Below the pieces are notes generated by a model. That model saw nothing but the letters and a program-made list of their open reading frames with translations, did no database searches and had not been told where the DNA came from. A stretch of DNA of 64,000 nucleotides, taken from the NCBI GenBank assembly GCA_030833925.1, contig JAURGE010000001.1, positions 79,535 to 143,534 on the forward strand. Reading direction: 5' to 3'. Positions 1 through 64,000 of this stretch are shown one piece after another (position 1 is the stretch's first letter; each line of letters starts with the position of its first letter). A program made the translations under genes and the position numbers. Origin of the DNA: Alphaproteobacteria bacterium. GTDB taxonomy: Bacteria > Pseudomonadota > Alphaproteobacteria > Bin95.

Positions 1-270
1 GCCACTGATCCTTCGGGCGATGCTCGTATTGTTCTATCTGATCAGCAGAAAGCGCAGATTGAAAAATTTCAGGAGGAGATGCTTCGAATACGTAAAGAGT
101 TGCGCAACGTTCAATTTGCACTGCGTTCAGATGTTGAAGAGCTAAACGGCTGGATAAAGGTCGCTAACATTGCCGGCATGCCCTTAGCGGTAGGTGTTAT
201 TGCGATTATTGCCGCTCTCTGGCGAAGCCGAAGGCGGAAGGCTTTCGCAGCCGACTTTTCCAAATCTTAA
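1..270 (+). CDS. C-terminal part of a GldG-like ABC-transporter auxiliary component (5' end lies outside the window)
   Basis: Frame 1 is open from nt 1 with no stop and continues into the listed ORF 79..270. The tail carries a TM helix followed by an RRRK stretch, which is typical of the GldG-family C-terminus. A DUF4340-like partner gene sits downstream. Confidence 0.5.
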   Translation, partial: ATDPSGDARIVLSDQQKAQIEKFQEEMLRIRKELRNVQFALRSDVEELNGWIKVANIAGMPLAVGVIAIIAALWRSRRRKAFAADFSKS

Positions 271-302
271 TGCATAAGGTTGCTTGAGGAGCACGCAATC
301 CA

Positions 303-1457
303 ATGAATATGCGTATTCTAATTGCCCTGGTTTTCGCCGTTGCTGTGATTAGTGTTGGTGCATACTTCTTCAGCCAGGAACGGCAAGCACTTCAATCTGA
401 AGCCTATACCGGTGGGCCTCTTCTGCCAGACCTGCAAGCGCAAGTTAATAATGTCGATGCTGTGCGCTTGCAAAGTCAGGAAGGTGGCGTGATAAATCTG
501 GTGCGTCAGGGAGGGATTTGGGTAGTCAAGGACCATTACAATTACCGCGCAAATCCAGATCGCGTTTCGATTCTATTGAAGCAGGTTGCAACCCTAGAAA
601 AGATAGAACCTAAAACAGCGAAACCACAAAACCATGCCCGTCTCAATTTAGACGATCCGGCTGGTGAAAATGCTCTTGGCACCCGTATAACTCTAAAAGC
701 CAACGGTGAAGAGGTAGCAGACGTAGTCATAGGACTTGTCAGTCCACCCGATCATGGTGGCGGTACTTTTGTTCGTCTATTTAGTGAAGACCAAACCTGG
801 TTAGCTAAGGACGAGGTAAAGCCCCGTCGTCGGCTACTCGATCTTCTCGATCGGTCGGTAGTGAATGTAGATGGACGCCGTATTCGCTCAGTCGATATCC
901 AACGCTCAGCTGTAAAAAATGATGAGAAAGAGTCCATCACTATTTCAAAAGAAACACCCAGCCAGGACAAATATAATTTAAGCGCTTCAATTCCAGCAGG
1001 TTTTCAGCCCAAAGCGGACCATGAGTTGTCCAGCATAGCGCGGGTGCCGGACTTCATGGTTCTTGAGGATGTAAAACCAGCGACAGATCTCAAGTGGGAT
1101 CATCCTGTAGAGACAATTTTTGAAACCTTTGACGGTCTGCGCCTTACGTTCCGGTCGGCGGTTCAGAAGGATGGTAAAGTCTGGTCAGCGGTTGCTGTGG
1201 CCACGACTAATCGATCGCCGAAATTGGATGATTACATAGTTGCAAATAAGACAGCTGATACGGAGGCAGGCCGCATTGCTGGACAAATGAAAACACCGGA
1301 GGAGTTGGCTGAAGAAGTTAAGCTCTTGGCTAGCCGTTTAAATGGGTGGGCATATCGGTTAACAGATTATAAAGCAAAGCGCCTGACGGCCACATCAGAA
1401 GAAGTAATAGAAAAACCAGAAGCGGCTGAACGCAGTGGCACGGTACCCCGCCAATAG
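303..1457 (+). CDS. N-terminally membrane-anchored protein of unknown function, tentatively the DUF4340-like partner of the GldG-type ABC auxiliary system (the DUF4340 label is a recollection, not motif-checked)
   Basis: 384-aa ORF with an N-terminal TM helix (ILIALVFAVAVISVGAYFF) and a soluble remainder. It lies immediately downstream of the GldG-like tail in the same orientation. Confidence 0.55.
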   Translation: MNMRILIALVFAVAVISVGAYFFSQERQALQSEAYTGGPLLPDLQAQVNNVDAVRLQSQEGGVINLVRQGGIWVVKDHYNYRANPDRVSILLKQVATLEKIEPKTAKPQNHARLNLDDPAGENALGTRITLKANGEEVADVVIGLVSPPDHGGGTFVRLFSEDQTWLAKDEVKPRRRLLDLLDRSVVNVDGRRIRSVDIQRSAVKNDEKESITISKETPSQDKYNLSASIPAGFQPKADHELSSIARVPDFMVLEDVKPATDLKWDHPVETIFETFDGLRLTFRSAVQKDGKVWSAVAVATTNRSPKLDDYIVANKTADTEAGRIAGQMKTPEELAEEVKLLASRLNGWAYRLTDYKAKRLTATSEEVIEKPEAAERSGTVPRQ

Positions 1458-1463
1458 TTATTT

Positions 1464-2717
1464 TTAACCTGGTATAGGCTGAACGATCACTAAGCAATCT
1501 TCGCCAGATTCTCGAAGAACCTGACAAGCGAGCTGAGCCTGACGGCCTGTCAGGCCAGCTATTCTGGCTCGGTATAAGATTTTACCATTATCCAGAGTAA
1601 GTGGCTTTACCTGCACTGAACCGCCTGCTGTGACATGTGCAAGGTCGGATAGCTTAGAAACTGCGAGTGTATAAGCAGATTCTTGTGAACTTAGTGCTCC
1701 CAATTGAGCGGCGTAGACCGTGTTGTCACCAATATCCGTGTCCCCCTCGGAGATTATAGAAGGAGGGTAGGACGTGGAGGCTGTGTTTTCCTCGGGTGGA
1801 AAATTACCGGGGCGTTTTGGTGGGACAGCCGGCTGGCCAGTTTGAAAGTCTAATGAGACTGGAGCGATCCCAGCATGACGCGGGTTATCCAATTGGCCAG
1901 CCAGCTGGAAACCGCTGTCCATGATGTTCATCATCTCACGGTCGCGCTCAACGCCCGTATCGCCACCTACTATTATTGCTATAAGGCGCCGACCATTTTT
2001 TACAGCTGAGGCAGCCAGATTAAAGCCAGACGCACGTATGTAGCCGGTTTTAATTCCATCCGCCCCTTCATATTGTTTGAGAAAATTATTGTGGCTCGTG
2101 ACAGTTCTGCTGCCATGCTTGAAACTTTCCGCATTGAAGTACTTAAAGTATTGTTGGTGCTTATATAGAAGCGCGCGACTGAGCATTGCCAGATCCCGCG
2201 TGGTGGTGATTTGTGCCGGGTTATGTAGTCCGGACGCGTTTACGAAATTTGTACGTGACATCCCGATTGCGCGAGCCTTTTTATTCATTTGAATGGCAAA
2301 ACGCTTTTCGGTTTGTGCAAGCTGTTCGGCCACAGCAACCGCGACGTCATTCGCTGATTTAACAGCAAGCGCATAAATTGCCTTTTTTACCGTGATACTT
2401 TGACCAGCGCGGACTCCAAGCTTGGATGGGGGTTGACGCTCTGCATTGTTTGAAAAATGTATAGGCGAGCCCAGCTTTAACCGCCCTGTATTGAGGCCAT
2501 CAAATAGCAGGTAAAGCGTCATCATTTTGGTTAGAGATGCTGGATATATCTGGAGATCTGGCGACTCTGAAAGAAGTTCTTGGCCCGAAACGCCGTCGAT
2601 GGCGACATAAGCCTTTGCCGGCTTCTCATTTGCTAATACAGCAGTTGGCAGGCACCAAATGACAGCTAACAAAATAAGTGCCAGAGAAAGATGCTTTACA
2701 CGACAATTATTAGTCAT
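1464..2717 (-). CDS. D-alanyl-D-alanine carboxypeptidase (PBP5/6, S11 peptidase) with C-terminal SPOR domain
   Basis: Signal peptide present. SxxK motif (ASLTKMM), SxN motif (SAND) and KTG motif (KTGY) are all readable. The C-terminal ~80 aa resemble a SPOR peptidoglycan-binding domain. Confidence 0.85.
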   Translation of the reverse strand: MTNNCRVKHLSLALILLAVIWCLPTAVLANEKPAKAYVAIDGVSGQELLSESPDLQIYPASLTKMMTLYLLFDGLNTGRLKLGSPIHFSNNAERQPPSKLGVRAGQSITVKKAIYALAVKSANDVAVAVAEQLAQTEKRFAIQMNKKARAIGMSRTNFVNASGLHNPAQITTTRDLAMLSRALLYKHQQYFKYFNAESFKHGSRTVTSHNNFLKQYEGADGIKTGYIRASGFNLAASAVKNGRRLIAIIVGGDTGVERDREMMNIMDSGFQLAGQLDNPRHAGIAPVSLDFQTGQPAVPPKRPGNFPPEENTASTSYPPSIISEGDTDIGDNTVYAAQLGALSSQESAYTLAVSKLSDLAHVTAGGSVQVKPLTLDNGKILYRARIAGLTGRQAQLACQVLRESGEDCLVIVQPIPG

Positions 2718-2735
2718 CTTGGATTGTTAGCAGCG

Positions 2736-3641
2736 TTAAGTACTGTGCTGCAACCACCTGCGCCAGACTGCTGCAATTCCCAAGATCAATCCTGCAACAC
2801 AGGCGATCCCTCCGGCTGCGTTTACTGCACTTGAAGCTCCCAGGGCGGCTGCGCCCCATACGGCAAGGCAGTAGCCTACTATTGCTGCTGTTGTTGCAAA
2901 GAAAAGGCTGGCCCAAATCTGAGAGCTGAAGCGATTGGTAGTCAGTCTTGCTGTTGCAGCTGGGCAGATCAGCATTGCTATCACCAATATTGAGCCTGCG
3001 GCGTCAAATGCTGCCACTACGGCAATTGCTACCGCGCCATTGATAGCCAATTCTGTAACCCAGAATGGTAGGCCTAGAGTTATTCCAAAACTTGGATCAA
3101 ATGTAACTAGGGTAATTTCCTTCGCTGTAAGAAGGAACGCTGCGGATAGGATGGCAAAAGTGCCGGCGAGGAAAGGAATTTCTTCTGGAAGGTGTCCCCA
3201 TCCATCAGGATTTAAAATGTCTACCCAAGTCATCGGATGAGGCCAAATAACACTTTCTATGCTTCCGTATAGGGCATGTTCAACATCGAGGTGAACGCCT
3301 GCTGTGCCTGTTGTTTCAATCATAAGCACACCAGCGGCAAACATTGCGGTCAGGACTACTCCCATCGCTGTTGCCATATCCAAACGGCCAATCTTTCGGA
3401 TCAACGCAACTACGGCGGCACCAAAAAGCCCAGCCACTAGAGCACAGGCAATTGTCACCCAGGTTTTGGGGTGGCCGCTGATCAGATATCCGGCGACTAT
3501 GCCTGGTAAGACCATGTGAGACAGGGCATCCCCCATCAATGCTTGCCGTCTTAGAATTAGTAGGTTCCCAACTAATGCAGCAGTTAATGCTGCGAGGATC
3601 GCAACGGATATTGCAGGCAGGTCAATCTGTAGGAATGTCAT
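2736..3641 (-). CDS. ABC-3 family metal (Mn/Fe/Zn) ABC transporter permease
   Basis: 301-aa polytopic membrane protein with ABC-3 (ZnuB/MntB/SitD-like) features. Its start overlaps the upstream permease stop by 4 nt (ATGA). Confidence 0.85.
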   Translation of the reverse strand: MTFLQIDLPAISVAILAALTAALVGNLLILRRQALMGDALSHMVLPGIVAGYLISGHPKTWVTIACALVAGLFGAAVVALIRKIGRLDMATAMGVVLTAMFAAGVLMIETTGTAGVHLDVEHALYGSIESVIWPHPMTWVDILNPDGWGHLPEEIPFLAGTFAILSAAFLLTAKEITLVTFDPSFGITLGLPFWVTELAINGAVAIAVVAAFDAAGSILVIAMLICPAATARLTTNRFSSQIWASLFFATTAAIVGYCLAVWGAAALGASSAVNAAGGIACVAGLILGIAAVWRRWLQHST

Positions 3642-4822
3642 ACTGAACGACGCTCGAGATCAGCGATGACATCTCTTGGAAGTAGCCGTTTAAGTGGCAA
3701 AAGGCTTCCACCAATTCGGCTGGCTTCCTCAGGTCTGTCGTCTAGATATAAGGATCTAAGCCGTTCTTCTTCAGCCCAAGATTTGGCAGCCCTTTCTCCA
3801 GCAGGGGTTGGTCGACCTTCCGAATCAGCCCACCCGCGGCCACGGGCAATTTTCAAAAGTTCTGCCAACGCAACGCCGTCAGCAATTCGGCCTAGAGCAC
3901 GGAGGTACTTGAGATTGCGGGAAAGCCGTCGCCGCCGGACAGCAATTGCAATAACTCCTCGCTTTGGCGCAAAAAGGACGCTAATGGTAAAAAGAACACT
4001 CATAATCACGACGATAAGCGCTCCAGTTGGCAGACCAGAAGTTGCTGCGGAAATTCCTCCACCAAAATATGCTCCAGCGCCACCAAAAAGAGCAGATAAA
4101 AGAGCCACACGCGGTAAACTATCCGTCCAATAACGTGCAGCCGCTGCAGGCGTCACTAAAAGCGCTAAGATTAAAATTAGTCCTACTGCTCGAAGGCCCG
4201 ATGCCACTAAGAGGAGCATCAAGGCTGTGGTCAAAAGGTCGAGTGAGCGGACAGGTAAACCAAGGGCTGCGGATCCAATTGGGTCGAACGCTGACAGTGC
4301 GAGCTCTTTGAAAAATATCAGAAGCATAATCAGTGAGCACAATCCTACAACCGCCAGTATCCAAGCCTCTTTTTGAGTCATGGTTGCTGCCTGGCCAAGG
4401 AGATAGGCGTTTAGACCTGCTTGACCGGCTGTTGGCAAGGTTTGGATTAAGCTAAGCAGAACTACGCCAATGCCGAAAGAAACACTTAAAGTGGCGGCCG
4501 TTGCTGCATCTTCGCCAATCCGGCTTCCATCTTTTAGAAGGTGCATAACACCGGCTGCTGCTACTCCGGCAAGCGTCGCTCCGGATAAAAGAAAGACTGG
4601 ATTCCGCCCATCTCCAGTTAAAATTAGTGCTATTAAAAAACCTGCTGCAATGCCTGGAAGCGTTGCGTGTGCGACCGCGTCCGCTAACAATGGCCGGCCT
4701 TTTAAGATCATGAACGTTCCTACTGGGCCAGCTGCAGCACCAAGTAAGCCAAGTCCAATCATTACAATAGTGCTGTTGTAACCGCCCTCAAGCAGTAACG
4801 CTTCAATAAGCATTCCAAACAT
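3638..4822 (-). CDS. ABC-3 family metal ABC transporter permease with ~110-aa Arg-rich C-terminal extension
   Basis: The permease core covers ~285 aa. It is followed by a hydrophilic Arg-rich tail (RRRRLSRNLKYLRALGRIADGVALAELLKIARGRGW...). Confidence 0.8.
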   Translation of the reverse strand: MFGMLIEALLLEGGYNSTIVMIGLGLLGAAAGPVGTFMILKGRPLLADAVAHATLPGIAAGFLIALILTGDGRNPVFLLSGATLAGVAAAGVMHLLKDGSRIGEDAATAATLSVSFGIGVVLLSLIQTLPTAGQAGLNAYLLGQAATMTQKEAWILAVVGLCSLIMLLIFFKELALSAFDPIGSAALGLPVRSLDLLTTALMLLLVASGLRAVGLILILALLVTPAAAARYWTDSLPRVALLSALFGGAGAYFGGGISAATSGLPTGALIVVIMSVLFTISVLFAPKRGVIAIAVRRRRLSRNLKYLRALGRIADGVALAELLKIARGRGWADSEGRPTPAGERAAKSWAEEERLRSLYLDDRPEEASRIGGSLLPLKRLLPRDVIADLERRSV

Positions 4823-4829
4823 CGGGGAA

Positions 4830-5630
4830 TCAGCCTAGCGCAGCTCGGAGCTGCGGAGGTGCTAGGCGCCCACCATAGGCGCGCTGCAATGTCTCTTCGG
4901 TAAGGGCTTGACCAACCGGTCCCGAGGCGATGTTACGTACATTCAATAGTAGCGCTTGATCAAAGTATTCTTTCACCGTCGAAAGGTCATGGTGCACTGC
5001 TATTACTGTCTTTCCTGAGGATACTAGGCGCTGCAGCAGTGCTACTATGGTTCGCTCTGTGGCTGCGTCTACACCGGCTAAGGGCTCATCCATCAAATAC
5101 AGATCGGCGTCTTGGGCAATGGCTCGCGCCAGAAAAACACGCTGCTGCTGCCCTCCGGATAATTGACCAATCTGGCGGTCTGCGAAGTCAGCCATCCCCA
5201 GTTCAGCCAGTGCAGAAAGGGCGATTTCCTTATGTCGACGTCGGATTGGACGAAGCCACCCTATTTGGCGATATAGCCCCATAGTTACAACGTCGATTGC
5301 TGTAGCGGGAAATTCCCAATCTACGCTTTCCCGCTGAGGTATATATGCGATCCGTTGACGAACTTTGGGAATTGGCAGGCCGTAAGATCCAATCCGTCCA
5401 TCAATGGTCGGTACAAGTCCGAGCGTACCCTTAAGGAAAGTAGACTTGCCTGCCCCATTGGGACCTACTATGGCAACCAAAGTTCCCGGTAATGCTTTAA
5501 AGTCTACGTTCCAAACAGCGGGCGCACTCCCATAGGCGACTGTCAATCCTGACACATCAAGGGGGGATTGACGGTCAAGAGGCGCGTGAAGCTCCTCACT
5601 CTGGAGTAGGGCACGAATTTCTGGACTCAT
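4830..5630 (-). CDS. metal ABC transporter ATP-binding protein (ZnuC/MntA/SitB-like)
   Basis: Walker A motif GPNGAGKST and signature LSGGQQQRV are present. The start is set at an internal Met (MSPEIRAL) so the gene does not overlap the upstream substrate-binding-protein gene; the longest ORF would extend to 5708. Confidence 0.85.
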
Positions 5631-5634
5631 CCGA

Positions 5635-6612
5635 TTACCTCTCTCCTTTAGGAAGAAAAGCAAGAAGAGCCTGCATGCCATTTCTTGGTGCGTTGCCACC
5701 CAGTCCACGAACTATTGTCGTGACATTGTGATCAATCATACCGATGTAGCTGCCCTCATAGCTGTCTGGAGACCCCATCGCATCAGAGAAAAGAGGTTTA
5801 CCTTTTTTCACTTGGGCACCGAGGGCGCGGGCGCCTTCTATAACTGCGTCGACAGCCCTTTCTGGAGTAGATGTTTCAACAAACACTGAAGCAATGTTTC
5901 GATGGGCAATGACGGAAACCAGTTTCCGAATATGAGCAACTCCGGCTTCACTTTCGGTTGAAATCCCCTGCACACTCAACAATTCAAGCCCATACCTCCG
6001 ACCAAAATAGCCGAAGGCGTCATGAGCGGTCACCAAGACACGGGCTTTTTCTGGCACAGTTGCTAGACGGCTCTCTGCATAGAGGTCGATGGCCTTTATT
6101 TCCGCAATCACGACAGATTGGTTATTGACGATGATTTGCTTGCAACTTGGCCAAATTTCTACAAAGCGGTTAGAGGTCATGCTCAAAACTTCGGCCCACA
6201 AAATAGGGTCCATCCAAATGTGAGGGTCGGCTGAGCGGCCGTCTGGTCTAATGATTTTGACATCGGGAAGCAATTCGGATGCAAGAATGACAGGCTTAAT
6301 GGGGGCCAGTCGGCCAAACAAGCTCTGCATCTGGGCTTCAAGGTTAAGCCCGTTAGCTACAATTGCGTCCGCTCTCAAAGCCTTCGCTACATCCGTCCGC
6401 GTAAGCCTGTACAGGTGCGGATCTACGCCAGGCCCTAATAGTGTTTGAACGTCAGCGCATCCATCAAGAATCCGGCCAAGGGGTTCTCCAATTTGGGCGA
6501 TGGTTGTAAGCACGTTTGGTCGTTCGGCAGCCATCGCAGACGATGTGGTTGCCAGAAATGCAATTAACGCACTACGCAACAATCTTGAAAGTATGGAGAT
6601 GCTGTGTCGCAT
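5635..6612 (-). CDS. metal ABC transporter substrate-binding protein (TroA/ZnuA/MntC/SitA cluster-9 family)
   Basis: Signal peptide ([15 protein letters not shown]) and a cluster-9 substrate-binding-protein fold signature. It is the first gene of the transporter operon. Confidence 0.85.
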
Positions 6613-6704
6613 CTTGAAGCCTCTAGTTCCGATAGTAGTTATATTTTTTTTCAGTCAATGTTTCAAGTCTTTGCTAGATAAAAAATAATATACATAGAAT
6701 AAAA

Positions 6705-6724
6705 AGTTTAGCTAATACTAAACT
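6705..6724. promoter_or_regulatory. perfect 7-nt inverted repeat AGTTTAG-N6-CTAAACT in the divergent mntR / transporter promoter region; candidate DtxR-family operator
   Basis: Read directly in the sequence. It lies in the AT-rich 174-bp intergenic region between the substrate-binding-protein operon and the DtxR-family regulator. The TTAG..CTAA arms resemble DtxR/MntR-type boxes. Confidence 0.4.
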
Positions 6725-6786
6725 TAGTTGCTGTGCTTGTTAATTTTGGTTATGGGGTGTAGAGGAGAAGTAGATAAAGAAGCGGT

Positions 6787-7239
6787 ATGATGTCAGGGCA
6801 CAACTCCTTTGAAAGTCGATTGCAGGATGTGACTAGCCAGGCGGCTGGTTTTGACCGTCTGCGTAAAGCACGCCAAACAGAAGTTGCTGAAGATTATGTG
6901 GAGCTGATAGCCGACCTTCTAGCTGAGCAAGGAGAGGCGCGAGCCGTCGATCTTGCAGAACGTTTTGGGGTTAGTCATGCAACGGTTAACAAAACTCTTG
7001 GGCGCCTTGCGCGAGAGGGTTTCGTTCAAACCCGACCTTACCGATCAATTTTTCTCACCGAAAAAGGAGCTGCGCTGGCATCACAGGCAAGGCGTAGGCA
7101 TGAAATTGTGCTGGGCTTTCTGATGGCGATAGGCGTTTCACCAGAAACGGCAGCAATAGATGCCGAGGGTATTGAGCACCACGTGAGCAAGGAAACACTT
7201 AAAGTGTTCGAGAAGATTTTAGCAGGTAAATCCGCTTAG
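6787..7239 (+). CDS. mntR: DtxR-family metalloregulator (MntR-like manganese transport regulator)
   Basis: 150 aa with an N-terminal HTH (VDLAERFGVSHATVNKTLGRLAREGFV) and a metal-binding/dimerisation helix region. It has no SH3 domain, as in MntR. It is transcribed divergently from the metal ABC operon. Confidence 0.75.
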   Translation: MMSGHNSFESRLQDVTSQAAGFDRLRKARQTEVAEDYVELIADLLAEQGEARAVDLAERFGVSHATVNKTLGRLAREGFVQTRPYRSIFLTEKGAALASQARRRHEIVLGFLMAIGVSPETAAIDAEGIEHHVSKETLKVFEKILAGKSA

Positions 7240-7494
7240 AATCCTTGAGAAATTTGGTAGATCCAGTCTCCAGGTTTTTAATTTAGAGCCATGTAATCCT
7301 GGTTTTAAATAAACTCATTTGTTTGTGATTGAAGATAGTGTCGGTGTGTCGTGCATTGTTAGGATCTGAAACACGCGTCTGCAGGCTGAAGGACGTTTGC
7401 TTTTCCAGGGGGAAATCTGCAGTCAACTTATCTTTCCTCTACAACCTGAATTTGCGCTAAGGTTTATGTCTACGGATCCAGGGGCCATTTCTCA

Positions 7495-8832
7495 ATGACC
7501 AAAGTGCTACATCGCAATATGGGGGCGCCACCACCAGAGGCCGTGCGCTCCGAGGGTTGCCGCATATTCGATAGGGCCGGAAAAGCATATATCGACGCTT
7601 CTGGCGGTGCGGCCGTTTCATGCCTTGGTCATGGACACCCTCGTGTTATTGACGCCTTGCGTGAAGCCATTGGGAGGCTCCAATACGTACACACAGGATC
7701 CTTTACTCATTCTGCACAGGAAGAGTTAGCTGAGGTGCTTGTCGAGGACGCACCTGCAAATATTTCGCACGCCTTTTTTGTTTCAAGTGGTTCGGAGGCT
7801 GTTGAGTCTGCATTGAAGCTTGCACGTCAATATTTTTTAGAAATTGGTGAACCGAAGCGCCGGCACTTTATTGCGAGGCGGCAGAGTTATCATGGCAATA
7901 CATTGGGGGCTCTAGCTGTTGGCGGCAATGCATTGCGCCGTAGCTCCTATCAGCCGCTTCTGATGAAGGCTAGCCATATCAGCCCCTGTTATGCTTACAG
8001 AGACAAGCTCGACGGAGAGTCCCTAGAAGCATATGGCCTGCGAGTTGCTAATGAACTGCAAAGAGAAATATTGAGCTTAGGCCCTGAATCCGTTGCTGGA
8101 TTTATCGCTGAACCTGTTGTCGGAGCAACTTTAGGTGCTGCAGAACCAGCGCCAGGATATTTTCGTCGTATCCGCGAAATCTGTGACCAATACGGTGTTT
8201 TGTTAATAGCTGATGAAATTATGTGTGGTGGAGGTCGCACTGGCGACATGTATTCGATGGAGGCGGAGGGGGCCGCTGCTGACATTATCACTATCGCTAA
8301 GGGGCTTGGTGGCGGTTACCAACCAATCGGTGCCATGTTGTTGTCTAACAAAATTGCGGAGGCGATAAGGACGGGCTCTGGAAGTTTTATGCACGGTCAT
8401 ACTTATCTGGGGCACCCTCTCGCATGTTCTGCTGCCCTCGCAGTGCAAAAGGTCATTAGGGAAGAAAACTTATTGACTGCCGTTAGGGTTCAAGGAGCCC
8501 GTCTGATGAATGGCTTGAAGCAGGCTCTTGGTCAGCATCCGAACGTCGGTGACATCCGTGGCCGGGGTCTTCTAATTGGTCTGGAATTTGTAAAAAATAG
8601 GGAAACAAAGACTCCATTTGATCCCTCTTTGAAACTCAATCAGATAATAAAGAAAGAAGCCATGGAGAGAGGTGTCATGGTTTACCCCATGCCCGGGACC
8701 ATAGACGGTATTAACGGAGATCACATTGTGTTAGCGCCGCCTTTTATCGCCTCTGACAGTGAGATTGATGAAATAGTTTCAGCCGTGGCTGGGGCCATTC
8801 CAGGTGCATTAGAGAGAGTTTTAGGCTGCTAA
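7495..8832 (+). CDS. class III (omega) aminotransferase, PLP-dependent
   Basis: Motifs typical of the class III aminotransferase family: GSEAVESALKLAR, DEIMCGGGRTGDMYS and a PLP lysine region. Confidence 0.8.
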   Translation: MTKVLHRNMGAPPPEAVRSEGCRIFDRAGKAYIDASGGAAVSCLGHGHPRVIDALREAIGRLQYVHTGSFTHSAQEELAEVLVEDAPANISHAFFVSSGSEAVESALKLARQYFLEIGEPKRRHFIARRQSYHGNTLGALAVGGNALRRSSYQPLLMKASHISPCYAYRDKLDGESLEAYGLRVANELQREILSLGPESVAGFIAEPVVGATLGAAEPAPGYFRRIREICDQYGVLLIADEIMCGGGRTGDMYSMEAEGAAADIITIAKGLGGGYQPIGAMLLSNKIAEAIRTGSGSFMHGHTYLGHPLACSAALAVQKVIREENLLTAVRVQGARLMNGLKQALGQHPNVGDIRGRGLLIGLEFVKNRETKTPFDPSLKLNQIIKKEAMERGVMVYPMPGTIDGINGDHIVLAPPFIASDSEIDEIVSAVAGAIPGALERVLGC

Positions 8833-8862
8833 TTCCTAGTAAAATATATTTTTATTTGGAAA

Positions 8863-9594
8863 CTACCGCTTTGAAGCGGAGCGCCGAAATGCAGCGATTC
8901 TCTCCTTGATCCCAGGTACACTGACTGATCGGGCTAAGGCCGCCATGTCCGCGTCGCGAGTGTCTGGTCGAGTTACATCTGCGAGAGCCCTTGTGACGGT
9001 TGGCGATAGTCGACTATAGGCTTCTGTAAAATTATTGATAATGGGTTCCCAATACTCGAGATCTACAATTTGGTCGATTAAGCCAAGTTTTTCAGCCTCT
9101 TCGGTTGCAAGTGACCTATTCTCAATCTGGACTTGTCGAGCAGCAACGTTTCCTATTCTGTATGCTAAACGGCGCGTGCCAAGCACTACACCAAACCGGG
9201 GACCAGGCATTTGAAATTTTGCAGCAGGCGCGGCAACAACTCGCATAGCCGCCGCTGCAAGATCGGCACCTGCTCCAACTGCTTGGCCTTGCACTAAAGC
9301 CATTATTGGCATTGGCGCATGGAATACAGTTTGCAACATTTCTTCGACTTGTATGAATCTTAGGACTAGGTCGCCATCAGTTAGATTATCAAAGTCGCCA
9401 AAATCGAAGCCCGCACAGAAATGTTTTCCACTTCCACGGAGGATAATGACGCGCGATCCGTTTGCTGAGGCATCATTGATCGCCAGTTTAATGCCATCAG
9501 CCATATCTGCCGAAAGCGCATTCGCCTTTTCTGGTCGATTGAGGGTGATAATGGTCGCCTTGTCACGAGCATCTACAAGAACAGCGTCCTTCAT
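8863..9594 (-). CDS. enoyl-CoA hydratase/isomerase (crotonase) family protein
   Basis: Crotonase-fold motifs present (FCAGFD, GQAVGAGADLAAAA). Confidence 0.75.
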   Translation of the reverse strand: MKDAVLVDARDKATIITLNRPEKANALSADMADGIKLAINDASANGSRVIILRGSGKHFCAGFDFGDFDNLTDGDLVLRFIQVEEMLQTVFHAPMPIMALVQGQAVGAGADLAAAAMRVVAAPAAKFQMPGPRFGVVLGTRRLAYRIGNVAARQVQIENRSLATEEAEKLGLIDQIVDLEYWEPIINNFTEAYSRLSPTVTRALADVTRPDTRDADMAALARSVSVPGIKERIAAFRRSASKR

Positions 9595-10464
9595 CTACAT
9601 CTCCGGGATCGGATGTGCTCGTCGAATACATGCCGCACGCACAGCATTCTCTATCAAACAGGCAATGGTCATTGGACCGACGCCTCCTGGAACAGGAGTG
9701 ATCGCCTGCACACGTCCTACTGCTTCTTCAAAGGCCACATCACCAACTAGGCGGCTCTTTCCGTCTTCTTTACTTACGCGATTGATGCCAACATCGATAA
9801 CAACTGCGCTCGGCTTAATCCAATCTCCGCGAATCATCTCTGGGCGGCCAACAGCTGCGATCAAGATATCAGCGGTCCTGCACCGCTCTCTCAAGTCAAT
9901 AGTTTGCGAGTGAGTAATTGAGACTGTGGCGCTCTCTGCTAAGAGCATTGCGGCCATCGGTTTGCCTACAATATTTGACCGTCCGACAATTATAGCCTCC
10001 TTGCCTGCAATTTTCTGAACCACAGAGCGGATCATCCTCATACACCCAGTTGGAGTGCAGGGTGCTAGCGTTGGTGCGCCAGTCCAAAGGCGACCCACAT
10101 TAGTAGGGTGAAATCCATCTACGTCTTTATCTGGGTTGATAGCATTCAAAACGCGCTCGGCGTTAATGTGAGCTGGCAGAGGGAGTTGTACCAGGATGCC
10201 GTCCACAGTGTTGTCATTGTTGAGCAGTTCAATAAGCGAGAGCAGTTTAGTCTCGCTGACATCTTCAGGTAACTTATGCTCAAAGGAATTAAGGCCAGCT
10301 TCTATGGTGGCTTTTCCTTTGTTGCGGACGTAAACAGCACTTGCTGGATCCTCTCCAACAAGCACCACGGCCAAGCCAGGTTTGAATCCAAGGCCCGAGA
10401 CGGCTCTGGCTGCACTGGCTCGGAGGTTTGCCGCCATTGCTTTGCCGTCAATTAACCGGGTCAT
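9595..10464 (-). CDS. folD: bifunctional methylenetetrahydrofolate dehydrogenase / methenyl-THF cyclohydrolase
   Basis: Conserved FolD motifs are readable ([34 protein letters not shown]). Confidence 0.9.
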
Positions 10465-10523
10465 TGTATTTCTCCAATCTGGTTCCGTGCCTGAACTAGC
10501 AGATAGTCTGTAGGGCCTTTAAC

Positions 10524-10796
10524 CTAAACTGTCTTTGAACGGGACTTCTGACCCCGAATTAATGCAACATCTCGCTTTGGAACTCCAAAAGATTTAGCAA
10601 CCCAAGCAATTACTGTTGTGTTCGCGACACCATCAACAGGGCGAGCACTGATTTGAAGTTTTAGGCGCGTAATACCCATAGTATCAGTCTCAAAACCTAC
10701 CACTCTAGTATTGGCCGCACCTGGCTGCACTCGTTGGTCAATCAATATAGAGTTGGGGCCCTCTGCACGGGTTATCAAAAACCAGACACAGCCCAC
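10524..10796 (-). CDS. yggU: DUF167/YggU family protein
   Basis: The C-terminal region aligns by eye with E. coli YggU (PVDGxAN...G...SR.K). The ORF overlaps yggT by 22 nt, so the true start may be internal. Confidence 0.55.
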   Translation of the reverse strand: MGCVWFLITRAEGPNSILIDQRVQPGAANTRVVGFETDTMGITRLKLQISARPVDGVANTTVIAWVAKSFGVPKRDVALIRGQKSRSKTV

Positions 10797-11074
10797 TGTC
10801 TAAGAACGCTGCGGATAAAATAGATCACTAAAATGAGGATGACTGGCGATATATCAACGCTGCCAAATTGAGGAACAACACGGCGGATAGGACGAAGCAT
10901 GGGCTCCGTAAGTCGATAAAGAAAATTGCCTACTGTTGATACGAACTGGTTGTGCAAATTAACGACATTAAACGCCACCAACCAACTCAGAATGGCTGAG
11001 ATGATCAATGCCCAGACAACCAATCCAAGAACAATGTCGATCACCTGAAAAAGCGAAATTAGTATAGCATCCAT
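10775..11074 (-). CDS. yggT: YggT family membrane protein
   Basis: Small integral membrane protein with a YggT-like sequence, found in the typical yggT-yggU context. Confidence 0.7.
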   Translation of the reverse strand: MDAILISLFQVIDIVLGLVVWALIISAILSWLVAFNVVNLHNQFVSTVGNFLYRLTEPMLRPIRRVVPQFGSVDISPVILILVIYFIRSVLRQWAVSGF

Positions 11075-11145
11075 TAATTTTGGTCCGTCATCAGCGGCGG
11101 TGTGGGATAGGGAAGCTAACCGCCACCGGTCTTAAGGGCAAGTTT

Positions 11146-12318
11146 TCATGCAGCGAGTTTTAGGATTTCTAATACATCCTCGGGCCCTTTAATCGGCCGA
11201 GGATTTGTATGTATCCAGCGGTCATGCATAGAGAGTTCCGCGCAGCGCTGAAAGTCAGCCTCTGTAACTCCAACTTCTTTTAAGGTGGATGGCATCCCAA
11301 GATCTCGGATGAAATCTTGAATGAGGTCGCTTGCGGGACGCTGCGCATCCCCCATTGCTTCCGAAACTAGGCGCTGACGCTTTTCCGTATCTTTAGAGAG
11401 GTTCCAGCGCATTACATGGGGCAACATTACGCAAGACGTGTGGCCATGAGAGACTCCAAAGCTACCTCCCAAGATATGTCCAATGGCGTGACTGGCCCCC
11501 TTAGAGACGCCAGCTTGAACGCTAGACATGGAAAGCCAAGCGCCCAATTGACTGTCGCTTCTGGCTTGAAGATCTGTCGGATCCGTTTTGGTGCCTTTCA
11601 GGCCAGTGGTTAAAAGTCTCAGGCCATAAAGCGATTGGGCGTCGCAATAGGCATTGGCGGTGGGGGAGCATATAGCCTCTACACAATGGTCAATGGCCCT
11701 TACGCCTGTGGAAAGCCAGAGCCACTCAGGTGTAGGTAGGGTCAATGCTGGATCAAGGATGACTTCGCTAGGAGCCATGCCTTGCGAGCGAATTGCCTGC
11801 TTTATACCTTTCCGAGGATCGGAAACCCCGGCTAGTGGATTGTATTCCCCGGCAGATAAAGTTGTTGGACAACATATCAGTGGTAAAGAAGGTGCCCGGT
11901 ATTCTGGTGCCACTGTCGATCCATCCGCAGCAGTTCGTACAATGAAGGGATCAAAATCCGGAACCTCTTTCAGATCATGCTCAATCGCTAGGCACACAGC
12001 CTTTGCAGCGTCAGTGATCGAGCCGCCACCAATAGTGACAATCATCTCGGCACGTCCCTTGCGCGCACTTTCTGCTGCTTCCAAAACAGCATCCCTCGGT
12101 GTGTGAGGGGGCATTCCTGAGTAGATGCCACAAACTTTGCCATCGAGAGATTCGATTGCGGACTGAATTTCTTGATTGCGTACAACAAGGGCTCGACTTG
12201 CTAGTATAAAAACTCTTGATACCCCGGCTCTCTTTACTGCATCCGCGAGAGCTTCTCCCACTGACATCCCGTAAGTTACTCGTTCAAGTCGTGTGAATGT
12301 CACTGCTCCTGTTTGCAT
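11146..12318 (-). CDS. iron-containing alcohol dehydrogenase family protein (maleylacetate reductase-like)
   Basis: Fe-ADH fold motifs present (GGGSITDAAK, CCPTTLSAGE, a His-rich metal site HAIGH...HGH). The start codon is 5 nt downstream of the carboxyltransferase stop. Confidence 0.75.
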   Translation of the reverse strand: MQTGAVTFTRLERVTYGMSVGEALADAVKRAGVSRVFILASRALVVRNQEIQSAIESLDGKVCGIYSGMPPHTPRDAVLEAAESARKGRAEMIVTIGGGSITDAAKAVCLAIEHDLKEVPDFDPFIVRTAADGSTVAPEYRAPSLPLICCPTTLSAGEYNPLAGVSDPRKGIKQAIRSQGMAPSEVILDPALTLPTPEWLWLSTGVRAIDHCVEAICSPTANAYCDAQSLYGLRLLTTGLKGTKTDPTDLQARSDSQLGAWLSMSSVQAGVSKGASHAIGHILGGSFGVSHGHTSCVMLPHVMRWNLSKDTEKRQRLVSEAMGDAQRPASDLIQDFIRDLGMPSTLKEVGVTEADFQRCAELSMHDRWIHTNPRPIKGPEDVLEILKLAA

Positions 12319-12323
12319 AGTTT

Positions 12324-13871
12324 TTACCCCCGAATACCATGAAGATAGGGACCAGCTTCCCTAAGGGGAGCCGCTGTATTGGCGAAGTCGACTAGATATT
12401 TCCTGGTCTCTCGTGGATCAATAATTTCCTCAATCCAGAACGACTCTGCTGAACGGAAAGGTGACCGTAACTTTTCCAATCTCTCTTCAATTTCGGTCAG
12501 CTTAGCTGCGGGATCAGTAGCATCATCAATATCTGCTCGATAAGCGGCCTCAATTCCCCCCTCAAGCGGCAGAGAGCCCCATCGGCCTGAAGGCCAAGCG
12601 TATCGCATATTAAATCGAGACCCATTTTGGTGGGCTGCACCTGCAACACCAAAACAGTTTCTGACTATTACCGAGCACCATGGGATGGTTGTCTGCCATA
12701 TGGCAGCCATCGCTCGAGTACCTTCTTTGATAGTACCTGACTTTTCACTTTCCAACCCAATCAGGAAGCCAGGGCAATCAACCAGATATATCATTGGGAG
12801 ATGAAAGGTCTGAGCCATATCCACGAACCGCTCTACCTTACGACAAGCATCGGCCGTCCAACCACCGCCGAAGTGATATGGATCACTTGCCATCACTGCA
12901 ACTGGCCACCCGTCAACACGCGCAAGGCCCGTGATTATCGACCGGCCATACATTTTGCCCATCTCAAAGAAGGATCCCTGGTCAACTACTGATTCCACAA
13001 TTGGTCGCATTTTGTAGACCTTACGGATATCTCTTGGGATCGCCTCGATAAGGGATGCGTCATTCCGATCGGGGGAGTCGGAGCTTTGGATTCGCTCAGG
13101 CAGCTCGTAGACGTTTTGTGGTAAATAAGACAGAAAACGGCGGGCCATTTCAAAAGCCTCTTCTTCGGAATCTACCGCTTCGTCAACTGCACCAGCACGC
13201 AGTTGAATTTTCCAACCACCTAGCTGTTGCTTGTCCAAGTCCTGACCTAAACGTTTCACAACTGGTGGCCCCGCAACAAATAGAGCGGATATATCCTTCA
13301 CCATGACTGAATAATGTGCCGCTGCTTGGTGAGCTGCACCAAGGCCAGCAACCGACCCTAATCCAAGGGATACGCGTGGTATTGTACCCATATTGCGCAC
13401 CACCCATTCCCATCCGGAAACACCCGGAACATTGGCCCGGCCTGTAGTCTCGATTGTTTTGACCGAGCCGCCCCCACCTGAGCCTTCCACAATCCTGATC
13501 AAAGGTAACCGGAGTTCATTGGCCATTTGCTCGCACTTTATGTGCTTCTCTTTGATGGTCGCATCTGCTGAGCCGCCGCGGACGGTGAAATCATCCCCAC
13601 CAATCACTACTTGGCGACCGTTTACTCGCCCTCTCCCAAAAACAAAATTGGAGGGAGTGAAATGCTCGAGATCGTTTTTCCCGTCATACTGAGCCATACC
13701 CGCAACTTTTCCGAGTTCATGAAAAGAGCCAGGGTCCAGCATGGCATCGATCCGCTCTCTGACAGTAAGCCTGCCACCATCTTTCTGCCGCTTTATCTTG
13801 TCGGCTCCTCCCATCATCTCCGCGAAATCTTCGCGACGCTTTAATTCATCAAGTTCAGTCTGCCATGACAT
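12324..13871 (-). CDS. acyl-CoA carboxylase carboxyltransferase (beta) subunit family protein
   Basis: 515 aa with both N- and C-terminal carboxyltransferase domains, resembling propionyl-CoA / methylcrotonyl-CoA carboxylase beta chains. No biotin carboxylase or BCCP gene is nearby. Confidence 0.8.
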   Translation of the reverse strand: MSWQTELDELKRREDFAEMMGGADKIKRQKDGGRLTVRERIDAMLDPGSFHELGKVAGMAQYDGKNDLEHFTPSNFVFGRGRVNGRQVVIGGDDFTVRGGSADATIKEKHIKCEQMANELRLPLIRIVEGSGGGGSVKTIETTGRANVPGVSGWEWVVRNMGTIPRVSLGLGSVAGLGAAHQAAAHYSVMVKDISALFVAGPPVVKRLGQDLDKQQLGGWKIQLRAGAVDEAVDSEEEAFEMARRFLSYLPQNVYELPERIQSSDSPDRNDASLIEAIPRDIRKVYKMRPIVESVVDQGSFFEMGKMYGRSIITGLARVDGWPVAVMASDPYHFGGGWTADACRKVERFVDMAQTFHLPMIYLVDCPGFLIGLESEKSGTIKEGTRAMAAIWQTTIPWCSVIVRNCFGVAGAAHQNGSRFNMRYAWPSGRWGSLPLEGGIEAAYRADIDDATDPAAKLTEIEERLEKLRSPFRSAESFWIEEIIDPRETRKYLVDFANTAAPLREAGPYLHGIRG

Positions 13872-14052
13872 CGCCAGTGGCTCCTTTGGGAGGTGGTTTA
13901 ATTAGTTCCATGGTATGACTGAGATGTGAGCGCGCCAATCCAGACTGAGTAATTTAGGTCCAGGATGAATTGGTGTTGGCTACACCTCAAAACACTTCCA
14001 AGGGAAAAGAATAAACAGGTCAAATTTTTTATAGAAGGCCAACCCATTAAAC

Positions 14053-14811
14053 TTAGGGATTGCGTAATGACGGCAACCCGACTCCTACGGCGTCAAATCC
14101 ACCATCTGCAGCCAGGATTTGGCCGGTGATGTAAGAGGCTTTATCGCTCGCAAGAAACACAATTGCCTCAGCAATTTCTCGCTCAGTACCGTAGCGATTC
14201 AGTGGAATTGCATCGTGATAAGCGTCAATAATATCTTGCGTGTGAACCTGTTTTGACATTGCAGTAGCAACAGGGCCTGGGGCGACACAATTTACACGTA
14301 CGCCGTATTCCCCAAGCTCTGCTGCTTGCTGTTTCGTTAAGTGGATTACAGCAGCTTTCGAAGTCCCGTAAGCAACTCTTAGGGTAGATGCCCGAAGCCC
14401 AGAAATTGATCCTATGTTTACTATTGAGCCTCGTGTTTCTTTCAAATATGGAATAGATGCCTGGGCGCAGAGGAAAACCCCATCAAGGTTTGTCTCCATA
14501 ACGCGCCGCCAGCGAGTAAAATCATGCTCCTCTAACGGCCCAAAGTCGGCAACTCCGGCATTATTGACGAGGCAATCGATTCGACCGAAAGACCTAATGG
14601 CCTCTGTCATGATACGGCCCGCATCTTGAGGGTTGGAAACATCGGCCGTTATAGCACTCACATGCGTTAGCTTAGACGCTTCGGCGTCAAGCAGCGCTTC
14701 GAGCCGGTCGACCATTACAACGCTCCAGCCATCAGCAAGAAATAAATCTGTTGTGGTGCGGCCTATTCCTCTTGCGGCGCCTGTAACTATTGCAACTTTT
14801 CTAAATTTCAT
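14053..14811 (-). CDS. SDR family oxidoreductase
   Basis: N-terminal TGAARGIG dinucleotide-binding motif and a catalytic YxxxK (YGTSK). Confidence 0.8.
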   Translation of the reverse strand: MKFRKVAIVTGAARGIGRTTTDLFLADGWSVVMVDRLEALLDAEASKLTHVSAITADVSNPQDAGRIMTEAIRSFGRIDCLVNNAGVADFGPLEEHDFTRWRRVMETNLDGVFLCAQASIPYLKETRGSIVNIGSISGLRASTLRVAYGTSKAAVIHLTKQQAAELGEYGVRVNCVAPGPVATAMSKQVHTQDIIDAYHDAIPLNRYGTEREIAEAIVFLASDKASYITGQILAADGGFDAVGVGLPSLRNP

Positions 14812-16160
14812 GGTTTGGCGATGTCCGTGATTTCGGAGACGTCATCGAGTTCTGCAATTTTCCAGCTCAAGGACGATACTGATTCTGCTTTGTTTCTCGG
14901 CAAAACAAGCTCGGCTTGATCCATAAATTTCTTCTCAAGTGCCTCGATCGACATAGGTTGCTTGAGACTTCCTATGCCATGCTCTATCCGTCGATGGTGG
15001 ATCCTACCGTCAGTCATCTCGATCGTGACATCCGCTCCATCGCGATTAACGCCATTGTCAGCCTGAACGACTATCTTACGTCGAGTCGCTACAACCATTG
15101 GGTTAGCTACCGCATCTTCCGTACCTTCAGAGATGCCAGCAGACTTCATAACGAGAGCTGCAGCTGTCCAATGCTGGAGGCTAACCTGAGCGAGTTGGGC
15201 GTTCGGAGGCTCAGGTCTATCTGTCAGTGTTAGACAAAGGGGGTTTAACCGTAGCCGAATTGCGTTCACTTTTTCCGCATTGAAAGAGGGATCGGCTGCG
15301 ATTTCCAGGCAGGCATCAAGGATTGGATGGATAACAATACCGCATGGATAAGGCTTTGGCATATTTTCCCGCATCTGCCACTTATCACCTAATTCATCTG
15401 TGACATGCTGCAGGTGAGCCTTTGGAGCAAAAACTTCACCAAAACCCTTTGGGCCTTCGAGCGTCGCCGCGGTTGCTGTCACTCCCTCTGCTGCCATTAG
15501 AGCGGCTATATATCCAGCTCGCGATGCTTGGCCGGGTAAAAGGCTAGTGCACATAGACCCATGAGTTTGGCGGAAACCCATCGCCGCGGCAGCTCCAAGT
15601 CCCAGTGCATGCAGCGTCACTTCTTCATTAAATTGCAGTAGGTTAGCCATTGCTGCTGCGGCACCGATAGGGGTCGCTACGCTCGACATGTACCATCCAA
15701 CCTGGGTCTCCGCTGGGGGAACAGTGAGTGCCATGGCAATTCGGCAGGCGACCTCTACGCCAACCGTGAAGGCCGCATGGAGATCTCGGCCCGATGTCAC
15801 CCTTCGTTCTGCTTCAGCCATCAATGGAGCTGCTATTGGACCAGCAGGATGGAGAACGGTCGCGAGGTGAGTGTCATCGAATGCATGGGCTGCTGAAGCT
15901 TGTGCGTTCACCAAAACAGCGTCTGGTGCAGATAGCTTCTCATTTCGACCAAGCAGCGATGTCTTCACCCCTCCGGCAAACGGTAAAACAGTTTTAAATG
16001 TTCGCACTGTTGCATCATGGGTCATCCCACCCAGGGTGCAGCCGATAAAATTGTAGAACTGTTGTGTAGCGTCTTCGCATACTTCATTGGGTAGGTCCGC
16101 AGCCCGGACGTTGGCAACAAAGTTGGCTAACACTTGGGTGGTTTCAATCATTAATTTCAA
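14808..16160 (-). CDS. MmgE/PrpD family protein (2-methylcitrate dehydratase-like)
   Basis: 450 aa with an MmgE/PrpD-like sequence throughout. It overlaps the neighbouring genes by 4 nt on both sides, which suggests one operon. Confidence 0.7.
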   Translation of the reverse strand: MKLMIETTQVLANFVANVRAADLPNEVCEDATQQFYNFIGCTLGGMTHDATVRTFKTVLPFAGGVKTSLLGRNEKLSAPDAVLVNAQASAAHAFDDTHLATVLHPAGPIAAPLMAEAERRVTSGRDLHAAFTVGVEVACRIAMALTVPPAETQVGWYMSSVATPIGAAAAMANLLQFNEEVTLHALGLGAAAAMGFRQTHGSMCTSLLPGQASRAGYIAALMAAEGVTATAATLEGPKGFGEVFAPKAHLQHVTDELGDKWQMRENMPKPYPCGIVIHPILDACLEIAADPSFNAEKVNAIRLRLNPLCLTLTDRPEPPNAQLAQVSLQHWTAAALVMKSAGISEGTEDAVANPMVVATRRKIVVQADNGVNRDGADVTIEMTDGRIHHRRIEHGIGSLKQPMSIEALEKKFMDQAELVLPRNKAESVSSLSWKIAELDDVSEITDIAKP

Positions 16161-17041
16161 ACTCCCAAAAGTTCTGCAACGGCGTCAGAAAAGGCGCGTG
16201 GTGCCTCCTGAGCCACATTATGACCAACCTTTTCCAAGGTTCTTCGCTCATATCCTCCAATGAACTTTTCGGCTTGGCGATCTTTGGTAGGGACTGGATG
16301 TACGCCGTCCGCAAGGCCATGAAGATTAATAGTTGGAACAGATATTACTGGCATCTTGGAGAGTGCAGCTTCGATAGCTCCATACGCAGGATCTGGGTCA
16401 GCGTAGCCGTAGCGCACCCGATAGGACTGAATTACCACATCAACGAAATCCGGGTTTTCGAAACTCGGTGCAGTTTTTAGAAATTCAGCCTCGGTGAAGT
16501 TCCATTCTGGTGACCAGAGCTTCCAAAGCAATCGAGCTAACTCAGTCCGATTGGCCTCAAGACCCGCTCGTCCTCTTGGGGTGTGAAAGTAGTACTGGTA
16601 CCAGTACCGATGTTCTGCTGCTGGGGGTGCTGGATGGATGGAAGCTGCTACATTTTGGATGTTATAACCAGCTCCAGTCACAAGACCCGTGGCTCTTTCA
16701 GGCCATAGCGCTGCAACAACATTAGCGGCGCGCCCACCCCAGTCATATCCTGCTAATACTGCCTGCTCGATTTCCAGGGCATCCATAAGGTCAAGGAGAT
16801 CTGCTCCCAGGGCTGCTTGTTCTCCTGAACGTGGGGTATTGGGGTCGAGGAAAACTGTTTGCCCGTAGCCTCTTAGATAAGGTGTTATCGTTCGGACACC
16901 GCGGTTATTTAGCAAAGGTGCGACTTCAGTAAAGCTCTGAATATCATAGGGGAAGCCATGCAATAGAATGGCTACTCGGCCATCTTTTGGGCCAGTATCA
17001 AAGTAAGCAATTTCCAGCTTTTTAGTTCGAATCTTTTTCAT
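16157..17041 (-). CDS. alpha/beta hydrolase fold protein (epoxide-hydrolase-like)
   Basis: HGFP oxyanion motif and a nucleophile elbow (GYDWGG). The start is set at the MKKIRT Met; the longest ORF would extend to 17098. Confidence 0.7.
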   Translation of the reverse strand: MKKIRTKKLEIAYFDTGPKDGRVAILLHGFPYDIQSFTEVAPLLNNRGVRTITPYLRGYGQTVFLDPNTPRSGEQAALGADLLDLMDALEIEQAVLAGYDWGGRAANVVAALWPERATGLVTGAGYNIQNVAASIHPAPPAAEHRYWYQYYFHTPRGRAGLEANRTELARLLWKLWSPEWNFTEAEFLKTAPSFENPDFVDVVIQSYRVRYGYADPDPAYGAIEAALSKMPVISVPTINLHGLADGVHPVPTKDRQAEKFIGGYERRTLEKVGHNVAQEAPRAFSDAVAELLGV

Positions 17042-17457
17042 CGCGTAAAATCCTCTAACGCGGTGTGGTGCCCATTGGCTTAGCCTGCAAAACAGCAACC
17101 AACGGTAGACAATATCGAGTTCTTATTACAGCCCCAGGTTCTGCTTCGATGTATCAAGTTCAAAAAAATCTATTGCGCATCTGAAAATTTATGTTGGAAA
17201 ATTTGGGGCAGAATTGTTGGTGAAAACCAAGTGGGGCGCAGGTTGCTGCGCTTTTACACACTGTTACATTTTTTAGTCTTAGAAGAAGCCGGTTTCTGAT
17301 AAATGTTTTGTATGAAAAACTTTAATACGAGCCTCAAGAGCCGTATCGGAGTTATTAGAGTTAAACGTTTCCAACAACCCGCTAACAACTTTCCATAAAA
17401 GTCGATTAGCGTAGTCAAACAAGCAAGAAATCAGCCAGGATTAGGATCAACAAGCGG

Positions 17458-18534
17458 ATGGCAAATATTATAAAGATACCAGCGGATGTCGTTCGTAGTC
17501 AGCTTGAAGCGGTGTTTCAGGCCTGGGGTATGCCGAAGGAAAACATAGCAACAACTGTGGATGTTATGGTTGCGACTGACCTTTCAGGCGTTGATAGCCA
17601 TGGTCTTGGCATGTTGCCAGGTTATCACCAAAGGCGTGGCCGCGGCATGATCAAAGATCAGCCAGATATTCGTGTGGTGCGAGATAAGCCAGCTGCCGCC
17701 CTGATAGATGCTGATCGTAGCCTTGGCCATCCACCGTCTGTTATGGCGATGAAACTTGCAATGGAGAAAGCTCGAGCCATGGGAGTGGGTATAGTTTCTG
17801 TTAGAAACTCAAACCATTTTGGAGCAGCGGGCTATTACAGCCGAATGGCCGCCGAGGCAGGTATTGTTGGTATGGCTATGACCAACGCGCCAACCCCTGC
17901 CATGGTACCTACGTTCGGTCGTGATCCGGTTCTTGGCACCAATCCGATTGCCTTTGCTGCCCCAGCCGAAAAGAATCCTCCTTTCAGCTTAGATATGGCA
18001 ACCACAACAGTTGCTGTAGGTAAGCTCAACATAGCTCGTAGGCTTGGAAAGGCCATTCCCAATGGCTGGGCACTAAACACCGATGGCGAGGTGGAAACAG
18101 ATGGTGCAGCTGCTTTCGCCGCCCGACGCTTGACACCCTTAGGTGGAGACCGGGAGCGAGGTAGTCACAAGGGCTATGGGTTGGCGACGATGGTTGAAAT
18201 TCTTTGTGCAACCTTATCTGGTTCTTGGTCAGATGGGCCAGGCCCAGATGGTAAGCCGCAGCGCACTAAGACGAATGTTGGTCACTTCTTCTTAGCGATA
18301 GATCCTTCTAAGGTACGAGCAGATGGGGAATTCGAGGCCGATCTCGACCGAATGATAGATATGCTTCACGCAACCCCACCGGTAGATCCAGAAAATCCTG
18401 TGCAGGTTGCGGGTGATCCAGAAGTTCTGGCTACAGCAACACGTTTGGTAGACGGTATACCAATTGCTGACACTCTCATTGAAGAAGTCCGTAAGGTGGC
18501 AGTCGAGTCGAATGCCCCCTTCCTGCTTGCCTAA
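17458..18534 (+). CDS. Ldh_2 family (malate/L-lactate/sulfolactate dehydrogenase type 2) oxidoreductase
   Basis: Ldh_2 motifs present (DSHGLGMLPGY, NSNHFGAAGYY, GTNPIAFAAP). Confidence 0.75.
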   Translation: MANIIKIPADVVRSQLEAVFQAWGMPKENIATTVDVMVATDLSGVDSHGLGMLPGYHQRRGRGMIKDQPDIRVVRDKPAAALIDADRSLGHPPSVMAMKLAMEKARAMGVGIVSVRNSNHFGAAGYYSRMAAEAGIVGMAMTNAPTPAMVPTFGRDPVLGTNPIAFAAPAEKNPPFSLDMATTTVAVGKLNIARRLGKAIPNGWALNTDGEVETDGAAAFAARRLTPLGGDRERGSHKGYGLATMVEILCATLSGSWSDGPGPDGKPQRTKTNVGHFFLAIDPSKVRADGEFEADLDRMIDMLHATPPVDPENPVQVAGDPEVLATATRLVDGIPIADTLIEEVRKVAVESNAPFLLA

Positions 18535-18537
18535 TGA

Positions 18538-19308
18538 TTAGACTCGGCCAGCTGAAACTCCACCGTCGACCATATACACGCCACCCGTGCAGAAGCTTGA
18601 GTCATCGCTAGCCAAAAATAGCATCATTCGTGCAATTTCTTCTGCCGTTCCATAGCGCTGCATTGGTGTACCTTGGGCCATAGTAGCGTTTACGCCCGCA
18701 CCTGCCGGCACTCCACGCTTTGTCTCTATCTCAAAAATCATATCAGTTTCAGTGGCAGCCGGGTTGACCGTGTTGACCCTAATATCGTGGGCGGCACCCT
18801 CAAGTGCCGCGGAGCGCATCAGCCCTATCACTGCATGTTTCGAGGCCGTGTAGGGGGCGATATTTCTAGTTGCTCGAATGCCTGATGTTGAAGAGGTGCA
18901 AACGATTGATCCTCCCTTAGCGCTCATCGCTTGCATCACATACTTTAGGCCAAGCCATACGCCTCGCACGTTAATTGCCATTAGCCGGTCGAAGGCCTCT
19001 GCCGGATAGTCCGCGAAGGATTTGACTTCGCCTACGATGCCAGCATTTAGAAGTGCTGCATCCACGGCGCCGAAGTGAGCGATTGTCCGAGAAACATAGA
19101 GTTTGGTGGCTTCCTCATCCGACACATCTGCAACTACGTAAGCAGCTTTCTCTTTACCTAACTCGGCAACGAGCTTTGCCATTGGGTCTTCAAGCACATC
19201 AACAAGCATTACGCGCCCACCTTCGCTAGTGAATAACTTGGCCGCCGCTGCACCGATTCCCCTCGCACCACCTGTTATTATTGTGGTTTTACCCTCCATT
19301 TTGCCCAT
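18538..19308 (-). CDS. SDR family oxidoreductase
   Basis: TGGARGIG motif and a catalytic YTASK. Confidence 0.8.
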   Translation of the reverse strand: MGKMEGKTTIITGGARGIGAAAAKLFTSEGGRVMLVDVLEDPMAKLVAELGKEKAAYVVADVSDEEATKLYVSRTIAHFGAVDAALLNAGIVGEVKSFADYPAEAFDRLMAINVRGVWLGLKYVMQAMSAKGGSIVCTSSTSGIRATRNIAPYTASKHAVIGLMRSAALEGAAHDIRVNTVNPAATETDMIFEIETKRGVPAGAGVNATMAQGTPMQRYGTAEEIARMMLFLASDDSSFCTGGVYMVDGGVSAGRV

Positions 19309-19319
19309 TATTTGCTCCT

Positions 19320-20147
19320 CTACGCCGATTTTCTATCCCAGCCCCACCAATCACAAATTGCATCACCCATAACAAGGCGTTGGTCATCTCCATTTAGCCA
19401 TGGGGCGGCAGTAAACATGTCTATACATTCAGTCCAGGAACAGGGCATTTTCGTGATATCAGTCCCCCAGAAAGTTCGCTCTGGTCCAAAGGTTTCGAAT
19501 ACCTGACGCACATAGTCGAGCATTATGGGAAAGGGATATCCTTCGGCTGAATAACCAGGAGCACCCGTCGCTTTTACGGCGATATTTGGGTAACGGGCCA
19601 GCGCCAAAAGCTCAGGCATATGGGTCATGGCGGCGTGGTCTTTTAATGTTGTATTGCCACCGCGGCCTCCCAAGTGGTCGATGGTAATCCTCAAATCCGG
19701 GTGTTTTTCGGCAATCCTTGCAAAAGCAGATAGGCAGTCTGTGCAAAGGGCTGCCACTCGCACTTGGCCCACTTCGGCAGCTTCCCAGATCGGATCAAGA
19801 TCGCCAGAGGAAAGCAGTTCGCGCTCCCGTCCAGCAAGGAATGTGTAGCGAATACCAAGCATACCCGGAGTTTTTCGCAAATTTCGCACTCGATCGACCG
19901 CTCCCGGACCTTCTAGAGGAGGTGAGGCCATGATTGCGAAGCGACCTGGATAGTCTGCAATCGCTTGAATAGCTAGCTGTTCTGACGTGGGGTCCCAGGA
20001 AGGAGGATGAATTACTGCACCGCCGACATTGGCTTCATCCATCAAAGAGATGGCTTCTGGAGCCAAAAAAGATGTTACCTGCCTGTGTGCCATATTTGAT
20101 GGCAGACCCTGTCCCCAAAGATGAATTTGAGCATCAACGATAGACAT
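19320..20147 (-). CDS. amidohydrolase-2 (ACMSD/LigW/LigJ-type metal-dependent hydrolase/decarboxylase) family protein
   Basis: N-terminal VDAQIHLW metal-binding motif and TIM-barrel hydrolase signatures (IDHLG, WGTD). Confidence 0.7.
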   Translation of the reverse strand: MSIVDAQIHLWGQGLPSNMAHRQVTSFLAPEAISLMDEANVGGAVIHPPSWDPTSEQLAIQAIADYPGRFAIMASPPLEGPGAVDRVRNLRKTPGMLGIRYTFLAGRERELLSSGDLDPIWEAAEVGQVRVAALCTDCLSAFARIAEKHPDLRITIDHLGGRGGNTTLKDHAAMTHMPELLALARYPNIAVKATGAPGYSAEGYPFPIMLDYVRQVFETFGPERTFWGTDITKMPCSWTECIDMFTAAPWLNGDDQRLVMGDAICDWWGWDRKSA

Positions 20148-20203
20148 TATTCATTGTTCCCAGCAGACATTGTTTGTTTTAACGCAGAACGCTTAAGGGT
20201 TAT

Positions 20204-21301
20204 TTAGTCGAACATGATGACTGATCGAGCAATTTCACCCTTTTTCATTTCCTCAAAGGCGTCATTCACGTCCTCAAGAGCGATGTGTTGAGAGACTAAC
20301 TCGTCAAGTTTGAGCCTTCGCTGCATGTAGAAATCTATGTAGCGGGGCATATCGACCCTAAAACGATTAGACCCCATCGTCGAACCTTGGATTTTCTTCT
20401 CTCGAAGAAATTCTGGACCATGCAGTTCAATTTTCGTGCCAACCGGAATCATGCCAATAATAGTGGCGGTACCACCTGGTCGGATCATTCTAAAAGCGTC
20501 TTCGGCAGTCTGCTTCAGCCCAATAGCCTCAAAAGCATAATGTACCCCACCTCCTCCGATCAGATTGCGCACTTGCTTTACAGGGTCGCCATCTTTTGGA
20601 TTTACCACATCAGTGGCGCCAAATTCTTTAGCAAGATTGAGCTTTGTCTCGGAAAGATCTATCGCAATAACCCGGCTAGCGCCGGCGATTGCAGCGCCAT
20701 TGATTGCGGATAAACCAACACCCCCACAGCCTATAACGGCAACCGTAGACCCTGCCTCAATACGTGCTGTGTTTTGAACAGCTCCAACACCAGTTGTAAC
20801 GCCACAGCCTATTAGTGCTGCTTTATCTAAAGGCATATCCTCTCGGATTTTGACTGCGGCGTGCTCATGTACAAGCATTCGTTCCGCAAAAGAAGACAGC
20901 TGAGCAAACTGATGAATTTCTGTGCCGCCTTGAGATAGCCGTGGTTTTTCATTTTCACTTCTCATACGAGATGGGCTTTCGCAGAGGCTCATCTTTCCTG
21001 AAAGGCAATACTCGCAATTTCCGCAGAATACTGAGAGGCAGGTAATCACCGTATCCCCGGCCTTAAAGTCAGTGACCTGATCGCCTACAGCCTCGACTAT
21101 GCCTGCACTTTCATGGCCAAGCACGGTTGGATAGCGCCAGGGGTAGGAACCCTCTGCCATGTGTAGATCAGAGTGACAGACACCGCAGGCTTTGGTCTTG
21201 ATGCGAATTTCACGCGGACCTGGGTCATCGACGGTGATGTTTTCAATTGTCAACGGTTGGCCCGTTTCTCTTAAGATGGCGGCTTTGGCTTGAGCGGGCA
21301 T
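20204..21301 (-). CDS. Zn-dependent alcohol dehydrogenase, class III-like (MDR family)
   Basis: Catalytic zinc ligands (CGVCHSD, GHE) and a structural-zinc Cys cluster (CGNCEYCLSGKMSLC). The NAD-binding GCGGVG motif is present. Confidence 0.8.
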   Translation of the reverse strand: MPAQAKAAILRETGQPLTIENITVDDPGPREIRIKTKACGVCHSDLHMAEGSYPWRYPTVLGHESAGIVEAVGDQVTDFKAGDTVITCLSVFCGNCEYCLSGKMSLCESPSRMRSENEKPRLSQGGTEIHQFAQLSSFAERMLVHEHAAVKIREDMPLDKAALIGCGVTTGVGAVQNTARIEAGSTVAVIGCGGVGLSAINGAAIAGASRVIAIDLSETKLNLAKEFGATDVVNPKDGDPVKQVRNLIGGGGVHYAFEAIGLKQTAEDAFRMIRPGGTATIIGMIPVGTKIELHGPEFLREKKIQGSTMGSNRFRVDMPRYIDFYMQRRLKLDELVSQHIALEDVNDAFEEMKKGEIARSVIMFD

Positions 21302-21319
21302 TTGTATCTCCTCAAACTA

Positions 21320-22096
21320 TCAGTTTTTTTTGTTGCCTGCATAGGTGTTGTAAGCAAGTCCAGCCAGCCACCCGTTATCTACGGGCAGTGTAGCCCCGGT
21401 AATGGCTCGAGCTGCATTGCTGCATAGAAAAACAATGGCGTCTGCAATTTCATCTGGTTCTACGATACGGCGAAGCGTTTTTTGATCTTCCATCACAGAA
21501 GTGTCCCGTTCGCCAGCCTCAACCCGTGCTCTTAGGGCTTCAGTCATAACAAATCCGGGGGCTACGGCATTAACGCGAACACCGCGGGGGCCTAAATCCC
21601 CGGCGAGCACTTTAGTTAACTGGTGAATAGCAGCCTTAGATGGACTGTAGGCTGGGAGTGGGAACATCTCAAAACCGGCTATTGAACCAATATTCACAAT
21701 AGAGCCGGTTCCACGCGATGCCATAACTGGACCAAAGGCCCGACAACATAGATAAGTCCCCCGATAGTTAACGTCCCATATACGGTCATGCTCGGCTAGA
21801 TCCATATCCTCAACTCTCGAACCGTTTTGCAGGATACCTGCGCAGTTCACTAGCGTTTCAACATGGCCTTTCGTTTCCGCGGACTGAACTAGGGCAGCAA
21901 CGGATGCTTCGTCCGCTACATCAATTTTAATTGCGCTTGCATCGCCTCCAGAAGCTTTAATGCGGGCGGCTGTCTCTTTGGCGCCGACCTCATTTACATC
22001 AGCAATAACTACGTGATTGCTTACTTTTGCTAGCTTGAGGGAAGTGGCTCTGCCAATTCCACTACCTCCACCGGTGACGACACTAATTTTCTTCAC
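21320..22096 (-). CDS. SDR family oxidoreductase
   Basis: TGGGSGIG motif and a catalytic YSPSK. Confidence 0.8.
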   Translation of the reverse strand: MKKISVVTGGGSGIGRATSLKLAKVSNHVVIADVNEVGAKETAARIKASGGDASAIKIDVADEASVAALVQSAETKGHVETLVNCAGILQNGSRVEDMDLAEHDRIWDVNYRGTYLCCRAFGPVMASRGTGSIVNIGSIAGFEMFPLPAYSPSKAAIHQLTKVLAGDLGPRGVRVNAVAPGFVMTEALRARVEAGERDTSVMEDQKTLRRIVEPDEIADAIVFLCSNAARAITGATLPVDNGWLAGLAYNTYAGNKKN

Positions 22097-22171
22097 TTTG
22101 AGGCCTTTTCTTTGAAATTTTGTAGAAGTGTAGCAGGCTGTTGTTGGAATTCTCTAGCTTAATGACAAAAT

Positions 22172-22777
22172 ATGGAAACCGTTATGCCCCGGAGTGATGA
22201 TCTTCAGTTTTTCTTGGACGAGTTGAAAACTTCGATTGCAAAATGCCAACCCGCACACGAAATTCAATCAGCAACAACTTTGGCATTCCAACGACTCGAA
22301 ACTCTCGGCCAAGAGAAATGGTCGTCGAACCACTCTGAAGCACCGGCAACGGCTTGGCTAGAACAGGCGATCAAAACTGCCAAGGCTGGTCCTACAGGTA
22401 AGCTAGCAGACGCTTTAGAAAATCTAGCCCCTAAGCTTTTTTGGCAGAGACGGATGGATCGACCTTCGATCCATCCCAAATGGCCGAATTCCCACGCAAA
22501 TTCGGTTATCATTGGTGATACTGGCTTGGAATGTAGGAACGACGTTCGTATTGGGGTAAGTCTTCTGGCCCCTTACACCATTTATCCAAACCATCAACAC
22601 CCACCAGAGGAAGTTTACATAGCATTGAGCAATGGATCTTGGCGACAAAACGATGGATTTTGGCAAACCCGTGGTGCGGGTGGGCTTATCTATAATCCGC
22701 CAAATATTGTTCACGCTATGAAGTCTAACTCAGACCCGTTACTCGCAATTTGGATATTGCCTCTCTCACTCCTGTAG
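22172..22777 (+). CDS. cupin-domain protein with a DddK/DddW/DddQ-like metal and Tyr motif (candidate DMSP lyase)
   Basis: 201 aa: an N-terminal ~120-aa helical region plus a cupin. Cupin motif 1 reads H141-x-H143-x3-E147-x-Y149, and the second cupin His is H181 (38 residues after H143). This spacing is the same as DddK (H56/H58/E62/Y64/H96) and DddW (H81/H83/E87/H121). Confidence 0.45.
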   Translation: METVMPRSDDLQFFLDELKTSIAKCQPAHEIQSATTLAFQRLETLGQEKWSSNHSEAPATAWLEQAIKTAKAGPTGKLADALENLAPKLFWQRRMDRPSIHPKWPNSHANSVIIGDTGLECRNDVRIGVSLLAPYTIYPNHQHPPEEVYIALSNGSWRQNDGFWQTRGAGGLIYNPPNIVHAMKSNSDPLLAIWILPLSLL

Positions 22778-22804
22778 GTTGCGTAAAAACCAAAAAATTT
22801 GTTT

Positions 22805-24088
22805 TTAAACCTCATTTTTTGGAGCGTATTTGGCATAGCGCACATCAGCAGTAATTGCGTGGGCAAGCATGCCTTCACTTTCGGAGATGCGACTTATTAC
22901 GGGAGCTATATGCCGACTGGCTTCTGGGGTGAGGCGCTGCCAAGTCACGGTTTTCAGAAATTTACCAACCCAAAGACCACCGGTATAGCGGGCGGCTCTG
23001 CCGGTTGGTAAAATATGATTAGTTCCTACTCCTTTGTCGCCATAAGCGACAGTTGTTGCCTCCCCAACGAAAAGGCTTCCATAATTTGAAAGGTTGGCAA
23101 GATAATAATCGTCGTCTGATGTCATAACTTGCAAATGTTCTGAGGCATATTCATCTGCCATCTCGACAGCTTCTTCTTTGCTTTCGACAATTACAACTTC
23201 GCCGTAATCTCTCCATGCCTGCCGAGCGATCTCTCCTGTAGGAAGTGTCTTAAGTTGCGTTTCGACCTCCTTTAAGACTTCTTCGGCGAGCTTGTGAGAG
23301 GTAGTTATGAGCCAACAAGGACTGTCTGGGCCATGTTCCGCTTGGCCTAGAAGGTCTGTAGCAACTAGAGATGGTGAGACGCTGTCATCCGCTATTATTA
23401 GAGTCTCTGTTGGGCCTGCTAGTTGATCAATCCCACATACCCCAAATAGTTGCCGTTTGGCTTCGGCAACATAGGGATTCCCAGGGCCAATTATTAAATC
23501 TGACGCTGGCATGCCTACCAAGCCATAAGCCATTGCAGCAAGAGCTTGCACGCCCCCTAGGGCGAAAATCTCGTGCGCACCCGCTGCGTGAAAAGCATAT
23601 AGGGTCTGCGGATATACCCCATCTGCGTCTTTTGGTGGGGCACATCCAATTATGGTTCCGACATTGGCAACTGCTGCCACCCCGGCTGACATGATAGAGC
23701 CTGCCACTAAGGGGTATTTACCCCCGGGCGTGTAGCAGCCTGCCACTTTAATTGGAATGTGGCGATGTCCCATTCGAGCCCCAGGTCGAAGCTCAATGTC
23801 AAGCTCTGCCATTGTTTCTCGTTGAGCCTTGGCAAAGTCCTGTACCTGACGTAACGCGAATTTAATATCTTCTTTGAAGGTTTCCGGAAGTATCCGTTCC
23901 ACTTGACGTATGCGGTCTTCGGACATCCGAAATTCAGGATTTTCCCATTTATCGAGGTCATATGCATACTTCCGAATAGCATCATCGCCATTAGTGCGAA
24001 TATCAGCCAACATTTTAGCTACTGTTGCTTCAACAGCTGGTCGGTCGAAGCCTTCTCTTTGGTTGGATTTTTTTAAATAAGTACGCAT
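22805..24088 (-). CDS. histidinol dehydrogenase family protein (HisD paralogue; possibly HpsN-like sulfopropanediol-3-dehydrogenase)
   Basis: 427 aa and HisD-like over its full length. There are no his genes nearby; it sits among catabolic genes and lies 20 bp downstream of a SRAP gene. Confidence 0.7.
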   Translation of the reverse strand: MRTYLKKSNQREGFDRPAVEATVAKMLADIRTNGDDAIRKYAYDLDKWENPEFRMSEDRIRQVERILPETFKEDIKFALRQVQDFAKAQRETMAELDIELRPGARMGHRHIPIKVAGCYTPGGKYPLVAGSIMSAGVAAVANVGTIIGCAPPKDADGVYPQTLYAFHAAGAHEIFALGGVQALAAMAYGLVGMPASDLIIGPGNPYVAEAKRQLFGVCGIDQLAGPTETLIIADDSVSPSLVATDLLGQAEHGPDSPCWLITTSHKLAEEVLKEVETQLKTLPTGEIARQAWRDYGEVVIVESKEEAVEMADEYASEHLQVMTSDDDYYLANLSNYGSLFVGEATTVAYGDKGVGTNHILPTGRAARYTGGLWVGKFLKTVTWQRLTPEASRHIAPVISRISESEGMLAHAITADVRYAKYAPKNEV

Positions 24089-24108
24089 CAGTTCTTGGCC
24101 TCACGAGT

Positions 24109-24792
24109 TCAGAATAGTTTCAATTGTCCCATTGGACTTAATGACTTGGCCGGCTTCAGCAGATCTGGATCATTTTGGTTTACGTTGCCCACTCTTCTAT
24201 CAACTTCAACTAACCTAAAACGATCCTCCGGAGCGGGTTGGATCAGTGACGCCGCATCCGTTGTAGATGCTTTTAGCCAAATATCGAATGCATCCGGCGG
24301 AATAACAACGGGCATCCGATGATGGACGTCTTCCAACAATTTATTTGCCTCTGTTGTGACTATGGTGAAAGTCTCCAAATTTTTTCCATCAGACCCCTGA
24401 CTGGTAGCCCAAAGTCCCGCAAATGCTACTGTCTCGCCAGGGTCTGCAAAGAAAGCTTGTCGCGTGCTCCCCTTTCCTCGCCATTCAAAAAAACCGTCTG
24501 CTGGGACGAGGCAGCGAAAAAGGTTGAAACTTTCCTTGAAACTTGGTTTTTCGGCGATGGTCTCACCGCGGGCATTAATAAGGGGAGGACGGCCGGAATT
24601 GGGGCAAGCCCATTTAGGGACAAGACCCCAGCGGAGCTTTGCAAATGTCCTACTGTCATCTACAGCTCTTACCACTGGTGCTTCGTGAGTGGGAGCAATG
24701 TTCCAGCTTGGTGACAAGTTTGGGAGTTCGATGAAACCGAATAGTTTAGATAGATCACCGATGGGCGTTGTCAGCAGGTATCTTCCGCACAT
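24109..24792 (-). CDS. SOS-response-associated peptidase (SRAP / YedK-like abasic-site processing protein)
   Basis: Starts MCGRY with the conserved Cys2. The rest is SRAP-like (WNIAPT, RWGLVP). Confidence 0.8.
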   Translation of the reverse strand: MCGRYLLTTPIGDLSKLFGFIELPNLSPSWNIAPTHEAPVVRAVDDSRTFAKLRWGLVPKWACPNSGRPPLINARGETIAEKPSFKESFNLFRCLVPADGFFEWRGKGSTRQAFFADPGETVAFAGLWATSQGSDGKNLETFTIVTTEANKLLEDVHHRMPVVIPPDAFDIWLKASTTDAASLIQPAPEDRFRLVEVDRRVGNVNQNDPDLLKPAKSLSPMGQLKLF

Positions 24793-24975
24793 TTCGATTC
24801 AATCCTGGTAAGCTCGATTCTTTAAATAGGCCACTATCCATGGTGGATTGGGGAAGTTATTTACTCACAGGCTTTCTGGGTTACAGGCGTCCGACCAAAT
24901 CGACAATCTATTTCTGTCTGGAGAGCCTCATGTCACAATAGGAACTCAAAGCAATCAAGTTCTTCATAGGACATC

Positions 24976-25425
24976 ATGACAAAAGAACTTTCAGAAGCAG
25001 CGCTCGATCGGATTCATAATGTCATTGCTACGGGACCTTTCGGTCGGCATGTTGGCTTGTCAGTTGATGTCGTTGAGGTTGATCGAGTTGTTTGCCGTAT
25101 GAAGGCTTCGGCCGAGATTATGAATGGACTTAACATTGTCCATGGTGGGGCTACGGCTACACTGATTGATACGGCCGCCACATGTGCCGCTTGGGCGACA
25201 CCAGCTGCAAAGCCAACGACGCGAGGAACAACTGTATCCCTAACCATTAACTACATTGGTCCTGGCCTTGGACGAGATATTTTGGCTGAGGGAAAAGTTG
25301 TCAGTCGAGGTGGGATTCTTACCATCGTTGATGTTGTTGCAACTGATGAAGAAGGTCGTTTAGTTGCTAAGGCACAAGCTACCTATAAGCTTGATTTAGC
25401 CCGAGATCGGCGACTTGAGTCATAA
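24976..25425 (+). CDS. PaaI-type hotdog-fold thioesterase
   Basis: 149 aa with the hotdog-fold HGG motif (NIVHGGATATLID). Confidence 0.7.
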   Translation: MTKELSEAALDRIHNVIATGPFGRHVGLSVDVVEVDRVVCRMKASAEIMNGLNIVHGGATATLIDTAATCAAWATPAAKPTTRGTTVSLTINYIGPGLGRDILAEGKVVSRGGILTIVDVVATDEEGRLVAKAQATYKLDLARDRRLES

Positions 25426-25435
25426 AAATTAGTAG

Positions 25436-26590
25436 CTAGATGCTTAAGTCATCTTTGTTATAGTCCCATATGTCAGCGCGGGCCGCGTCGTCCCATCTGT
25501 ATACCAGCCCGTCCTGAAGGTGTGGCGTGTATTGATAGGGCGTTTCATCAGGGAATCGCTGACGGCGCGCATCGATTGCATAGCCCAGCATTCGTGCCCT
25601 GCGCGTGATACGCTCTCCGGTATAAACCGCACGAGCGTTGTGGAGGCCACCCGCCTCGATATTCAATACCGATGACCGACGGTGAAAGCCCATGTTTACG
25701 GTAACTCTCCAGTCTTTGCTGGTATTAGCGAAGCTGCCATGGATTGCTTGCCGATTTGTCATTGCTACATCACCGGGAGCGCAAATAATTGGAACGGCAT
25801 CAGGAAGGCGGTCCGAGCCTGCCTTTGCAGCCATCGCTGGAATATCAACGTGGCGCTTCTTGTGGCTACCTGGCACAACCCAAACCCCATTTGCCGCCGT
25901 GCACCCGTAAACCTGGCCCATAAAATTGAAACCATGCACACCTTCATCCCACTTAGGTGAGTCATAGTGGGTCAACCCATCCCGATGCCAAGCAACTGAA
26001 GCACCAAGGCCTGGTGCTTTGATAAACAAACCCTCATTAAAGGGAGTGAAATCTTCGCCGTTTATGGCCGCAGCGATACGAAGCAAATCTGGGTGGCCAT
26101 AGGCGCGCAGACAAGCATCCGAATATTGAAGCGAGCCAATAATGAGATAAACTACTTCTTCAGGCACACCTTTTTCTGGCGTGGGTTCGTGCATTTTTAC
26201 TGGATGGCGCCCCCCGGCCAAGTTGGTTCCCCCAAAAGGGTCTGCTAAAGGCTTTGACCAGAAAAAGTTTCTTCCACCCTGCTCGACCCCCATAGCTAAC
26301 TCGCCTCTGGAGTCCAAATTTGCCCCTTGTGCCACTGGCAGTCTTGTTTGGATGAGATGAACGTCTTCCTCTAGGTCTTTGATTTCTTCGGGGCGGAGCA
26401 CATTCTGGAAAACATAGAACCCAACGCGCCAGTAAGCTTCAATAATTTCGGGATGCAACTCACCTGTTTCCGTAAACCGCACAGGACCCCGGTTGCCAAG
26501 CTCCATAGCGCGCGCTTCACCCTCCGTCAGATATTCCTGAAAGGCTACTTCATCATCTTTAGGGGTCTTGGTGGAGGTTTTAAGCATCAA
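25436..26590 (-). CDS. phytanoyl-CoA dioxygenase (PhyH) family Fe(II)/2OG oxygenase
   Basis: HxD iron-binding motif (WHRDG) plus a distal His. At 384 aa it is larger than typical PhyH proteins. Confidence 0.6.
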   Translation of the reverse strand: MMLKTSTKTPKDDEVAFQEYLTEGEARAMELGNRGPVRFTETGELHPEIIEAYWRVGFYVFQNVLRPEEIKDLEEDVHLIQTRLPVAQGANLDSRGELAMGVEQGGRNFFWSKPLADPFGGTNLAGGRHPVKMHEPTPEKGVPEEVVYLIIGSLQYSDACLRAYGHPDLLRIAAAINGEDFTPFNEGLFIKAPGLGASVAWHRDGLTHYDSPKWDEGVHGFNFMGQVYGCTAANGVWVVPGSHKKRHVDIPAMAAKAGSDRLPDAVPIICAPGDVAMTNRQAIHGSFANTSKDWRVTVNMGFHRRSSVLNIEAGGLHNARAVYTGERITRRARMLGYAIDARRQRFPDETPYQYTPHLQDGLVYRWDDAARADIWDYNKDDLSI

Positions 26591-26700
26591 TCTAGCTCCT
26601 TATCATTGGAGTATGATCAAGCTATTTGATATTTGGCAATAAGCACTCACTGCCTGCGTCACCAAAGTTTGTGGCAAGCTCGTTACCAACTAATTGCCCT

Positions 26701-27009
26701 TTAAGATCCCGATGCACAATCTACACAAAGAGGGGCGGCTGGGTCAGCTTGAAGTCGACCGACGGATATTGGGTGACTGCACTCTAGGCACCACCCGTAT
26801 TCACCCTGATCAATGCGTTGCAACGCAGCCTCGATCCGAGCCAACTCTATCTGCCGTCGGCGATGTTGCTCCTGCGCCATCGCTTGTCCTTGCAAAGCAT
26901 CAACACGAGACAGTCTTCCAACTCGCGTTTGGTCTAATTCAACAGGTTCACGCGATAATTTCGAACCTGCCTCTAGAGACCTAAGATCCAAAGCCTTAGC
27001 TAACAACAC
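26701..27009 (-). CDS. DksA/TraR family C4-type zinc-finger protein
   Basis: 102 aa with a C-terminal CxxC-x17-CxxC (CLECSHP...CVDCAS). Confidence 0.7.
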   Translation of the reverse strand: MLLAKALDLRSLEAGSKLSREPVELDQTRVGRLSRVDALQGQAMAQEQHRRRQIELARIEAALQRIDQGEYGWCLECSHPISVGRLQADPAAPLCVDCASGS

Positions 27010-27062
27010 AGTCTTCTGAAGATCAACAAAATCTGTGTCATGAGCGTGATCTGTTTTGCTGG

Positions 27063-27845
27063 TCAGCCTTGACGCTCCACCATCATTTTCTTCACCTCAG
27101 CAATAGCTTTTGCCGGGTTAAGCCCTTTTGGACAAGTTTTGGTGCAGTTCATAATTGTATGGCATCTGTAGAGTCGGAATGGATCCTCTAATGCATCCAA
27201 GCGCTCGCCTTTAGCCTCGTCGCGACTATCAGCAAGCCAGCGATAGGCTTGCAGGAGGATCGCCGGGCCGAGATAACGGTCTCCATTCCACCAATAGCTC
27301 GGGCAACTCGTTGAGCAGCAGAAGCAGAGAATGCATTCCCACAGCCCATCTAGTTTTGCCCTCTCATCTGGGCTTTGCAGCCGCTCACCGTCAGGCGGCG
27401 GTGGTGTTACTGTTTTTAGCCAAGGCTCAATAGAAGCTAGCTGGGCGTAGATCTGAGAGACATCGGGGACAAGGTCTTTGATTACTGGCATGTGCGGCAG
27501 TGGGTAGACCTTCACGTCGCCTTTCACATCTTCTATCGGTTTAAGGCATGCTAGCGTATTTGTGCCGTCGATATTCATGGCGCAAGAACCACAAATACCT
27601 TCTCTACAAGAGCGTCGGAATGTGACGGTCGAGTCAACTTCGTTTTTAATCTTGATTAGGGCGTCAAGGACCATCGGTCCGCAGTCATCCATATCAATCT
27701 CAAAAGTATCGATGGCAGGATTTTTGTCATCGTCCGGTGACCAACGATAGACGCGGAAAGTTTTTACATTCTTAGCGCCTGCTGGGGCCGGGTGCTTTTT
27801 ACCCGTTCCTACCTTGGAGTTTTTTGGCAGGGTAAACTCAGCCAT
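27063..27845 (-). CDS. sdhB: succinate dehydrogenase iron-sulfur subunit
   Basis: 2Fe-2S, 4Fe-4S and 3Fe-4S cysteine motifs are present, and the sequence is SdhB-like throughout. Confidence 0.9.
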
Positions 27846-27863
27846 AATTTTATACCCCCTACC

Positions 27864-29654
27864 TTAGTAAACGCGCTCTTTCGGGGCGATATACTCAATA
27901 TCGTCCGAAAGGGTGTATGTATGAACGGGTCTATAATCGAGGCGTACTTTATGCTTCTCATCTACATACGCCAGCGTATGTTTCATCCATTCCTCATCAT
28001 TGCGGTCTGGATAATCCTCATGAGCATGTGCGCCACGACTTTCATGACGTGCTTCCGCTCCCATAATGGTGGTAAGCGCACAATCCATAAGATTTTCGAG
28101 TTCCAGAGCTTCAACTAGGTCTGAATTCCAAATCATCGATCTGTCGTTGACCTTTATGTCCTCAAGAGCTCCAGCTTGTTGGTCCATCAATCTGCATCCT
28201 TCTTCAAGGACTTTAGCGGTACGGAACACGGCAGCATTGTTTTGCATAGTCCGTTGCATGCCGTCCCTGATTTCAGCAGTTGAGGTTGAGCCATCAGCAT
28301 TGCGGAGCCGGTCTAGTCTTGAAAGAGCTAGGTCATCGCTGCCTGGTTTTAGATCCGGTTGCTTTGCTCCTGGGGTTATATTATCGCCGCAGAAAAGACC
28401 GGCTGCGCGACCAAAGACGACAAGATCAAGAAGAGAGTTTGCCCCAAGTCGGTTGGCGCCATGTACAGAGACGCTAGCGCATTCACCAACAGCCATTAAA
28501 CCAGGAACGATAGCTGCAGGGTCATCAGCCGTGGGCCGAAGAACTTGGCCGTGATAGTTAGTTGGCACGCCGCCCATGTTATAGTGGACTGTCGGCAAAA
28601 CAGGTATCGGTTGTTTTGAAGCATCGACACCAGCAAAGATCCTGGCTGTCTCGGTAATGCCTGGTAGACGTTCTTCCAGTACTTCTGAGCCCAAATGCTC
28701 TAGGTGAAGATAAATGTGATCAGCACCAGCACCAACGCCACGGCCTTCGCGAATTTCGACAGTCATTGAGCGCGCAACCACGTCACGGCTGGCAAGGTCT
28801 TTTGCAGTTGGAGCATACCGCTCCATAAAGCGCTCACCCTCTGAATTGGTTAGATAACCACCTTCGCCTCGCACGCCCTCAGTGATCAGACAGCCTGCAC
28901 CGTAAATTCCGGTTGGATGGAATTGAACAAATTCCATGTCCTGATTAGGTAGTCCAGCGCGGGCAACCATGCCGTTGCCGTCTCCCGTGCAGGTGTGGGC
29001 GGATGTAGCCGAAAAGTATGCGCGACCGTACCCACCCGTCGCCAGGATTACGGTCTGGGCACGAAAGCGATGAATTGTTCCATCATCCAGGTTCCAAGCA
29101 ACGACGCCACGGCAGGACCCATCATCATCCATAATGAGGTCGATCGCAAAATACTCTATAAAGAACTCAGCATTATTTCTGAGGCTCTGCTGATACAGAG
29201 TGTGCAGAAGGGCATGTCCGGTTCGATCCGCAGCTGCAGCAACACGTTGCGCTGGGGTTTCACCGAAATTCCGCATATGACCACCAAAAGGACGCTGATA
29301 GATTTTACCTTCGGGTGTACGACTGAAAGGAAGACCGTAATGCTCGAGCTCGATAACAGAAGGCACCGCCTGACGACACATATACTCAATGGCATCCTGG
29401 TCGCCTAGCCAGTCTGATCCCTTAACAGTGTCGTACATATGCCATTTCCAATTGTCTTCCGACATATTGGCAAGGCTCGCAGCAATTCCGCCCTGGGCGG
29501 CGACGGTATGGCTACGGGTTGGGAACACTTTAGTTACACAAGCGGTTTTTAAGCCCGCTTGGACGCAGCCAAAAGTAGCGCGTAAACCCGCTCCACCAGC
29601 ACCGACCACTACAACGTCATAAGTATGATCAACAATATCGTAGGACTGAGTCAC
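27864..29654 (-). CDS. sdhA: succinate dehydrogenase flavoprotein subunit
   Basis: 596 aa. The FAD-binding N-terminus (GAGGAGLRA) is readable and the sequence is SdhA-like throughout. Confidence 0.95.
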
Positions 29655-29658
29655 GTCC

Positions 29659-30039
29659 TCACCCTCCGAAGCTAAGTTTTATTACAGAGAACACGGAAGC
29701 TGCTCCAAAGAAGAAAGCAGCACCCTTCATGATCCAAAGAGTTGCCAGTTTCATGCCATGCCCGTGAATATAATCTTCAATTACAACCTGAAGTCCAAGC
29801 TGAGCGTGGTGAAAGCCTGCTATAAGGGTAAGGATCATCATTACCGCATTAAATGGAGATGATAACCAAGATTTAATGGCCGCTAAATCAGCGCCTATGA
29901 GGCTGATAAGCGAAACAACAAACCAAAGTGTGAGAGGCACTAAAGCCACCGCGGTCATCCGCTGAACAATCCAGTGGTGCGTGCCTTCTTTAGCAGACCC
30001 GAGTCCGCGGACCCTAGCAAGCGGGTTTGTCATAGACAT
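29659..30039 (-). CDS. sdhD: succinate dehydrogenase hydrophobic membrane anchor
   Basis: 126-aa 3-TM protein in the sdhCDAB gene order. Confidence 0.8.
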
Positions 30040-30052
30040 CTCAATTTTTCCT

Positions 30053-30436
30053 TTAAGCCACCAGGGCCAGTATCCAAGCGATAGCTGTCAGCACACCTGA
30101 GGACGCAACGACAAGCAGACCGGATTTATAAGCATCCTCTAGCTCTAGATTGCGGCCAGTGTCCCAAGCTAAATGGCGAATTCCGTTCGCCAGATGGTAG
30201 AACAGCGAAAATGTAAAGCCCATGAAGAAGAGATTGCCGATGATTGATCCTGCAAACCATTCAAAGGTTTCGTAGTAGTCACCACCGGTTGCCGCGGCAG
30301 TCAACCACCATGCAATGTAAATAATGCCTATCGAGAGCACTATGCCGGTGCCACGATGCAAGATAGACAAAAAAGACGTCCATTGAGGACGGTATATCTG
30401 TAGGTGCGGCGATAGCGGACGATTGTCTGCTGCCAT
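30053..30436 (-). CDS. sdhC: succinate dehydrogenase cytochrome b556 subunit
   Basis: 127-aa membrane protein with the RPLSPHLQIY motif typical of SdhC. Confidence 0.85.
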   Translation of the reverse strand: MAADNRPLSPHLQIYRPQWTSFLSILHRGTGIVLSIGIIYIAWWLTAAATGGDYYETFEWFAGSIIGNLFFMGFTFSLFYHLANGIRHLAWDTGRNLELEDAYKSGLLVVASSGVLTAIAWILALVA

Positions 30437-30571
30437 GGCTCCCCTCCTAAAAAGGCGTCTGCTGCTGCAAACTTTTATACGTTTTAATTCACTAGGCTTT
30501 AATAAGAAATAACCGAACTTTCTCGGAATGGTAGCCTAAATAAGATTTTAGCCTTCCACCATCAACAAAAT

Positions 30572-32503
30572 TCAGCTGCTGGGCTGCGGCGCTGGCTCCC
30601 CACCTGGTTCTGGCCCGCGGCGTCTTTTTCCGCCTGGGATAGAAGAGCGTGGACCAGCACCCGTGGGCGCTCCCGTAGGTGGTTCAGTTGGTTTAGCCCG
30701 ATCTATAGGGTCACCCCGTAAAAGGGCATCTATTTCTGCTCGATCGAGTGTTTCATGCTCAAGAAGTGCTTCAGCAATCATTTCAAGCTGATCACGGTGT
30801 TTCTCTAGAATCCGTCGGGCTTCGGCTTCGCCTTCTTCCACAAAACGTCTTGTCTCCGAGTCAATCACAGCGGCAGTTGCATCGGATACGTTTTTGCGCT
30901 GAGTGACTGAGTGACCGAGGAAAACTTCTTCTTCATTATCCGCATAGCGTAATGGCCCAAGTTTGTCCGAGAAGCCAAACTCTGTAACGAGCCGCCTAGC
31001 ATACTGGGTGGCAACCTTTATATCCTGAGCTGCTCCCGTGGTGACGTTCTCTGCTCCAAAAATCATGTCTTCAGCTACGCGACCACCGAAGGCGCTCGCT
31101 ATCAACGCTCGAATTTCAGTTATTGACTGAGAAAGTCTGTCCCGCTCTGGGAGGTACATAGCCAATCCAAGCGCACGGCCGCGCGGAATAATTGTTACCT
31201 TATGAAGAGGTTCATGTCCTTTTACATGCAACATCACAACAGCATGGCCGGCTTCATGATACGCAGTTAATTTCTTCTCATCCTCGGACATCACCATGGA
31301 CCGCCGTTCTGCGCCCATCAGGACTTTATCCTTGGCATCCTCCATTTCCGACATAGTTACTGTGCGTTTATTGCGCCTTGCTGCCATCAACGCTGCTTCG
31401 TTCACAAGGTTGGCAAGATCAGCACCTGAAAATCCCGGTGTGCCGCGCGCAATTACTCTTGCATCTACATCGCTATCAAGTGGAATCTTGCGCATATGAA
31501 CCTTGAGGATTTGCTCTCGACCTCGAATGTCCGGATTTGGCACAACAACTTGCCTATCAAAGCGACCGGGACGCAGAAGAGCAGGGTCAAGGACATCTGG
31601 ACGGTTGGTGGCCGCAATAAGGATCACGCCTTCATTTGCCTCAAAACCATCCATCTCTACTAACAGCTGGTTTAACGTTTGCTCACGCTCATCATTGCCG
31701 CCGCCCAGGCCGGCGCCACGATGTCTGCCCACTGCATCAATTTCATCGATAAAAATAATACAGGGTGCGTTCTTTTTTCCCTGTTCGAACATATCACGGA
31801 CACGGCTTGCGCCGACACCCACAAACATTTCTACAAAGTCTGAGCCAGAAATAGTGAAAAACGGGACGTTCGCCTCACCAGCAATCGCTCTAGCCAATAG
31901 AGTTTTACCAGTACCAGGAGGGCCAACCAACAGACATCCCTTTGGTATTTTGCCGCCAAGTCTTTGAAATTTCTGTGGATCACGCAGAAATTCAACAATT
32001 TCAGAGAGCTCACCTTTCGCCTCTTCAATTCCCGCGACGTCCTCAAAGGTTACCCGACCAGATTTTTCAGTGAGGAGCTTAGCTTTTGACTTGCCAAAGC
32101 CCATTGCTCTGCCGCCGCCAGACTGCATGCTCCGCATGAAGTAAATCCAAACCCCAATCAACAGCAGCATCGGAAACCAAGAGATCAGGACAGACAGCAG
32201 CCTGCTTTCTTCCTCGGGAGATGCCGTTACGTTGACGCCAGCATCTATTAAGCGCTGAACCAACTGAGGATCATCAGGGGTGTAGGTCTGAAAAGTTGTT
32301 CCGTCCGATAGGCGTCCAGAAACATTTCTGCCTTGAATGACAGCCTCTTGAACGCGCCCATCCTTTACCTGAGTAACAAACTCGGAATAGCGTAATTTGG
32401 TCGAGCCACTTTGAAAGCTTCCGCCCTGGAATGCTTGGAAGAGAAGAACAAGAGCTACAAAAATAGCAGCCCATATCAGCATGTTTTTGGAAATGCCCTT
32501 CAC
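30572..32503 (-). CDS. ftsH: ATP-dependent zinc metalloprotease FtsH
   Basis: AAA+ Walker A (GPPGTGKT), the SRH region, and the HEAGH zinc motif. Confidence 0.95.
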
Positions 32504-32590
32504 GAATTTTCTCTCTTTTGTTTTCTTGGCATGAGCGGAATCGATGCGTGAGTTATTTAAGTCACTATAGAGATAAGTCGCCAGTCTGTC

Positions 32591-33889
32591 TTAACAAGGT
32601 GTTATTGGCCTCGGTGGGTGGAACTGCACTTTTAAACAAATTCCATCAACTATAGAACTTTTAGACTGAAGTGATGGTCCCGCTATCAGCTTATCTTCTT
32701 TCCAAAGACCAGGAAGTGCGGCAAGCACTGCTCGCGGGGCAGTGGAGTCAAGGAGAATTCGTTTACCCATTGCTTCCATTTGTCTTAGGCCTTCATAGCT
32801 CATAAACCTTACTTCGGTGCCTTCAGGCCAAAATGGTTCTACGGTAACATCAAACCGTCCATCCCACTTGCCAGGCTGTTCTAAGTTTGGCGGGTGCGTT
32901 TTACCAGGCTCTCTCCAAACTGAAAGCTGTTCTTGGCGGCGAGTTACAATACTTCCTCCAATAGTCAGTTTTGCTTTTTTTCCCGAAAGGATCTGATCTA
33001 ATGCGGCTTGGACTCGATCCTGTCTTGGGGGCATTTCACGACCACCTATTGCGTGGACTGTTCGTGCGAAAAGCCGGAGTGCAATCACTGAAGGAGCTTG
33101 AGCCATACTTGGTATTGATATCCTAGCCCAACCCAGTGGCGAAAAGGTGAGCGTGTTTGCCGCCAGCTCAGCCACGGTAATTTCAAGCGCGGCGTCTTCC
33201 TGTGCGAGCCTGGTAGTCGTCTCTGAGAGTCGATTGGCTCTGGCTTCAGTCATTTGTGCCCTTACCCTCGTGCGGGAATAGGCTAAATCAGCATTGCTGG
33301 GATCATAGGCTATCGGAACACCACGCAGGTTTGCTGTGGCCTCCAATTGACCTTTTGAAAAGCTTAAAAGGGGTCGAATTAACCTCGCCGCACCGATTCC
33401 CCGAGCTGATGAAATTCCAGAAAGACCTTTGATGCCGCTTCCTCGCTCCAGATTTAGGACCATCGTCTCAGCCTGATCGTCCCGATGATGGCCGGTGAGA
33501 AGATGAAGAGCTCCTAGTTGGCGGGTTACATTCCCAAGAACTCGATAACGTTCCCGTCTGGCCCAAGCGGGTTTGCCAGTTTTGGGGGCTGGACCGGATA
33601 GGCGTTCTGATGTGGTGGCTATTCCGAGCTTTTCTAAGGCTTCCGCCGCAACACGGATTTCATTTGCAGATTCCTTGCGCAACCCGTGATCAATTAAGAT
33701 GGCGTGGGCGGAGCCGCCACATGCACAGGCCCATTCGTTTGCCAAGATGGCAAGTGCCATGCTGTCTGGACCGCCAGACACCGCTACAGCAAGCAAAGGA
33801 TGCGGCTCGAAGGGGGCCAAAGTTTCCATGGCTTTGGCAAACGCCTCGAGCGACACAGGTTCAAGAGACCTGTCTGGTCCCAAACCCAT
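32591..33889 (-). CDS. tilS: tRNA(Ile)-lysidine synthetase
   Basis: PP-loop motif SGGPDS and a TilS-like domain arrangement. Confidence 0.85.
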   Translation of the reverse strand: MGLGPDRSLEPVSLEAFAKAMETLAPFEPHPLLAVAVSGGPDSMALAILANEWACACGGSAHAILIDHGLRKESANEIRVAAEALEKLGIATTSERLSGPAPKTGKPAWARRERYRVLGNVTRQLGALHLLTGHHRDDQAETMVLNLERGSGIKGLSGISSARGIGAARLIRPLLSFSKGQLEATANLRGVPIAYDPSNADLAYSRTRVRAQMTEARANRLSETTTRLAQEDAALEITVAELAANTLTFSPLGWARISIPSMAQAPSVIALRLFARTVHAIGGREMPPRQDRVQAALDQILSGKKAKLTIGGSIVTRRQEQLSVWREPGKTHPPNLEQPGKWDGRFDVTVEPFWPEGTEVRFMSYEGLRQMEAMGKRILLDSTAPRAVLAALPGLWKEDKLIAGPSLQSKSSIVDGICLKVQFHPPRPITPC

Positions 33890-34647
33890 CAGCCACAGTT
33901 CATGGATTGGCGTTCACGAGATGCGACACCGGTTATTCTGGGTGGGGCATCACTGTAATCGTTGAGTAGCTTTTTGAGGCTAATACACGCTTCTTTATTT
34001 TTACCCAACTTACTAAGGGAGAGGCTCAGCTTGAGAAGATTGTCGGGTGCTTTAGGCCCGCGTATATCACTCTGCCAGGCTTCGAGAAATGTTGTTGCAG
34101 CTTCTTGATATCGCTGCCGAGCGTAAAGGCTTTCGCCAATCCAGTACCGCGCATTGCCCGCAAGTTTGTGTTTCGGGTGATGTTGAAGAAACGCTTTAAA
34201 AGCCTGTCCCCCAGCTTCAAAGGAGCCGCGCCTCAGAAGGCCGAAGGCCGCATCGTACTCCACTTGAGCGTCTCCTACGGGCAATAAGCCAGGTGCGTTT
34301 TCCGTTTTGTCCATTTCCTGAGGTTGTGGTGAAGGGGCGGCGGAAGCTTCGTTCATCGCCGGCACCTGTGTCTGTCCCATACGAGCTGCCAGCTCTGCTT
34401 CTAACTTTTCGATGCGTTGGTCGGAGCTACGAAGCTGGAACTGCAGGCTTTCTATAGCACCGGTTGCTTCGCGAAGTTGACGATCGAGCCCCTGTAATCG
34501 CTCTTCTAGGCGCTGTCGGTAGTCGAGGTCAGTTGAAGCTGGCGCCTGTGCCGCGACGGGAGGCAAAACACGTTGTGTCGTTTGGGCTGACAAAGGCAAC
34601 CAAATGGCAACTACCATTACACCAGCTGAAGCAATTATTTTTCGCAT
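33889..34647 (-). CDS. ybgF: tol-pal system protein YbgF/CpoB (coiled coil + TPR)
   Basis: Signal peptide, a coiled-coil region, and C-terminal TPR repeats. It sits at the end of the tol-pal cluster. Confidence 0.8.
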   Translation of the reverse strand: MRKIIASAGVMVVAIWLPLSAQTTQRVLPPVAAQAPASTDLDYRQRLEERLQGLDRQLREATGAIESLQFQLRSSDQRIEKLEAELAARMGQTQVPAMNEASAAPSPQPQEMDKTENAPGLLPVGDAQVEYDAAFGLLRRGSFEAGGQAFKAFLQHHPKHKLAGNARYWIGESLYARQRYQEAATTFLEAWQSDIRGPKAPDNLLKLSLSLSKLGKNKEACISLKKLLNDYSDAPPRITGVASRERQSMNCG

Positions 34648-34690
34648 GCCGCCACGCTATCACGACATTACGCCAAATCTATGGCGCCTA

Positions 34691-35215
34691 CTAGCGAACC
34701 ACAGCGACGCTTCGACGGTTTTTAGCCCAAGCTTCCTCATTAGAGCCAAGTGCGTCTGGACGCTCCGTGCCGTAGGAAACTGTGCTTACACGATTAGCCT
34801 GGACACCTAGTGACGTTAGGTAATCTTTCACCGTGTTGGCGCGGCGTGCTCCTAATGCAAGGTTATACTCGCGAGTTCCCCGCTCATCAGCGTGGCCTTC
34901 AATTTCAATCTGAACGTTTTGGTGTTTTTTCATCCAATCCGCCCACGTTCCAGCCATTGCTTGCGCCTCTGGCGATAGGTCGTAGCGATCTGTTTCGAAG
35001 AAAACACGATCACCAATCGAAGCTTGAAGCTCCTCCTGACTGCCTGGAGCAAATGTAGAGCTTGTCGTTGTGGTAACATCCCGCGAAAGTTGGCCTGAGT
35101 TTGAGCCAGCGCTGGCTCCTGATGCAGACCCGCTAGAAGCGGCCTGGTCGTTTGATGCCGCGCAAGCGCTGATTAATAAACCTAGGCAAATTACGGCTAA
35201 ACTCTTCAGCTTCAT
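34691..35215 (-). CDS. pal: peptidoglycan-associated lipoprotein Pal (OmpA-like)
   Basis: Lipobox (LLISAC) and an OmpA-family C-terminal domain. The start is set at MKLKSL; the longest ORF would extend to 35260. Confidence 0.85.
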   Translation of the reverse strand: MKLKSLAVICLGLLISACAASNDQAASSGSASGASAGSNSGQLSRDVTTTTSSTFAPGSQEELQASIGDRVFFETDRYDLSPEAQAMAGTWADWMKKHQNVQIEIEGHADERGTREYNLALGARRANTVKDYLTSLGVQANRVSTVSYGTERPDALGSNEEAWAKNRRSVAVVR

Positions 35216-35340
35216 CTTTAGCTTCCCCAACATGCAGCGCTGACAATGTTCTTCCAACATTTATCCAGACGCTTTGGTCTCTTATGTAGTACTTTAACCT
35301 AACCGATACCTCAAGGGCAGTTTGTATAAGTTTGTTAATC

Positions 35341-36666
35341 CTATGGTGAAAGTGGTGACCAAGCAGGATCTGAAGCATCGCCTGGCGTCACAATCTCCCT
35401 GGGTTCTCCACCAGCTACATCAACAATAAAAAGGCGACTTCGACCACCACGACCCTTACGATCAGTTGGAGTGCGTCTGAAAAACATAATAACGCGACCA
35501 TTCGGTGCCCACGTTGGAGACTCTTCGAAATATGACTGAGACAACATTTTTTCGTTGGACCCATCCGATCGCATTACCCCGATTCCGAACTGACCTCCTT
35601 CAATTTTCGTGAAAGCAATAAGGTCACCGCGCGGAGACCACACGGGGGTAGCATATCTACCGCCGCCAAATGATATCCGCCTGGCGTTACCTCCATCAGC
35701 TGACATTACATAGAGCTGCGGAGTGCCACCTCGGTCCGAGTTAAAGACAATCTCTCTCTGATTGGGAGAGAACGAAGGTGAGGTATCGATTGCTGGGTGA
35801 TCAGTTAGCCGCTCTCTGCGTCGACTTCGAAGATCGAGGGCAAATACATCCGAATTGCCACGCTGTTCTGCTGAAAACAGCAGTTTGTCACCGTCTGGTG
35901 AGAAACGCGGGGCGAAAGTCATCCCGTCAATTGGTCCTAAGGTTTCGTCTTGATTAGTATCGACATTCAGAATTCTAACCCGTGGCCGTCGGCCGGCATA
36001 AGACATGTATGTAATTTCTTGGCGAGAAGGCGAAAAGCGCGGCGTCAGAACAAGATTTCTTCCATTAGTGAGATATGAATGATTTGCTCCGTCTTGGTCC
36101 ATTATTGCCAACCGTTTTACCTTCCGATCGGCCGTACCGGATTCCGCGACATAAACTATTCGGGTATCAAAGTAGCCTTTTTCCCCTGTTAACCATTTGT
36201 AAACGGTGTCAGCGACCAAATGTGAGATGCGCCGCCAATTTTCCCGCTGTGTGACGTATGCTTGGCCAACAAGTTGGACTTCACCGAGTACATCCCAGAG
36301 GCGAAACTCAACACGAATTCGACCATCAGGTTCATTGCCCACTGTTCCAACAACTAGTGCCTGGGCGTTGATTTGACGCCAATCTGGGAAACGAGGTGCA
36401 ATCGTCGCAGCTGCAGGGGTTTGTATGAATGCGGATGGATCGATGGCTCGGAAAAGTCGTGAGCTTTCAAGATCAGCAATTGCAACGTCTGCTAGATCCC
36501 GGCCCATGTTTGGCGACGCTCCGTTTTTAGTCACAAATGGAGCAAAAGCGATGGGCAGGGGTTCGCGAAGACCATCCTCTACAGAAACTCTCAATTGAGA
36601 CATTGCTGGTTTGAAGGCACTCAAAATCAAAACCAGAGGGATGAGAATTTTAAGAATTCGTGCCAT
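35341..36666 (-). CDS. tolB: Tol-Pal system beta-propeller protein TolB
   Basis: 441 aa with a signal peptide and repeated WD-like PD40 motifs. Confidence 0.9.
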
Positions 36667-36676
36667 CCGAAAACTC

Positions 36677-37705
36677 CTAGCCTGTGTACTTACGGGGATC
36701 GAAGGTAATGTTCATTTCTCGCCAGTCGCGATACTTGTCTAGAGGCAACGTCAAGATACCAGCTTTATTAAATGGATCGCATTTCCGAATAGCCTGTTCG
36801 GCTCTTTGGGTTGCGACGTTGCCAAATTGACCCGGGGGCCTTTTCACTACTTCTACTTGGTCAACTTCAGACGTTGGCAATAATCGGATGCGCACCTCAA
36901 CCACAAGGTCTTCTGCGCCTGGCGCTCCCTTGAGAGGAGTCCAACACATTCCGAGGCGAGATGCGATAGCTTGTTGGATGGTGTTGGAGAGTGGGCCTGT
37001 GGATACGCCAACGCCCAACGCATCAGCAATTGCACTCATTCCATCATTCTCAGGAACCGACCCTATCGCTCCACCAATAAGATTAGCGAATGCGTCATTT
37101 GGATTTTCCTGAGATTTAGGAGGCAAAGGAGTCTGGGTTTTTTGGGATTTTGTAGCCTCTTTCACAGGCGATTTGGTTTCAACCGGCCGTTGAGGTGGTG
37201 GCTGGGTTTTTTGAGCCTGAGCGCTAGGTTTTCTTGAATTCTGCGTCTTTACATCGCGTGGAGTTGGCGCCGGAGCCTTCGGTTTTGGTTTCTTTTGAGG
37301 AAGAAGAGAGGCAGTTGATAAGTCTTGCGCTGGTGCAGCTCGTTTTGGTGGCAGTGGCCGAGAAGGAGGCTTGGGAGAGGCTGTGCGCGCTTGGGGTTTT
37401 GTCGCCCGTTTTGGCTCTGGTACTTGAGGTGAGTCTAATTGGGATGCGGAGGCTGATTTTGCATTCTTAGGTTGGACGACCGCTGTGGATTTCGATTTGG
37501 CTTGGGCAGCCTTGCTGTTTTCAGCGTTTTTTGGTGCCGGTAATTTGCCCCTGGACATCTCTGCAAGCTGAACATCGCTTATGATGCCAATATTGTTGGC
37601 TGCAATGCCGTCGTCTTCTGGCTGAAAAAAACTTGGTAGCCCAAACATCATCACTAAAATCAGGGCACAATGGCCCAGAAATGAGACGAGTAAGTTACCA
37701 TGCAC
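36677..37705 (-). CDS. tolA: cell envelope integrity protein TolA
   Basis: N-terminal TM helix, a long Pro/Lys/Ala-rich domain II, and a C-terminal TolA domain. Confidence 0.8.
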
Positions 37706-37709
37706 TGGC

Positions 37710-38150
37710 TCAGCGTCCTGACCCGGGTGTTTCAGCTACGAGAGAGAGCTTTGTTACGCCAGATTTTACAAGAGCACCCATCACCTCCATGACCTCACCG
37801 TACGCTATACCCTTATCTCCGCGCACGTAGACCGTGCCGTCCGGTTTTTCCGCACGGATTGCTTTTAGTGTGGCTATTAGAGCCTCCAGGCTGCGCTCTG
37901 TCTCTTGAAGGAATATGCGACCCTCGCCGTCCACCGTAATTATCAGCGGCTCGTCTCGGTCAACAAGTTGTGCAGCGGCTGTTTTGGGTAGTTCTACAGG
38001 TACGCCAACAGTTAGAAGGGGTGCTGTGACCATAAAAACAATAAGCAATACCAGCATGACATCAACGAAGGGCGTAACATTTATTTCAGCCAAAGGTTTA
38101 TGGCGCCCCCGCCGGTTTCCGATGCCACCTCCAATAAGGCCGCCTGCCAT
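37710..38150 (-). CDS. tolR: TolR (ExbD/TolR family)
   Basis: 146 aa with a single TM helix and an ExbD/TolR-like sequence. Confidence 0.85.
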   Translation of the reverse strand: MAGGLIGGGIGNRRGRHKPLAEINVTPFVDVMLVLLIVFMVTAPLLTVGVPVELPKTAAAQLVDRDEPLIITVDGEGRIFLQETERSLEALIATLKAIRAEKPDGTVYVRGDKGIAYGEVMEVMGALVKSGVTKLSLVAETPGSGR

Positions 38151-38153
38151 AGT

Positions 38154-38867
38154 TTATCCCTCCTCATCGATCTGACGGGAAAGAATTGCCTGGAAGTCTC
38201 CGGCAAAAGTTTCGAGCCGGCCTGAATAACGGTTCATGTCTGCAGCGAATTTATTGTACGCAAGAGAAGCTGGAATTGCTGCAAAAAGGCCCATCGCAGT
38301 TGCAAACAGGGCCTCTGCTATACCAGGCGCAACAACGGCAAGATTGGTGGTTTTCTCTGCGGCTATGGCGCCAAAGCTATTCATAATGCCCCAGACAGTT
38401 CCAAAAAGGCCAATGAATGGTGCTGTAGAACCAGTGGATGCCAGAACCGTCATGCCTTTTTCGATCAATGACATTTCGCGCGCAATAGCAACGGACATCA
38501 CCCTGTCCAGTCGATCTTTCAACCCAATACCAAAGTTTTTCTTCGTTTCGTTTTTTGCAGCTCGGCGCCACTCCCGCATTGCCGCAGAAAAAATGGTTGT
38601 CATTGGATCTGACGGATTAGTGCTAACCCGGTCATACAACTCGTCGAGTGAGCCACCGGACCAAAAGGCATCTTCAAAATCAGAAGCCTCACGGTTTAGC
38701 TGAGCTACTAAACGCCACTTGGCAACAATTACAGCCCAGCACCACACTGAAAGTGCTAATAAGATTGCCATAACGGTCTTAACAATGAAGTCCGCTGCAA
38801 GAAACAGTTCTATCGGCGAGAGGCCGCCGGACTGGCTAATAGTCTCGGATACGATTGTATTATTCAT
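38154..38867 (-). CDS. tolQ: TolQ (MotA/TolQ/ExbB proton channel)
   Basis: 237 aa with 3 TM helices and a TolQ-like sequence. Confidence 0.9.
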   Translation of the reverse strand: MNNTIVSETISQSGGLSPIELFLAADFIVKTVMAILLALSVWCWAVIVAKWRLVAQLNREASDFEDAFWSGGSLDELYDRVSTNPSDPMTTIFSAAMREWRRAAKNETKKNFGIGLKDRLDRVMSVAIAREMSLIEKGMTVLASTGSTAPFIGLFGTVWGIMNSFGAIAAEKTTNLAVVAPGIAEALFATAMGLFAAIPASLAYNKFAADMNRYSGRLETFAGDFQAILSRQIDEEG

Positions 38868-38900
38868 GATTTATATGTCTCCAGCCAAAAAAGGGCGGAA

Positions 38901-39299
38901 CTATGGCGTTGTGGTAAGAGCAGTTGGTAGCCTTACGGGATTTCCGACTGCATCTAAGCATGCCACTCGAACTTTCAGGTTAGCTAGGATTTGGTCTTCA
39001 CGAGCCACCATCTGGTTAAAATTCACGCTGGCAGGCCTAACAAGGGCTATCTCTGTTGTGACTGTCAATCTGTCATCAAGATAGGCGGGTTTCAAATAAT
39101 CTATCGAAAGAGACGTAACGACGAATCCTAAACCTAGATCACTTCGCATCTTCTGCTGATCAATCCCAAGGTTACGCACAAACTCAGACCTGCCGCGCTC
39201 AGCAAAACGAAGATAGGCCGCGTGGTAAACAATTCCGCCAGCGTCCGTGTCTTCATAGTACACGCGAATTGAAAGATTTTGAGGCGTGGACTTATTCAT
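38901..39299 (-). CDS. ybgC: tol-pal associated acyl-CoA thioesterase YbgC (4HBT family)
   Basis: Hotdog fold with the YxEDTDxxGIVYH motif. Confidence 0.8.
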   Translation of the reverse strand: MNKSTPQNLSIRVYYEDTDAGGIVYHAAYLRFAERGRSEFVRNLGIDQQKMRSDLGLGFVVTSLSIDYLKPAYLDDRLTVTTEIALVRPASVNFNQMVAREDQILANLKVRVACLDAVGNPVRLPTALTTTP

Positions 39300-40324
39300 C
39301 AGCTGAATAGGTCCGACTCACCCGCGTCTTTTGGGGGAGCAATCCCTATCGCCTCGTAACCCTTGGCTGGCAGTATACGGCCCCTCGGAGTTCGCAGGAC
39401 AAAGCCCTGCTGGATAAGAAATGGTTCTATGACATCTTCTATTACATCTCGCTGCTCAGCGAGTGCGGCGGCCAGTGCTTCTGCTCCCGCAGGCCCCCCG
39501 TTATAGCGCTCTGCTAAGCATTGGAGATAGCGCCTATCCATGGCGTCTAATCCCTCTGAATCAACCTCTAAGCGTCGCAGCGCCCGATCAGCCGCTGCTG
39601 CATCTATCGTTCCCGAGCCTTCAACTGCAGTAAAATCCCGAACTCGGCGCAGCAGGCGTCCTGCAATTCTTGGGGTGCCACGGGCCCGCCTTGCAATTTC
39701 TTCTGCTCCATCTGAAGCCATTGAGGCGCCAAGAATACCAGCACCACGCATAACAATGCGGGTTAATTCATCGACGGTGTAAAAGCCCAGCCTCAATGGA
39801 ATTCCAAATCTATCTCGCAGTGGACCTTGAACCAAACCCGCTCGTGTCGTCGCAGCGACCAGTGTAAAGGGGGGTAAGTCAATTCGCACCGAGCGCGCTG
39901 CCGGTCCTTCTCCAATGATTAGGTCCAGGTGAAAGTCTTCCATTGCAGGATAGAGAATTTCTTCGACAGCGGGATTAAGGCGATGAATTTCGTCAATGAA
40001 GAGCACGTCGCGAGGCTGTAAATTGGTAAGTAGCGCCGCGAGGTCACCGGCGCGTGCAACTACCGGTCCCGAAGTTGCCCTAAATCCCACACCAAGTTCA
40101 GCTGCTACAATCTGTGCGAGAGTTGTTTTGCCAAGACCTGGAGGACCAATTAAAAGGACGTGGTCAAGAGCATCGCCCCTAGTCTTTGCTGCTTTTACGA
40201 AGACCTCCAGGTTCTCCCGCACCTTTGCCTGTCCCACAAAATCCGACAGACGTTCTGGCCGCATAGACGCGTCGCCTGGATCGTCATCATGGGCGAGTGC
40301 ATCAATGAGGCGGTCTTCGGTCAT
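39299..40324 (-). CDS. ruvB: Holliday junction branch migration ATPase RuvB
   Basis: Walker A motif [11 protein letters not shown] and a RuvB-like sequence. Confidence 0.95.
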
Positions 40325-40938
40325 GAGCCAGCTGCCTCTTTTAGAGATGCAGTTAAAAGTTCAGAGAGTGATACTTCAGATCCAATTTTACTAACGGCCC
40401 GGGAAACCGCGCTAAAGGCTTCTGACCGGCCATATCCCAAGTTAACTAATGCAGAAATTGCCTCAGCATGTTCTTTACCGGCTTGGCTATCAGTGTTCGA
40501 ACCAAAATCTGCCTGGAAAGTTGGTGACGTCGTTCCACCTTCCAAAACTCTGTCTTTGAGGACAGAGATTATGCGTTGAGCTAGCTTAGGGCCTACGCCC
40601 TCTGCTCGTGAAACGGTCTTTCTGTCGTCAGAAAGAATAGCCGCAGCAAGTTCATCTTGGCTGAGCGCAGAGAGAATTTGTAAAGCCACGCGGCCTCCAA
40701 CACCCTGCACGCTAGTTAGAAGTTTGAACCAAGTTTTTTCGCCAGATGCTGCGAATGCATATAGGACGATTGCATCCTCACGAACCTGTGTTTCAACCTC
40801 GAGACGCACTGGTTTTCCTGTTTCGGCGACTGCCAGCGTTTTTGATGAGCAATTGATCAGGTAACCGACCCCGTTCACGTCAACAATTGCCTGACCACTG
40901 CCTAAACTTTCAACAATTCCTGCGAGACGGCCTATCAT
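40321..40938 (-). CDS. ruvA: Holliday junction DNA helicase RuvA
   Basis: 205 aa and RuvA-like. It overlaps ruvB by 4 nt. Confidence 0.9.
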
Positions 40939-41459
40939 ACGTTAGATACCTGTGCCCATCGGTTCATCGTTTGGCTTGAATGGGCGTGGCAAATCGCGAC
41001 TGCGATCGCATCAGCCGCGTCCTCATTTGCAAACTCAACACCGGGTAACAAGCGCGCCGCCATCGCGGCAACCTGAGCTTTATCAGCTGAGCCATAGCCA
41101 ACCAGCGATTTTTTTACCTCTTTGGCAGCATATTCTGATACGGGCAATCCAGCCCTCGCTGGAGTTAGCAGAACGACACCGCGTGCGAGGCCAAGCTTTA
41201 AGGTTGTGCCTGGATTACGGTTTAGAAATGTTTCCTCCACGGCTGCTTCATCAGGATAAAACTCTCGAATTACTGCCGTTATGCCTGCATCAATCTCGGT
41301 CAAACGTTCCGGGGTTGGAGCTTTTGCCACTGTTTGGATTACGCCGTTGGCTACATGCGAAAGCCGATTGCCTTCGGCCACAATTATTCCCCAGCCTGTT
41401 CTTTGCAGACCAGGATCCAGACCAATTATGCGGCGGGACAATCCCATTTTAGTTAGCAA
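40935..41459 (-). CDS. ruvC: crossover junction endodeoxyribonuclease RuvC
   Basis: 174 aa with a RuvC-like sequence, including the catalytic acidic residues. Confidence 0.9.
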
Positions 41460-42231
41460 GCTCCGCCATCACATCGTCGGGTATGTCGTAGTTACCGAAA
41501 ATAGTCTGCACATCATCGTGCTCATCCAGCACTTCAAGTAGCTTCATTAAGCTAACTGCCTTTTCGGTATCGATTGGAGATAAATTTTGTGGTCGCCAGG
41601 CCAGTTTAGCTGAAGATGGGGGTCCAAAAACCGCTTCAAGGCCCTCTCGGACGCTTGAAAGATTGTCTGCTGCAGTGAATATTTCATGCAATTCTTCGGC
41701 GGATTGCACGTCTTCAGCCCCTGCTTCAAGAGCAGCCTCGAAGACCGTATCATGGTCAATCTCAGAGCCCTCATAAACCACCAGCCCAACCCTATCGAAC
41801 ATGAATGCGACGGAATTAGTTTCACCCAGCGAGCCACCATATTTGTTGAAGGCTGCTCGAACGTCCGCCGCCGTGCGGTTCCGATTGTCTGTCAGGGTCT
41901 CCACAATTAACGCAACACCGCCAGGGCCATAACCTTCATAGCGAACTTCTTCAAAATTTTCGGCCTCGCCATCAGCTCCGGATGCCCGTTTGATAGCACG
42001 ATCAATGCGATCGTTAGGCATGTTTGCACCCCGAGCGGCTTGGATGGCAGCTCTAAGTGCAGGATTCCCTGAGGGGTCTGGGCCTCCACCGGTTTTTACA
42101 GCAACCATGATTTCTCGCCCGATACGAGTGAATATTTTCGCACGTTTCGCATCCTGTGCGCCTTTGCGATGCATAATATTCTTGAACTGTGAATGGCCTG
42201 CCATGTTTGATACCCACCGCTGATCAGTCAT
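41449..42231 (-). CDS. yebC: YebC/PmpR family DNA-binding transcriptional regulator
   Basis: 260 aa and YebC-like. It is conserved upstream of ruvC. Confidence 0.9.
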
Positions 42232-42433
42232 CTTGGATTAGCATTAATCGGACCATACCCAAATTAGGGCGTCTCGCAAACGAATCGAATTTGAAATTTC
42301 AGGAAAACTGGAGCCCCAATATTTTGGAAGGCTTTGAACTGGATAGCGCATGGTATTAAGAAAACGAAAACTAACTGTAGCTGAGCTCATATTTTTTCAG
42401 GCGAGCACGATTCCGAACGTGAAATGCTTATTT

Positions 42434-43237
42434 TCAAGAAATTTCCAATCCAAATCCCTCTCTGAATGGTTTAATTTTTGACGCTAAGCCGGTTTTGCTA
42501 TCAGTTTCTACAAACACGCCGGCCAAGGACCCGTCCCCATCAGCGGGTCCCATCCTTTCTCCGCGTCGCTTGGTTCGGAAAGTTTGGATTGATGTTTCCT
42601 TGCGCATGCCAATAACAGAGTCGTAGTCACCGCACATGCCAGCATCAGTAAGGTAACCTGTGCCGCCACGCATTATGTGGCCGTCTGCTGTTGGAACATG
42701 GGAGTGAGTTCCAACGACCAATGAGGCTCTTCCATCGAGGAAATGACCCATAGCGCGTTTTTCGCTTGTTGCTTCTCCATGCATATCAATCACGATTGCT
42801 GCAACATCTTTTCCGAGTACAGCCGTTGCCATCACTTTTTCCATAGCTTGGAAGGGGCAATCTAGGGGGTCCATGAACAATCGAAGCATCACATTGGCGA
42901 TTAGAGCTTTTCCTGCTCTTTCAGTTTCGACTATCGCCCAGCCTCGACCAGGAGTTCCTGTCGGGAAGTTGATGGGACGAATCAATTTTGGATCATCACC
43001 AATATGGGTAAGAATTTCTCGATTGTCCCAAACATGGTTGCCAGTTGTGATGACATCCACCCCTGATTCGTACAGGTCTTTGCAAATTTTGGGCGTTATG
43101 CCGAAGCCGTGAGCTGAATTTTCGCCATTGACTACTAGAAGATCTAGATCAAAGCGTTCGCGCAGGCCTGGAGCTGCAGCAATAACAGCATCGCGGCCAG
43201 AACGTCCAACAATATCACCAAGAAAAAGTATTCGCAT
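42434..43237 (-). CDS. YmdB-like metallophosphoesterase (TIGR00282 family)
   Basis: The sequence starts MRILFLGDIVG and has GNH and GTHSHV phosphoesterase motifs. Confidence 0.65.
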   Translation of the reverse strand: MRILFLGDIVGRSGRDAVIAAAPGLRERFDLDLLVVNGENSAHGFGITPKICKDLYESGVDVITTGNHVWDNREILTHIGDDPKLIRPINFPTGTPGRGWAIVETERAGKALIANVMLRLFMDPLDCPFQAMEKVMATAVLGKDVAAIVIDMHGEATSEKRAMGHFLDGRASLVVGTHSHVPTADGHIMRGGTGYLTDAGMCGDYDSVIGMRKETSIQTFRTKRRGERMGPADGDGSLAGVFVETDSKTGLASKIKPFREGFGLEIS

Positions 43238-43259
43238 AAGAAACTCTTATAAATTCATA

Positions 43260-43853
43260 TTAGCTAGACCTGAACTGCCTATAGCCTTGCTCGGTCAGAA
43301 TGCCATCAAGCAGCTCGTCTAGAGCATTACTTGGCACCCGTTCTATTTCCTGTCCTGCAAAAGCTAGCCCGTAGGCTCTTACGGCTCGATCTTTACGAAG
43401 CTTAGCAAGTGTCCGGTCATAGTATCCACCACCATAGCCAAGACGTCGTCCTGCTGAATCAAAAGCTAGGAGGGGCAGAAAAAGTACATTTGGTTCAAGC
43501 ACATGCGCACCAGGAGGCGGCTCTTGGGTCCCAAAAGGTCCTGGGCGCAAAGTTGTATCCGCAGTAAAACGTCTAAAAATCAATGGCTTGTGCTTTTCTC
43601 CGGTAACGGGCAGAACAACGCGACGTCCAGATTGCAGCAATTCTCTAATAAGAGGCCTACAATCCAGCTCCTCATTCATTGGCCAGTAAAGAGCTGCAAC
43701 ATCTTCCAGCCCTATAAGACCGTGGTTACTAGCTATACGAGTGACAGTTTCACCGGCATGTGAAGCAGCATTGAACATATCCCGACGGCGAGTTTGCATT
43801 TTTTTGCGAAGGGACCTCTTGGCAGAATCAATTGGGAGCATGTTCTTCTTCAC
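43260..43853 (-). CDS. 5-formyltetrahydrofolate cyclo-ligase
   Basis: Conserved C-terminal GYGGGYYDR motif. The listed ORF begins with GTG at 43853, and an ATG lies 12 nt downstream. Confidence 0.75.
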   Translation of the reverse strand: MKKNMLPIDSAKRSLRKKMQTRRRDMFNAASHAGETVTRIASNHGLIGLEDVAALYWPMNEELDCRPLIRELLQSGRRVVLPVTGEKHKPLIFRRFTADTTLRPGPFGTQEPPPGAHVLEPNVLFLPLLAFDSAGRRLGYGGGYYDRTLAKLRKDRAVRAYGLAFAGQEIERVPSNALDELLDGILTEQGYRQFRSS

Positions 43854-43863
43854 CGTAAGGGTG

Positions 43864-44034
43864 CGTGGGGAGCCACTTGACCGTCGGACTGGAACGAATC
43901 CTCCGGGACCTCACCAAGTGAGGTGGGCGCCGTGTGTGGGAGACCACGATCCCCCGCAGTGACAGCTCCCTAGAGCTTCGATATCGGCCCCGGGATTTCT
44001 GAGGTCCTAACGCATCGCGCAGCAGACCCCACGC
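43864..44034 (-). ncRNA. ssrS: 6S RNA (SsrS) candidate
   Basis: ~171-nt non-coding segment directly upstream of the 5-formyl-THF cyclo-ligase gene on the same strand (E. coli ssrS-ygfA synteny). The 5' GCGUGGGG pairs with the 3' CCCCACGC in a closing stem. Internally 5' GGACCUCA pairs with 3' UGAGGUCC, and the central GCCGAUAU and UUGGUGAG stretches resemble E. coli 6S RNA. Ends are approximate (about +/-10 nt). Confidence 0.6.
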
Positions 44035-44143
44035 TAGCGCTATTTAGGCGTGCTAGCCGAAAATAGCTAGTGAGCTTAGGTGCCATTGCGGTCCACCTAT
44101 TCGTTTGCGTAAAATTTTTGTCGAAGACCAATAGGGGATTGCC

Positions 44144-45190
44144 ATGCGTGTTATCAGTCAACTTCCTACTAATGATTGGAAGCGGTCTTCTGTCCGTGCC
44201 AAGTGGGCTGAAGCGGCAGGTTATGATGGTGTTGCTAGTTCCGAACTTGCCCATGATCCTTTTATGCCTCTAGCGATCGCGTCTCAGGAAACACGAGACG
44301 TGCAACTCGGGACATCCATTGCTGTGGCTTTTCCGAGGAGTCCAATGGTTACAGCGAATATTGGTTGGGATCTTAACGCGCAATCTGGTGGTCGGTTTGA
44401 GTTAGGTTTGGGCTCTCAAGTCAAGGGCCACAACGAGCGCCGGTTTTCAACGCCTTGGCTCGCTCCAGTACCGCGGTTGCGTGAATATGTTCAGTCAATC
44501 CGCGCTATATGGCGTTGCTGGGAATATGGTGAGCCCCTCAAGTTTGAGGGTGAGCACTATCAATTTACCTTAATGACACCCGAGTTTTCGCCACCGAAGA
44601 CTGGATTTCCGCTGCCACCGATTAGCCTTGCCGCAGTTGGTCCAGATATGCTTCGTATGGCGGGCCGGATAGCTGATGGTGTGCGCCTCCATAGTTTCTG
44701 CACTCGAAAATACATTGAGAATGTGTGCATGCCTAAAATTGAAGAAGGTATGGCTAGGGACGGTCGTAACCGCAAAACAATTGAAGTTTCTGGAGGGGGT
44801 TTTATTTGCACTGGCCCAGACGAGGAAGCGGTAAAAAAACGAGTAGACTGGGCGCGATATCGTGTTGGTTTCTATGGGTCGACCCGCACATACCTTCCTG
44901 TTTTTGAACAGCACGGCCTGGAAGATCTTGGTCTGAAGCTTCATTCAATGTCGAAAGAAGGACGATGGTCAGAGCTTGCCGGAGAGGTTTCAGATGACGT
45001 TGTAGGGTTATTCGCAGCTATCGGGACCTATAATGAACTGCCCAACGCAATTTCGGATTCATTCGGCGGCGTAGTCGATACAATCAGATTGGATCTACCT
45101 GACGATATAGATAACGACCAACATGCTGAGCTGATTGCGAAGTTAAAAACGATACCTACCAAGTTCCAGGCATTTGATACTGCTGCTTGA
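44144..45190 (+). CDS. luciferase-like monooxygenase (LLM) class flavin/F420-dependent oxidoreductase
   Basis: 348 aa with an LLM TIM-barrel sequence, resembling the TIGR03617 group. Confidence 0.65.
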   Translation: MRVISQLPTNDWKRSSVRAKWAEAAGYDGVASSELAHDPFMPLAIASQETRDVQLGTSIAVAFPRSPMVTANIGWDLNAQSGGRFELGLGSQVKGHNERRFSTPWLAPVPRLREYVQSIRAIWRCWEYGEPLKFEGEHYQFTLMTPEFSPPKTGFPLPPISLAAVGPDMLRMAGRIADGVRLHSFCTRKYIENVCMPKIEEGMARDGRNRKTIEVSGGGFICTGPDEEAVKKRVDWARYRVGFYGSTRTYLPVFEQHGLEDLGLKLHSMSKEGRWSELAGEVSDDVVGLFAAIGTYNELPNAISDSFGGVVDTIRLDLPDDIDNDQHAELIAKLKTIPTKFQAFDTAA

Positions 45191-45203
45191 AAACCTTCAC
45201 TTG

Positions 45204-45860
45204 TCAGAGTCGAGCGAACCTCTGGGCAACTCTAGGCAGGAACGATTTAAATTTGAGTGGTGCATCGGTTGCGACCAAGCATAAACACTCCTCTGTCCCC
45301 ACGACATTAGGAGAATGTTCAACGCTTCCATCTACTTCTTGAATATCGCCGCGTTGGAATAATCTGTCGCCGTCAGCATAACAACCGGACAAAACTACCG
45401 TTAGCTCTTTTCCCCCGTGGCCATGATCAGGCACTGCTACTCCCGCAGGAATTCGAAGCAGACGCGCAACAGCTTTACCTTCGGTGGGTATAACAGCCTG
45501 ACGCACTCCTCCGCCGACGCGCCGCCACTGAACTTTTTCTAAATTGCCGCCGGTATAGTGATGCAGAACACTCGGAAGAACGCTAGTTCTAGTAAGGCAA
45601 TGTTGGATGGTTGCAGGGGTTTCCTCATCAAGCCGCTTTAGACACACAGCTAACGCATCGTCGTTGATTAATGATGCGGGGAGGTCGTCTAAGGTGACCC
45701 CGCCGAGAGCTTCAAACTCCATTGTTCGTGAGCGGCAAGATGGGCAAAACGACAAATGGGTTGCTATCGCCAAGCCCCAGGCTTCATCAAGTGAACCTGC
45801 GCCATACTCTAGAAGACAATCTTCATCCAAATGAAAGCCTGCGGCCATACTAAATCCCAC
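45204..45860 (-). CDS. ChrR-like anti-sigma factor (zinc anti-sigma N-domain + cupin C-domain)
   Basis: HLSFCPSC zinc anti-sigma motif (H-x3-C-x2-C) at the N-terminus and a cupin-like C-terminal domain. No ECF sigma gene is adjacent. Confidence 0.65.
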   Translation of the reverse strand: MGFSMAAGFHLDEDCLLEYGAGSLDEAWGLAIATHLSFCPSCRSRTMEFEALGGVTLDDLPASLINDDALAVCLKRLDEETPATIQHCLTRTSVLPSVLHHYTGGNLEKVQWRRVGGGVRQAVIPTEGKAVARLLRIPAGVAVPDHGHGGKELTVVLSGCYADGDRLFQRGDIQEVDGSVEHSPNVVGTEECLCLVATDAPLKFKSFLPRVAQRFARL

Positions 45861-45940
45861 TTGAAACTTTTTTCAAAAACGTTTGTTTTCGGCATCAAAA
45901 CCGGATCAGGACTTATTTACGTGTGTTTTACATGAACGGA

Positions 45941-47224
45941 TCATATTTTCTTTTGAAGCCAAGCAATAAAAAACCCGTCTGTTTCCGTGTCCGCTGGCGT
46001 TAGTGTGATGTGGCCGTTTGGTACTTGGATTGGAAAATCAATCTGCGGGGCATAAGAGAAATCCTCAGAACGTGTAAGAAAGGCATCAGTTTGAATTTGG
46101 TTTTCTTGCGGTAACAACGAACATGTGACGTAAACCAAACGCCCACCTGGCCTAACAAGGCGCGCCGCACGATCTAGAATGCTGGACTGAAGTTCAGTCA
46201 ATTTTGCAAGATCTGGCTGGCCACGACCCCAGCGGGCATCAGGGTTTCGCCGCCACGCTCCAACGCCAGAGCAAGGTGCATCAATCAGCACGCCATCAAA
46301 TTTTGCTACTTGACGCTTCAGCCAAGGATCTCTTCCATTAGAAATCGGACGTCGCTCAACAATATCAACCCCTGCTTTTGAGAGTCTTGGGCCAGCTTGG
46401 TCTAGGCGCCTTTTGTCGGAATCTAAAGCAAGTATGCGGCCTTTGTTACCCATAGCGGCGGCCATAGCTAAGGCCTTCCCGCCCGCGCCTGCACAAAAAT
46501 CAGCTATTCTTTCTCCTGGTTTTGGTGCAAGTGCGATTGCAGCTAATTGAGAACCTTCATCCTGCGGATCAACCACACCTTCGAGTAATCCCGGAAGACG
46601 GCCCAGAGCTACGCGGTGGGGGAGACGAATGCCTGTGTTAGCTAGAGGTGTAAGCTCGGCGTCAAAGCCGGCTCGCTTAATAGCTGCCAGGGCACTGCGT
46701 CTATCTGATTTTAGAGTATTAACCCTGAGGTCCAAGGGTGCCTCTTTCAAAAGTGCGCTAAGCTGTAACTCGGTTCTGTCGTTGAACGCATCATAGAGGC
46801 CATCCCAGGCCCAGCTTGGGCACTCTAACCTTACAGCTGCCGGCATTTCAGCGGTTTCTAATGGAGAGGGGCCGATACGGAGAAGCCAACTCCACTCAGA
46901 GGTGTTTAGCTCTGGCGGTGCATGGCTTCCACCATTGAAAAGGGTGCTAATTTCATCTGGCTCTAAGCCGTCACAGAGTAATAAATCGGCAATAAGGAGT
47001 GCTCGCGGTGAGGTTGGTGCCCCGGCTTGTTCCAGCCTCCATCCAAGTCGAAAGTGTCGGCGAGCTAGCCCAAATACTCGGCTTGCCAGCGCGGAGCGAT
47101 CTTTTGCACCGATATAACGCCGTTGCCGCTGGTAGCGCCCTACAATGAGGTCTAGAGGTCCAGGCCGCGTTTCCTGTTCTTCAAGGATCTCGATTGCTGC
47201 GGCCAAAATTGCGCTGGGTGTCAT
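45941..47224 (-). CDS. rsmB: 16S rRNA (cytosine-C5) methyltransferase RsmB/Sun family
   Basis: SAM-binding motif (DFCAGAGGKA) and the catalytic region DAPCSGVG. Confidence 0.8.
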   Translation of the reverse strand: MTPSAILAAAIEILEEQETRPGPLDLIVGRYQRQRRYIGAKDRSALASRVFGLARRHFRLGWRLEQAGAPTSPRALLIADLLLCDGLEPDEISTLFNGGSHAPPELNTSEWSWLLRIGPSPLETAEMPAAVRLECPSWAWDGLYDAFNDRTELQLSALLKEAPLDLRVNTLKSDRRSALAAIKRAGFDAELTPLANTGIRLPHRVALGRLPGLLEGVVDPQDEGSQLAAIALAPKPGERIADFCAGAGGKALAMAAAMGNKGRILALDSDKRRLDQAGPRLSKAGVDIVERRPISNGRDPWLKRQVAKFDGVLIDAPCSGVGAWRRNPDARWGRGQPDLAKLTELQSSILDRAARLVRPGGRLVYVTCSLLPQENQIQTDAFLTRSEDFSYAPQIDFPIQVPNGHITLTPADTETDGFFIAWLQKKI

Positions 47225-47760
47225 GGTTCGTTCTTTGCACCCTTGTTGCGCTTGAGGCGAACGTATAACGCCCCTTCTCCTCCATGTCGCTTATCTGCTT
47301 GGCCATATGAAGAAACAACGTCAGACATCTGGTTGAGCCACGAGGGTGTTTCCCGCTTGATTACGCCGGGCCCATTGGAATCAGGATTTAGGCCTCGTCC
47401 AGTAATAACCAGTACCGCCCTTCGCCCAATAGCATGACTGGAACTCAGGAACGCAGCAAGTGCGTGCTTAGCCTGAGCTGCGGTTAAGCCGTGCAAATCA
47501 AGCTTACCTTCAATTTCCATCCGGCCATTTCTCAGCCGGGCGAGAGTATTTCTATCAATTGGTTGTGGCTGAGACTTTGAATGGGCGGGGGGTAAATTTG
47601 AAGAAACAATGTATCTTCGGCTCACATGGGGCTTTGCCACTCGTTTTGTGGTGGTGGTGGCTATGTTTTTGTCCAAGGGAGCAGCATCTACGACTGCTCT
47701 TCGCCAGAGATCAATTTCCGCTTCTGTAGCTCGTCGCTCTTTCCGCTGGCGGCTCATCAT
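47221..47760 (-). CDS. Smr domain-containing protein
   Basis: C-terminal Smr domain (LDLHGLTAAQA...VITGRG). Confidence 0.75.
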   Translation of the reverse strand: MMSRQRKERRATEAEIDLWRRAVVDAAPLDKNIATTTTKRVAKPHVSRRYIVSSNLPPAHSKSQPQPIDRNTLARLRNGRMEIEGKLDLHGLTAAQAKHALAAFLSSSHAIGRRAVLVITGRGLNPDSNGPGVIKRETPSWLNQMSDVVSSYGQADKRHGGEGALYVRLKRNKGAKNEP

Positions 47761-48278
47761 TTATTTCTATCCACCCTGTCCGCTGCCTTTTCAGCTTCAG
47801 TTTTGGGTAACTGCCGAGCGAATGCAGTCCACTCCATACTAGGTCCTTTGAATTCTGCGCTATCATTGCCAGCAATTCTGAGTGAGATAGCGCCTACTTG
47901 CCAAAGTTCTTCAAAACTTAAATGCCCAGAAAGTGCATACTTCTCTGATCTTTCTCGTAGTCGCTTCATTACCGCGTAATTGATGGTGGTGGCCATCAAC
48001 ACAAGCATAGCCAAGACAGCTGCGGCTGAACCAATCCAGCCTCCAACGCGCCAACCACCGATAGCGAGCAAAAGCAATGCCATCCAAGGCAAAAGTGCGT
48101 CTCGCGCGCTAAATACTGGACTGCCTGGTTTATTTAAGAGCTTAAGGTCAAATCCAAGTTCAACACGTTGACCTTGAACACCATACCAGATGCGTTCGTA
48201 GAGATCTTGAATGTCTGGGTCTGCCAAGGTCCACTCCCACTGAGTAGGTAATAACTCAAGAAATCGGAATGGAAGCAA
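47757..48278 (-). CDS. hypothetical membrane protein (two predicted TM helices)
   Basis: 173-aa ORF overlapping smr by 4 nt and the GST gene by 23 nt. The start is uncertain. Confidence 0.4.
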   Translation of the reverse strand: MLPFRFLELLPTQWEWTLADPDIQDLYERIWYGVQGQRVELGFDLKLLNKPGSPVFSARDALLPWMALLLLAIGGWRVGGWIGSAAAVLAMLVLMATTINYAVMKRLRERSEKYALSGHLSFEELWQVGAISLRIAGNDSAEFKGPSMEWTAFARQLPKTEAEKAADRVDRNK

Positions 48279-48876
48279 TATTTTTTATATAAGCCGGCCG
48301 CTCACACATGCGATCATACAGCCTCTTTAGATTGGGAAGATCGGGTCTCTCAAAAGGTAAATTAAAGAAGCGGTGAATGTTGGGGCCAACAGGGAAGTCA
48401 GCCATAGTAAGCTCTTCGCCACCTATCCACTTTCTACCTTCCATCCGTGCATCTAGAATGCGCATTGCAGCTATTGATTGCTTCACTGCTGCATCGATAG
48501 CTGACTGGTCCCTTTGTTCCGGCGGTGTCCGAACAAGCCCCCAGAAAACTGGGGTGAAGGCCGGATTCTGAGTTGTTTGTTGCCAATCCATCCAGCGCTC
48601 AAGATCTGCACGGTTGGTTAATTCGCTTGGGCACAACGTTCCCATTCCGAATTTGGTGGCCAGATAACGCACAATCACATTAGATTCCCAAAGGACGAAA
48701 TCTCCCTCAACAAGTGTGGGCACCCTGCCATTAGGATTCATCGCCCGATATTCTGCCGTATCTACAACGCCGAAAGTCATACCAGCATCGATGCGCTCGT
48801 AATCAAGTCCAAGCTCATCTGCAGCCCAAAGGACTTTCATTACGTTGCTAGAAGTAACACGGCCATAAATTTTCAT
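48256..48876 (-). CDS. glutathione S-transferase
   Basis: GST N-terminal thioredoxin-like motif (RVPTLVEGDFVLWESNVIVRYL). Confidence 0.8.
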   Translation of the reverse strand: MKIYGRVTSSNVMKVLWAADELGLDYERIDAGMTFGVVDTAEYRAMNPNGRVPTLVEGDFVLWESNVIVRYLATKFGMGTLCPSELTNRADLERWMDWQQTTQNPAFTPVFWGLVRTPPEQRDQSAIDAAVKQSIAAMRILDARMEGRKWIGGEELTMADFPVGPNIHRFFNLPFERPDLPNLKRLYDRMCERPAYIKNIASIPIS

Positions 48877-48894
48877 TTTGGGCTTCCTTTAGAT

Positions 48895-50049
48895 TTATCG
48901 AGGCGAAAGAAGATAATAGCGCCCCTTGCTAGCCATGTGACCGGCGTTTTCGCCAGCCGCCTTTCCTGTCCCCCAAAATAGGTCGCCGCGCTGGGGGCCT
49001 TTGATGGCGCTTCCTGTATCCTCAGCAGCCACTAGGCGTTGAAGACGAGGCATTCCTTCGCTCGGATGTGACGCGTCCAAATAAACGATACTGGCTAAAG
49101 GGACAAACCTAGGATCAACGGCGAGACTGTACCCTGGTGTTAAAGCTGTGCCGGCAGCTCCAATGGGTCCTGCACCGTGGCGCTCTTTAAAAAAGACGTA
49201 AGAAGGGTTTTTATTCATCAAGGCTTGGGAGCGGCTGGGGTTCGCACTTAGCCAGTTACGAATGGCCGACATCGACATCTTGTCGGAGGGTATTTCCCCC
49301 ATCGCTATGAGATCTCTGCCGATAGCCCGATAAGGTCTTCCATTTTTCCCATCGTAGCCGACGCGCATCCAATCCCCTTCAGCCAAGCGGATGCGTCCGG
49401 ACCCCTGAATTTCGATAAAAAAGCCATCAATTGGATCTGACAGCCAAACTAGTTCGAGTTCTCGACCCTGTAATGCTCCCTCAGCGATTTCGGATCGCTC
49501 GTAGTAGGGTTTAAGGGTTTTTTCCTCTAAGCGTCCCTGTATCAACTGTCCCTCCAGATTTTCACTAAACATGCCAAGATCAACTGAAATAATATCTTTA
49601 GGCCGTTTATACAGAGGATATTGATACCGACCGCCGCGCTGTCTCGCACCGTAGAACTCAGGTTCAAAATAGCCTGTGAACAACCCGGAATTTGCCGGGC
49701 TATTGACCTCATAGACTCTGAATTGGCTCTTCAGGAAGCTTTTGCCATCCGGTCCATCAACAGCTTTCGCCCTTTTACAAACCAAGGCCCAGTCTCCATT
49801 GGTGCCCAGCTCAGGCCAGGCCTTGGAGGCTTGCATAGATGGATCGAGACGAAAGAATCTTGAACAAGCTTTTTTGAAAGCGTTCAGCCCAGCTCTGACA
49901 TCTGCGCTTTCCCAATTTGGCAATTTTGAAAAAGTTATTTCTTGCAGCTTTGGCGCACGATCTACATGAGGCGGTTGATGTTTTTTTTCTGGGTTTGCGC
50001 AGCTTGATAGCACCGCAACCATTAGCATAAGGGCCGCGTGGCGCCTCAT
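48895..50049 (-). CDS. mltA: membrane-bound lytic murein transglycosylase A
   Basis: Signal peptide, an MltA domain, and a 3D domain (DTGSAIKG). Confidence 0.8.
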   Translation of the reverse strand: MRRHAALMLMVAVLSSCANPEKKHQPPHVDRAPKLQEITFSKLPNWESADVRAGLNAFKKACSRFFRLDPSMQASKAWPELGTNGDWALVCKRAKAVDGPDGKSFLKSQFRVYEVNSPANSGLFTGYFEPEFYGARQRGGRYQYPLYKRPKDIISVDLGMFSENLEGQLIQGRLEEKTLKPYYERSEIAEGALQGRELELVWLSDPIDGFFIEIQGSGRIRLAEGDWMRVGYDGKNGRPYRAIGRDLIAMGEIPSDKMSMSAIRNWLSANPSRSQALMNKNPSYVFFKERHGAGPIGAAGTALTPGYSLAVDPRFVPLASIVYLDASHPSEGMPRLQRLVAAEDTGSAIKGPQRGDLFWGTGKAAGENAGHMASKGRYYLLSPR

Positions 50050-50053
50050 TGGT

Positions 50054-50713
50054 TTACTCGCCAGGTTCGGTGTCTATCAAATGCCAGTTGGGATCGCTAT
50101 TGGACAAGTCACGCTCAAAAGTCCAAAGATCGATAATTGTTTCAACTTGATTGGGCACACCGTCAATCGGCTGACCCTCAGAGTTGCGAGTGACATTAGT
50201 TTGTTCCGACTCAAACCGGACGGTTATCCGAGCAGTGGAACCCACTGTCTCTACAGCGTTTATTGATGCAGATTGGATTCCAATCAACGTCGCGTCGAGT
50301 GATTCACCCAGCTCATCTCGCTTTGAAATGGCATTATCAAGCTCTTGGTATACTTCATCGTTTGAAAGTGCGCGCAGCGTCTCGCGGTCTGATCCGGCAT
50401 AAGCAGCTAAAATCATTCTAAATGCCTCTCTAGCACCTCCAAGGAATTCTTCTTCGGAGAAGTTGGGGTCGAGAGAATGAACTTTGCTAATCTCGCCGTT
50501 GGAAGAAGGCGGCTCTGCATCAATGCGTGAAGGAAATGGAGTTATATTTTTCTCCTCTTCCTCACCTTTATTCTTAGTTTGTTGATCGCCCTCTTCATAG
50601 CGCTGCCGCTCATGACCGTGGCGTTTACCCAACACACTCCTGAGGCGTAGGATAAGGAACCCAGCAACGACCGCTAAGATGATAATTTCGATTAGGGCGT
50701 CACTATTGCCCAT
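50054..50713 (-). CDS. Tim44-like domain protein
   Basis: N-terminal TM helix and a C-terminal Tim44-like domain. Conserved next to mltA in Alphaproteobacteria. Confidence 0.7.
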   Translation of the reverse strand: MGNSDALIEIIILAVVAGFLILRLRSVLGKRHGHERQRYEEGDQQTKNKGEEEEKNITPFPSRIDAEPPSSNGEISKVHSLDPNFSEEEFLGGAREAFRMILAAYAGSDRETLRALSNDEVYQELDNAISKRDELGESLDATLIGIQSASINAVETVGSTARITVRFESEQTNVTRNSEGQPIDGVPNQVETIIDLWTFERDLSNSDPNWHLIDTEPGE

Positions 50714-50909
50714 CCGAATTACTCCTTCTGGACCTATGTTACAGAGGCCCCGGCGGCCGGTTGAGCCGCTCCAAAAAGTTGTTCAAGCCCAGAAAATACT
50801 TTTATAGGCTTAGCGAAATGCTTACTTGGGTAGTGAAAAGAGAAATCGCTAGCCCGATGCAGCACCTGCGTCATTTCTCACCATAACGCCGGAGCCACTT
50901 AAAGCAACT

Positions 50910-51377
50910 ATGACTTGGTTAATCTTCCTCTTATTTATAGGTATTCCAATTGCTGAAATTGCAGTTCTAATAAGCGCTGGCGAGGCAATTGGCCTTTGGA
51001 TGACGATAGGTCTTGTTATCCTAACTGCCGCATGTGGTGCGTCGTTGGCGCGTGCGGAGGGTCGGGTAGCGATGCAGCGGCTTGCTACGGCGAGTTCTTC
51101 TGACGCTCCGCTGGCGGTGATTGATGCAGCGGCAATCTTTATCGGAGCTGTCCTGCTCTTGACGCCTGGATTTATTACCGATGCCTTTGGATTGTCTCTA
51201 GTTTTCCGCCCAACCAGATTACTTTGGGCACAGCTGTTGTTAAGATATCTGCGCAGCCGTCGCAGTAGAGGTTATGAAGAAGTGATAATAGAAGGTGAAT
51301 TTTCCGAAACTAGCTCACATGATGCAGCATCGATTCAAAAAAACCACCAGTCAGCAGCAAAACCTGATCAGCAATGA
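50910..51377 (+). CDS. fxsA: FxsA family membrane protein
   Basis: Two N-terminal TM helices and a GFITDxxG motif. Confidence 0.7.
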   Translation: MTWLIFLLFIGIPIAEIAVLISAGEAIGLWMTIGLVILTAACGASLARAEGRVAMQRLATASSSDAPLAVIDAAAIFIGAVLLLTPGFITDAFGLSLVFRPTRLLWAQLLLRYLRSRRSRGYEEVIIEGEFSETSSHDAASIQKNHQSAAKPDQQ

Positions 51378-51940
51378 TCCTTCTTCGTCACGGACAAACA
51401 ATTTTTAACCTGCATTTCAGCAAAGGCAGAATTGACCCAGGTATTCCAGACCCTGAATTAACATTAGTCGGCCGCGAACAGGCGGCCCAAGCAGCAGCCC
51501 TGTTGGCTTCAGAAGTGATTACTAGAATAGTCTCAAGCCCATACACCCGAGCGATTGAAACGGCGCTGATAGTCGGAGAATATTTGAGACTAAATGTCGA
51601 AATCGATCCTGATATTCGCGAAAGGGCCGGTTTTTCCTGCGATATAGGCAGCACTCCAGAGGATCTAATGGCTCGCTGGCCGAGCCTTGATTTTTCTGGC
51701 CTAGAGACTGAGTGGTGGGCGTATTCGGGTGATCCCTTAAAATCGGGTCTGGATGAACCAGAACCATATTTTCTCGCACGCATAGAGAAATTCAGAAAAC
51801 GGCTATCGCTTCAAAGTGATTGGAAAAACACATTAGTAGTGTGTCACTGGGGCCCGATCCGAGCGATGACTGGTCAGCAAATAGAAAATGGCTATTTCGT
51901 CAAACACGACCCCCGCTCCAGCATGCAATCGGCATCATAA
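51374..51940 (+). CDS. histidine phosphatase (phosphoglycerate mutase-like) family protein
   Basis: The sequence starts with an RHGQT motif (ILLRHGQT). Confidence 0.7.
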   Translation: MILLRHGQTIFNLHFSKGRIDPGIPDPELTLVGREQAAQAAALLASEVITRIVSSPYTRAIETALIVGEYLRLNVEIDPDIRERAGFSCDIGSTPEDLMARWPSLDFSGLETEWWAYSGDPLKSGLDEPEPYFLARIEKFRKRLSLQSDWKNTLVVCHWGPIRAMTGQQIENGYFVKHDPRSSMQSAS

Positions 51941-52048
51941 ATTAGGTTGTTTTTTTAACCACGAATAAATAACTGGCGTAGCAGGCTGCAAATTTTTCTC
52001 TGTTGCTGATACAAAACTGAGCACTTCACATTTTAGGAGACAGCCAGA

Positions 52049-52528
52049 ATGGCTGAGACAGAGTCCGCTTCCAATACAAACGCCCAGCCTGCGCCCATAA
52101 CTCTAACGGTCCAGTACCTAAAGGATCTTTCTTTTGAAAATCCAAACTCGCCGCAAAGCTTAGCTAATTTAAATCCGCCACCGTCGATTGCTGTTGACGT
52201 AGATGTTGAAGTCCGGGAGCTTGGAGGTCGATATTTCGAAGCCGTGGTCCATATCCGAGCGACAGCATCCAGAGATGAAGACACATTCTTTGTAGTAGAG
52301 GTTAGTTATGGCGGCGTCTGCGCAATAGCAGAAGGTGTTGCCGAGGAGCATGTGCGACCCCTTGTCATGATCGAAGGCCCCCGGCTTCTCTTTCCATTCG
52401 CGCGCGCAATTCTGGCGGACGCTGTGCGTGATGGCGGATTCCCACCGCTGCTCATAAACCCCATTGATTTCAATGATTTATATAAAAATATGCAGCAAAA
52501 GGGGACAGATGCTTCCACGACGGGGTGA
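52049..52528 (+). CDS. secB: protein-export chaperone SecB
   Basis: 159 aa with a SecB-like sequence. Confidence 0.85.
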   Translation: MAETESASNTNAQPAPITLTVQYLKDLSFENPNSPQSLANLNPPPSIAVDVDVEVRELGGRYFEAVVHIRATASRDEDTFFVVEVSYGGVCAIAEGVAEEHVRPLVMIEGPRLLFPFARAILADAVRDGGFPPLLINPIDFNDLYKNMQQKGTDASTTG

Positions 52529-52574
52529 TTTCATTGACCGCACCTGCTTATAGGATTGGTATCCAACCCACGAC

Positions 52575-52589
52575 CCACCACGTTGGTGG
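52575..52589. terminator. short hairpin CCACCA-CGT-TGGTGG between the convergent secB and tRNA-Arg genes; weak terminator candidate
   Basis: Inverted repeat read in the sequence. There is no strong U-tract. Confidence 0.25.
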
Positions 52590-52643
52590 CTTCATCAAGG
52601 TGATTGCAAATAGTATTTAAATGGAATGTTTCTGACCAAGTAA

Positions 52644-52719
<76 letters not shown>

Positions 52720-52973
52720 TTGATAACTTATTCCTAGCTGAAGCAAGCGAGTGTGGAAAGCTGTTTGTATGCGACCGAGGTGACTGACGTAGCATCTAGC
52801 CTTCGATTTATGGCATTCTTTCCTATCCTTCGGTACTGAACATAAAAAACTTTTTAGCCCGGCATGTTTAAACTAGTTGGCAATAACATAATCCGAGACA
52901 ATGGGATCAAGCTAAGGGTTGCGCTTTGCCGCTTGTTAAAACTAATTGTTTATAAAATTAGGGAGAGGTCTCT

Positions 52974-53654
52974 ATGCGCTTCGATGTACAAGAGCTGAAT
53001 GGGGCTGAGACTGTCGTTGAGGTCAATGTAACAGATGTAGTGATTGGCGGTTGGACCGGACGCGATCAGGCTGCGGTACAACATCATATTGATGAGTTGG
53101 CCGAGATTGGTGTGCCTGCTCCATCTAAGACGCCTTTATTCTATCGCGTTGCTGCCGAACTTCTCACTCAGTCCCCCTATATCCAAACCGTAGGTAATGA
53201 CGGTTCCGGTGAGGTCGAGGCGGTTTTGGTGGGAACTAGTTCAGGCACTTTGGTTGCCGTTGGTTCCGATCACACCGATCGTAAGGCAGAAGCTTGGTCA
53301 GTAGCGCTGTCTAAGCAGCTTTGCTGCAAGCCGATCTCATCGCAAGCGTGGCGGCTACAGGAGGTGTTAGCTGTCTGGGATAATATCCGACTACAGTCTG
53401 CTCAGGAGCAGGATGGAGCTACAGTTGATTATCAGGATGGAACCCTCAGTGCTTGCAGGCGGCCAGAGGAAATGATCAAGCTTTTCACAGGAGCGGAAGA
53501 CTTACCTGAGGGTACAGTTCTCTTTCTCGGCACCATTCCAGTGATTGGTCAGATCAGGGGTGGTGATGCATTCGCTATGAGGCTTTTTGATCCTGCTCAT
53601 GACCGATCCATTGGACATGCTTACAGGGTTGAGCCGCTCCCGGTAATTTCGTGA
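52974..53654 (+). CDS. conserved hypothetical protein
   Basis: 226-aa ORF with good coding character. No diagnostic motif was recognised. Confidence 0.45.
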   Translation: MRFDVQELNGAETVVEVNVTDVVIGGWTGRDQAAVQHHIDELAEIGVPAPSKTPLFYRVAAELLTQSPYIQTVGNDGSGEVEAVLVGTSSGTLVAVGSDHTDRKAEAWSVALSKQLCCKPISSQAWRLQEVLAVWDNIRLQSAQEQDGATVDYQDGTLSACRRPEEMIKLFTGAEDLPEGTVLFLGTIPVIGQIRGGDAFAMRLFDPAHDRSIGHAYRVEPLPVIS

Positions 53655-53719
53655 CAACATATGAGCGAAAAGTGAGCTAATCGAGAGAAGCGTAGTTCGA
53701 CATCGGAGTAACACACTCA

Positions 53720-54202
53720 ATGCGAAAGATTTTTGTACTTGCCACGGTTGGTGTTGTTCTTGCTGGGTGTTCGAGGGAGCCTACGGGGCGCGATGTTGGT
53801 TCATTTGTTGGGGCAACTGCCGGGATTTTATTGGGTTCCCAAGTTGACTCCAGTGTTGGACGTGCAGTCGCGATGTTGGGTCTCGCGGCCGTGGGCAGCT
53901 GGCTGGGCGGAGAGCTTGGAGAGCATCTTTCAAATGAAGATCGCAAGATAGCCGGAATGGCAACTCAGGAGGCATTAGGCGATTCTGAAACTGGAAAGAC
54001 TACGGTTTGGTCTAATCCTGACACAGGTGCTTCTGGCAAAGTTACGCCCGGCCCAACCTATCTTGCAAAAAGTGGCTCTCTAGAAGGGAGACAATGCCGA
54101 GATATAAAGGTAGCCGTTTCACCTAAAGATCATCCAACCCAACAGGCAAGTCGCACCGCTTGTCGTAAACCTAATGGTGATTGGGAAATTTTAGGCGCGT
54201 GA
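53720..54202 (+). CDS. lipoprotein with glycine-zipper (17-kDa surface antigen-like) region
   Basis: Lipobox (LAGC) followed by a Gly-zipper segment (GATAGILLGSQV...AVGSWLGGELG). Confidence 0.6.
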   Translation: MRKIFVLATVGVVLAGCSREPTGRDVGSFVGATAGILLGSQVDSSVGRAVAMLGLAAVGSWLGGELGEHLSNEDRKIAGMATQEALGDSETGKTTVWSNPDTGASGKVTPGPTYLAKSGSLEGRQCRDIKVAVSPKDHPTQQASRTACRKPNGDWEILGA

Positions 54203-54211
54203 GATTGGAAC

Positions 54212-55132
54212 ATGGCTGATCCCTATGCTTTGCTTGGACTAAAAAAGACTGCGAGCCAGGCAGAAATAAAATCTGCCTTTCGTAAAGTTGCCAAACGCCT
54301 TCATCCCGATGCCAACCCGGGTGACAAGAATGCCGAGCGCCAATTTAAAGAAGCAAATGCCGCATATGATCTCCTATCGGATCCGGTAAAGCGTAGGCGC
54401 TTTGATGCTGGTGAAATTGATTCTGAAGGAAAGGAAACCTTTCGTGCTTCTGGCTTTGGAAGGGGTGGACACCCAGGAGGAGGTGGTTTCAGTGCGGGAT
54501 TTGGCGAACAGGGCGCCAGACGTTTTGCGACTGATGACCTTTTCAGCGAGCTTTTTGAAAATTTCGGAGGGCGCCGCCAGAAGCAGTCATCGCGAGGGGG
54601 GGATATTCGAGTTAATCTGACGGTGAGCTTTCTCGATGCTGCAATGGGGGCCTCCAAGCGGGTGCGGTTACCAACTGGCCGAACAGTTGACGTGCGAGTC
54701 CCGCCAGCAACGGAAAGCGGACAAGCTCTAAGATTAAGCGGCCTCGGGCAGGCTGGCATTGATGGCAATAAGGCGGGCGATGCCATCGTTGAAATTACTG
54801 TTTCCCCTCATAAATTCTTCCGCCGCGAAGGTTGGGATATAAGGATTGATCTCCCTATAACCCTGAAGGAATCAGTTCTGGGCGCTCGGGTTTCCACACC
54901 GACAGTTGATGGACCTGTAATGCTGACAGTTCCTGCGGGCGCTCAATCTGGCGCTGTGCTCCGCTTAAAGGGTAAGGGGCTTGCTAAGCCGGGCAATCTG
55001 AAAGAGCGGGGTGATCAATTGGTATATCTTTCGGTGAGATTGCCGGAAAAAATCTCTGATGACCTGCGCCAGATCGTTCAAAGCCTCGCGGATGATGGTG
55101 ACGAGTTACGCCGTAAAGTTGGCTTGAACTGA
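54212..55132 (+). CDS. J-domain protein (CbpA/DnaJ-like, no zinc-finger domain)
   Basis: N-terminal J domain with an HPD motif, a Gly/Phe-rich linker, and a DnaJ C-terminal domain. Confidence 0.8.
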   Translation: MADPYALLGLKKTASQAEIKSAFRKVAKRLHPDANPGDKNAERQFKEANAAYDLLSDPVKRRRFDAGEIDSEGKETFRASGFGRGGHPGGGGFSAGFGEQGARRFATDDLFSELFENFGGRRQKQSSRGGDIRVNLTVSFLDAAMGASKRVRLPTGRTVDVRVPPATESGQALRLSGLGQAGIDGNKAGDAIVEITVSPHKFFRREGWDIRIDLPITLKESVLGARVSTPTVDGPVMLTVPAGAQSGAVLRLKGKGLAKPGNLKERGDQLVYLSVRLPEKISDDLRQIVQSLADDGDELRRKVGLN

Positions 55133-55221
55133 GGCTGGTTAACCACTTTTGGCAGACAGCATTAATTTTTATGTGCTCACAATTTTTGATTTTAACCGAT
55201 TTCAATAGCAGAGAGGAATTT

Positions 55222-55626
55222 ATGATGGACACTTCCAAATATAACGCCAATGAGGCTTTTCTTGCTGGTTTGAAGGTTAGAGAAGAGGTGCTTGGTTCAG
55301 AGTACGTTGGGAAATCAGTTGAGAATGGAGCAAAGGACGAATTCACACGAACTTTGCAGCAGTTCGTTACTGAAACAGCCTGGGGTACTGTTTGGTTGCG
55401 TGAAGGCCTTGACCGAAAAACTCGCAGTATGCTCAACCTTGCTATGCTTGCCGCAATGGGCCGCGAAGGTGAACTTCGTTTACACACCCGTGGCGCGATA
55501 AATAATGGCTGTTCCAAAGAAGAAATTGCGGAAGTATTTCTCCAGGCTGCGGTCTATGCCGGTGCGCCATCAGCCGTTACCGCTTTCAAGGTAGCCAAAG
55601 AAGTTTTTGACGATATGGGCGTCTAA
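55222..55626 (+). CDS. carboxymuconolactone decarboxylase (CMD) family protein
   Basis: CMD-fold sequence. The start is set at the ATG 5 nt after a GAGAGG ribosome-binding site; the longest ORF would start at 55171. Confidence 0.65.
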   Translation: MMDTSKYNANEAFLAGLKVREEVLGSEYVGKSVENGAKDEFTRTLQQFVTETAWGTVWLREGLDRKTRSMLNLAMLAAMGREGELRLHTRGAINNGCSKEEIAEVFLQAAVYAGAPSAVTAFKVAKEVFDDMGV

Positions 55627-55635
55627 TTAGAGTAG

Positions 55636-55657
55636 CCGGTTCCGACCGGGTATTTTT
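55636..55657 (+). terminator. rho-independent terminator candidate after the CMD gene
   Basis: Hairpin CCGGT-TCCG-ACCGG followed by GTATTTTTGG. Confidence 0.45.
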
Positions 55658-55661
55658 GGCT

Positions 55662-55690
55662 AAAGGGTCAACGAGCTGAGTTGACCCTTT
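55662..55690. repeat. perfect 11-bp inverted repeat AAAGGGTCAAC-N7-GTTGACCCTTT between convergent genes (bidirectional terminator or protein-binding palindrome)
   Basis: Read directly in the sequence. Confidence 0.5.
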
Positions 55691-55773
55691 AGCTATAATT
55701 GTTTTGCTGATTGGGGGCCTAAAGTTGAATCCCCTTTAAAACAGCGTTTTGACTAAGGGGCGCCCAATGGCCG

Positions 55774-56937
55774 TTACTGGTGTTTTTTTAGCATTCGACG
55801 AGCAATGACCATCCTGTGCACTTCGGTTGGGCCCTCGTAGATGCGCGATAGGCGAAGCCTTTGGGACATAATTGCGAAGGGGAGTTCACGGGTCATTCCC
55901 ATTGCACCAAAACTTTGCATCGCGTGGTCAACCACCTCGGTAGCCATTTCAGTAGCAAAAACCTTGATCATAGATGCTTCAGTTCGAACGTCTGCCCCGG
56001 CCTCTTGCTTTGCGGCGGCGTCCATCACCATTAGGCGAGTGGCGTGAATTTTAGTTGCTGCGTCAGCAATCCACCATTGAATGGCTTGTCGGTCTGAGAG
56101 TTTCTGTCCGAAAGTTTCGCGCTGCTGCACGTGTTCACACATCATTTTTAATGCGCGCTCTGCCATACCGACGCCCATTGCCCCCATTTCCAGGCGCCGA
56201 ACTGTCAAGCGTTTTTGCATTGGAGCGAAGCCATTACCAACCTCACCCAATATTGACGAATCTGGCAAACGAACGTCATCGAATACCAATTCGTAAGTTC
56301 GCGCACCCGCAAGCATTGGAATTTCACGCTCAATGGAAAACCCTGGGGTATCGGTATCCATGATGAAGGCAGTTATGCCGCCACGAGCCCCTTTTGAAGA
56401 ATCCGTCGCTGCCATTACAATGAGAAAATCGGCCTTAGGAACGCCAGAGACCCAGATCTTACGGCCATTTATTACCCAATCATCGCCATCTTTAACTGCC
56501 CTGGTTTTCATATGTGCAGGATCACCGCCTGCGCCTGGCTCGGAGATTGCAATATTGGACTTTAACTTTCCTTGGGCGTACGGCTCCATGTACTGCTTCT
56601 TCTGCTCAGGCGATCCTACGGCCATAAGCATGTGCAGGTTTGGGCTGTCAGGAGGAAATATGAAGGGGGTTACAGTGCTTTTCAGCTTCTCTTGAATGGC
56701 AAGCATGACGGAAGTGCGGATATTTGATCCACCAACCTCCTCAGGCGCATCAAGAGCCCAAAGGCCAAGCTCCTTACACTTTGCTAGAAGTGGCTCTGCC
56801 TCCTCTGGAAGCAGGGCTACCTCGCCCCCCTTTGCTTCTCGGGCCATCACAGCTTTTTCGAGGGGCATCAGCTCATTGTCGACAAATTTGTCAACCAGAT
56901 CGAGCAACATCCGTTCTTCTTCGGCGAACTCCATCAT
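55774..56937 (-). CDS. acyl-CoA dehydrogenase (canonical catalytic Glu present)
   Basis: ACAD fold with a C-terminal IYEGPTEV motif, which corresponds to the MCAD Glu376-type catalytic base. Confidence 0.85.
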   Translation of the reverse strand: MMEFAEEERMLLDLVDKFVDNELMPLEKAVMAREAKGGEVALLPEEAEPLLAKCKELGLWALDAPEEVGGSNIRTSVMLAIQEKLKSTVTPFIFPPDSPNLHMLMAVGSPEQKKQYMEPYAQGKLKSNIAISEPGAGGDPAHMKTRAVKDGDDWVINGRKIWVSGVPKADFLIVMAATDSSKGARGGITAFIMDTDTPGFSIEREIPMLAGARTYELVFDDVRLPDSSILGEVGNGFAPMQKRLTVRRLEMGAMGVGMAERALKMMCEHVQQRETFGQKLSDRQAIQWWIADAATKIHATRLMVMDAAAKQEAGADVRTEASMIKVFATEMATEVVDHAMQSFGAMGMTRELPFAIMSQRLRLSRIYEGPTEVHRMVIARRMLKKHQ

Positions 56938-56949
56938 TAACTCAGGTCC

Positions 56950-57870
56950 TTATTCGAGGGGTAATCCGGGATGCATGGCTCGGCTATCGCCCATATTGAC
57001 GAAACCTGTCTGCAAGGCTGGCATGCCGTTTTCAGCTATTGTTTCAGGGGTCCAGCCGTGATTGCGATGTACCATTCTGACAGGTCTCATCGCACCGTAA
57101 AGCGTTAACTCCGCTCCACGCTGATGAAAAACTTGACCGTTTACATAAGAGGCGCCTTCTGAAGCTAAGAAAACACATAGAGGTGCGATCGCGTCAGCGG
57201 GGCTTAAACGAAGTCGCTCCTCCCGAATACGCGCTGCATCGGGATCTTTTGGTGTTGGAACTGATCGGGTCATGCGTGTATCAGCTGAAGGCAGAATAGC
57301 GTTTGAGGTTATTCCTCTATTAGCATTTTCCATGGCGACAATGCGCGTCAAAGCGACGATGCCCATTTTGGCGGAACCGTAGTTTGCCTGTCCAATGTTT
57401 CCAAGTACGCCAGATGTGGAAGAGACCATAATCATTCGACCATATTCTTGCTCTCTGAAAAGGTTAATGGCGGCGCGATTGATGTTGAAGTGTCCGTTAA
57501 GATGAACGTTGATTACATCCTTCCAGTCTTCAGGGGACATCTTGTGGAACATGCGATCACGCAGAATCCCAGCTGGATTGAAGACTACATGACAGCCGCC
57601 TAGCTCGTCGCGCGCCTGTTCAACCATCCCTAGACAATCTTCGAAAGATGTGACCGATCCAAAGTTAGCAACTGCCTCCCCACCAGCAGCCTTGATTTCA
57701 TCCACGATTGACTGAGCCGGCGTCGTATCTCCGCCCTCACCACCTCCGCCGACGCCTGGATCATTTACAAGCACTTTTGCCCCATTTGCGGCCATTAACT
57801 TCGCCACTTCTGCACCCACTCCGCGGCCAGATCCCGTGCAGATTGCTACTTTTCCTTCGAGCATGCCCAT
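56950..57870 (-). CDS. SDR family 3-hydroxyacyl-CoA dehydrogenase-like protein (Hsd4A / 17-beta-HSD4 N-domain-like)
   Basis: 306 aa with TGSGRGVG and YGSAK motifs. It has an extended C-terminus relative to classical SDRs. Confidence 0.65.
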   Translation of the reverse strand: MGMLEGKVAICTGSGRGVGAEVAKLMAANGAKVLVNDPGVGGGGEGGDTTPAQSIVDEIKAAGGEAVANFGSVTSFEDCLGMVEQARDELGGCHVVFNPAGILRDRMFHKMSPEDWKDVINVHLNGHFNINRAAINLFREQEYGRMIMVSSTSGVLGNIGQANYGSAKMGIVALTRIVAMENANRGITSNAILPSADTRMTRSVPTPKDPDAARIREERLRLSPADAIAPLCVFLASEGASYVNGQVFHQRGAELTLYGAMRPVRMVHRNHGWTPETIAENGMPALQTGFVNMGDSRAMHPGLPLE

Positions 57871-58155
57871 TGGTAATTTCCTGCTTAAATTTTGTTTCTG
57901 TGCTCAGTGTCAGTCCGGGACTGGTTTTGGTCAACTTATTGGCACAGTTACATCTATTCTTTCGAAAAGAATTTTATTTTTACGACCTTAAGGCTGGTGC
58001 CAACGAATTAATTTTTGGGCTAACTAAACCTCAGGTTTCTATCAAAAATTAGCTGATAGACATTCTTCAATCCTTGCATAAGTGCAAACTTTCTTGCAGC
58101 TTCTTCCTTTGGTTCGATCAAATAAACAATCCTTTCGATCAGGATGTGACATCGC

Positions 58156-59277
58156 ATGAAATTTAGTTTTTCAGAGGAACAAGAAGAGTTCCGAACGGCT
58201 CTGCGGCGCTTTTTGCAGGCAAAATCTCCAACAACGGAAGTTCGTAAGCAGATGCAGACCGAACAAGGCTACGATCCGGCTGTTTGGCAGCAGATGTGTA
58301 ATGAGTTAGCACTGGCTTCTCTTCATATCCCCGAAGAATATGGTGGTGCTGGTTTCGGCATCGCGGATCTCTCCATCGCCTGCGAGGAGATGGGGCGAGC
58401 CCTGCTGTGTTCGCCCTATTTTGGTTCCGTTGTGTTGGCTGCAACCGCAATACGAGAGGCCGGTTCCGAAGATCAGAGACGCCAGTTTTTGCCTGCCTTT
58501 GCTGCAGGCGAAACTATTGGCGCTCTCTGCGTAGTCGAAGGCCGTGGCGGTTGGGCAGCAGAGGCAATCTCAATGGTTGCTCAAAAGGATGGCAATAGCT
58601 ACCGGCTGTCCGGTGACAAGAGCCATGTAGTCGATGGATTGATGGCGAGCGTTTTAGTTGTGGTCGCGAAAAAGCCAGATGGGGAGCTAGGTTTATTCAT
58701 CGTGAAAGCGGAAGCTGATGGCGTGTCGCGTAAGGCTCAAGCTTCGATGGATCCAACTCGCAAACTCGCTGCTGTTTCGTTTTCCAATACGCCCGCTGAA
58801 TTGCTTAATGGCGATAATGCTAGTGGGGCCTATGAACGTACTCTTGATATCGCCTTGGCTTGCCTAGCGGGAGAAATGGTTGGTGGGGCAGAGCGGCTTC
58901 GTGAGGACGCGCTAGAATACGTTTCCATGCGGATGCAATTTGGTCGTTCGATAGCATCATTCCAAGTTACCAAACACAAAGCAGCTGATATGCTCTTGGA
59001 TGTGGAACTTGCAAAATCTGCTGCCTATTACGCGGCGGCTGCGGTTGACGAGGGAGATGCTGACGCCCGTGGGGTGGTCGCATTGGCAAAGGCTGGTGCC
59101 TCTGATGCTTATATTCAAACAGCTGTTCACGCTGTCCAGATGCATGGTGGCATAGGGTTTACCTTTGATAATGATACCCATCTTTGGTTTAAACGCGCGA
59201 AGGCAAGTGAAGTATTTCTAGGCGACGCAAACCAGAACCGGGAACGAATGCTGCAAAACTGGGGTGACGATTCATGA
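58156..59277 (+). CDS. acyl-CoA dehydrogenase family protein (lacks the canonical YEG Glu)
   Basis: ACAD fold. The MCAD-type YEG position reads VFLGDANQ (Glu replaced by Leu) by eye alignment. Its stop overlaps the next ACAD start (ATGA). Confidence 0.8.
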   Translation: MKFSFSEEQEEFRTALRRFLQAKSPTTEVRKQMQTEQGYDPAVWQQMCNELALASLHIPEEYGGAGFGIADLSIACEEMGRALLCSPYFGSVVLAATAIREAGSEDQRRQFLPAFAAGETIGALCVVEGRGGWAAEAISMVAQKDGNSYRLSGDKSHVVDGLMASVLVVVAKKPDGELGLFIVKAEADGVSRKAQASMDPTRKLAAVSFSNTPAELLNGDNASGAYERTLDIALACLAGEMVGGAERLREDALEYVSMRMQFGRSIASFQVTKHKAADMLLDVELAKSAAYYAAAAVDEGDADARGVVALAKAGASDAYIQTAVHAVQMHGGIGFTFDNDTHLWFKRAKASEVFLGDANQNRERMLQNWGDDS

Positions 59278-60530
59278 CTACTATGACTGAGGACGAAGTT
59301 CGCTCCCAGGTCCGCGATTATTTGGAAGCAAATTGGGATCCCAATCGTGGCCTTGTTGAATGGCGCGGCATGCTTGCTGAGTCTGGGTGGGGAATGCCGC
59401 ACTGGCCAAAGGAATGGCTAGGCCGTGGTTTGCCACTTGGGATGACGGCAATTGTGGATGAAGAATTTAATAAGTTCGGTGCGATAGGGGCTGCAAAAAT
59501 GGGCATACGCGTGCTTGCAGCAGCAACTATCCTGGAGCACGGCACAGATCTGCAAAAACAAAAATATCTCAAAGGTATAATGACTGGTGAGGAAACTTGG
59601 TGTCAGCTGTTTTCAGAGCCGGGGTCGGGTTCTGATCTAGCTGGTGCTGCAACCAGAGCCGACTTTAAGGACGGTAAGTGGATCATTAATGGACAGAAGG
59701 TATGGACGACAAGTGCCCATCATGCTGACTATGCGCTCTTGCTTGCCAGAACTGATTGGGATGCCGTCAAGCACAAAGGTCTAAGCTATTTCATTCTCGA
59801 CATGCATCAGCCGGGTGTCCAAGTGCATCAGCTAAAACAGATGAATGGGCATGCATCCTTCAATCAAGTTTTCATCACAGACGCCGCGATAGAAGCAAAC
59901 ATGCAGGTGGGCGAACTCGGTGAAGGCTGGAAAGTTGCAACTACAACCTTGATGAATGAGCGTCGAGGAGCCGACTCTGCCCGTCGCTATGAAAGTGGGA
60001 CAGATAGGCCAGAGCGAATTTACGAGGAAGAGCGTCAAGAAATAGCTACAGTCATGGCGCCTTACACCTGGTATCCTCAACGCACCGGCCGGGTGGATTT
60101 GTTGATTGACCAAGCGAAAGCTATGGGGGTGTGGAATGACCCCGACATTCGTCAAGAAATTGCCAAAACACTAACTATTGCTAAGTCTGCTGAGTGGACG
60201 GCCAGACGAGCCCGTGCAGCATCACAGGCTGGGAAACCTCAGGGACCAGAAGGCTCCATCGGCAAGCTTGCGGCTTCAATTGTCGCTCGCTCAGCAAACT
60301 TAACCCACACTAAAATAGCAGGCCCAAACGCTATGCTAACCGGTGAAGAGGATGGGGCTGGCGGCGTGGTAGCGGAAATCTTGGTATCCACACCAGCTAT
60401 TTCTATCGCTGGCGGCACTGACGAAATTCAGCGAAATATCATTTCAGAGCGAATACTCAAAATGCCCAAGGAAAACCGGACAGATACTGACCGTCCCTTC
60501 CGTGACGTTCCCCGAAATCAAGTCGGATGA
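59274..60530 (+). CDS. acyl-CoA dehydrogenase family protein (lacks the canonical YEG Glu)
   Basis: ACAD fold. The YEG position reads IAGGTDEIQRNII (Glu replaced by Gly). It is translationally coupled to the upstream ACAD. Confidence 0.8.
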   Translation: MTTMTEDEVRSQVRDYLEANWDPNRGLVEWRGMLAESGWGMPHWPKEWLGRGLPLGMTAIVDEEFNKFGAIGAAKMGIRVLAAATILEHGTDLQKQKYLKGIMTGEETWCQLFSEPGSGSDLAGAATRADFKDGKWIINGQKVWTTSAHHADYALLLARTDWDAVKHKGLSYFILDMHQPGVQVHQLKQMNGHASFNQVFITDAAIEANMQVGELGEGWKVATTTLMNERRGADSARRYESGTDRPERIYEEERQEIATVMAPYTWYPQRTGRVDLLIDQAKAMGVWNDPDIRQEIAKTLTIAKSAEWTARRARAASQAGKPQGPEGSIGKLAASIVARSANLTHTKIAGPNAMLTGEEDGAGGVVAEILVSTPAISIAGGTDEIQRNIISERILKMPKENRTDTDRPFRDVPRNQVG

Positions 60531-60558
60531 GACCTAAAGAAACTGCAGGATATTTAGA

Positions 60559-62664
60559 ATGAGCGAAAAGGATCTAGTCCGTTTCGAGAGGCACGGAGAA
60601 ATTGGCGTAGTCGTTGTCGATAACCCGCCAGTCAATGCGTTATCTCCCGGTGTGCCGGAAGGTATCGTGAAGCATATCGATGCTGGGGCTGCTGACCCAA
60701 CCATCAAGGCATTGGTGGTTATTGGAGCAGGCAGGAGCTTCATTGCCGGAGCTGATATAAGGCAATTTGGTAAGGGGCGCCCTCCTTTAGCTCGTAAGCC
60801 CTATGATGCCTATGAAGAGTCACCCAAACCAATCGTTGCGGCTATACATGGATATGCCCTTGGCGGTGGTTTGGAGAATGCTCTTGCTTGCCATTACCGG
60901 ATTGCTGTTGCATCGGCCAAAGTGGGGCTTCCAGAGGTACTGATTGGCCTGCTTCCGGGTGGTGGTGGTACTCAGCGCCTGCCCCGGTTGATTGGGCCAA
61001 AAGCAGCTCTTGATCTCATCGTTTCAGGGCGCCATGTACCGGCGCCAGAGGCACTTGAGTTGGGCATCTTAGATAGGGTTATCCCGTCTGATGATGATCT
61101 CAAAATAGAAGCCGTAAAGTTTGCCAGTGAGATTGCTGATAAGCGGCCACTTCAACTGATTCGCGATAGAGAAGCCAAACTTCCTGAGGGCGAGGACATC
61201 TTTGAAGCGAAGAAAAAAGAAATTGCTCGACGTGCTCGCAACCAGATAGCGCCTTACAATAACATCAAGGCCGTCCAAGCAGCTGTGGAAATGCAATTTG
61301 AAGATGGCTTAAGGCGAGAGCGCGAACTCTTCGAAGAACTTGTAAGTTCGGACGAATCTAGAGCACTTCGCTATGCTTTTTTTGCCGAGCGAGAGGCGCA
61401 GAAGCTCCCGGATGTTCCGAAGGGAACCCCTGTAAAAACGATCAAAACTGCTGCTGTTGTTGGAGCTGGTACCATGGGCGGGGGCATCGCAATGTGCTTC
61501 GCTGATGCGGGTATCCCTGTTCAAGTTTTGGAGGTTTCTGAAGACGCACTAGTCAAAGGTTTCCAACGCATTCGCAATAATTATGAGGTCAGCGTCAAGC
61601 GTGGATCTTTAGATGCTGATGAGATGGAGGCTCGTTTTGCCTTGATTTCTAGGGCAACAGCCTATGAAGAGATATCAGAAGCCGATGTAGTGATTGAGGC
61701 AGTATTCGAGGAGATGGGCGTCAAGCAGCAGGTTTTCAAAGAAATAGATCGGGTCATGAAGTCAGACGCGCTGCTTTTAACTAACACCTCAGCTTTAGAT
61801 ATTGATCAAATTGCTGAAGCTACCTCACGTCCAGAAAAGGTTGGTGGGGCTCACTTTTTTAGTCCAGCTAACGTTATGAAACTGCTTGAAGTGGTTAAGG
61901 GCAAGAAGACCACTCCTGAAGTCACGGCATCTACTATGGCTCTGGGGAAGTTGATAGCGAAGGCTCCAGCTGCGTGCGGCAATTGTGATGGCTTTCTAGC
62001 TAATCGCAGCCGCGCACCGTTCAATTCCGAAATGGTCATTATGCTTGAGGAAGGCTGTCTACCTGAGCAAGTTGATAAAGTTATGGTCGAATTTGGTTAC
62101 CCAATGGGGCCATTCGCGGTTGGGGATTTAGCTGGACTGGACATAGGCTATGCTGGTCGCAAAAGACGAGCAGAAGCTGATCCCAATTACCGAACTTTAC
62201 CCATCGCTGACAAATTAGTGGAGATGGGGCGCCTTGGTCAGAAGACTGGAGCTGGTTGGTTCAAATACGAAAAAGGTGATCGCACTCCATATCCTGATCC
62301 AATCGTGACGGATCTCATAATCAGCATGTCAAAAGAAATGGGTAATGAGCCACGCAGTTTCACGGACGACGAAATTCTTAAGCGATTATTATTTTCCTCT
62401 GTAAATGAGGCATGCAAAATATTGGAGGAAAAAATATCCTACAGGGCCTCTGATGTGGACATTATGTGGCTCTATGGATTTGGGTTTCCACGTTATCGCG
62501 GTGGCCTGATGTACTGGGCCGACAGCATAGGTGTTCAGGATGTCTATAATCAGATTGCTGCTTGGCACCAGGCCTATGGCAATCGGTGGGCGCCATCGAA
62601 CTTGTTGCGTCAGTTGGCTGACTCAAACACATCATTCCGAGAAGCCCATACATTAGTAAATTAG
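60559..62664 (+). CDS. bifunctional enoyl-CoA hydratase / 3-hydroxyacyl-CoA dehydrogenase (FadB/FadJ-like)
   Basis: 701 aa with an N-terminal crotonase domain and a C-terminal NAD-binding 3HCDH domain (VVGAGTMGGGIA). Confidence 0.85.
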   Translation: MSEKDLVRFERHGEIGVVVVDNPPVNALSPGVPEGIVKHIDAGAADPTIKALVVIGAGRSFIAGADIRQFGKGRPPLARKPYDAYEESPKPIVAAIHGYALGGGLENALACHYRIAVASAKVGLPEVLIGLLPGGGGTQRLPRLIGPKAALDLIVSGRHVPAPEALELGILDRVIPSDDDLKIEAVKFASEIADKRPLQLIRDREAKLPEGEDIFEAKKKEIARRARNQIAPYNNIKAVQAAVEMQFEDGLRRERELFEELVSSDESRALRYAFFAEREAQKLPDVPKGTPVKTIKTAAVVGAGTMGGGIAMCFADAGIPVQVLEVSEDALVKGFQRIRNNYEVSVKRGSLDADEMEARFALISRATAYEEISEADVVIEAVFEEMGVKQQVFKEIDRVMKSDALLLTNTSALDIDQIAEATSRPEKVGGAHFFSPANVMKLLEVVKGKKTTPEVTASTMALGKLIAKAPAACGNCDGFLANRSRAPFNSEMVIMLEEGCLPEQVDKVMVEFGYPMGPFAVGDLAGLDIGYAGRKRRAEADPNYRTLPIADKLVEMGRLGQKTGAGWFKYEKGDRTPYPDPIVTDLIISMSKEMGNEPRSFTDDEILKRLLFSSVNEACKILEEKISYRASDVDIMWLYGFGFPRYRGGLMYWADSIGVQDVYNQIAAWHQAYGNRWAPSNLLRQLADSNTSFREAHTLVN

Positions 62665-62670
62665 GAACTG

Positions 62671-63396
62671 GTGATGACAAAACATGTGCTAGTCACAGGT
62701 GCGTCGAGGAATATTGGAAAAGCGATTTCCTCGCGGCTAAAAAATGATGGCTACGATATTCTTATGCTGGACATCATAGAGCCCGAAGACGCCTCTTTGG
62801 GCGAATTCCGGAAGGTTGATCTTTCAAATTCTGCGGATGTCTCACAAGCGATGGCATGGGCACTGGATGGAAGGGAAATTACGAGGGTTGTTAATTGTGC
62901 GGGCCTTGTTGCTACCCACGATTTGGAAGAGGCTGATGCAGCAACGTTTGATCGACTGATGTCGGTTAACGTCCGTTCATATATTGAAATTACTAGTGCC
63001 CTCGTACCTGGAATGAAAAAAGCAGGTTTTGGCAGGATCGTAAATATAGCTAGCCGTTCGGCCTTGGGCGCTGCAAGGCAGACAATATATTCTGCGACCA
63101 AGGCCGCCGTTGTGGGTATTACTAAGACCTGGGCAGAAGAATTAGGGTCTTACGGCATTACATCTAACGCTATTGGACCTGGTCCAATTGAAACCGACAT
63201 GCTCAAGGAAGTGTATGGAGAGGGGTCTCCAGCATGGGAGGCTTACAGGAAGCGAATTCCAGTACAGCGCTTTGGAACACCTAACGACATTGCCAATGGT
63301 GTTGCATTCCTCATCGATGATCGCTCTAGCTTCGTGACAGGACAGGTGCTGTTTATTTGTGGTGGGGTGACCATTGGGCGTGCTAACGCCACCTGA
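62671..63396 (+). CDS. SDR family oxidoreductase
   Basis: TGASRNIG motif and a catalytic YSATK. Confidence 0.8.
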   Translation: MMTKHVLVTGASRNIGKAISSRLKNDGYDILMLDIIEPEDASLGEFRKVDLSNSADVSQAMAWALDGREITRVVNCAGLVATHDLEEADAATFDRLMSVNVRSYIEITSALVPGMKKAGFGRIVNIASRSALGAARQTIYSATKAAVVGITKTWAEELGSYGITSNAIGPGPIETDMLKEVYGEGSPAWEAYRKRIPVQRFGTPNDIANGVAFLIDDRSSFVTGQVLFICGGVTIGRANAT

Positions 63397-63408
63397 GATT
63401 GGTTGGGT

Positions 63409-64000
63409 TCAGCTTTTATTAGAAGAATTAGCCCTAGCTTCCTCGATAGCCGAACGAAGTTGTTGAAGCGGAACTGCGCCGGGAATAATTTTGTCGCCTA
63501 TAATAAACGCTGGCGTGCCGCGGATATTTAATGCCTCAGCAATTGCGCGAGCATTCTGGATTTGAGAGTTCAGGGATTTATCGGTCATTGCAGCCTGAAT
63601 CTTTGAGGGATCGTAGCCAGCATCTGCTGCAATTGCCAGTAATGTTGCCTCGTCGTAGGGGCCCTGATGTTGCATTAGACGATCGTGTAAATCACCGTAT
63701 TTATCAGGATTTACCATGTTCGAGGCCAACGAAATAATGGACGCTGTCAATGAATCTGGGCCTAGAATTGGGAATTCCTTCATCACGATACGGAGTTTTT
63801 TGTCAGACTTAGCCAATTCCATAACACTTGGAAGTACCCGCTTACAGTAGCCACAACGGTAATCAAAAAATTCCACAAGGGTGACGTCGGCTTCTGCGGC
63901 GGTAGCGCCGAGAGAGGGATCATTTGATTGGTTAAGCAAGGCATCTTTAAGACTGCGTAAGGTATTTACCCGCTCAACTTCCGCAATCTTCGCCTGGTTT
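63409..64000 (-). CDS. DsbA-family thiol:disulfide oxidoreductase (N-terminus lies beyond the window end)
   Basis: CGYC active site inside a thioredoxin fold. The listed ORF starts at a TTG, but the frame stays open upstream to nt 64000 and no signal peptide is yet visible, so the gene is truncated by the window. Confidence 0.7.
   Translation of the reverse strand, partial: NQAKIAEVERVNTLRSLKDALLNQSNDPSLGATAAEADVTLVEFFDYRCGYCKRVLPSVMELAKSDKKLRIVMKEFPILGPDSLTASIISLASNMVNPDKYGDLHDRLMQHQGPYDEATLLAIAADAGYDPSKIQAAMTDKSLNSQIQNARAIAEALNIRGTPAFIIGDKIIPGAVPLQQLRSAIEEARANSSNKS

Follow-up and report, generated by a model that had tools for sequence, protein, structure and literature searches.

We infer that the carboxyltransferase (CT) encoded in this window (the whole 64-kb stretch of DNA that was analysed) depends on biotin, receives its partners in trans and has an acyl-CoA as its class of substrate. 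The gene would thus encode the beta subunit of a biotin-dependent acyl-CoA carboxylase, and its adjacency to an iron-containing alcohol dehydrogenase (Fe-ADH) gene would reflect a local rearrangement and not a conserved pathway, a reading that we hold at a probability of about 0.7.

A distinct carboxyltransferase family

The CT gene (12324..13871, minus strand) encodes a 515-aa protein of the acyl-CoA carboxylase beta-subunit type. Its product matches the Pfam family Carboxyl_trans (PF01039) over residues 29-498 (profile positions 2-476 of 493, E = 5e-87), a full-length two-domain architecture. The open reading frames and Pfam domains bear out the original prediction of such a two-domain CT with an Fe-ADH gene 5 nt behind it. 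Relatives of the CT form a tight family (71-77% identity) in Rokubacteria/Methylomirabilota and Alphaproteobacteria, with at least 98% conservation at 216 of the 515 CT residues across 79 family members; between the window and the related locus L001, the CT is more conserved than FolD. By sequence comparison, the clade is distinct from PccB, MccB, GCC, AccD5/6, MmdA and GcdA and is very strongly conserved. Its members carry the database names "acyl-CoA carboxylase subunit beta" or "methylmalonyl-CoA carboxyltransferase", and literature searches found no characterised member.

The best-scoring solved relatives of the window CT are PCC beta subunits (275 bits). PccB of Methylorubrum extorquens (6ybp/6ybq) and Streptomyces coelicolor (1xny) falls in the same length class (510-530 aa) and has the same two-domain Carboxyl_trans architecture, collinear with the window CT over residues 7-493, but identity to the Methylorubrum protein (6ybq) is 36% and the active-site motifs differ. 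Where the oxyanion-hole motifs of PccB read A-G-G and G-G-A, those of the window CT read A-G-L in the N domain and G-V-A in the C domain, the second glycine being replaced in both (GG to GL in the first, GG to GV in the second). The position of the PccB Tyr-Asp specificity pair reads Gly-Ala; the PccB specificity residue, which we take to be Asp422 in S. coelicolor numbering, aligns with the Ala. The roles of these PccB residues were reportedly worked out by Diacovich et al. in 2004. Two further features, an EGSGGGGSVKT insertion and a WPSxxWGSLPxEGG motif, are specific to the window CT clade and set it apart from PccB.

We considered the altered glycines (AGL, GVA) as a sign of biotin independence and rejected this, as the same motifs occur in proteins fused to biotin carboxylase (BC) and BCCP or to BCCP alone. 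The unusual family motifs VAGLGAA, FGVAGAA and WPSxxWGSLPxEGGxEAAYR are common to BC-BCCP-CT and BCCP-CT fusion relatives, and the occurrence of the same variants in BC-BCCP-CT fusions suggests that the altered oxyanion motifs may be compatible with function. We assume from its conservation that the window CT is catalytically competent.

Other proteins that share the CT fold are MmdA and GcdA, which serve as CT subunits in Na+-pumping decarboxylases, and MdcD/MdcE of the biotin-independent malonate decarboxylase; enzymes of this kind are the templates for the decarboxylase option in the original prediction. The window CT scores 294.3 bits against the MmdA model TIGR01117 (cut-off 998.8) and only 70-88 bits against GcdA. 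MdcD and MdcE are split beta/gamma subunits whose genes accompany mdcA, mdcC (ACP) and accessory genes, whereas the window CT consists of one 515-aa chain; the matches listed (E <= 0.001) include no NCBIfam malonate-decarboxylase subunit, and the nearby genes scanned on both sides of the CT include no mdcA/mdcC-like genes.

Biotin carboxylase and BCCP partners

As the original prediction had stated, we found no BC or BCCP in the 64-kb window: E. coli AccC and AccB as tblastn queries gave nothing better than E = 0.07, and the window contains neither a biotinylation motif in a biotinyl-domain context nor a PccA-like gene. The prediction had left open whether the protein is a biotin-independent decarboxylase or a carboxyltransferase with borrowed BC/BCCP. 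Nothing that we found favours the first option; the altered glycine motifs are shared with fused and necessarily biotin-dependent relatives. The second is supported by close orthologues with dedicated adjacent BCCP and BC genes and by the fused state of the closest relatives outside the family.

Across 80 genome loci of the CT family, in which the relatives' genes were called with a codon-model caller, the CT is lone (no BC/BCCP within +/-10 kb) in 71. Nine family members (L012, L017, L022, L024, L025, L077, L079, L081 and L084) have divergent BCCP and BC neighbours and are 74-77% identical to the window CT. Their loci encode a BCCP of 73-123 aa with an EAMKM biotinylation motif and a stand-alone BC of 453-454 aa. 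Lone and BC-linked CTs are about 75% identical to each other and have the same invariant motifs. All BC-adjacent members lie within one clade of the CT tree, so the linkage may reflect one evolutionary event. None of the accessory genes of this clade (YrdC-like, amidohydrolase, M81 peptidase, aminotransferase, CoA-transferase and luciferase-like) has a homologue in the window. When metagenomes were scanned with generic BC motifs from an alignment (A1) of the linked BCs, most of the matches listed were BCs 43-54% identical; only two of these (L166 and L094) were informative, and they place BC genes beside a CT clade that shares 50% identity with the window CT.

An exhaustive search identified the nearest relatives outside the family as fusions, 41-48% identical to the window CT and closer to it than any solved PccB. 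They comprise single-chain BC-BCCP-CT proteins (P0367, P0368, P0381 and P0390) and BCCP-CT proteins (P0389 and P0392). The CT domains of the metagenomic fusions are 45-48% identical to the window CT and carry the same altered motifs. P0367 aligns collinearly with 4rcn, a long-chain acyl-CoA carboxylase. The window CT scores only 173 bits against 4rcn and, unlike this single-chain type, is a free CT with neither BC nor BCCP in its chain. SACE_4237, considered as a fusion-type relative of about 1100 aa, was rejected as a eukaryote-like ACC of about 200 kDa.

The BC-linked clade, in which separate genes encode a BC of 453 aa, a BCCP of 73 aa and a CT of 515 aa, resembles the three-gene carboxylases of the archaeal/actinobacterial type in its organisation, with no epsilon subunit evident. 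AccD5, AccD6 and AccD1 (216, 145 and 177 bits) are no closer to the window CT than PccB. In mycobacteria, unlinked CT genes (AccD4/5/6) are served by the alpha subunit AccA3 encoded elsewhere. Because neither BC nor BCCP is linked to the window CT, both would have to be supplied in trans; a dedicated pair elsewhere could provide them, or another carboxylase could share its alpha subunit, as happens in mycobacteria. BC would carboxylate biotin on BCCP at the expense of ATP and bicarbonate. The first oxyanion hole of the CT oligomer would hold an acyl-CoA, whose alpha carbon would then receive the carboxyl group of carboxybiotin.

The partner of PccB is PccA, a fused BC-BCCP alpha subunit usually encoded nearby, whereas the CT family, where linked, has a split BC and a small BCCP. 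On identity, specificity residue and partner, the window CT is not a PccB orthologue. The original prediction had held that an adjacent BC/BCCP pair together with PccB orthology would make this an ordinary propionyl-CoA carboxylase; such partners do occur at orthologous loci, and the orthology does not hold.

Gene neighbourhoods of the CT and the Fe-ADH

The CT stop codon and the start of the Fe-ADH gene (11146..12318, minus strand, 390 aa) are separated by 5 nt (AAACT, 12319..12323, minus strand), the same spacing as in L001. We found no terminator-like site between the two genes, and they are probably co-transcribed in the window. Upstream of the CT lies an AT-rich spacer of 181 nt (13872..14052, minus strand) that carries the CT's own ribosome-binding site (AAAGGAG). 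Rfam, promoter and terminator scans of this spacer found nothing regulatory, neither an Rfam family match nor a consensus sigma-70 site. Beyond the spacer is a translationally coupled trio, all on the minus strand, that begins with an alpha/beta hydrolase gene (16157..17098, Pfam Abhydrolase_1), continues with an MmgE/PrpD family gene (14808..16160, PF03972 and PF19305) that overlaps each neighbour by 4 nt, and ends with an SDR oxidoreductase gene (14053..14811, adh_short_C2, E = 2e-67). The MmgE/PrpD protein has no NCBIfam equivalog match. The region around the CT is rich in oxidoreductase genes.

The order hydrolase-PrpD-SDR-CT-Fe-ADH is retained in L001 and L002, the two closest relatives of the window, which are so close to it that the shared order carries little weight. 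Elsewhere it breaks down. Only in the window, L001 and L002 do the Fe-ADH and the MmgE/PrpD gene adjoin the CT, and no relatives other than L001 and L002 keep the hydrolase with it; the Fe-ADH pairing is absent from the other 78 of the 80 CT loci, including L003 and L004 (85% identical). No neighbour is common to the whole family across the loci compared. An SDR gene recurs beside the CT in about 13 loci; we rejected CT-SDR as a conserved pair because these SDRs are only 25-35% identical between lineages, which is background and does not indicate orthologues. Other recurrent neighbours were likewise rejected as family-wide partners, each being confined to one clade: pxpA-pxpB-pxpC in Reyranella, and the genes for a 2-hydroxyacid dehydrogenase, TauD, ACAD, GST and glyoxalase.

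The Fe-ADH protein matches Pfam Fe-ADH (E = 7.5e-29) and ADH_Fe_C (E = 1.6e-36) and falls below every NCBIfam equivalog cut-off. Its PDB relatives are 3jzd, 3w5s and 3hl0. The maleylacetate reductases 3w5s (E = 3e-34) and 3hl0 (E = 2e-31) match it with a best-scoring stretch limited to the C-terminal half, and JGI annotates its relatives as "maleylacetate reductase"; with these matches and this naming, the earlier label "maleylacetate-reductase-like" is a fair one. Maleylacetate reductases belong to the context of hydroxyquinol/chlorocatechol catabolic genes. Around the Fe-ADH lie yggT-yggU-folD and a divergent luciferase-like gene, with no ring-cleavage genes. The three genes, all on the minus strand, encode a YggT family membrane protein (10775..11074, PF02325, E = 9e-23), a DUF167/YggU family protein (10524..10796, PF02594, E = 8.5e-21) and, at the end of the block, FolD (9595..10464, NCBIfam NF010785, 430 bits against a cut-off of 396). 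The order Fe-ADH-YggT-DUF167-FolD is the same in the window and in two of the three sampled loci of Fe-ADH orthologues (L086 and L088), with the same-position genes of L086 73%, 52% and 75% identical to yggT, yggU and folD, respectively. At all three loci, where the Fe-ADH is 70-77% identical, the CT is absent.

Judged by gene order, the CT and the Fe-ADH are not a conserved functional pair, and the functional pairing implied by the original prediction finds no support: outside the window it is seen only in L001 and L002, and the Fe-ADH orthologues sit in a CT-free Fe-ADH-yggT-yggU-folD block. The CT and the hydrolase-PrpD-SDR trio would have been placed beside this unit in the window's lineage.

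Alternative readings and implications

A CT that acts alone, the fold itself stabilising an enolate and releasing CO2 in the manner of MdcD/MdcE, would suit the absence of BC and BCCP from 64 kb, the lone state of most family loci within +/-10 kb and the alteration of both GG oxyanion motifs, and biotin-independent decarboxylases with a CT fold have a precedent (PMC5534430). Against such a decarboxylase or lyase of CoA esters, lone and BC-linked members are equally alike and identical in their invariant motifs, the altered motifs recur in relatives whose CT is covalently joined to BC and BCCP, and both NCBIfam malonate-decarboxylase matches (E <= 0.001, among those listed) and nearby mdcA/mdcC-like genes are missing; we regard it as highly improbable. 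An ordinary PccB with pccA elsewhere is also unlikely. The scores of the solved PCC beta subunits and the database names of the relatives speak for it, but the low identity to alphaproteobacterial PccB, the similar scores of archaeal, actinobacterial and Thermotoga CTs, which point to a deep separate branch, and the 294 bits against TIGR01117 argue against it, as do the Gly-Ala pair and linked partners that are a split BC and small BCCP with no fused PccA.

The third alternative is a lineage-specific operon for one catabolic route, shared by the CT, the Fe-ADH and perhaps the hydrolase-PrpD-SDR trio; such a route could, for example, carboxylate a CoA ester and then reduce or oxidise a related intermediate. 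The 5-nt spacer, the order kept in L001 and L002 and the many oxidoreductases in the region fit this, and the uninterrupted spacing may leave room for a functional link between the two genes in this lineage. We nevertheless doubt it, as the pairing is missing from 78 other CT loci, even at 85% identity, the Fe-ADH orthologues keep yggT-yggU-folD without a CT, and the relatives that share the order are too close to the window for it to weigh much. Within the preferred reading, a biotin-dependent carboxylase subunit served in trans, we consider it possible, if tentatively, that the family has a new substrate. Established carboxylase substrates are acetyl-, propionyl-, butyryl-, 3-methylcrotonyl-, geranyl- and long-chain acyl-CoA. 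A putative widened pocket (Gly-Ala for the Tyr-Asp of PccB) and the clade-specific motifs could match such a substrate, and in one clade the translationally coupled YrdC-like protein may be a co-worker of the CT.

CT genes that lack linked partners should not be taken as biotin-independent enzymes, and a pathway is not established by 5-nt gene spacing alone. If our reading is true, the lone CT is not new chemistry: it represents a large and little-studied branch of acyl-CoA carboxylase beta subunits from soil and marine bacteria, one with unusually high conservation. The identity of the substrate would then supply a missing piece of the carbon metabolism of Rokubacteria, Reyranella and marine Rhodospirillales.

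Genes at the carboxyltransferase locus

The window's carboxyltransferase (CT; 12324..13871, minus strand; 515 aa) matches Pfam Carboxyl_trans end to end (E 5e-87). It is followed after five bases (AAACT) by an alcohol dehydrogenase (Fe-ADH; 11146..12318, minus strand; 390 aa) that matches Pfam Fe-ADH and ADH_Fe_C. The gene pair is thus as the original prediction described it, and there is no terminator-like hairpin between the two genes. Given the 5-nt spacer, they are likely co-transcribed in the window. Upstream of CT, across a 181-nt AT-rich spacer on the same strand, is a translationally coupled trio joined by 4-nt overlaps (14053-17098, minus strand): an alpha/beta hydrolase (16157..17098), an MmgE/PrpD-family protein (14808..16160) and an SDR oxidoreductase (14053..14811). 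The PrpD-like protein has no NCBIfam equivalog match and is therefore not a standard 2-methylcitrate dehydratase; the trio is an uncharacterised three-gene unit. Downstream of Fe-ADH are YggT (10775..11074), DUF167/YggU (10524..10796) and FolD (9595..10464), all on the minus strand, and an enoyl-CoA hydratase gene.

The reported absence of biotin carboxylase (BC) and biotin carboxyl carrier protein (BCCP) was confirmed across the whole window, as tblastn with E. coli AccC and AccB gave a best E of 0.07 and no biotinylation motif occurs in a plausible context. Elsewhere in the window, a 201-aa cupin protein (22172-22777, plus strand) has a match to the DMSP lyase family PF16867 (E 2.7e-41), and its gene lies within a series coding for oxidoreductases and amidohydrolases. 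This suggests a marine DMSP-cleaving organism. A 6S RNA (43866-44028, minus strand; 47.8 bits, just above the gathering score) and tRNA-Arg(CCG) (52644-52719, minus strand) were also found.

Fe-ADH as a lineage-specific neighbour

Genes were called in all CT loci with a codon model and the neighbours were clustered, revealing no neighbour gene common to the whole CT family. Fe-ADH follows CT only in the window and its two closest relatives (L001, L002). Loci whose CT is 85% identical (L003, L004) already have other neighbours, a glyoxalase and a GST, and in other clades these are pxpABC, 2-hydroxyacid dehydrogenase, TauD, acyl-CoA dehydrogenase or SDR. The recurrent CT-SDR adjacency was rejected as a conserved pair, the SDRs being 25-35% identical between lineages and not orthologous. 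Conversely, CT is missing from the surroundings of all three Fe-ADH orthologues sampled (70-77% identical). In two of these loci (L086, L088) a minus-strand luciferase-like gene is followed by Fe-ADH, YggT, DUF167 and FolD, and the block downstream of Fe-ADH is kept exactly in the window at 52-75% identity. The functional pairing that the original prediction implied is thus a lineage-specific juxtaposition, and comparison of gene order does not support a conserved CT-Fe-ADH coupling. In the simplest history, an Fe-ADH-yggT-yggU-folD unit was already in place when, in this lineage, CT, the hydrolase-PrpD-SDR trio and an Ldh_2 gene came to lie upstream of it. In L002 (JAYQLI010000035, 5400-12700), a long-read assembly, a frameshift seems to break up each of four genes (PrpD-like, SDR, Fe-ADH and Ldh_2); these are probably assembly errors rather than pseudogenes.

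Fe-ADH scores below every NCBIfam equivalog cut-off (best, 4-hydroxybutyrate dehydrogenase, 166 bits vs 500). Its greatest similarity is to 3jzd, a structural-genomics protein, and to maleylacetate reductases, with the best-scoring stretch confined to the C-terminal half. It has no ring-cleavage genes around it, and "maleylacetate-reductase-like" is a fair label by similarity but not a function.

Probable biotin dependence of the carboxyltransferase

The original prediction held that a lone CT may be biotin-independent or may borrow BC and BCCP. In 7 of 80 genome loci, a divergent stand-alone BC (~453 aa) lies immediately upstream of CT and is itself preceded by a small carrier-protein gene; at one of these (L024), Pfam confirmed the BC and a 73-aa biotinyl-domain protein. 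With the L024 BC as query, two relatives 58-62% identical to it were looked up, and both (L081-L083; L084) show the same BC-CT arrangement in unrelated assemblies, with CTs 74.5% and 75.3% identical to that of the window and BCCPs carrying EAMKM. An exhaustive HMMER search found, just outside the family, BC-BCCP-CT single chains (P0367, 1106 aa; P0368, 1091 aa; P0381, 1141 aa; P0390) and BCCP-CT fusions (P0389, P0392). In their CT parts they share 41-48% identity with the window protein, more than any solved PccB does, and P0367 aligns collinearly with 4rcn, a long-chain acyl-CoA carboxylase. BC adjacency recurs in a clade (L166, L094) whose CTs are 50% identical to the window's. From the linked loci, the fused relatives and this clade, we infer that the CT is biotin-dependent, leaving the decarboxylase reading unsupported.

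A neighbour-joining tree places all BC-adjacent family members in one clade, so the linkage may have arisen only once in evolution; in the remaining clades, that of the window among them, CT stands alone within +/-10 kb. Identity between lone and linked members (~75%) equals that among the lone clades, and both share the same invariant motifs, which argues for one shared molecular function. The BC/BCCP partner of the window CT would act in trans, and the borrowing reading is supported by the orthologous linked loci and fused relatives. In mycobacteria, unlinked CT genes are served by an alpha subunit encoded elsewhere.

In both CT halves, the second glycine of the PccB oxyanion-hole motif is replaced (AGG to AGL, GGA to GVA), and the Tyr-Asp specificity pair of PccB is Gly-Ala (residue roles as reported by Diacovich et al. 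2004). The altered glycines were considered as a hint of different chemistry and rejected: these variants recur in the BC-BCCP-CT and BCCP-CT fusions (e.g. P0367, GSVAGLPA / FGVAGGCH; P0389, GPIVGLGAA / FGVGGGGL). Carboxybiotin chemistry can therefore accommodate them, and they may be a sign of a different acyl pocket instead.

BC-linked clusters contain a translationally coupled YrdC-like protein or an SDR, an amidohydrolase, an M81/MlrC peptidase, aminotransferases, a two-subunit CoA-transferase and a luciferase-like monooxygenase. This content is a hint that the clade may break down an amino or amide compound by way of a CoA ester; the accessory genes have no homologues in the window and are not shared by other clades. 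In L024 (11545-12219) and L084 (5294-5980), the gene whose start overlaps the stop codon of CT encodes a protein of 224-228 aa. Its match to Sua5/YciO/YrdC is weak, and it may be an accessory subunit or act in the same pathway. The Sneathiella-type order of L085 (100-9356) is CoA_transf_3, CT (519 aa), BCCP (73 aa), CT (538 aa; 44% identity to that of the window), transporters and BC, a putative two-CT biotin enzyme cluster. Reyranella-type loci (e.g. L046, L067, L068) have pxpA(-) pxpB(+) pxpC(+), 5-oxoprolinase-type, directly upstream of CT; downstream, a 463-aa protein that matches no Pfam family is present in one to three tandem copies.

Placement and conservation of the family

The CT scores 294 bits against TIGR01117 (mmdA; cut-off 998.8), and no further full-length NCBIfam model matches it. 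Among solved structures, PCC beta subunits, an archaeal "MmdA" and a Thermotoga CT come closest (all ~250-275 bits), with progressively lower scores for AccD5, 12S transcarboxylase, MCC, GCC, AccD6 and GcdA. Against the alphaproteobacterial (Methylorubrum) PCC beta, 478 aligned positions give 36% identity, far too low for same-class orthology, and the candidate assignment to PccB was rejected. These scores and identities place the CT on a separate deep branch that is not PccB.

A large protein collection holds thousands of homologues, the best 120 all at least 74% identical to CT and bearing generic names such as "acyl-CoA carboxylase subunit beta" or "methylmalonyl-CoA carboxyltransferase". 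The closest loci in species-representative genomes are Rhodospirillales MAGs (96% and 93% identical), which gives the window its placement. Members 71-77% identical are present in Rokubacteria/Methylomirabilota, Reyranella, Enhydrobacter aerosaccus, marine Rhodospirillaceae, Nisaea and Thalassobaculaceae. Six loci (L006, L013, L014, L026, L035, L036) share a CT-SDR-pseudouridine synthase order with SDRs 89-97% identical, under MAG labels of Rokubacteria, Acidobacteria (Acidoferrum), Chloroflexota (Limnocylindria) and Dormiibacterota. Such near-identity across phylum labels points to mis-binning or to very recent transfer, and the family may span fewer phyla than the labels imply.

Of the 515 CT positions, 216 show at least 98% conservation in 79 members. 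Compared with L001, the window CT is 96% identical and the flanking genes 76-91% (FolD 84%, Fe-ADH 85%, PrpD-like 76%). Judged from these alignments, CT is under unusually strong purifying selection. No characterised member of its clade was found in the literature searched; the CT is itself a new and uncharacterised representative of a protein kind already known, of modest interest for the conservation of its clade.

Follow-up and report, generated by a model that had tools for sequence, protein, structure and literature searches.

The window, by which we mean the whole 64,000-nucleotide stretch of DNA that was analysed, is a chromosomal region of a Rhodospirillales-like bacterium. A gene for a two-domain cupin protein lies on its plus strand, with the following features.

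22172-22777, plus strand: complete coding sequence of the PF16867 (DMSP_lyase / Cupin-DLL) protein (open reading frame list; PF16867 score of 141.5 bits)
22775-22777, plus strand: stop codon of this reading frame
22172-22492, plus strand: N-terminal four-helix domain, amino acids 1-107, DddQ-like (structure prediction and alignment with DddQ)
22493-22774, plus strand: C-terminal cupin beta-barrel, amino acids 108-201 (strands predicted between 108 and 197; fold matches to cupins)
22583-22618, plus strand: cupin motif 1, Y138-P-N-H141-Q-H143-P-P-E146-E147-V-Y149 (residue count and alignment)
22694-22714, plus strand: cupin motif 2, N175-P-P-N-I-V-H181 (alignment of homologues)
22736-22762, plus strand: last beta-strand, P189-L-L-A-I-W194-I-L-P197 (alignment)
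22097-22171, no strand assigned: divergent intergenic region of 75 bp, shared with a minus-strand SDR gene

Counted from the first ATG, the translation has 201 amino acids, and the open reading frame that an earlier note on this DNA had placed at 22172-22777 (+) is borne out by both frame and translation. The sequence upstream of the first ATG contains no SD-like element. An alternative start at M5 (nt 22184), which would yield 197 amino acids, has GGAA 6 nt 5' of its ATG and is the start chosen by gene callers in a 99%-identical metagenomic copy (P0001); M5 is perhaps the real start. The gene is stand-alone and monocistronic and encodes an ordinary accessory enzyme for its window. It diverges from a minus-strand SDR / Zn-ADH / Amidohydro_2 / SDR block, an arrangement already described in the earlier note and reproduced by the open reading frame map and Pfam scans, and it converges with a histidinol-dehydrogenase-family gene at 22805-24088. 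Judging by position, both divergent promoters presumably lie in the 75-bp region at 22097-22171, in which a scan for sigma-70-like promoters returned no match.

The AF2 model of the protein (pLDDT 93.9, pTM 0.91) predicts a DddQ-type fold with a helical N-domain followed by a cupin barrel, and the top six Foldseek matches are all DddQ, with TM of about 0.7 across 190-205 columns. Helices are predicted at residues 9-24, 29-41, 58-71 and 76-88, mostly with pLDDT above 90. W91 of this domain (nt 22442-22444) is invariant among 24 homologues and is paired by MAFFT with the Trp of EWR, QWR and HWK segments in three DddQs. In the barrel, Pfam Cupin_2 matches weakly at residues 132-195. Motif 1 aligns column by column in HMMER with 5cu1 YPFHQHPAEEIY and 5jso YDWHSHQAEELY. 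By alignment to DddQ, H143 and E147 are putative metal ligands, H141 and Y149 would adjoin the metal, and Y149 is the proposed catalytic base; the aromatic residue at Y138 is conserved and is aligned with DddQ Tyr120 by MAFFT. Motif 2 supplies H181, the third putative metal-binding His, 38 residues after H143 and aligned with H180/H163 of DddQ and H96 of DddK. This is the commonest His-His spacing, occurring in 200 of the approximately 300 PF16867 family members sampled. H141, H143, E147, Y149, P139 and H181 are invariant in the 24 homologues, while W194 of the last strand is present in at least 90% of them and is aligned to the Trp of the DddK segment YWIFP. Several structural claims of the earlier note are confirmed here: residue counting reproduces the motif H141-x-H143-x3-E147-x-Y149 and the +38 step to H181; the helical N-terminal extension, of about 107 amino acids and four predicted helices, aligns with the DddQ N-domain; and the numbering quoted for known lyases is correct, both for DddK (H56/H58/E62/Y64/H96, countable from the PDB alignment) and for DddW (given as H81/H83/E87/Y89/H121 in PMC4437653). 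The motif lies well outside what chance would give, judging from this invariance and from the match to PF16867.

The whole protein matches PF16867 with 141.5 bits (E 2.7e-41; profile positions 10-162 of 162), the gathering cut-off of the family being 27 bits, and it carries the HxHx3ExY motif and second-motif His that define the Cupin-DLL superfamily, with W194 as candidate for the C-terminal Trp. Its sequence assigns it to this superfamily, and nothing found contradicts the assignment. Orthologues are already named "dimethylsulfonioproprionate lyase family protein" by NCBI. A search of NCBIfam with the protein gave no match at E<=1, and there is accordingly no curated NCBIfam equivalog. ChrR-like Cupin_7 and quercetin-dioxygenase readings were rejected, their matches being weak or generic to cupins. 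The tyrosine of the ExY segment had been taken in the earlier note as characteristic of DMSP lyases. That reading is not supported, as HxHx3ExY and the second-motif His mark the entire Cupin-DLL superfamily, most members of which are not DMSP lyases and in which the DddQ activity is promiscuous (Lei, Alcolombri & Tawfik, bioRxiv 10.1101/161257).

Within PF16867, sequence comparison places the protein in an uncharacterised core clade, distinct from DddQ, DddK/W and DddY. The profile of this clade is matched at E<=1e-30 by about 193 clusters formed at 50% identity; among the 193 representatives, none of the best 150 falls below 149 bits, compared with 38-61 bits for DddQs. The PF16867 profile itself gives 119-188 bits for the core clade and 59-76 bits for characterised DddQs. 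In a neighbour-joining (NJ) tree, the 258 other sequences, the window protein among them, group to the exclusion of three DddQs; the window protein belongs there to a clade of 85 members that also holds rhizobial, Paracoccus and Rhodobacterales proteins. The taxa of the clade are mostly soil, rhizosphere and plant-associated Alphaproteobacteria and Pseudomonas; several members come from marine lineages, e.g. Saanich Inlet Rhodospirillaceae and Granulosicoccus. The clade might be close to DddU or DddL, both of which were compared by their descriptions alone. An abundant marine PF16867 clade of 227-amino-acid proteins (P0076/P0079) was considered as DddL and rejected on its context, which is without acuR-acuI; the neighbours encode an MFS transporter and an AMP-ligase.

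Four other assemblies carry syntenic orthologues of the cupin gene. Its reading frame is intact in five independent assemblies and dN/dS is about 0.1; the gene is under purifying selection. Among 13 syntenic genes it is also the least conserved (dN 0.24), with 65% identity compared with 92% for the HisD-like gene. The N-terminal half evolves fast: relative to P0002, the N-domain is 53% identical and the cupin half 78%.

The open reading frames scanned for function comprised most of those in the window of at least 180 amino acids, plus all within 8.8 to 26.6 kb. None of them corresponds to acuI, acuN, acuK, prpE, dddA or dddC or to a betaine-type or DMSP-type transporter, and the sole ABC system found among them is of Zn/Mn type. 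The adjacent Zn-ADH scores 46 bits with the YhdH/AcuI family, for which the cut-off is 297. Linkage to DMSP import or to acrylate detoxification or catabolism was therefore not seen among the scanned frames. Tblastn and Pfam scans found no hpbA, etf, MR/MLE or ProU-type genes in the window, including a tblastn search with an MR/MLE protein. Across 80 loci, the cupin gene has no conserved neighbour; the context of dddL genes is likewise unconserved, and the lack of conserved context is weak negative evidence.

For the metal binding, chemistry and substrate class of the window protein we infer the following scheme. The product would be a cytoplasmic Cupin-DLL enzyme with one metal ion and a DddQ-like build, in which the four-helix N-domain packs on the cupin barrel. 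By homology, H143, E147 and H181 would hold a transition metal, assisted by H141 and Y149; the metal in relatives is Fe, Mn, Zn or Ni. A small zwitterionic substrate would bind this metal through its carboxylate, Y149 would take the proton alpha to that group, and the beta leaving group would then depart. With DMSP as substrate the products would be DMS and acrylate, and the native substrate may perhaps be a related onium or betaine-type osmolyte. All the residues required in DddQ, DddK, DddW and DddU appear in the alignments, and no feature of the sequence opposes lyase activity. We somewhat favour a functional lyase-type enzyme that would probably show some DMSP cleavage in vitro, with DMSP lysis likelier as a side activity than as the native role. 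The assignment as a DMSP lyase is plausible but unproven, and any such activity is probably promiscuous. Of the candidate DMSP lyase proposed earlier, the family, the fold and the catalytic residues stand. The protein is no orthologue of DddQ, DddK or DddY, no acrylate or DMSP genes were found near its gene, and its clade is mainly one of soil and plant-associated bacteria. The caveat attached to that proposal, a possible lyase or isomerase role on some other small substrate, is judged no less likely than DMSP lysis.

A genuine physiological DMSP lyase appears unlikely. It would represent either a novel Ddd-type family or a remote relative of DddU/DddL, with which a marine Rhodospirillales bacterium would split imported DMSP into DMS and acrylate. 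The complete Cupin-DLL catalytic set, the DddQ-like fold, the synteny and purifying selection in related MAGs and the marine origin of some clade members all speak for it, as does the precedent of DddU, which was annotated 'DMSP lyase family protein', shares <15% identity with known lyases and proved to be a genuine DMSP-induced lyase (PMC11497337). However, no acrylate genes, DMSP/betaine transporter or regulator adjoin the gene or occur among the scanned frames, the clade is mostly non-marine, and the cupin is the least conserved of the 13 syntenic genes (dN 0.24). The nearest characterised relative, DddQ, is moreover an extremely poor lyase, described as merely promiscuous with a kcat/KM < 1 M-1 s-1 (bioRxiv 10.1101/161257).

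For relatives of the window protein at about 40% identity, the gene is part either of an hpbA-cupin-etfBA operon (N-methylproline demethylase) or of the dcw cluster. A cupin homologue lies directly 3' of the gene for a 679-amino-acid flavoenzyme in S. meliloti pSymB, Rhizobium sp. K102, R. johnstonii pRL12, Phyllobacterium and P. pantotrophus pPAN2, and in pPAN2 the flavoenzyme is named HpbA (N-methyl-L-proline N-demethylase) by PGAP. In three of these five loci (K102, pRL12 and pPAN2) the cupin gene is followed by etfB-etfA. Where annotated, a divergent TetR gene and a divergent glycine-betaine/proline ABC transporter accompany the hpbA-cupin loci; formaldehyde detoxification genes lie nearby in K102 and pRL12, hydroxyproline genes in pRL12 and an MR/MLE (HpbD-like) gene in pPAN2. 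The function of hpbA has been demonstrated genetically (PMC3950512), and DddQ has been linked independently to proline-betaine and hydroxyproline-betaine genes (Lei et al., bioRxiv 10.1101/161257). That the native reaction of the core clade is an undescribed metal- and Tyr-dependent change of a nitrogen betaine or N-methyl imino acid is possible, if doubtful. For the window gene itself, a role in nitrogen-betaine catabolism (related to proline betaine, hydroxyproline betaine or N-methylproline), with DMSP lysis as a family-wide side reaction, would draw on the same five loci, three of them with etfBA, and on both published links, yet it is improbable: the window is without hpbA, etf, MR/MLE and ProU-type genes, of the 80 closest genome loci just one (L079, Ensifer) shows the hpbA context, no cupin reaction is known in that pathway, and alpha-betaines have no beta leaving group.

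The neighbouring genes raise the alternative of a beta-eliminating lyase for an organosulfonate, e.g. 3-sulfolactate, acting with HisD-family (HpsN-like) and Ldh_2 genes. Over 99% of its length, the product of 22805-24088 shares 50.7% identity with the PGAP-named hpsN product of Cupriavidus pinatubonensis; the Ldh_2 gene at 17458-18534 has L-sulfolactate dehydrogenase as its best NCBIfam match; and sulfite elimination from sulfolactate would be mechanistically analogous to DMSP lysis. On the other side, the HisD-like protein is equally similar to many products of hisD-annotated genes, the Ldh_2 score is 261 against a family cut-off of 500, the cupin is found without such neighbours in other lineages, and its sequence changes far more quickly than that of the HisD-like gene (65% compared with 92% identity). 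The reading of the locus as one for DHPS/sulfolactate was dropped as unsupported because the SDRs and Zn-ADH of the window reach only 26-29% identity with HpsO and HpsP, despite the 51% of the HpsN-like protein, and an organosulfonate lyase is very improbable. Least credible, to the point of being negligible, is a non-enzyme, whether a cupin that senses ligands or regulates, or a gene in decay. Old records do label rhizobial homologues 'transcriptional regulator', the cupin evolves fastest in its neighbourhood, and pRL12 carries a degenerate paralogue lacking every ligand. The Pfam scan, however, found no DNA-binding domain, none of the metal and catalytic residues varies across the clade, dN/dS is about 0.1, and each of five independent assemblies has the frame intact.

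DMSP lyases make the climate-relevant gas DMS, and counts of their genes are used to infer the producing microbes. Matches to PF16867 have been taken directly as DMSP-lyase potential in several genomics papers. The Pfam model nevertheless fits an uncharacterised, largely terrestrial clade (119-188 bits) better than its namesake DddQs (59-76 bits), and an assay is therefore needed before such matches are counted as DMS producers. If the betaine reading is true, marine and coral genomics would be reading too much into PF16867 matches by calling them 'DMSP lyase'. In rhizobia and Paracoccus, hpbA and the cupin gene recur side by side, three times with etfBA, and this offers a concrete, genetically tractable lead to the native function of Cupin-DLLs.

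Among known systems, the hpbA-linked PF16867 proteins of Rhizobiaceae and Paracoccus (e.g. WP_011649282.1 of R. johnstonii pRL12; S. meliloti pSymB 1107432-1107983) belong to the same 85-member clade, with 37-44% identity to the window protein and with the same length and motifs. Like the window protein they are uncharacterised, but they have betaine-transport surroundings, whereas the window gene is monocistronic amid unrelated dehydrogenase genes. A further PF16867 paralogue encoded on pRL12 is degenerate and without any ligand residues.

Of the earlier comparison with DddK, DddW and DddQ, the alignment of the ligands with those of DddQ and DddK holds; the sequence evidence, however, indicates no orthologue of DddQ, DddK or DddY. 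The DddQ proteins of Ruegeria pomeroyi (5CU1), R. lacuscaerulensis (4LA2/5JSO) and Roseovarius nubinhibens (4B29) are 18-31% identical to the window protein, with 24-31% in the comparison made for tree grouping, and the clade profile matches DddQ structures at E 1e-15 with both domains covered, but neither the NJ tree nor the clade-profile scores group the protein with characterised DddQs. The C-terminal Trp of DddQ is shifted in register by 2-3 residues in the HMMER alignment, where W195/W178 stand opposite P197, and is placed opposite W194 by MAFFT. The mandelate-racemase-like and dimethylglycine-dehydrogenase-like genes of the DddQ neighbourhood are absent from the window. DddK (Pelagibacter, 5TFZ/6A53) and DddW (R. 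pomeroyi) share with the window protein an identical motif-1 pattern and +38 spacing, and its C-terminal W-I-x-P strand resembles YWIFP of DddK. Nevertheless, DddK and DddW have a small single-domain architecture, while the window protein has an N-terminal helical domain, and its sequence matches to DddK and DddY are confined to the cupin core. DddY (5XKX/5Y4K) is more remote: the solved chain of about 400 amino acids, with a large cap domain, is twice the length of the 201-residue window protein, the similarity to 5xkx is restricted to motif 1 (20 bits), and DddY neighbourhoods carry acrylate-utilisation genes, whereas the window has no acu-type neighbours.

The PDB sequence and fold matches included no DddL, DddU or DddW chain. 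The acuR-acuI context of some dddL loci is absent from the window. DddU of Amylibacter cionae H-12 lies in a DMSP-induced cluster with acuN/acuK/prpE-like genes, a LysR regulator and an ABC transporter, none of which is found in the window, and its His-His spacing is +39 rather than +38; a search for DddU by its H146/H185 numbering among the 313 retrieved family members yielded four +39 sequences, none of which fits. Compared by description, DddU nevertheless has a DddQ-like predicted fold, as does the window protein, and its ligand numbering H146/E150/Y152/H185 resembles H143/E147/Y149/H181 of the window protein (PMC11497337). The name of PF16867 reflects an activity measured in a few branches of the family, and it is the branch of the window protein that the Pfam model fits best.

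The open reading frame at 22172-22777 (+) translates into a 201-aa protein, as the earlier note had it, and the reported divergence from an SDR/Zn-ADH/amidohydrolase/SDR operon was also recovered (an SDR / Zn-ADH / Amidohydro_2 / SDR block, 75 bp apart). In the ORF map of the window, the cupin gene is single on its own strand and convergent with a histidinol-dehydrogenase-family gene, with a gap of 27 bp. Its start codon is ambiguous between the first ATG (22172) and the second (22184, M5). Gene callers begin at M5 in P0001, a 99%-identical metagenomic copy (197 aa), and a GGAA precedes the M5 ATG by 6 nt; inspection of the upstream sequence revealed no Shine-Dalgarno-like sequence before the first ATG. 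The residue numbering used here presumes the first ATG.

Residue counting confirmed both the claimed motif 1, Y138-P-N-H141-Q-H143-P-P-E-E147-V-Y149, and the claimed H181, 38 residues after H143:
22583-22618, + strand, cupin motif 1, from Y138 to Y149
22712-22714, + strand, H181, the third His
The residue numbering previously quoted for DddK and DddW is correct: H56/H58/E62/Y64/H96 of DddK can be counted in the PDB alignment, and PMC4437653 lists H81/H83/E87/Y89/H121 for DddW. Residues H141, H143, E147, Y149, H181 and W91 are invariant across 24 homologues, W194 is kept in at least 90% of them, and the Y138 position is a conserved aromatic. Tyr120, His123, His125, Glu129, Tyr131 and His163 of DddQ, together with the DddK ligands, match the active-site residues of the window protein column by column in the alignment. 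Assignment of the sixth residue of the Cupin-DLL superfamily, the Trp that closes motif 2, is ambiguous: W194 lies opposite the Trp of DddK YWIFP in the PDB alignment, while the DddQ Trp falls opposite W194 in MAFFT and opposite P197 in HMMER. By homology to DddQ, DddK, DddW and DddU, the window protein is most likely a cytoplasmic enzyme that uses one metal ion, a transition metal that would be held by H143, E147 and H181, with H141 and Y149 near. The substrate carboxylate would coordinate the metal, Y149 would take the alpha proton, and the beta leaving group would then be lost. DMSP cleavage in vitro is plausible because no required residue is missing.

The view that the ExY tyrosine is characteristic of DMSP lyases did not hold. 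Cupin-DLL is defined by PF16867 and the same six residues, this Tyr among them, and the appearance of native DMSP lyases is limited to DddY and DddL (Lei, Alcolombri & Tawfik, bioRxiv 10.1101/161257); the Tyr therefore marks the superfamily rather than the activity. PF16867 ('DMSP_lyase') matched nearly its entire profile to the window protein (141.5 bits, E 2.7e-41; Pfam cut-off 27), and no NCBIfam model matched it. With the same model, proteins of R. johnstonii pRL12 (L089:8992-9594), a Rhodobacteraceae genome (L057:9974-10579) and Pseudomonas scored 187.6, 148 and 118.8 bits, DddQ fragments taken from PDB alignments scored 59-76 bits, and DddK, at 22 bits, was under the cut-off. PF16867 is centred on an uncharacterised soil/rhizobial clade (119-188 bits), which it scores above its namesake DddQ enzymes, and its matches call for caution before being read as DMS production.

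A single-sequence search of the PDB matched DddK and DddQ chains weakly (E about 5e-5). A clade profile built from the window protein and 23 homologues matched DddQ of R. pomeroyi (5CU1; 61.5 bits), R. nubinhibens (4B29; 60 bits, spanning aa 35-196) and R. lacuscaerulensis (38 bits). DddK and DddY reached about 20 bits each. The window protein and DddQ are not orthologues. All 258 other sequences of a 262-sequence NJ tree exclude the three DddQs, which branch outside them; within the tree, the window protein groups first with P0001 and P0002, next within a set of 11 members, and then in a clade of 85 that includes rhizobial, Paracoccus and Rhodobacterales proteins (37-44% identity to it). When 1.84 billion representatives were searched exhaustively with HMMER, 2022 members of the family were returned at E<=1e-3, of which 193 reached E<=1e-30, and DddQ would be expected far beneath the scores of the latter group. 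The window protein is a further member of a known family whose orthologues are already labelled by standard annotation pipelines: members of its 65%-identical orthologue cluster are named 'dimethylsulfonioproprionate lyase family protein [Rhodospirillales bacterium]' by NCBI, and Pseudomonas and rhizobial members bear the identical name.

When one genome of each species was scanned, 196 species carried the signature of the clade, HPPEE[VI]Y together with N[PR]P[ND]I[VI]H[AS]M. The nearest were two Rhodospirillales MAGs (65% and 64% identity), and the remaining species (37-53%) were mainly soil-type Alphaproteobacteria MAGs, Acetobacteraceae, Hyphomicrobiales, Mesorhizobium, Ensifer and Labrys; marine lineages (Saanich Inlet Rhodospirillaceae, Granulosicoccus) and Actinomycetes were few. 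A homologue was also found on 253 plasmid records, mostly of Rhizobium and Sinorhizobium, including S. meliloti 1021 pSymB. An uncharacterised PF16867 clade is abundant in marine metagenomes (P0076, P0079 with a 506-member cluster, and P0089; loci L090-L092, 6001-6684). Its gene calls are 167-231 aa long, with the motif HSHPPPELY and a His spacing of +40, and the gene is flanked by an MFS transporter and an AMP-dependent ligase; no acuR-acuI context was found at L090-L092.

The window gene order is common to five assemblies of close relatives (L001, L002, L086, L087 and L094). Compared with L001 (window 12324-25425), the cupin shows 65% aa identity and its neighbours mostly 86-97%. None of the other genes among the 13 syntenic ones reaches its dN of 0.24, and its dN/dS of about 0.1, with dS saturated, indicates purifying selection. 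The helical N-domain bears most of the change (53% identity; 78% in the barrel). The SRAP gene at 24109-24792 is also fast (68%), and these two far outpace the other 11 genes.

No conserved neighbour of the cupin gene was found across 80 loci. The adjacent Zn-ADH was rejected as AcuI (46 bits; cut-off 297). A catabolic-looking block at 14053-22096 (both strands) encodes an SDR, MmgE/PrpD-family, alpha/beta hydrolase, Ldh_2, SDR, Amidohydro_2, class-III-like Zn-ADH and SDR proteins; it is kept in L001 and L002, and is missing beside the 48-49%-identical cupins of L006-L008, where a carboxyltransferase and an enoyl-CoA hydratase remain nearby. Across 99% of its length, the HisD-family gene (22805-24088, -) shares 50.7% identity with the Cupriavidus pinatubonensis gene that PGAP names hpsN (sulfopropanediol 3-dehydrogenase), and the Ldh_2 gene (17458-18534, +) has L-sulfolactate dehydrogenase as its top NCBIfam match, at 261 bits against a cut-off of 500. 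These matches do not establish a DHPS locus, because the window SDRs and Zn-ADH share only 26-29% identity with HpsO and HpsP. A PhyH-family (phytanoyl-CoA dioxygenase-like) gene at 25436-26590 (-; 384 aa, no NCBIfam match) adjoins a hotdog thioesterase and a DksA/TraR-size ORF.

Immediately ahead of the cupin gene in S. meliloti, Rhizobium sp. K102, R. johnstonii pRL12, Phyllobacterium and P. pantotrophus pPAN2 is the gene of a 679-aa flavoenzyme, named HpbA (N-methyl-L-proline N-demethylase) by PGAP in pPAN2, a role demonstrated genetically (PMC3950512):
L089 (pRL12) 6907-12042, hpbA-cupin locus
L093 (pPAN2) 3605-8000, hpbA-cupin locus
L083, L084 (K102) and L085, further hpbA-cupin loci
The cupin gene is followed by etfB-etfA in K102, pRL12 and pPAN2, and a TetR gene and a ProU-type betaine ABC transporter are divergent where annotated. 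Formaldehyde-detoxification genes lie nearby in K102 and pRL12, hydroxyproline-catabolic genes in pRL12 and an MR/MLE gene in pPAN2. The rhizobial operon also holds a second PF16867 paralogue (L089:11347-12039, +, and L084:10407-11099; 231 aa, 86.8 bits) without any catalytic residue, reading HVQTQPRAF instead of HxHxxxExY and lacking the motif-2 His; this copy is probably a relic or serves as a non-catalytic partner. The conserved linkage of hpbA and cupin in a proline-betaine-type locus offers a lead to the native function of Cupin-DLL enzymes. Neither this context nor that of the dcw cluster applies to the window gene.

The candidacy as a DMSP lyase stands as to family and intact catalytic residues. 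A dedicated lyase role has a precedent in DddU, also annotated just 'DMSP lyase family protein' and proved genuine (PMC11497337), but we regard it as rather unlikely, because most of the clade is non-marine, the window ORFs scanned include no linked DMSP or acrylate genes, relatives are located among betaine-catabolism genes, and DddQ, the closest relative that has been characterised, is itself a poor lyase. DddQ was judged promiscuous (kcat/KM < 1 M-1 s-1) and probably tied to proline-betaine / hydroxyproline-betaine catabolism (bioRxiv 10.1101/161257); the window protein is 24-31% identical to it in the multiple alignment and 18-21% in the structure-based one. DddU, compared by description only, lies in a DMSP-induced acu-type cluster (PMC11497337), unlike the window gene. 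The peptidoglycan-gene setting reported for dddW (bioRxiv 10.1101/161257) is echoed in the cell-division and cell-wall (dcw) cluster of two Rhodobacterales MAGs (L057:8427-14876 and L070), which carries a 40-44%-identical homologue between murD and ftsW-murG-murC.

Follow-up and report, generated by a model that had tools for sequence, protein, structure and literature searches.

The closest described relative of the protein considered here is HpsN of Cupriavidus pinatubonensis (CpHpsN; PDB 8V35/9CP7, EC 1.1.1.308), the (R)-2,3-dihydroxypropanesulfonate (DHPS) 3-dehydrogenase, which carries its substrate from alcohol through aldehyde to acid in two NAD+-dependent steps. The HpsN of the marine alphaproteobacterium Ruegeria pomeroyi (RpHpsN; SPO0594, PDB 8WWE) and that of Bilophila sp. 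4_1_30, an L-cysteinolate/DHPS dehydrogenase, show that this branch of the family oxidises three-carbon sulfonated alcohols and amino alcohols, and genes for sulfonate transport and sulfolyases (hpsKLM, cuyA/cuyBC) accompany the gene of each. The Bilophila enzyme, which enters this comparison through its published description, is said to have "identical substrate-binding residues" to those of CpHpsN, and it establishes that the family accepts cysteinolate (PMC12814064). HpsN has the published signature G-R-Y-A/S-H, of which the last residue, His126 in CpHpsN, binds the sulfonate and ligates zinc in the apo form (PMC11382572). A more distant relative, the histidinol dehydrogenase HisD of E. coli (EcHisD; 1KAE, EC 1.1.1.23), turns over DHPS weakly, with a Km of about 100 mM (PMC11131964, Table 1). 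The SAR11 protein "CuHpsN" has a Km of 106 mM, the same level as that of EcHisD, and I have therefore rejected it as proof that divergent homologues are DHPS enzymes.

The gene of interest occupies positions 22805..24088 on the minus strand of the window (the whole stretch of 64,000 nt that was analysed, from a marine alphaproteobacterium). It begins with ATG and encodes a protein of 427 amino acids, which I will call the HisD-like protein. Residues 11-417 match PF00815 with 440 bits, and the initial annotation, which described a HisD-like protein of this length outside any his context, is borne out: searches by tblastn and Pfam found neither hisG, hisC nor hisB within the 64-kb window, nor a second HisD homologue. 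A phmmer search of the PDB gives CpHpsN 469 bits, RpHpsN 389 bits, and EcHisD 247 bits. Full-length identity to CpHpsN is 51-52%, and the active-site loops align without gaps; for the HisD proteins of solved structure, identity is 33-35%. The AlphaFold2 model (pLDDT 82) superimposes on HpsN and HisD structures with TM scores of 0.75-0.83, CpHpsN being the top Foldseek match at 0.83.

Could this be the organism's biosynthetic HisD, encoded apart from the other his genes? Such separation of hisD is common in Alphaproteobacteria. The protein scores 437 bits against TIGR00069, the hisD model, well above its cutoff of 243.8, NCBI names many of its relatives histidinol dehydrogenase, and all of the catalytic and zinc-binding residues common to HisD are present, as is the Pro-Leu with which the substrate loop of the E. 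coli enzyme ends (here Pro126-Leu127). The phylogeny, constructed by neighbor-joining with 50 bootstraps, speaks otherwise. The HisD-like protein falls with HpsN inside a superclade (92% bootstrap support) distinguished by the motif Gly-Asp-Lys (GDK) in place of the Gly-Asp-Tyr (GDY) of HisD-type sequences, with EcHisD and all other GDY sequences outside. On this tree TIGR00069 does not discriminate, since the protein passes the model yet clusters with HpsN, apart from HisD. Moreover, HisD has the motif G-S/T-A-P/A-L/Y, with Gly-Ser-Ala in EcHisD, where the HisD-like protein has G-K-Y-P-L, so that Lys-Tyr and, further on, Lys352 stand where HisD has a small Ser/Thr-Ala and a Tyr. For CpHpsN, which has the same features, histidinol is not a substrate, and for RpHpsN it is a 691-fold worse one. 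Orthologues of the gene lie in catabolic operons of the LacI/ABC type, described below. Taken with the lower identity to solved HisDs, these observations make a biosynthetic HisD very improbable, and histidinol is most likely not what the enzyme acts on in the cell. The suggestion that the gene is a non-biosynthetic paralogue of hisD holds.

Kinship with HpsN, however, does not extend to membership in HpsN proper. CpHpsN, RpHpsN, and their allies form a group with 90% bootstrap support, and the HisD-like protein and its nearest homologues form a separate core clade with 100% support; the two have only the superclade in common, to which the Bilophila enzyme also belongs. Bootstrap values among the groups lacking the His are 6-44%. 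The core clade is large: counting only the nearest homologues, it comprises at least 120 clusters (90% identity), and there are related soil and marine groups besides. By its sequence, then, the HisD-like protein is a member of a sister clade of HpsN and not a canonical HisD. A literature search for functional assignments of HisD/HpsN paralogues lacking the His found none.

The residues of the active site (roles taken from PMC11382572) tell which parts of the HpsN chemistry might be common to the clade. The zinc ligands of CpHpsN, Gln248, His251, Asp352, and His411 (partner chain), align with Gln249, His252, Asp351, and His410 of the HisD-like protein, and the catalytic pair Glu318/His319 with Glu317/His318; both sets also align to residues of EcHisD. 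His358, Glu405, and Lys352 are present as well, and all of these residues are invariant across the 26 members of the clade that were aligned. Lys352 corresponds to Lys353 of CpHpsN, which hydrogen-bonds to the sulfonate; its codon and that of Asp351 lie at 23033..23038 (minus strand). With the same fold, the Asp-Lys pair, and the Tyr of the substrate loop also held in common, the two-step oxidation from alcohol to aldehyde to acid is presumably common to both proteins.

The substrate loop itself differs. A gap-free alignment to CpHpsN, RpHpsN, and EcHisD places Leu127 of the HisD-like protein at the position of His126 of CpHpsN, and the full motif, Gly123-Lys124-Tyr125-Pro126-Leu127 (codons at 23708..23722, minus strand), departs from the HpsN signature, which in RpHpsN reads G-R-Y-S-H and is the one sequence criterion published for telling HpsN apart. 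The difference is not an idiosyncrasy of one protein: GK[YF]PL is found in all 120 of the nearest homologues (GKYPL in 116, GKFPL in 4), and both G-K-Y-P-L and Asp-Lys are invariant in the 26-sequence alignment. Likewise, RYAH and the Lys are kept in 113/113 scorable homologues of CpHpsN (in 7 others one of the two positions could not be scored). The positions that separate the groups, given as HpsN to clade, are R123K, A125P, H126L/M, S355V/I, S374W, and E409L, with Val the residue of the HisD-like protein at position 355 and Leu at position 126. They cluster in the two active-site loops (as defined in PMC11382572) and beside the zinc ligand contributed by the partner chain. From the nature of these substitutions, the site is predicted to be less polar than that of HpsN.

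These results bear on the proposal of the initial annotation that the protein may be HpsN-like. In one sense it is: HpsN is its closest characterised relative by both sequence and structure, and GDK is common to the two. In the stricter sense of a genuine DHPS 3-dehydrogenase, or of a closely related sulfonate dehydrogenase (one for L-cysteinolate, for example), the enzyme would have to bind the sulfonate through zinc and Lys352 with no His clamp, and hand sulfolactate on to enzymes whose genes lie elsewhere, perhaps the Ldh_2 protein of the window. Several considerations favor such an enzyme, besides the retention of GDK throughout the clade and the use of cysteinolate by the Bilophila HpsN (PMC12814064). 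Relatives of the protein carry the JGI/KEGG-style name "sulfopropanediol 3-dehydrogenase", and the organism is a marine alphaproteobacterium, from waters rich in DHPS (PMC11131964). Against it, the His126 motif, present in every characterised HpsN, is absent across the clade, and the substitutions in the pocket loops would lower the polarity of the site. Since His126 of HpsN has never been mutated, its loss is no proof of lost DHPS activity.

The surroundings of the gene offer a second source of evidence. The initial annotation described the neighbors as catabolic oxidoreductases, including an Ldh_2 protein and three SDRs, and Pfam finds them as described: the Ldh_2 protein at 17458-18534, three SDRs, a Zn-ADH, an amidohydrolase_2, a 4HBT thioesterase, and a PhyH dioxygenase, with sdhCDAB beyond. 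Absent from that description is a cupin gene of the DMSP-lyase family (22172-22777), directly downstream of and convergent with the HisD-like gene. The window formally passes the published neighborhood filter for HpsN (PF13561 and PF00107-PF08240 within 10 ORFs). Nonetheless, the idea that the SDRs represent the HpsO/HpsP class did not survive closer comparison. The best PDB match of SDR 21320 is a generic SDR, with HpsO (8wwf) absent from its best 60 matches, and that of the Zn-ADH, a candidate for HpsP, is a class III ADH; I have rejected both identifications. For the SDR found downstream in relatives, HpsO ranks 20th among PDB matches. The Ldh_2 protein, which the initial annotation assigned to the ComC/sulfolactate dehydrogenase family, has L-sulfolactate dehydrogenase as its best NCBIfam match, but at 261 bits, about half the cutoff of 500, and ComC is second in the PDB to an archaeal "malate dehydrogenase". 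Judged by these scores, it appears ComC-like at the family level only. Outside the nearest relatives, the linkage of the SDR, Zn-ADH, and Ldh_2 genes to the HisD-like gene is not kept. The window contains no sulfolyase or DHPS transporter, and neither in the window nor in any orthologue locus examined is hpsO, hpsP, hpsKLM/hpsU, suyAB, xsc, or cuyA linked to the gene, in contrast to the hpsR/O/U/P-suyAB neighborhood of CpHpsN and the transporters and sulfolyases encoded with RpHpsN and the Bilophila enzyme.

What accompanies the orthologues instead is usually a LacI regulator with a sugar-type ABC importer, or a CoA ligase with a crotonase. At four loci a LacI gene lies upstream of the HisD-like gene, and the latter precedes SBP_bac_1, two permeases, and a MalK ATPase; four others (including L106) have the same ABC genes with no LacI adjacent upstream; and one more has LacI and ABC systems. 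In one of the first four (L032), and only there, the dehydrogenase gene is separated from the ABC genes by one for a malic enzyme. At three loci (L006 and L108 among them) a gene for an AMP-binding ligase lies opposite the HisD-like gene, and an ECH gene follows 4-5 nt downstream. A census of Pfam families in 88 neighboring ORFs has ABC, LacI, and MBL families on top, and none of its first 25 families is that of a sulfolyase. The substrate of the importer might have been read from its binding protein, whose best PDB matches are the Listeria Lmo0181 protein (41 bits) and a sorbitol binder (40 bits), but the PDB holds no informative relative and NCBIfam offers nothing useful. I considered a cupin as a recurrent partner and rejected it, as the 126-aa Cupin_2 beside the orthologues in L006 and L108 is unrelated to the DMSP-lyase-type cupin of the window. 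A few loci hint at sulfonates, and to that extent favor a DHPS dehydrogenase: TauD-family genes adjoin or lie near the HisD-like gene in L106 and L108, and Elioraea has a ComDE-like split decarboxylase, scoring below curated cutoffs. Weighing these hints against the absence of the His126 motif and of linked sulfonate genes, I regard a genuine HpsN or close sulfonate variant as unlikely, though by no means negligible.

I favor, with a probability of roughly 0.6, the reading that the HisD-like protein is a zinc- and NAD-dependent four-electron dehydrogenase (alcohol to acid) of a sister clade of HpsN, that its recognition of substrate has changed, and that its pairing with an upstream gene, considered below, is a matter of operon drift. 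The enzyme would be a dimer with the histidinol dehydrogenase fold, dependent on Zn2+ and NAD+, and would convert a primary alcohol beside a 2-hydroxy or 2-amino carbon to a carboxylate by two hydride transfers via a bound aldehyde, as do HisD and HpsN. In this clade, the Asp-Lys pair of HpsN and the basic and aromatic residues of the loop (Lys124, Tyr125) are combined with what is predicted to be the ancestral Pro-Leu, where HpsN has Ala/Ser-His, and with hydrophobic residues in place of several polar ones of the HpsN pocket loops. The far end of the substrate would then be recognized in some way other than that of the sulfonate clamped by His126. Lys352, the residue that in HpsN is hydrogen-bonded to the sulfonate, is kept, and this counts against a new substrate. 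On balance, the physiological substrate is probably not DHPS, which is possible but unsupported. My best guess is a small anionic or polyhydroxylated alcohol, of the kind imported elsewhere in the clade by the LacI-controlled sugar-type ABC importer. Since neighborhoods differ between subclades, the members need not all act on a single substrate.

The lineage of marine Rhodospirillales to which the window belongs appears to have lost the LacI/ABC operon, and transcription here probably starts at the promoter of a gene upstream. That gene (24109..24792, minus strand) encodes a SRAP protein of the YedK/HMCES type, 227 amino acids in length, that begins MCGRY and so has the nucleophile Cys2 at its N-terminus. 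It matches PF02586 with 214 bits over residues 1-204, and its PDB matches include YedK and HMCES. The initial annotation placed it 20 nt upstream of and co-oriented with the HisD-like gene, and the gap is exactly that: a spacer at 24089..24108 (minus strand) that contains a Shine-Dalgarno sequence, GAGG, and lacks any terminator-like hairpin. A scan for promoters and terminators gave matches no more frequent than in shuffled sequence. The SRAP gene is probably the first of a two-gene transcript, and the co-transcription that had been proposed is plausible; the pair is conserved in this lineage. The unit ends at the convergent cupin gene, short of the SDR/ADH block.

SRAP adjoins the HisD-like gene at loci L001-L003, L011-L018, L022, and L103-L105; the linkage is kept in 9/9 marine Rhodospirillales relatives and absent from all other clade members examined. 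In the nine related genomes the spacer ranges from 10 to 79 nt and the pair persists despite rearranged flanks on both sides and the divergence of SRAP (49-68% identity), as might be expected if the two proteins formed a functional module, for example in a response to aldehyde or abasic-site damage, where the dehydrogenase would detoxify some DNA-damage-linked aldehyde. The confinement of the linkage to one lineage argues otherwise, as does the promoter region of SRAP, in which the alphaproteobacterial SOS box (GTTC-N7-GTTC) does not occur; matches to it fall below the number expected by chance. No chemistry is known to join SRAP to a HisD-like dehydrogenase. A module of this kind seems to me a long shot, and I read the pairing as operon drift and not as functional partnership.

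A sister group without the residue that marks HpsN implies that both current database names of the HisD-like gene are probably wrong. More tentatively, and at somewhat less than even odds, I propose that proteins with G[KR]YP[LM] and GDK, the HisD-like protein among them, constitute a third functional class of the histidinol dehydrogenase family, one-enzyme four-electron catabolic dehydrogenases (alcohol to acid) acting on a substrate that is neither sulfonated nor an imidazole. If so, the substrate, for instance a polyol, a dihydroxy acid, or a glycerol derivative, would enter through an ABC importer of the sugar type, dedicated to it and under LacI control, and would be turned in one go into a central metabolite. 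The class would also represent an intermediate grade in evolution, with the sulfonate clamp of HpsN, His126, a later development from it.

The matter has consequences beyond this locus. The gene hpsN serves as a marker for DHPS turnover in metagenomes and metatranscriptomes of ocean and soil, usually by cutoffs in similarity or bit score. Here is a large clade that passes such cutoffs, and that of the hisD model too, yet lacks the only structurally defined residue for recognition of sulfonate and sits in operons unlike those of HpsN. If its substrate differs, then inventories of sulfonate cycling are overestimated and a new and simple catabolic route is to be found; under the third-class proposal in particular, environmental counts of "hpsN" from KEGG-style similarity cutoffs would be inflated. 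If, on the other hand, DHPS is a substrate of the clade after all, the published His126 signature is dispensable, and the structural account of how the sulfonate is recognized would have to be revised.

The dehydrogenase gene (22805..24088, minus strand) encodes a 427-aa protein that matches PF00815 over residues 11-417 (Pfam, 440 bits), and the SRAP gene upstream of it (24109..24792, minus strand) encodes 227 aa beginning with MCGRY (PF02586, 214 bits). Both open reading frames are exactly as first described, as is the 20-nt spacer between them (24089-24108), which contains a GAGG ribosome-binding site. The gene's placement outside any histidine context is also borne out, as the 64-kb window contains neither his biosynthetic genes nor a second HisD homologue. 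A gene for a cupin of the DMSP-lyase family (22172-22777, plus strand; 201 aa; PF16867, 141 bits) converges on the 3' end of the dehydrogenase gene across a gap of 27 nt, and past it lie a block of SDR, Zn-ADH, amidohydrolase and SDR genes and a divergent Ldh_2 gene. The genomes nearest to the window are uncultured marine Rhodospirillales/Alphaproteobacteria MAGs, and an identical dehydrogenase occurs on 17 marine metagenome contigs with gene order unchanged (tilS, ftsH, sdhCDAB, PhyH, 4HBT, SRAP, HisD-like, cupin, SDR, ADH and so on).

Some of these surroundings deserve mention in their own right. The cupin has the metal motif HxHxxxxE...H, its only PDB matches are DMSP lyases of the DddQ/DddK/DddL type (all weak, 22-26 bits), and an orthologue (about 64% identity) is found in the nearest relatives only; it could represent a divergent DMSP lyase of an uncultured marine Rhodospirillales. 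The stretch 14053-22096 is a conserved catabolic block, syntenic in L011, L018 and L103 (loci of homologues in other genomes or metagenomes), comprising SDR, MmgE/PrpD and alpha/beta-hydrolase genes (minus), Ldh_2 (plus), and SDR, Amidohydro_2, class-III-like Zn-ADH and SDR genes (minus). A ZnuABC/ABC-3-type metal importer (2736-6612, minus; ZnuA-like binding protein, ATPase, two ABC-3 permeases) is unrelated to the finding, though the dehydrogenase is a zinc enzyme.

Compared with all PDB sequences, the dehydrogenase scores 469 bits with HpsN, the DHPS-3-dehydrogenase, of Cupriavidus pinatubonensis (CpHpsN, 8V35), 389 bits with that of Ruegeria pomeroyi (RpHpsN, 8WWE), and 247 bits with E. 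coli HisD. Its AlphaFold model (pLDDT 82, pTM 0.83) best matches the closed CpHpsN complex (TM 0.83, 51% identity), followed by HisD structures (TM about 0.77, 33% identity). The catalytic residues common to HisD and HpsN, with roles taken from the CpHpsN study (PMC11382572), form a complete set: the Zn ligands Gln249, His252, Asp351 and His410, the acid/base pair Glu317/His318, and His358 and Glu405, all invariant in 26 clade members. Because all are kept, the type of reaction is well founded by homology: the protein would work like HisD and HpsN, oxidising a primary alcohol through a bound aldehyde to the carboxylate in a four-electron, Zn/NAD-dependent reaction.

The substrate is another matter. 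The structural study of CpHpsN names one feature that parts DHPS from histidinol dehydrogenases, G-R-Y-A/S-H versus G-S-A-P-L; the last residue, His126, is a Zn ligand in the empty enzyme and, with substrate bound, joins Lys353 in hydrogen-bonding the sulfonate (PMC11382572). The corresponding loop, which aligns without gaps, is G123-K-Y-P-L127. The window protein thus shares with HpsN the basic and aromatic loop residues and the lysine (Lys352), but it has Pro-Leu, as does E. coli HisD, in place of Ala/Ser-His. This is no peculiarity of one sequence: all 120 of the nearest database homologues (63-91% identity) have GK[YF]PL plus GDK (Asp-Lys, the HpsN type, as opposed to the Asp-Tyr of GDY, the HisD type), and close CpHpsN homologues have RYAH plus K in 113 of 113 scorable cases. 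The positions that part HpsN proper from all groups lacking the histidine (CpHpsN numbering) are R123K, A125P, H126L/M, S149A, S355V/I, S374W, E409L and V109H, most of them changes from polar to hydrophobic. By the loop definitions of the CpHpsN study, they lie mostly in the two mobile loops of the active site and next to the Zn ligand that the partner chain supplies.

In a neighbour-joining tree built from 152 sequences of the family (50 bootstraps), among them representatives that sample all of it at 50% identity, the window protein falls in the HpsN-like branch of the PF00815 superfamily. E. coli HisD and every GDY sequence lie outside this GDK superclade (92% support). It contains HpsN proper (90%; CpHpsN, RpHpsN and other GR[YF][AST]H proteins), the GKYPL core clade of the window protein (100%, 25 sequences) and further groups without the histidine, one from soil (GRYPM) and another marine one (GKYP[LM]), the order of the non-His groups having support of just 6-44%. 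Outgroups have Leu or Tyr where CpHpsN has His126, which makes Leu the ancestral residue and the His clamp a gain of HpsN proper. The initial proposal of an HpsN-like enzyme therefore holds as to score, fold and branch but not as to motif or clade. That the protein is a biosynthetic HisD is very improbable: it exceeds the TIGR00069 cutoff but has neither the motif nor the tree position of canonical HisD. Beside canonical HisD and the GDK superclade stands a large GR[YF]PL/GDY set (representatives P0121-P0270; 31 sequences of the tree/SDP set), in which no characterised member was identified. Some representatives are long fusions with a HisD-like domain, among them P0125 (826 aa, with the HpsN-type motif GRFAH) and P0192 (1501 aa).

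The neighbouring oxidoreductases were examined as possible HpsO, HpsP and ComC. The Zn-ADH (20204-21301) resembles class III ADHs, scoring 286 bits with S-(hydroxymethyl)glutathione dehydrogenase, and has no sorbitol-dehydrogenase-type HpsP relative in its top 60 matches. The 60 best PDB matches of the SDR at 21320-22096 do not include the solved HpsO (8WWF), which ranks only 20th, behind DHRS4-type enzymes, for the SDR that follows the dehydrogenase gene in L015-L017 and L022. These comparisons do not support an HpsO/HpsP assignment. Ldh_2 resembles ComC at the family level only: L-sulfolactate dehydrogenase is its best NCBIfam match, yet the score of 261 bits stays well under the cutoff (500), and a Pyrococcus "malate dehydrogenase" (260 bits) precedes ComC (202 bits) in the PDB. 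None of these candidates adjoins the dehydrogenase in relatives past the nearest two or three. A filter used in the literature to gather HpsN sequences calls for PF13561 and PF00107-PF08240 genes no more than 10 ORFs away; the window passes it, which is a reason for care with the filter rather than support for a function.

The SRAP gene is directly upstream and co-oriented in nine of nine related genomes (L011-L018, L022; spacer 10-79 nt), where the dehydrogenase is 81-92% and SRAP 49-68% identical to those of the window, while flanks and downstream genes vary. Neither scan nor inspection revealed a terminator-like hairpin between the two. Co-transcription, as first proposed, is plausible. The pairing is bound to one lineage, being missing from every other clade member examined. 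No alphaproteobacterial SOS box precedes SRAP. I read the pair as a lineage-specific transcription unit arisen by rearrangement, limited to two genes because the convergent cupin adjoins its downstream end. A true SRAP-coupled function is very improbable. In five of the nine, the more distant ones (L012, L013, L015, L017, L022), an AapJQM-like polar-amino-acid ABC importer (SBP_bac_3 and two long permeases; also L001 5243-8986) is inserted between the 4HBT thioesterase, its operon partner, and SRAP, about 5 kb upstream of the dehydrogenase; it is missing from the window.

Gene neighbourhoods were compared at 56 dereplicated loci and on eight well-annotated contigs. Around core-clade genes two arrangements recur. 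In one, a divergent LacI-family repressor is followed by the dehydrogenase, SBP_bac_1, two permeases and a MalK-type ATPase (complete in L010, L019, L028, L032; ABC genes without adjacent upstream LacI in L008 from Elioraea, L027, L030, L106; LacI plus ABC systems in L107). In the other (L006, L108, L109), an AMP-binding CoA ligase is divergent and an enoyl-CoA-hydratase-family gene follows the dehydrogenase by 4-5 nt. With the first arrangement an MBL-fold hydrolase sometimes occurs (L028, L035, L107). A Pfam count over 88 ORFs that flank the dehydrogenase at 11 core-clade loci from metagenomes is led by BPD_transp_1 (9), ABC_tran (8), LacI domains (6-7), SBP_bac_1 (5), MalK domains (4-5) and Lactamase_B (3), with no sulfolyase family in the top 25. 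No informative characterised relative of the operon's ABC binding protein was found. In L032 alone a malic-enzyme-like gene (9296-10597; NADP-malic-enzyme subfamily, 317 bits) separates dehydrogenase and binding-protein genes, which would fit a malate-like product. An operon of another kind recurs in the soil GRYPM group (L042, L045, L052, L068, L078 and L096, from soil and other metagenomes). It consists of one or more molybdenum hydroxylase subunits, a kynurenine-formamidase-like "putative cyclase" (PF04199), HisD-like and SDR, a make-up that suggests degradation of an N-heterocycle or amide.

Possible hints of sulfonates at core-clade loci are few: two TauD-family genes, one transcribed divergently from the dehydrogenase (L106) and one 6 kb away (L108), and a split ThDP decarboxylase in Elioraea (L008 13844-16310) best matching ComD/ComE, sulfopyruvate decarboxylase alpha/beta, but below curated cutoffs (117 versus 148 and 135 versus 221 bits), on the opposite strand, past the ABC genes and 4.5 kb from the operon. 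The same stretch encodes a HIBADH/sulfolactaldehyde-reductase-like dehydrogenase and a CMD-family protein. The SAR11 "HpsN" reported to be active on DHPS is no guide to the substrate, because its Km (106 mM) is the same as that of E. coli HisD (PMC11131964). A sulfonate (DHPS or cysteinolate) dehydrogenase working without the His clamp is rather unlikely. I put at about 60% the probability that the protein is an uncharacterised specificity variant, its main substrate neither histidinol nor DHPS.

A literature search found no paper giving the core clade a function. Relatives go under the name "histidinol dehydrogenase" at NCBI but "sulfopropanediol 3-dehydrogenase" at JGI. The chief use of the finding is to warn that similarity-based calls of hpsN and hisD lump together three or more functional groups, and the window protein is a cheap, well-defined target for enzymology.

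Follow-up and report, generated by a model that had tools for sequence, protein, structure and literature searches.

A translationally coupled acyl-CoA dehydrogenase gene pair with the predicted division of labor of a two-subunit enzyme

How might two adjacent acyl-CoA dehydrogenase (ACAD) genes work when neither encodes the canonical catalytic glutamate of the YEG motif? This question is raised by P1 and P2, two genes in the window (the whole 64,000-nt stretch of DNA that was analyzed), both of which annotation pipelines label merely "acyl-CoA dehydrogenase family protein." A missing YEG glutamate in tandem ACADs need not mean dead enzymes; it can mark a division of labor between an alpha and a beta subunit. 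Our comparisons indicate that P1 and P2 very probably encode the beta and alpha subunits, respectively, of one FAD-dependent ACAD of the alpha2beta2 type. The pair is an ordinary, uncharacterized member of a two-subunit ACAD design first met in bacteria that degrade cholesterol.

The gene pair and its missing YEG glutamates

The pair, a third ACAD gene nearby, and the residues at the YEG site lie at the following positions in the window.

58156..59277, plus strand: P1, 373 amino acids, predicted noncatalytic beta (small) subunit (ORF list, Pfam, PDB matches, AF2 model)
59274..60530, plus strand: P2, 418 amino acids, predicted catalytic alpha (large) subunit (ORF list, Pfam, PDB matches)
59274..59277, plus strand: ATGA stop/start overlap, a sign of translational coupling (direct sequence reading)
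55774..56937, minus strand: third ACAD, of the canonical homomeric type, IYEG intact (ORF list, Pfam, alignment with solved ACADs)
59218..59220, plus strand: P1 Leu355 (CTA), YEG-Glu position, no base (BLASTP, profile, and MAFFT alignments)
60408..60413, plus strand: P2 Ala379-Gly380, with Gly380 in the YEG-Glu column and Ala379 opposite Tcur3483 Gly363

A first-pass annotation of this DNA had described two ACAD genes overlapping by ATGA. Direct reading of the sequence bore out the overlap, with the P2 ATG at 59274-59276 and the P1 TGA at 59275-59277 in ...gat tcA TGA ct... (4 nt shared). Such an overlap would couple translation and would suit equimolar synthesis of P1 and P2. The P1 start agrees with the N termini of its orthologues (MKFSFSEEQ), and P2, if started at the overlap, has an N terminus as long as those of its orthologues. 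Both products are indeed ACADs, as all three Pfam ACAD domains were matched in each, the middle domain of P1 falling slightly below the Pfam cut-off (32.9 versus 33.3 bits).

The two peptides quoted in that annotation were found at P1 residues 353 to 365 (VFLGDANQNRERM) and P2 residues 378 to 390 (IAGGTDEIQRNII), and alignments confirmed that the canonical glutamate is missing from both proteins. BLASTP places P1 Leu355 opposite the IYEG glutamate of the window's third ACAD, profile alignment places it opposite that of two solved ACADs, 5lnx and 4l1f, and L355 and G356 are invariant across the P1 orthologue alignment. P2 Gly380 falls in the YEG-Glu column of a seven-sequence MAFFT alignment that includes 5lnx, the third ACAD, IVD, and ChsE4; it also pairs with the central Gly of the FGGG that ChsE4 and Tcur3483 share. 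The third ACAD does keep its IYEG, as had been reported, in alignment with the IYEG of solved ACADs.

Catalytic and FAD-binding motifs of P1 and P2

In IVD, LCAD, and ChsE4, the catalytic base position is a glutamate on helix G (PMC11153573). The residues at that position and the motifs around the flavin are as follows.

58852..58854, plus strand: P1 Ala233, helix-G Glu position, no base (LDIALAC versus LDYERVV in IVD and LDVARTA in Tcur3481)
59958..59960, plus strand: GAG codon of P2 Glu229, predicted helix-G catalytic base (alignment with ChsE4 and IVD)
59613..59636, plus strand: P2 S114-D121 (SEPGSGSD), flavin-ring-side motif kept in alpha (alignment)
58930..58965, plus strand: P1 R259-Q270 (RMQFGRSIASFQ), C-terminal-domain motif kept in beta and gone from alpha (alignment)

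P2 Glu229 is opposite the Glu of 'NHERVA' in ChsE4 (residue 247, chain numbering) and that of 'LDYER' in IVD. We take ChsE4 Glu247 to be the catalytic base of that enzyme, and P2 Glu229 stands in its column. Glu229 is invariant in P2's clade, and a helix-G Glu was present in all 88 of the 88 alpha-like sequences examined. As an alternative, the first-pass annotation had suggested a helix-G glutamate as the base in both proteins, which would make P1 and P2 independent homotetrameric ACADs. This proposal stood for P2 but failed for P1, which has no base at either site. The helix-G position is A, M, or S and never E in 14 P1 orthologues, and none of the P1 orthologues aligned has a Glu in the helix-G or YEG column. 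The full set of ACAD domains in both proteins would suit two independent enzymes, as would the predicted fold of P1, which matched ordinary ACADs about as well as beta subunits in Foldseek. However, given Ala233 and Leu355, the degenerate flavin-ring motifs of P1, and its subthreshold middle domain, we regard independent homotetramers as highly improbable.

The remaining motifs are divided between the two proteins. SEPGSGSD of P2 aligned to SEPGAGSD (IVD), SEPGAGTD (ChsE4), and SEPGAGGD (the third ACAD) and is invariant in P2's clade; a second flavin-ring motif, NGQKVWTTSA (residues 139 to 148), is likewise retained. In P1, the flavin-ring motifs are degenerate (VEGRGGWA, KSHVVDG), and those of Tcur3481 are degenerate likewise in the MAFFT alignment. 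Conversely, RMQFGRSIASFQ of P1 aligned to RKQFDQPIGEFQ (IVD), RVQFGRPIAANQ (5lnx), and REQFGRPLGTFQ (Tcur3481), and both it and QMHGGIGF (Q328-F335) are invariant in the P1 orthologue alignment. Column by column in the MAFFT alignment, the helix-G residue is E in P2, ChsE4, and IVD and A in P1 and Tcur3481; the YEG residue is G in P2, ChsE4, and Tcur3481 and L in P1. SEPGxGSD and the W-T motif are retained in P2 and ChsE4 and gone from P1 and Tcur3481, while R-QFG...FQ and Q..GG.G are retained in P1 and Tcur3481 and gone from P2 and ChsE4.

This pattern can be read against solved enzymes. In ACAD structures, the C-terminal-domain motifs clamp the ADP part of the partner subunit's FAD. The motifs concerned are R-QFG and Q..GG.G (PMC11153573). 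In ChsE4-ChsE5 and ChsE1-ChsE2, alpha provides the catalytic Glu as well as the isoalloxazine site, and the ADP-ribose is bound by beta (PMC11153573); each heterodimer of such an enzyme has a single Glu and a single FAD (PMC8399759). For P1-P2, we infer the quaternary structure, the number of FADs, and the function of E229 in catalysis from sequence. P2 would hold the flavin ring and the acyl-CoA, and its Glu229, on helix G in place of the usual YEG Glu, would abstract the alpha-proton of the substrate. P1 would be an ACAD fold with neither a catalytic base nor a flavin-ring pocket of its own, and its C-terminal-domain motifs would clamp the ADP-ribose of the FAD of P2, which has no such motifs. 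Because the FAD motifs are split between P1 and P2, one FAD and one active site would be expected per alpha-beta dimer, and two of each per tetramer.

Solved relatives, pairing, and fusions

Among solved structures, P1 and P2 come closest to the corresponding chains of two crystallized alpha2beta2 ACADs, Tcur3481-Tcur3483 (Thermomonospora curvata; PDB 6WY8 and 6WY9) and ChsE4-ChsE5 (FadE26-FadE27 of Mycobacterium tuberculosis; PDB 4X28). Tcur3481 was the best PDB sequence match of P1 (4.5e-37). For P2, the top three PDB matches in both single-sequence and profile searches were two versions of Tcur3483 (4e-32) and ChsE4 (8e-28). The AF2 model of P1 (pLDDT 83.8) had its best Foldseek matches in Tcur3481 (TM 0.88 to 0.92) and ChsE5 (TM 0.89 to 0.91). 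In the profile search, however, the ordinary homotetrameric ACAD 5lnx scored 178 bits against P1, above Tcur3481 (157 bits) and ChsE5 (113 bits); P1 therefore has no specific relationship with known beta subunits. The AF2 model of P2, built from a 14-sequence alignment, was poor (pLDDT 64.7, and below 50 around residues 217 to 240, which include E229, and 352 to 418), and we gave no weight to its Foldseek ranking of Tcur3483 and ChsE4 first (TM about 0.44). ACAD-fold monooxygenases of the SfnB/DszC type and AidB were rejected as identities, their scores being marginal and the catalytic Glu and ACAD motifs being conserved.

Tcur3481-Tcur3483 has two subunits that correspond to P1 and P2 and an identical pattern of kept and lost catalytic and FAD motifs. 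It differs in identity (about 24 to 30%), in having Gly363 in the wild type where P2 has Ala379, in the absence from P1-P2 of a steroid gene context, and in two additions to P2.

59973..60128, plus strand: insert specific to the clade, about 45 residues, following Glu229 (P2 residues 234 to 285; alignment)
60462..60518, plus strand: P2 C-terminal tail M397-N415 (MPKENRTDTDRPFRDVPRN), invariant in the clade

The insert is common to the window's clade and the Actinomycetota orthologues, is missing from Bradyrhizobiaceae paralogues, and is shorter in ChsE4; P263, Y264, W266, Y267, Q269, R270, G272, R273, D275, and L276 are invariant within it in P2's clade. The tail, about 20 residues, is recognizable in most alpha-like homologues and absent from ChsE4 and Tcur3483, which end ...GLPRANR and ...GMPRSRR, respectively. 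ChsE4-ChsE5, likewise an alpha2beta2 ACAD, resembles P1-P2 in its helix-G Glu and in GGGT at the YEG site (AGGT in P2) but shares only 27.6% (alpha) and 26% (beta) identity with it, has a different substrate context, and has Pro89 and Pro91, which are not conserved in P2. Its beta subunit lacks both Glu positions, as P1 does (PMC11153573). P1-P2 runs beta then alpha, a gene order that differs from the alpha-then-beta order of M. tuberculosis.

All 20 independent loci whose alpha orthologue had 54% identity or more carried a P1-like gene immediately upstream in the same orientation, so chance adjacency does not account for the pairing. Junctions in these loci ranged from a 4-nt overlap like that of the window (in L001, L005, L012, and L083) to gaps of 1 to 20 nt in the remainder, and the hosts were Alpha-, Beta-, and Gammaproteobacteria, Binataceae, Limisphaerales, and Acidobacteria. 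Beta was less conserved than alpha in all 20, as expected of a noncatalytic partner. Among the best 150 cluster representatives were at least 9 natural beta-alpha fusions, 727 to 797 amino acids long, whose C-terminal half held the alpha match. In two of these, the N-terminal half matched P1 end to end (36% identity, 2e-59; 32% identity, 3e-41). By its description, the fused two-domain ACAD CasC has the same domain order, P1 and P2 differing in being separate, translationally coupled genes. CasC, from Rhodococcus jostii RHA1, depends on its N-terminal ACAD domain for FAD binding and has its catalytic Glu in the C-terminal domain (PMC8399759).

These observations bear on a second possibility, that P2 suffices by itself as a homo-oligomeric ACAD of the IVD/LCAD type and P1 is a degenerate paralogue, either dispensable or with another role such as that of a chaperone or regulator. 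P2 has its own catalytic Glu and flavin-ring motifs, Glu229 corresponds to the Glu of IVD, and the G-x-G(x10)ER spacing is identical (PMC11153573). In addition, no ACAD gene was found within 2.5 to 8 kb of the close Actinomycetota P2 orthologues L018 to L021 (47 to 52% identity, with both the P2-type insert and SIAGGT), so alpha may work alone or with an unlinked partner there. However, IVD and LCAD, which bind one FAD per subunit, and every homomeric ACAD of the alignment keep R-x-x-F-G...Q and Q..GG.G, which P2 and ChsE4 lack and which are exactly the motifs that P1 retains, invariant. The pairing across phyla amid nonconserved flanks and the existence of fusions also argue against self-sufficiency, which we consider quite unlikely. 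The first-pass annotation's reading of the tandem genes as a heteromeric alpha2beta2-type ACAD, by contrast, is supported by the Glu in one subunit and the complementary loss of FAD motifs, and the matches to solved alpha2beta2 chains, the conserved pairing, and the fusions also point to it.

Gene context and candidate substrates

The genes around the pair are arranged as follows.

57871..58155, no strand: divergent intergenic region between two transcription units (ORF layout)
60559..62664, plus strand: FadJ/FadB-like enoyl-CoA hydratase/(3S)-3-hydroxyacyl-CoA dehydrogenase (Pfam ECH_1, 3HCDH_N, and 3HCDH)
62671..63396, plus strand: SDR oxidoreductase, separated by 6 nt from the FadJ-like gene upstream (Pfam adh_short_C2)
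56950..57870, minus strand: SDR of the MFE-2/17beta-HSD4 type, (3R)-hydroxyacyl-CoA dehydrogenase, divergent (PDB matches)

The FadJ-like gene starts 28 nt downstream of P2 (NCBIfam FadJ, 485 bits; cut-off, 869) and is probably in the same operon. The best NCBIfam match of the SDR after it was PRK07577, under its cut-off. No plus-strand terminator-like site was found between 58156 and 63396, and in a promoter and terminator scan of 55600 to 64000, sites were no more frequent than in shuffled sequence, so that no promoter was assigned. P1-P2 would head a probable four-gene unit with the FadJ-like gene and the SDR. The MFE-2-type SDR and the canonical ACAD lie opposite this unit. Given this set of genes, the pair most likely performs the first oxidation in the beta-oxidation route of a nonstandard acyl-CoA. 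The GC content stays near 0.50 throughout the window, with no sign of recent acquisition.

The substrate is probably not a steroid. The first-pass annotation had implied a link to steroid side-chain degradation. As a steroid ACAD, the pair would be an orthologue of ChsE4-ChsE5, ChsE1-ChsE2, IpdE1-IpdE2, or Scd and act on a steroid side chain or ring fragment. The best PDB matches of P1 and P2 are steroid ACADs, and IpdE2, from another heterotetrameric ACAD, IpdE1-IpdE2, which acts on a steroid ring C/D fragment (PMC8399759), is the best NCBIfam match of P1. The minus-strand SDR had its best PDB matches in 2et6 (2e-92), 1zbq, 3oml, and 1gz6 and also matched 7lg9, which we take to be ChsB1. Against these, the IpdE2 score was 191.1 bits versus a cut-off of 450, P1-P2 has no HIP-degradation context, and the identity of P2 to ChsE4 is low. 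No steroid-ring, ChsH, or Ltp2-type genes were present in the window or in eight other neighborhoods. At the YEG site, SIAGGT of P2 aligned to FGGGT (ChsE4 and wild-type Tcur3483) and to FAGG in 6wy9, the 'G363A variant.' We take Tcur3483 Gly363 to be the 'key glycine' of the steroid enzyme, mutated in 6wy9 and part of FGGG in ChsE4; in P2 it is replaced by Ala379, invariant in the clade. Prolines at the start of helix E (ChsE4 Pro89 and Pro91) have been tied to an enlarged cavity (PMC11153573), and P2 has K75 and G77 in their place (AAAT for APT), in a region where the alignment is less certain. The steroid link was therefore not upheld, and we consider a steroid ACAD decidedly improbable.

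A PimCD-type dehydrogenase of dicarboxylyl-CoAs (pimeloyl-CoA and longer) is a somewhat better candidate, though still unlikely. PimC-PimD and the PimCD-like pairs of Betaproteobacteria also combine a large and a small ACAD, in Proteobacteria and with a nonsteroid substrate, and PimCD-like pairs are needed for growth on C8 to C12 dicarboxylates (PMC12543098). The best NCBIfam match of P2 was pimC_large and the second best of P1 was pimD_small, also under its cut-off, and the FadB-like gene and SDR downstream loosely resemble a pim-type beta-oxidation module. However, the scores were less than one-third of the equivalog cut-offs (185.5 versus 623.85 bits for TIGR03204 and 174.7 versus 652.7 bits for TIGR03203), the pimC match was confined to P2 residues 6 to 233 (the N-terminal and middle domains), and no CoA ligase or thiolase gene adjoins P1-P2. 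The PimCD label was rejected for the pairs of Bradyrhizobium, Rhodopseudomonas, and Tardiphaga (38% identity to P2), which scored 216 to 220 bits against a cut-off of 624.

Conserved neighbors did not indicate a substrate, as the flanks differed in all nine neighborhoods read, the window included; they included CoA-transferase, HpaB-like, amidase, luciferase-like, AMP-ligase, PhyH, and housekeeping genes. As a joint proposal to which we give a little less than an even chance, P1-P2 would represent an uncharacterized alpha2beta2 ACAD subfamily with a wide phylogenetic range (Alpha-, Beta-, and Gammaproteobacteria, Binataceae, Verrucomicrobia, and Acidobacteria). The subfamily would spread as an independent two-gene module, its common substrate would be something other than a steroid or pimeloyl-CoA, and the insert and tail of alpha would partly take the place of the subunit interface or the FAD clamp. 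Such a role for the insert and tail might explain the Actinomycetota orthologues without a linked beta gene. The result would carry heteromeric ACADs well beyond steroid degraders but would leave the understanding of the enzyme class as it is. The P2 subfamily is strongly conserved, and identifying its substrate would fill in one more step of bacterial lipid or organic-acid catabolism; more than 120 clusters (at 90% identity) have 68 to 94% identity to P2, and they are abundant in marine and soil metagenomes.

The coupled genes and the predicted catalytic residue

Both the listed ORFs and the nucleotide sequence itself bore out the two-gene arrangement described in the first-pass annotation, in which two acyl-CoA dehydrogenase (ACAD) genes overlap by four bases, ATGA, at 59274-59277.

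58156..59277, same strand as the P2 gene: upstream gene, product P1 (373 aa)
59274..60530, same strand as the P1 gene: downstream gene, product P2 (418 aa)
55774..56937, minus strand: third ACAD of the window

Orthologue N termini back the start codons of both P1 and P2. All three ACAD Pfam domains (N-terminal, middle, and C-terminal) were matched in each protein, with the P1 middle domain scoring 32.9 bits, just under the Pfam cut-off of 33.3.

The by-eye assignment of a leucine in P1 and a glycine in P2 to the column of the YEG catalytic glutamate was correct by BLASTP, profile, and MAFFT alignments. P1 Leu355 aligned with the YEG Glu of the third ACAD in BLASTP and with that of the solved ordinary ACADs 5lnx and 4l1f in a profile alignment. 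In P2, the column holds Gly380, which pairs with the central Gly of the FGGG stretch of ChsE4 and Tcur3483, the catalytic (alpha) chains of two crystallised steroid ACADs. The third ACAD was confirmed to keep IYEG, which aligned with the IYEG of solved ACADs.

It had also been proposed that both proteins might instead use a helix-G glutamate, as do the homotetrameric IVD/LCAD-type enzymes. In a MAFFT alignment of seven sequences (P2, ChsE4, an IVD, 5lnx, the third ACAD, P1, and Tcur3481, the noncatalytic [beta] partner of Tcur3483), this held for P2 but not for P1. The helix-G Glu is common to P2 (LMNERRG), ChsE4 (LNHERVA), and the IVD (LDYERVV), suggesting that P2 has an IVD/LCAD/ChsE4-type base and that Glu229 is the catalytic residue.

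59958-59960: codon of P2 Glu229, the predicted helix-G base

Glu229 was invariant in 14 members of the clade of close P2 orthologues and present in 88/88 alpha-like sequences extracted. The same column contains Ala in P1 (LDIALAC) and Tcur3481 (LDVARTA); with Leu in the YEG column, P1 is thus without a base at either position. P1 orthologues have A, M, or S at position 233, and in them Leu355 and Gly356 are invariant.

Flavin motifs and structural relatives

In the MAFFT alignment, P2 and ChsE4 retained SEPGxG(S/T)D and the middle-domain K-x-W-T motif, both of which are missing from P1 (VEGRGGWA and KSHVVDG) and Tcur3481. Conversely, P1 and Tcur3481 retained the C-terminal-domain motifs R-x-Q-F-G-R-x-(I/L)-x-x-F-Q and Q-x-H-G-G-I-G, as in homomeric ACADs, and P2 and ChsE4 had no equivalent of either. 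As judged from these motifs, the FAD site appears to be split between P1 and P2 in a division of labour. In crystallised alpha2beta2 ACADs, the isoalloxazine, catalytic Glu, and substrate are on alpha and beta contacts the ADP-ribose (PMC11153573), and each heterodimer has a single Glu and a single FAD (PMC8399759). The predicted division between P1 and P2 matches these published enzymes, and their FAD stoichiometry would be the same.

Straight after Glu229, P2 carries a clade-specific insert of ~45 residues (residues 234-285, window 59973-60128) with an invariant PYxWYPQRxGRxDL, which sits where ordinary ACADs have the FAD motif R-x-x-F-G...Q. P2 ends in a tail, M397-N415 (window 60462-60518), that reads MPKENRTDTDRPFRDVPRN and is invariant in the clade. 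Its pattern, GLPxEPxxDxxxPFxxxPxN, is discernible in most alpha-like homologues, over several phyla; however, the solved alpha chains ChsE4 and Tcur3483 are without it. The AF2 model of P2 has a pLDDT of ~30 over the tail and was poor overall (pLDDT 64.7), and we left it out of the argument.

The top three PDB matches of P2 were Tcur3483 (wild type and a G363A variant) and ChsE4, whether a single sequence or the family profile was used. Tcur3481 was the best sequence match of P1, and the P1 AF2 model (pLDDT 83.8) superposed best on it (TM 0.88-0.92), with a good fit to ChsE5, the beta partner of ChsE4, as well (TM 0.89-0.91). The profile scores of P1 were higher for ordinary ACADs than for known beta chains. 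By its sequence, P1 looks like a generic ACAD from which the flavin-ring and catalytic residues have been lost; it does not look like close kin of mycobacterial beta subunits. Among the weaker matches of P2 was PDB 8hk0, the two-chain ACAD-like Fic32-33 complex of Streptomyces ficellus.

Conserved pairing and beta-alpha fusions

For P2, more than 120 clusters (built at 90% identity) lie at 68-94% identity, the majority of them from Alphaproteobacteria MAGs; P1 partners are at 59-70% identity, except for two clusters at 98% and 86%. A scan of one genome per species and additional protein-based look-ups yielded 20 independent loci in which an alpha orthologue has an identity of at least 54%; they belong to Alpha-, Beta-, and Gammaproteobacteria, Binataceae, Limisphaerales, and Acidobacteria. 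Every one of the 20 has a P1-like gene immediately upstream of the alpha gene, on the same strand. The beta/alpha junction is anything between an overlap of 4 nt and a gap of 20 nt (two estimates being approximate), and beta is the less conserved subunit in 20/20 loci. Comparison of the neighbourhoods showed no conservation of the genes flanking the pair, and therefore the two genes travel as a unit. Four P2 orthologues of Acidimicrobiia/Actinomycetota MAGs (L018-L021; 47-52% identity), with insert and SIAGGT motif both as in P2, lacked any ACAD gene within 2.5-8 kb; they are either alpha-only enzymes or have an unlinked beta gene.

When 1.84 billion cluster representatives were searched, 2,687 relatives had E ≤ 1e-30. 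At least nine of the top 150 are one-chain proteins of 727-797 aa that have the alpha match in the C-terminal half and a beta-like N-terminal half (P0271, P0295, P0315, P0318, P0320, P0338, P0351, P0371, and P0383), and the N-terminal halves of two matched P1 end to end. The long proteins are natural beta-alpha fusions with the subunit order of the window genes, and CasC, as PMC8399759 describes it, is an analogous case. Of the indirect evidence that P1 and P2 act together as a single enzyme, such fusions are the strongest. Together with the complementary motifs and the upstream beta gene in 20/20 loci, they support the earlier reading of the pair as a heteromeric ACAD, in which P2 would be alpha and P1 beta. 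The pair adds a member to an already known enzyme kind and matters mainly for the breadth of a so far uncharacterised subfamily.

Substrate and genomic surroundings

The suggested link to steroid side-chain degradation was not upheld, as several points argue against a steroid substrate. No steroid genes were found in any neighbourhood examined, ChsE4 and P2 share only 27.6% identity, and the IpdE2 score lay well under its cut-off. The clade-invariant P2 Ala379 occupies the position of Tcur3483 Gly363; the G363A variant, so titled in PDB 6wy9, scores slightly above wild type against the family profile. Moreover, ChsE4 Pro89 and Pro91, linked to an enlarged cavity (PMC11153573), are replaced by K75 and G77 in P2.

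Nor is the pair likely to be the pimeloyl-CoA dehydrogenase PimCD, as its scores fell far below the cut-offs (185 versus 624 bits and 175 versus 653 bits). The nearest paralogues are Bradyrhizobiaceae pairs at 38% identity: L042, L054, and similar Bradyrhizobium/Rhodopseudomonas/Tardiphaga loci hold a further beta-then-alpha ACAD pair, 38% identical to P2. These also missed the PimCD cut-offs (216-220 versus 624 bits), and in some of their alpha chains a Glu immediately precedes the column of the YEG Glu (R[VI]EGGT).

The genes around the pair are as follows.

60559-62664, plus strand: FadJ/FadB-like hydratase/dehydrogenase ([3S] FadJ-type), starting 28 nt after P2
6 nt beyond the FadJ/FadB-like gene: SDR
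56950-57870, minus strand: divergently transcribed SDR; best PDB matches, MFE-2/17beta-HSD4 (3R)-hydroxyacyl-CoA dehydrogenases

No plus-strand terminator-like site was found between P2, the FadJ/FadB-like gene, and the SDR beyond it. The third ACAD, which is canonical, is also divergent from P1-P2. With (3R) MFE-2/17beta-HSD4-type and (3S) FadJ-type genes in one locus, the route may handle both 3-hydroxy stereochemistries. Neither a thiolase nor a CoA ligase gene is adjacent to the locus. Between the third ACAD and a convergent CMD-family gene (55171-55626), a hairpin at 55657-55695 (16-bp stem, then a T-rich tail) is probably a bidirectional terminator.

The rest of the window consists of housekeeping genes (Sdh, FtsH, TilS, Tol-Pal, Znu, and HisD) interspersed with oxidoreductases, an enoyl-CoA hydratase, a carboxyltransferase, and a PhyH-family gene, and GC is flat at ~0.50. 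The wider region has two PhyH (phytanoyl-CoA dioxygenase family) genes, at 25436-26590 (minus strand) and, just past the window end, at 17550-18344 of locus L081; PhyH genes are near the pair at L089 as well. The enoyl-CoA hydratase (8863-9594), carboxyltransferase (12324-13871), and an MmgE/PrpD-family gene (14808-16160), all on the minus strand, are joined by several SDRs scattered over 8-22 kb, and these genes point to additional metabolism of organic acids or acyl-CoAs in other parts of the window.
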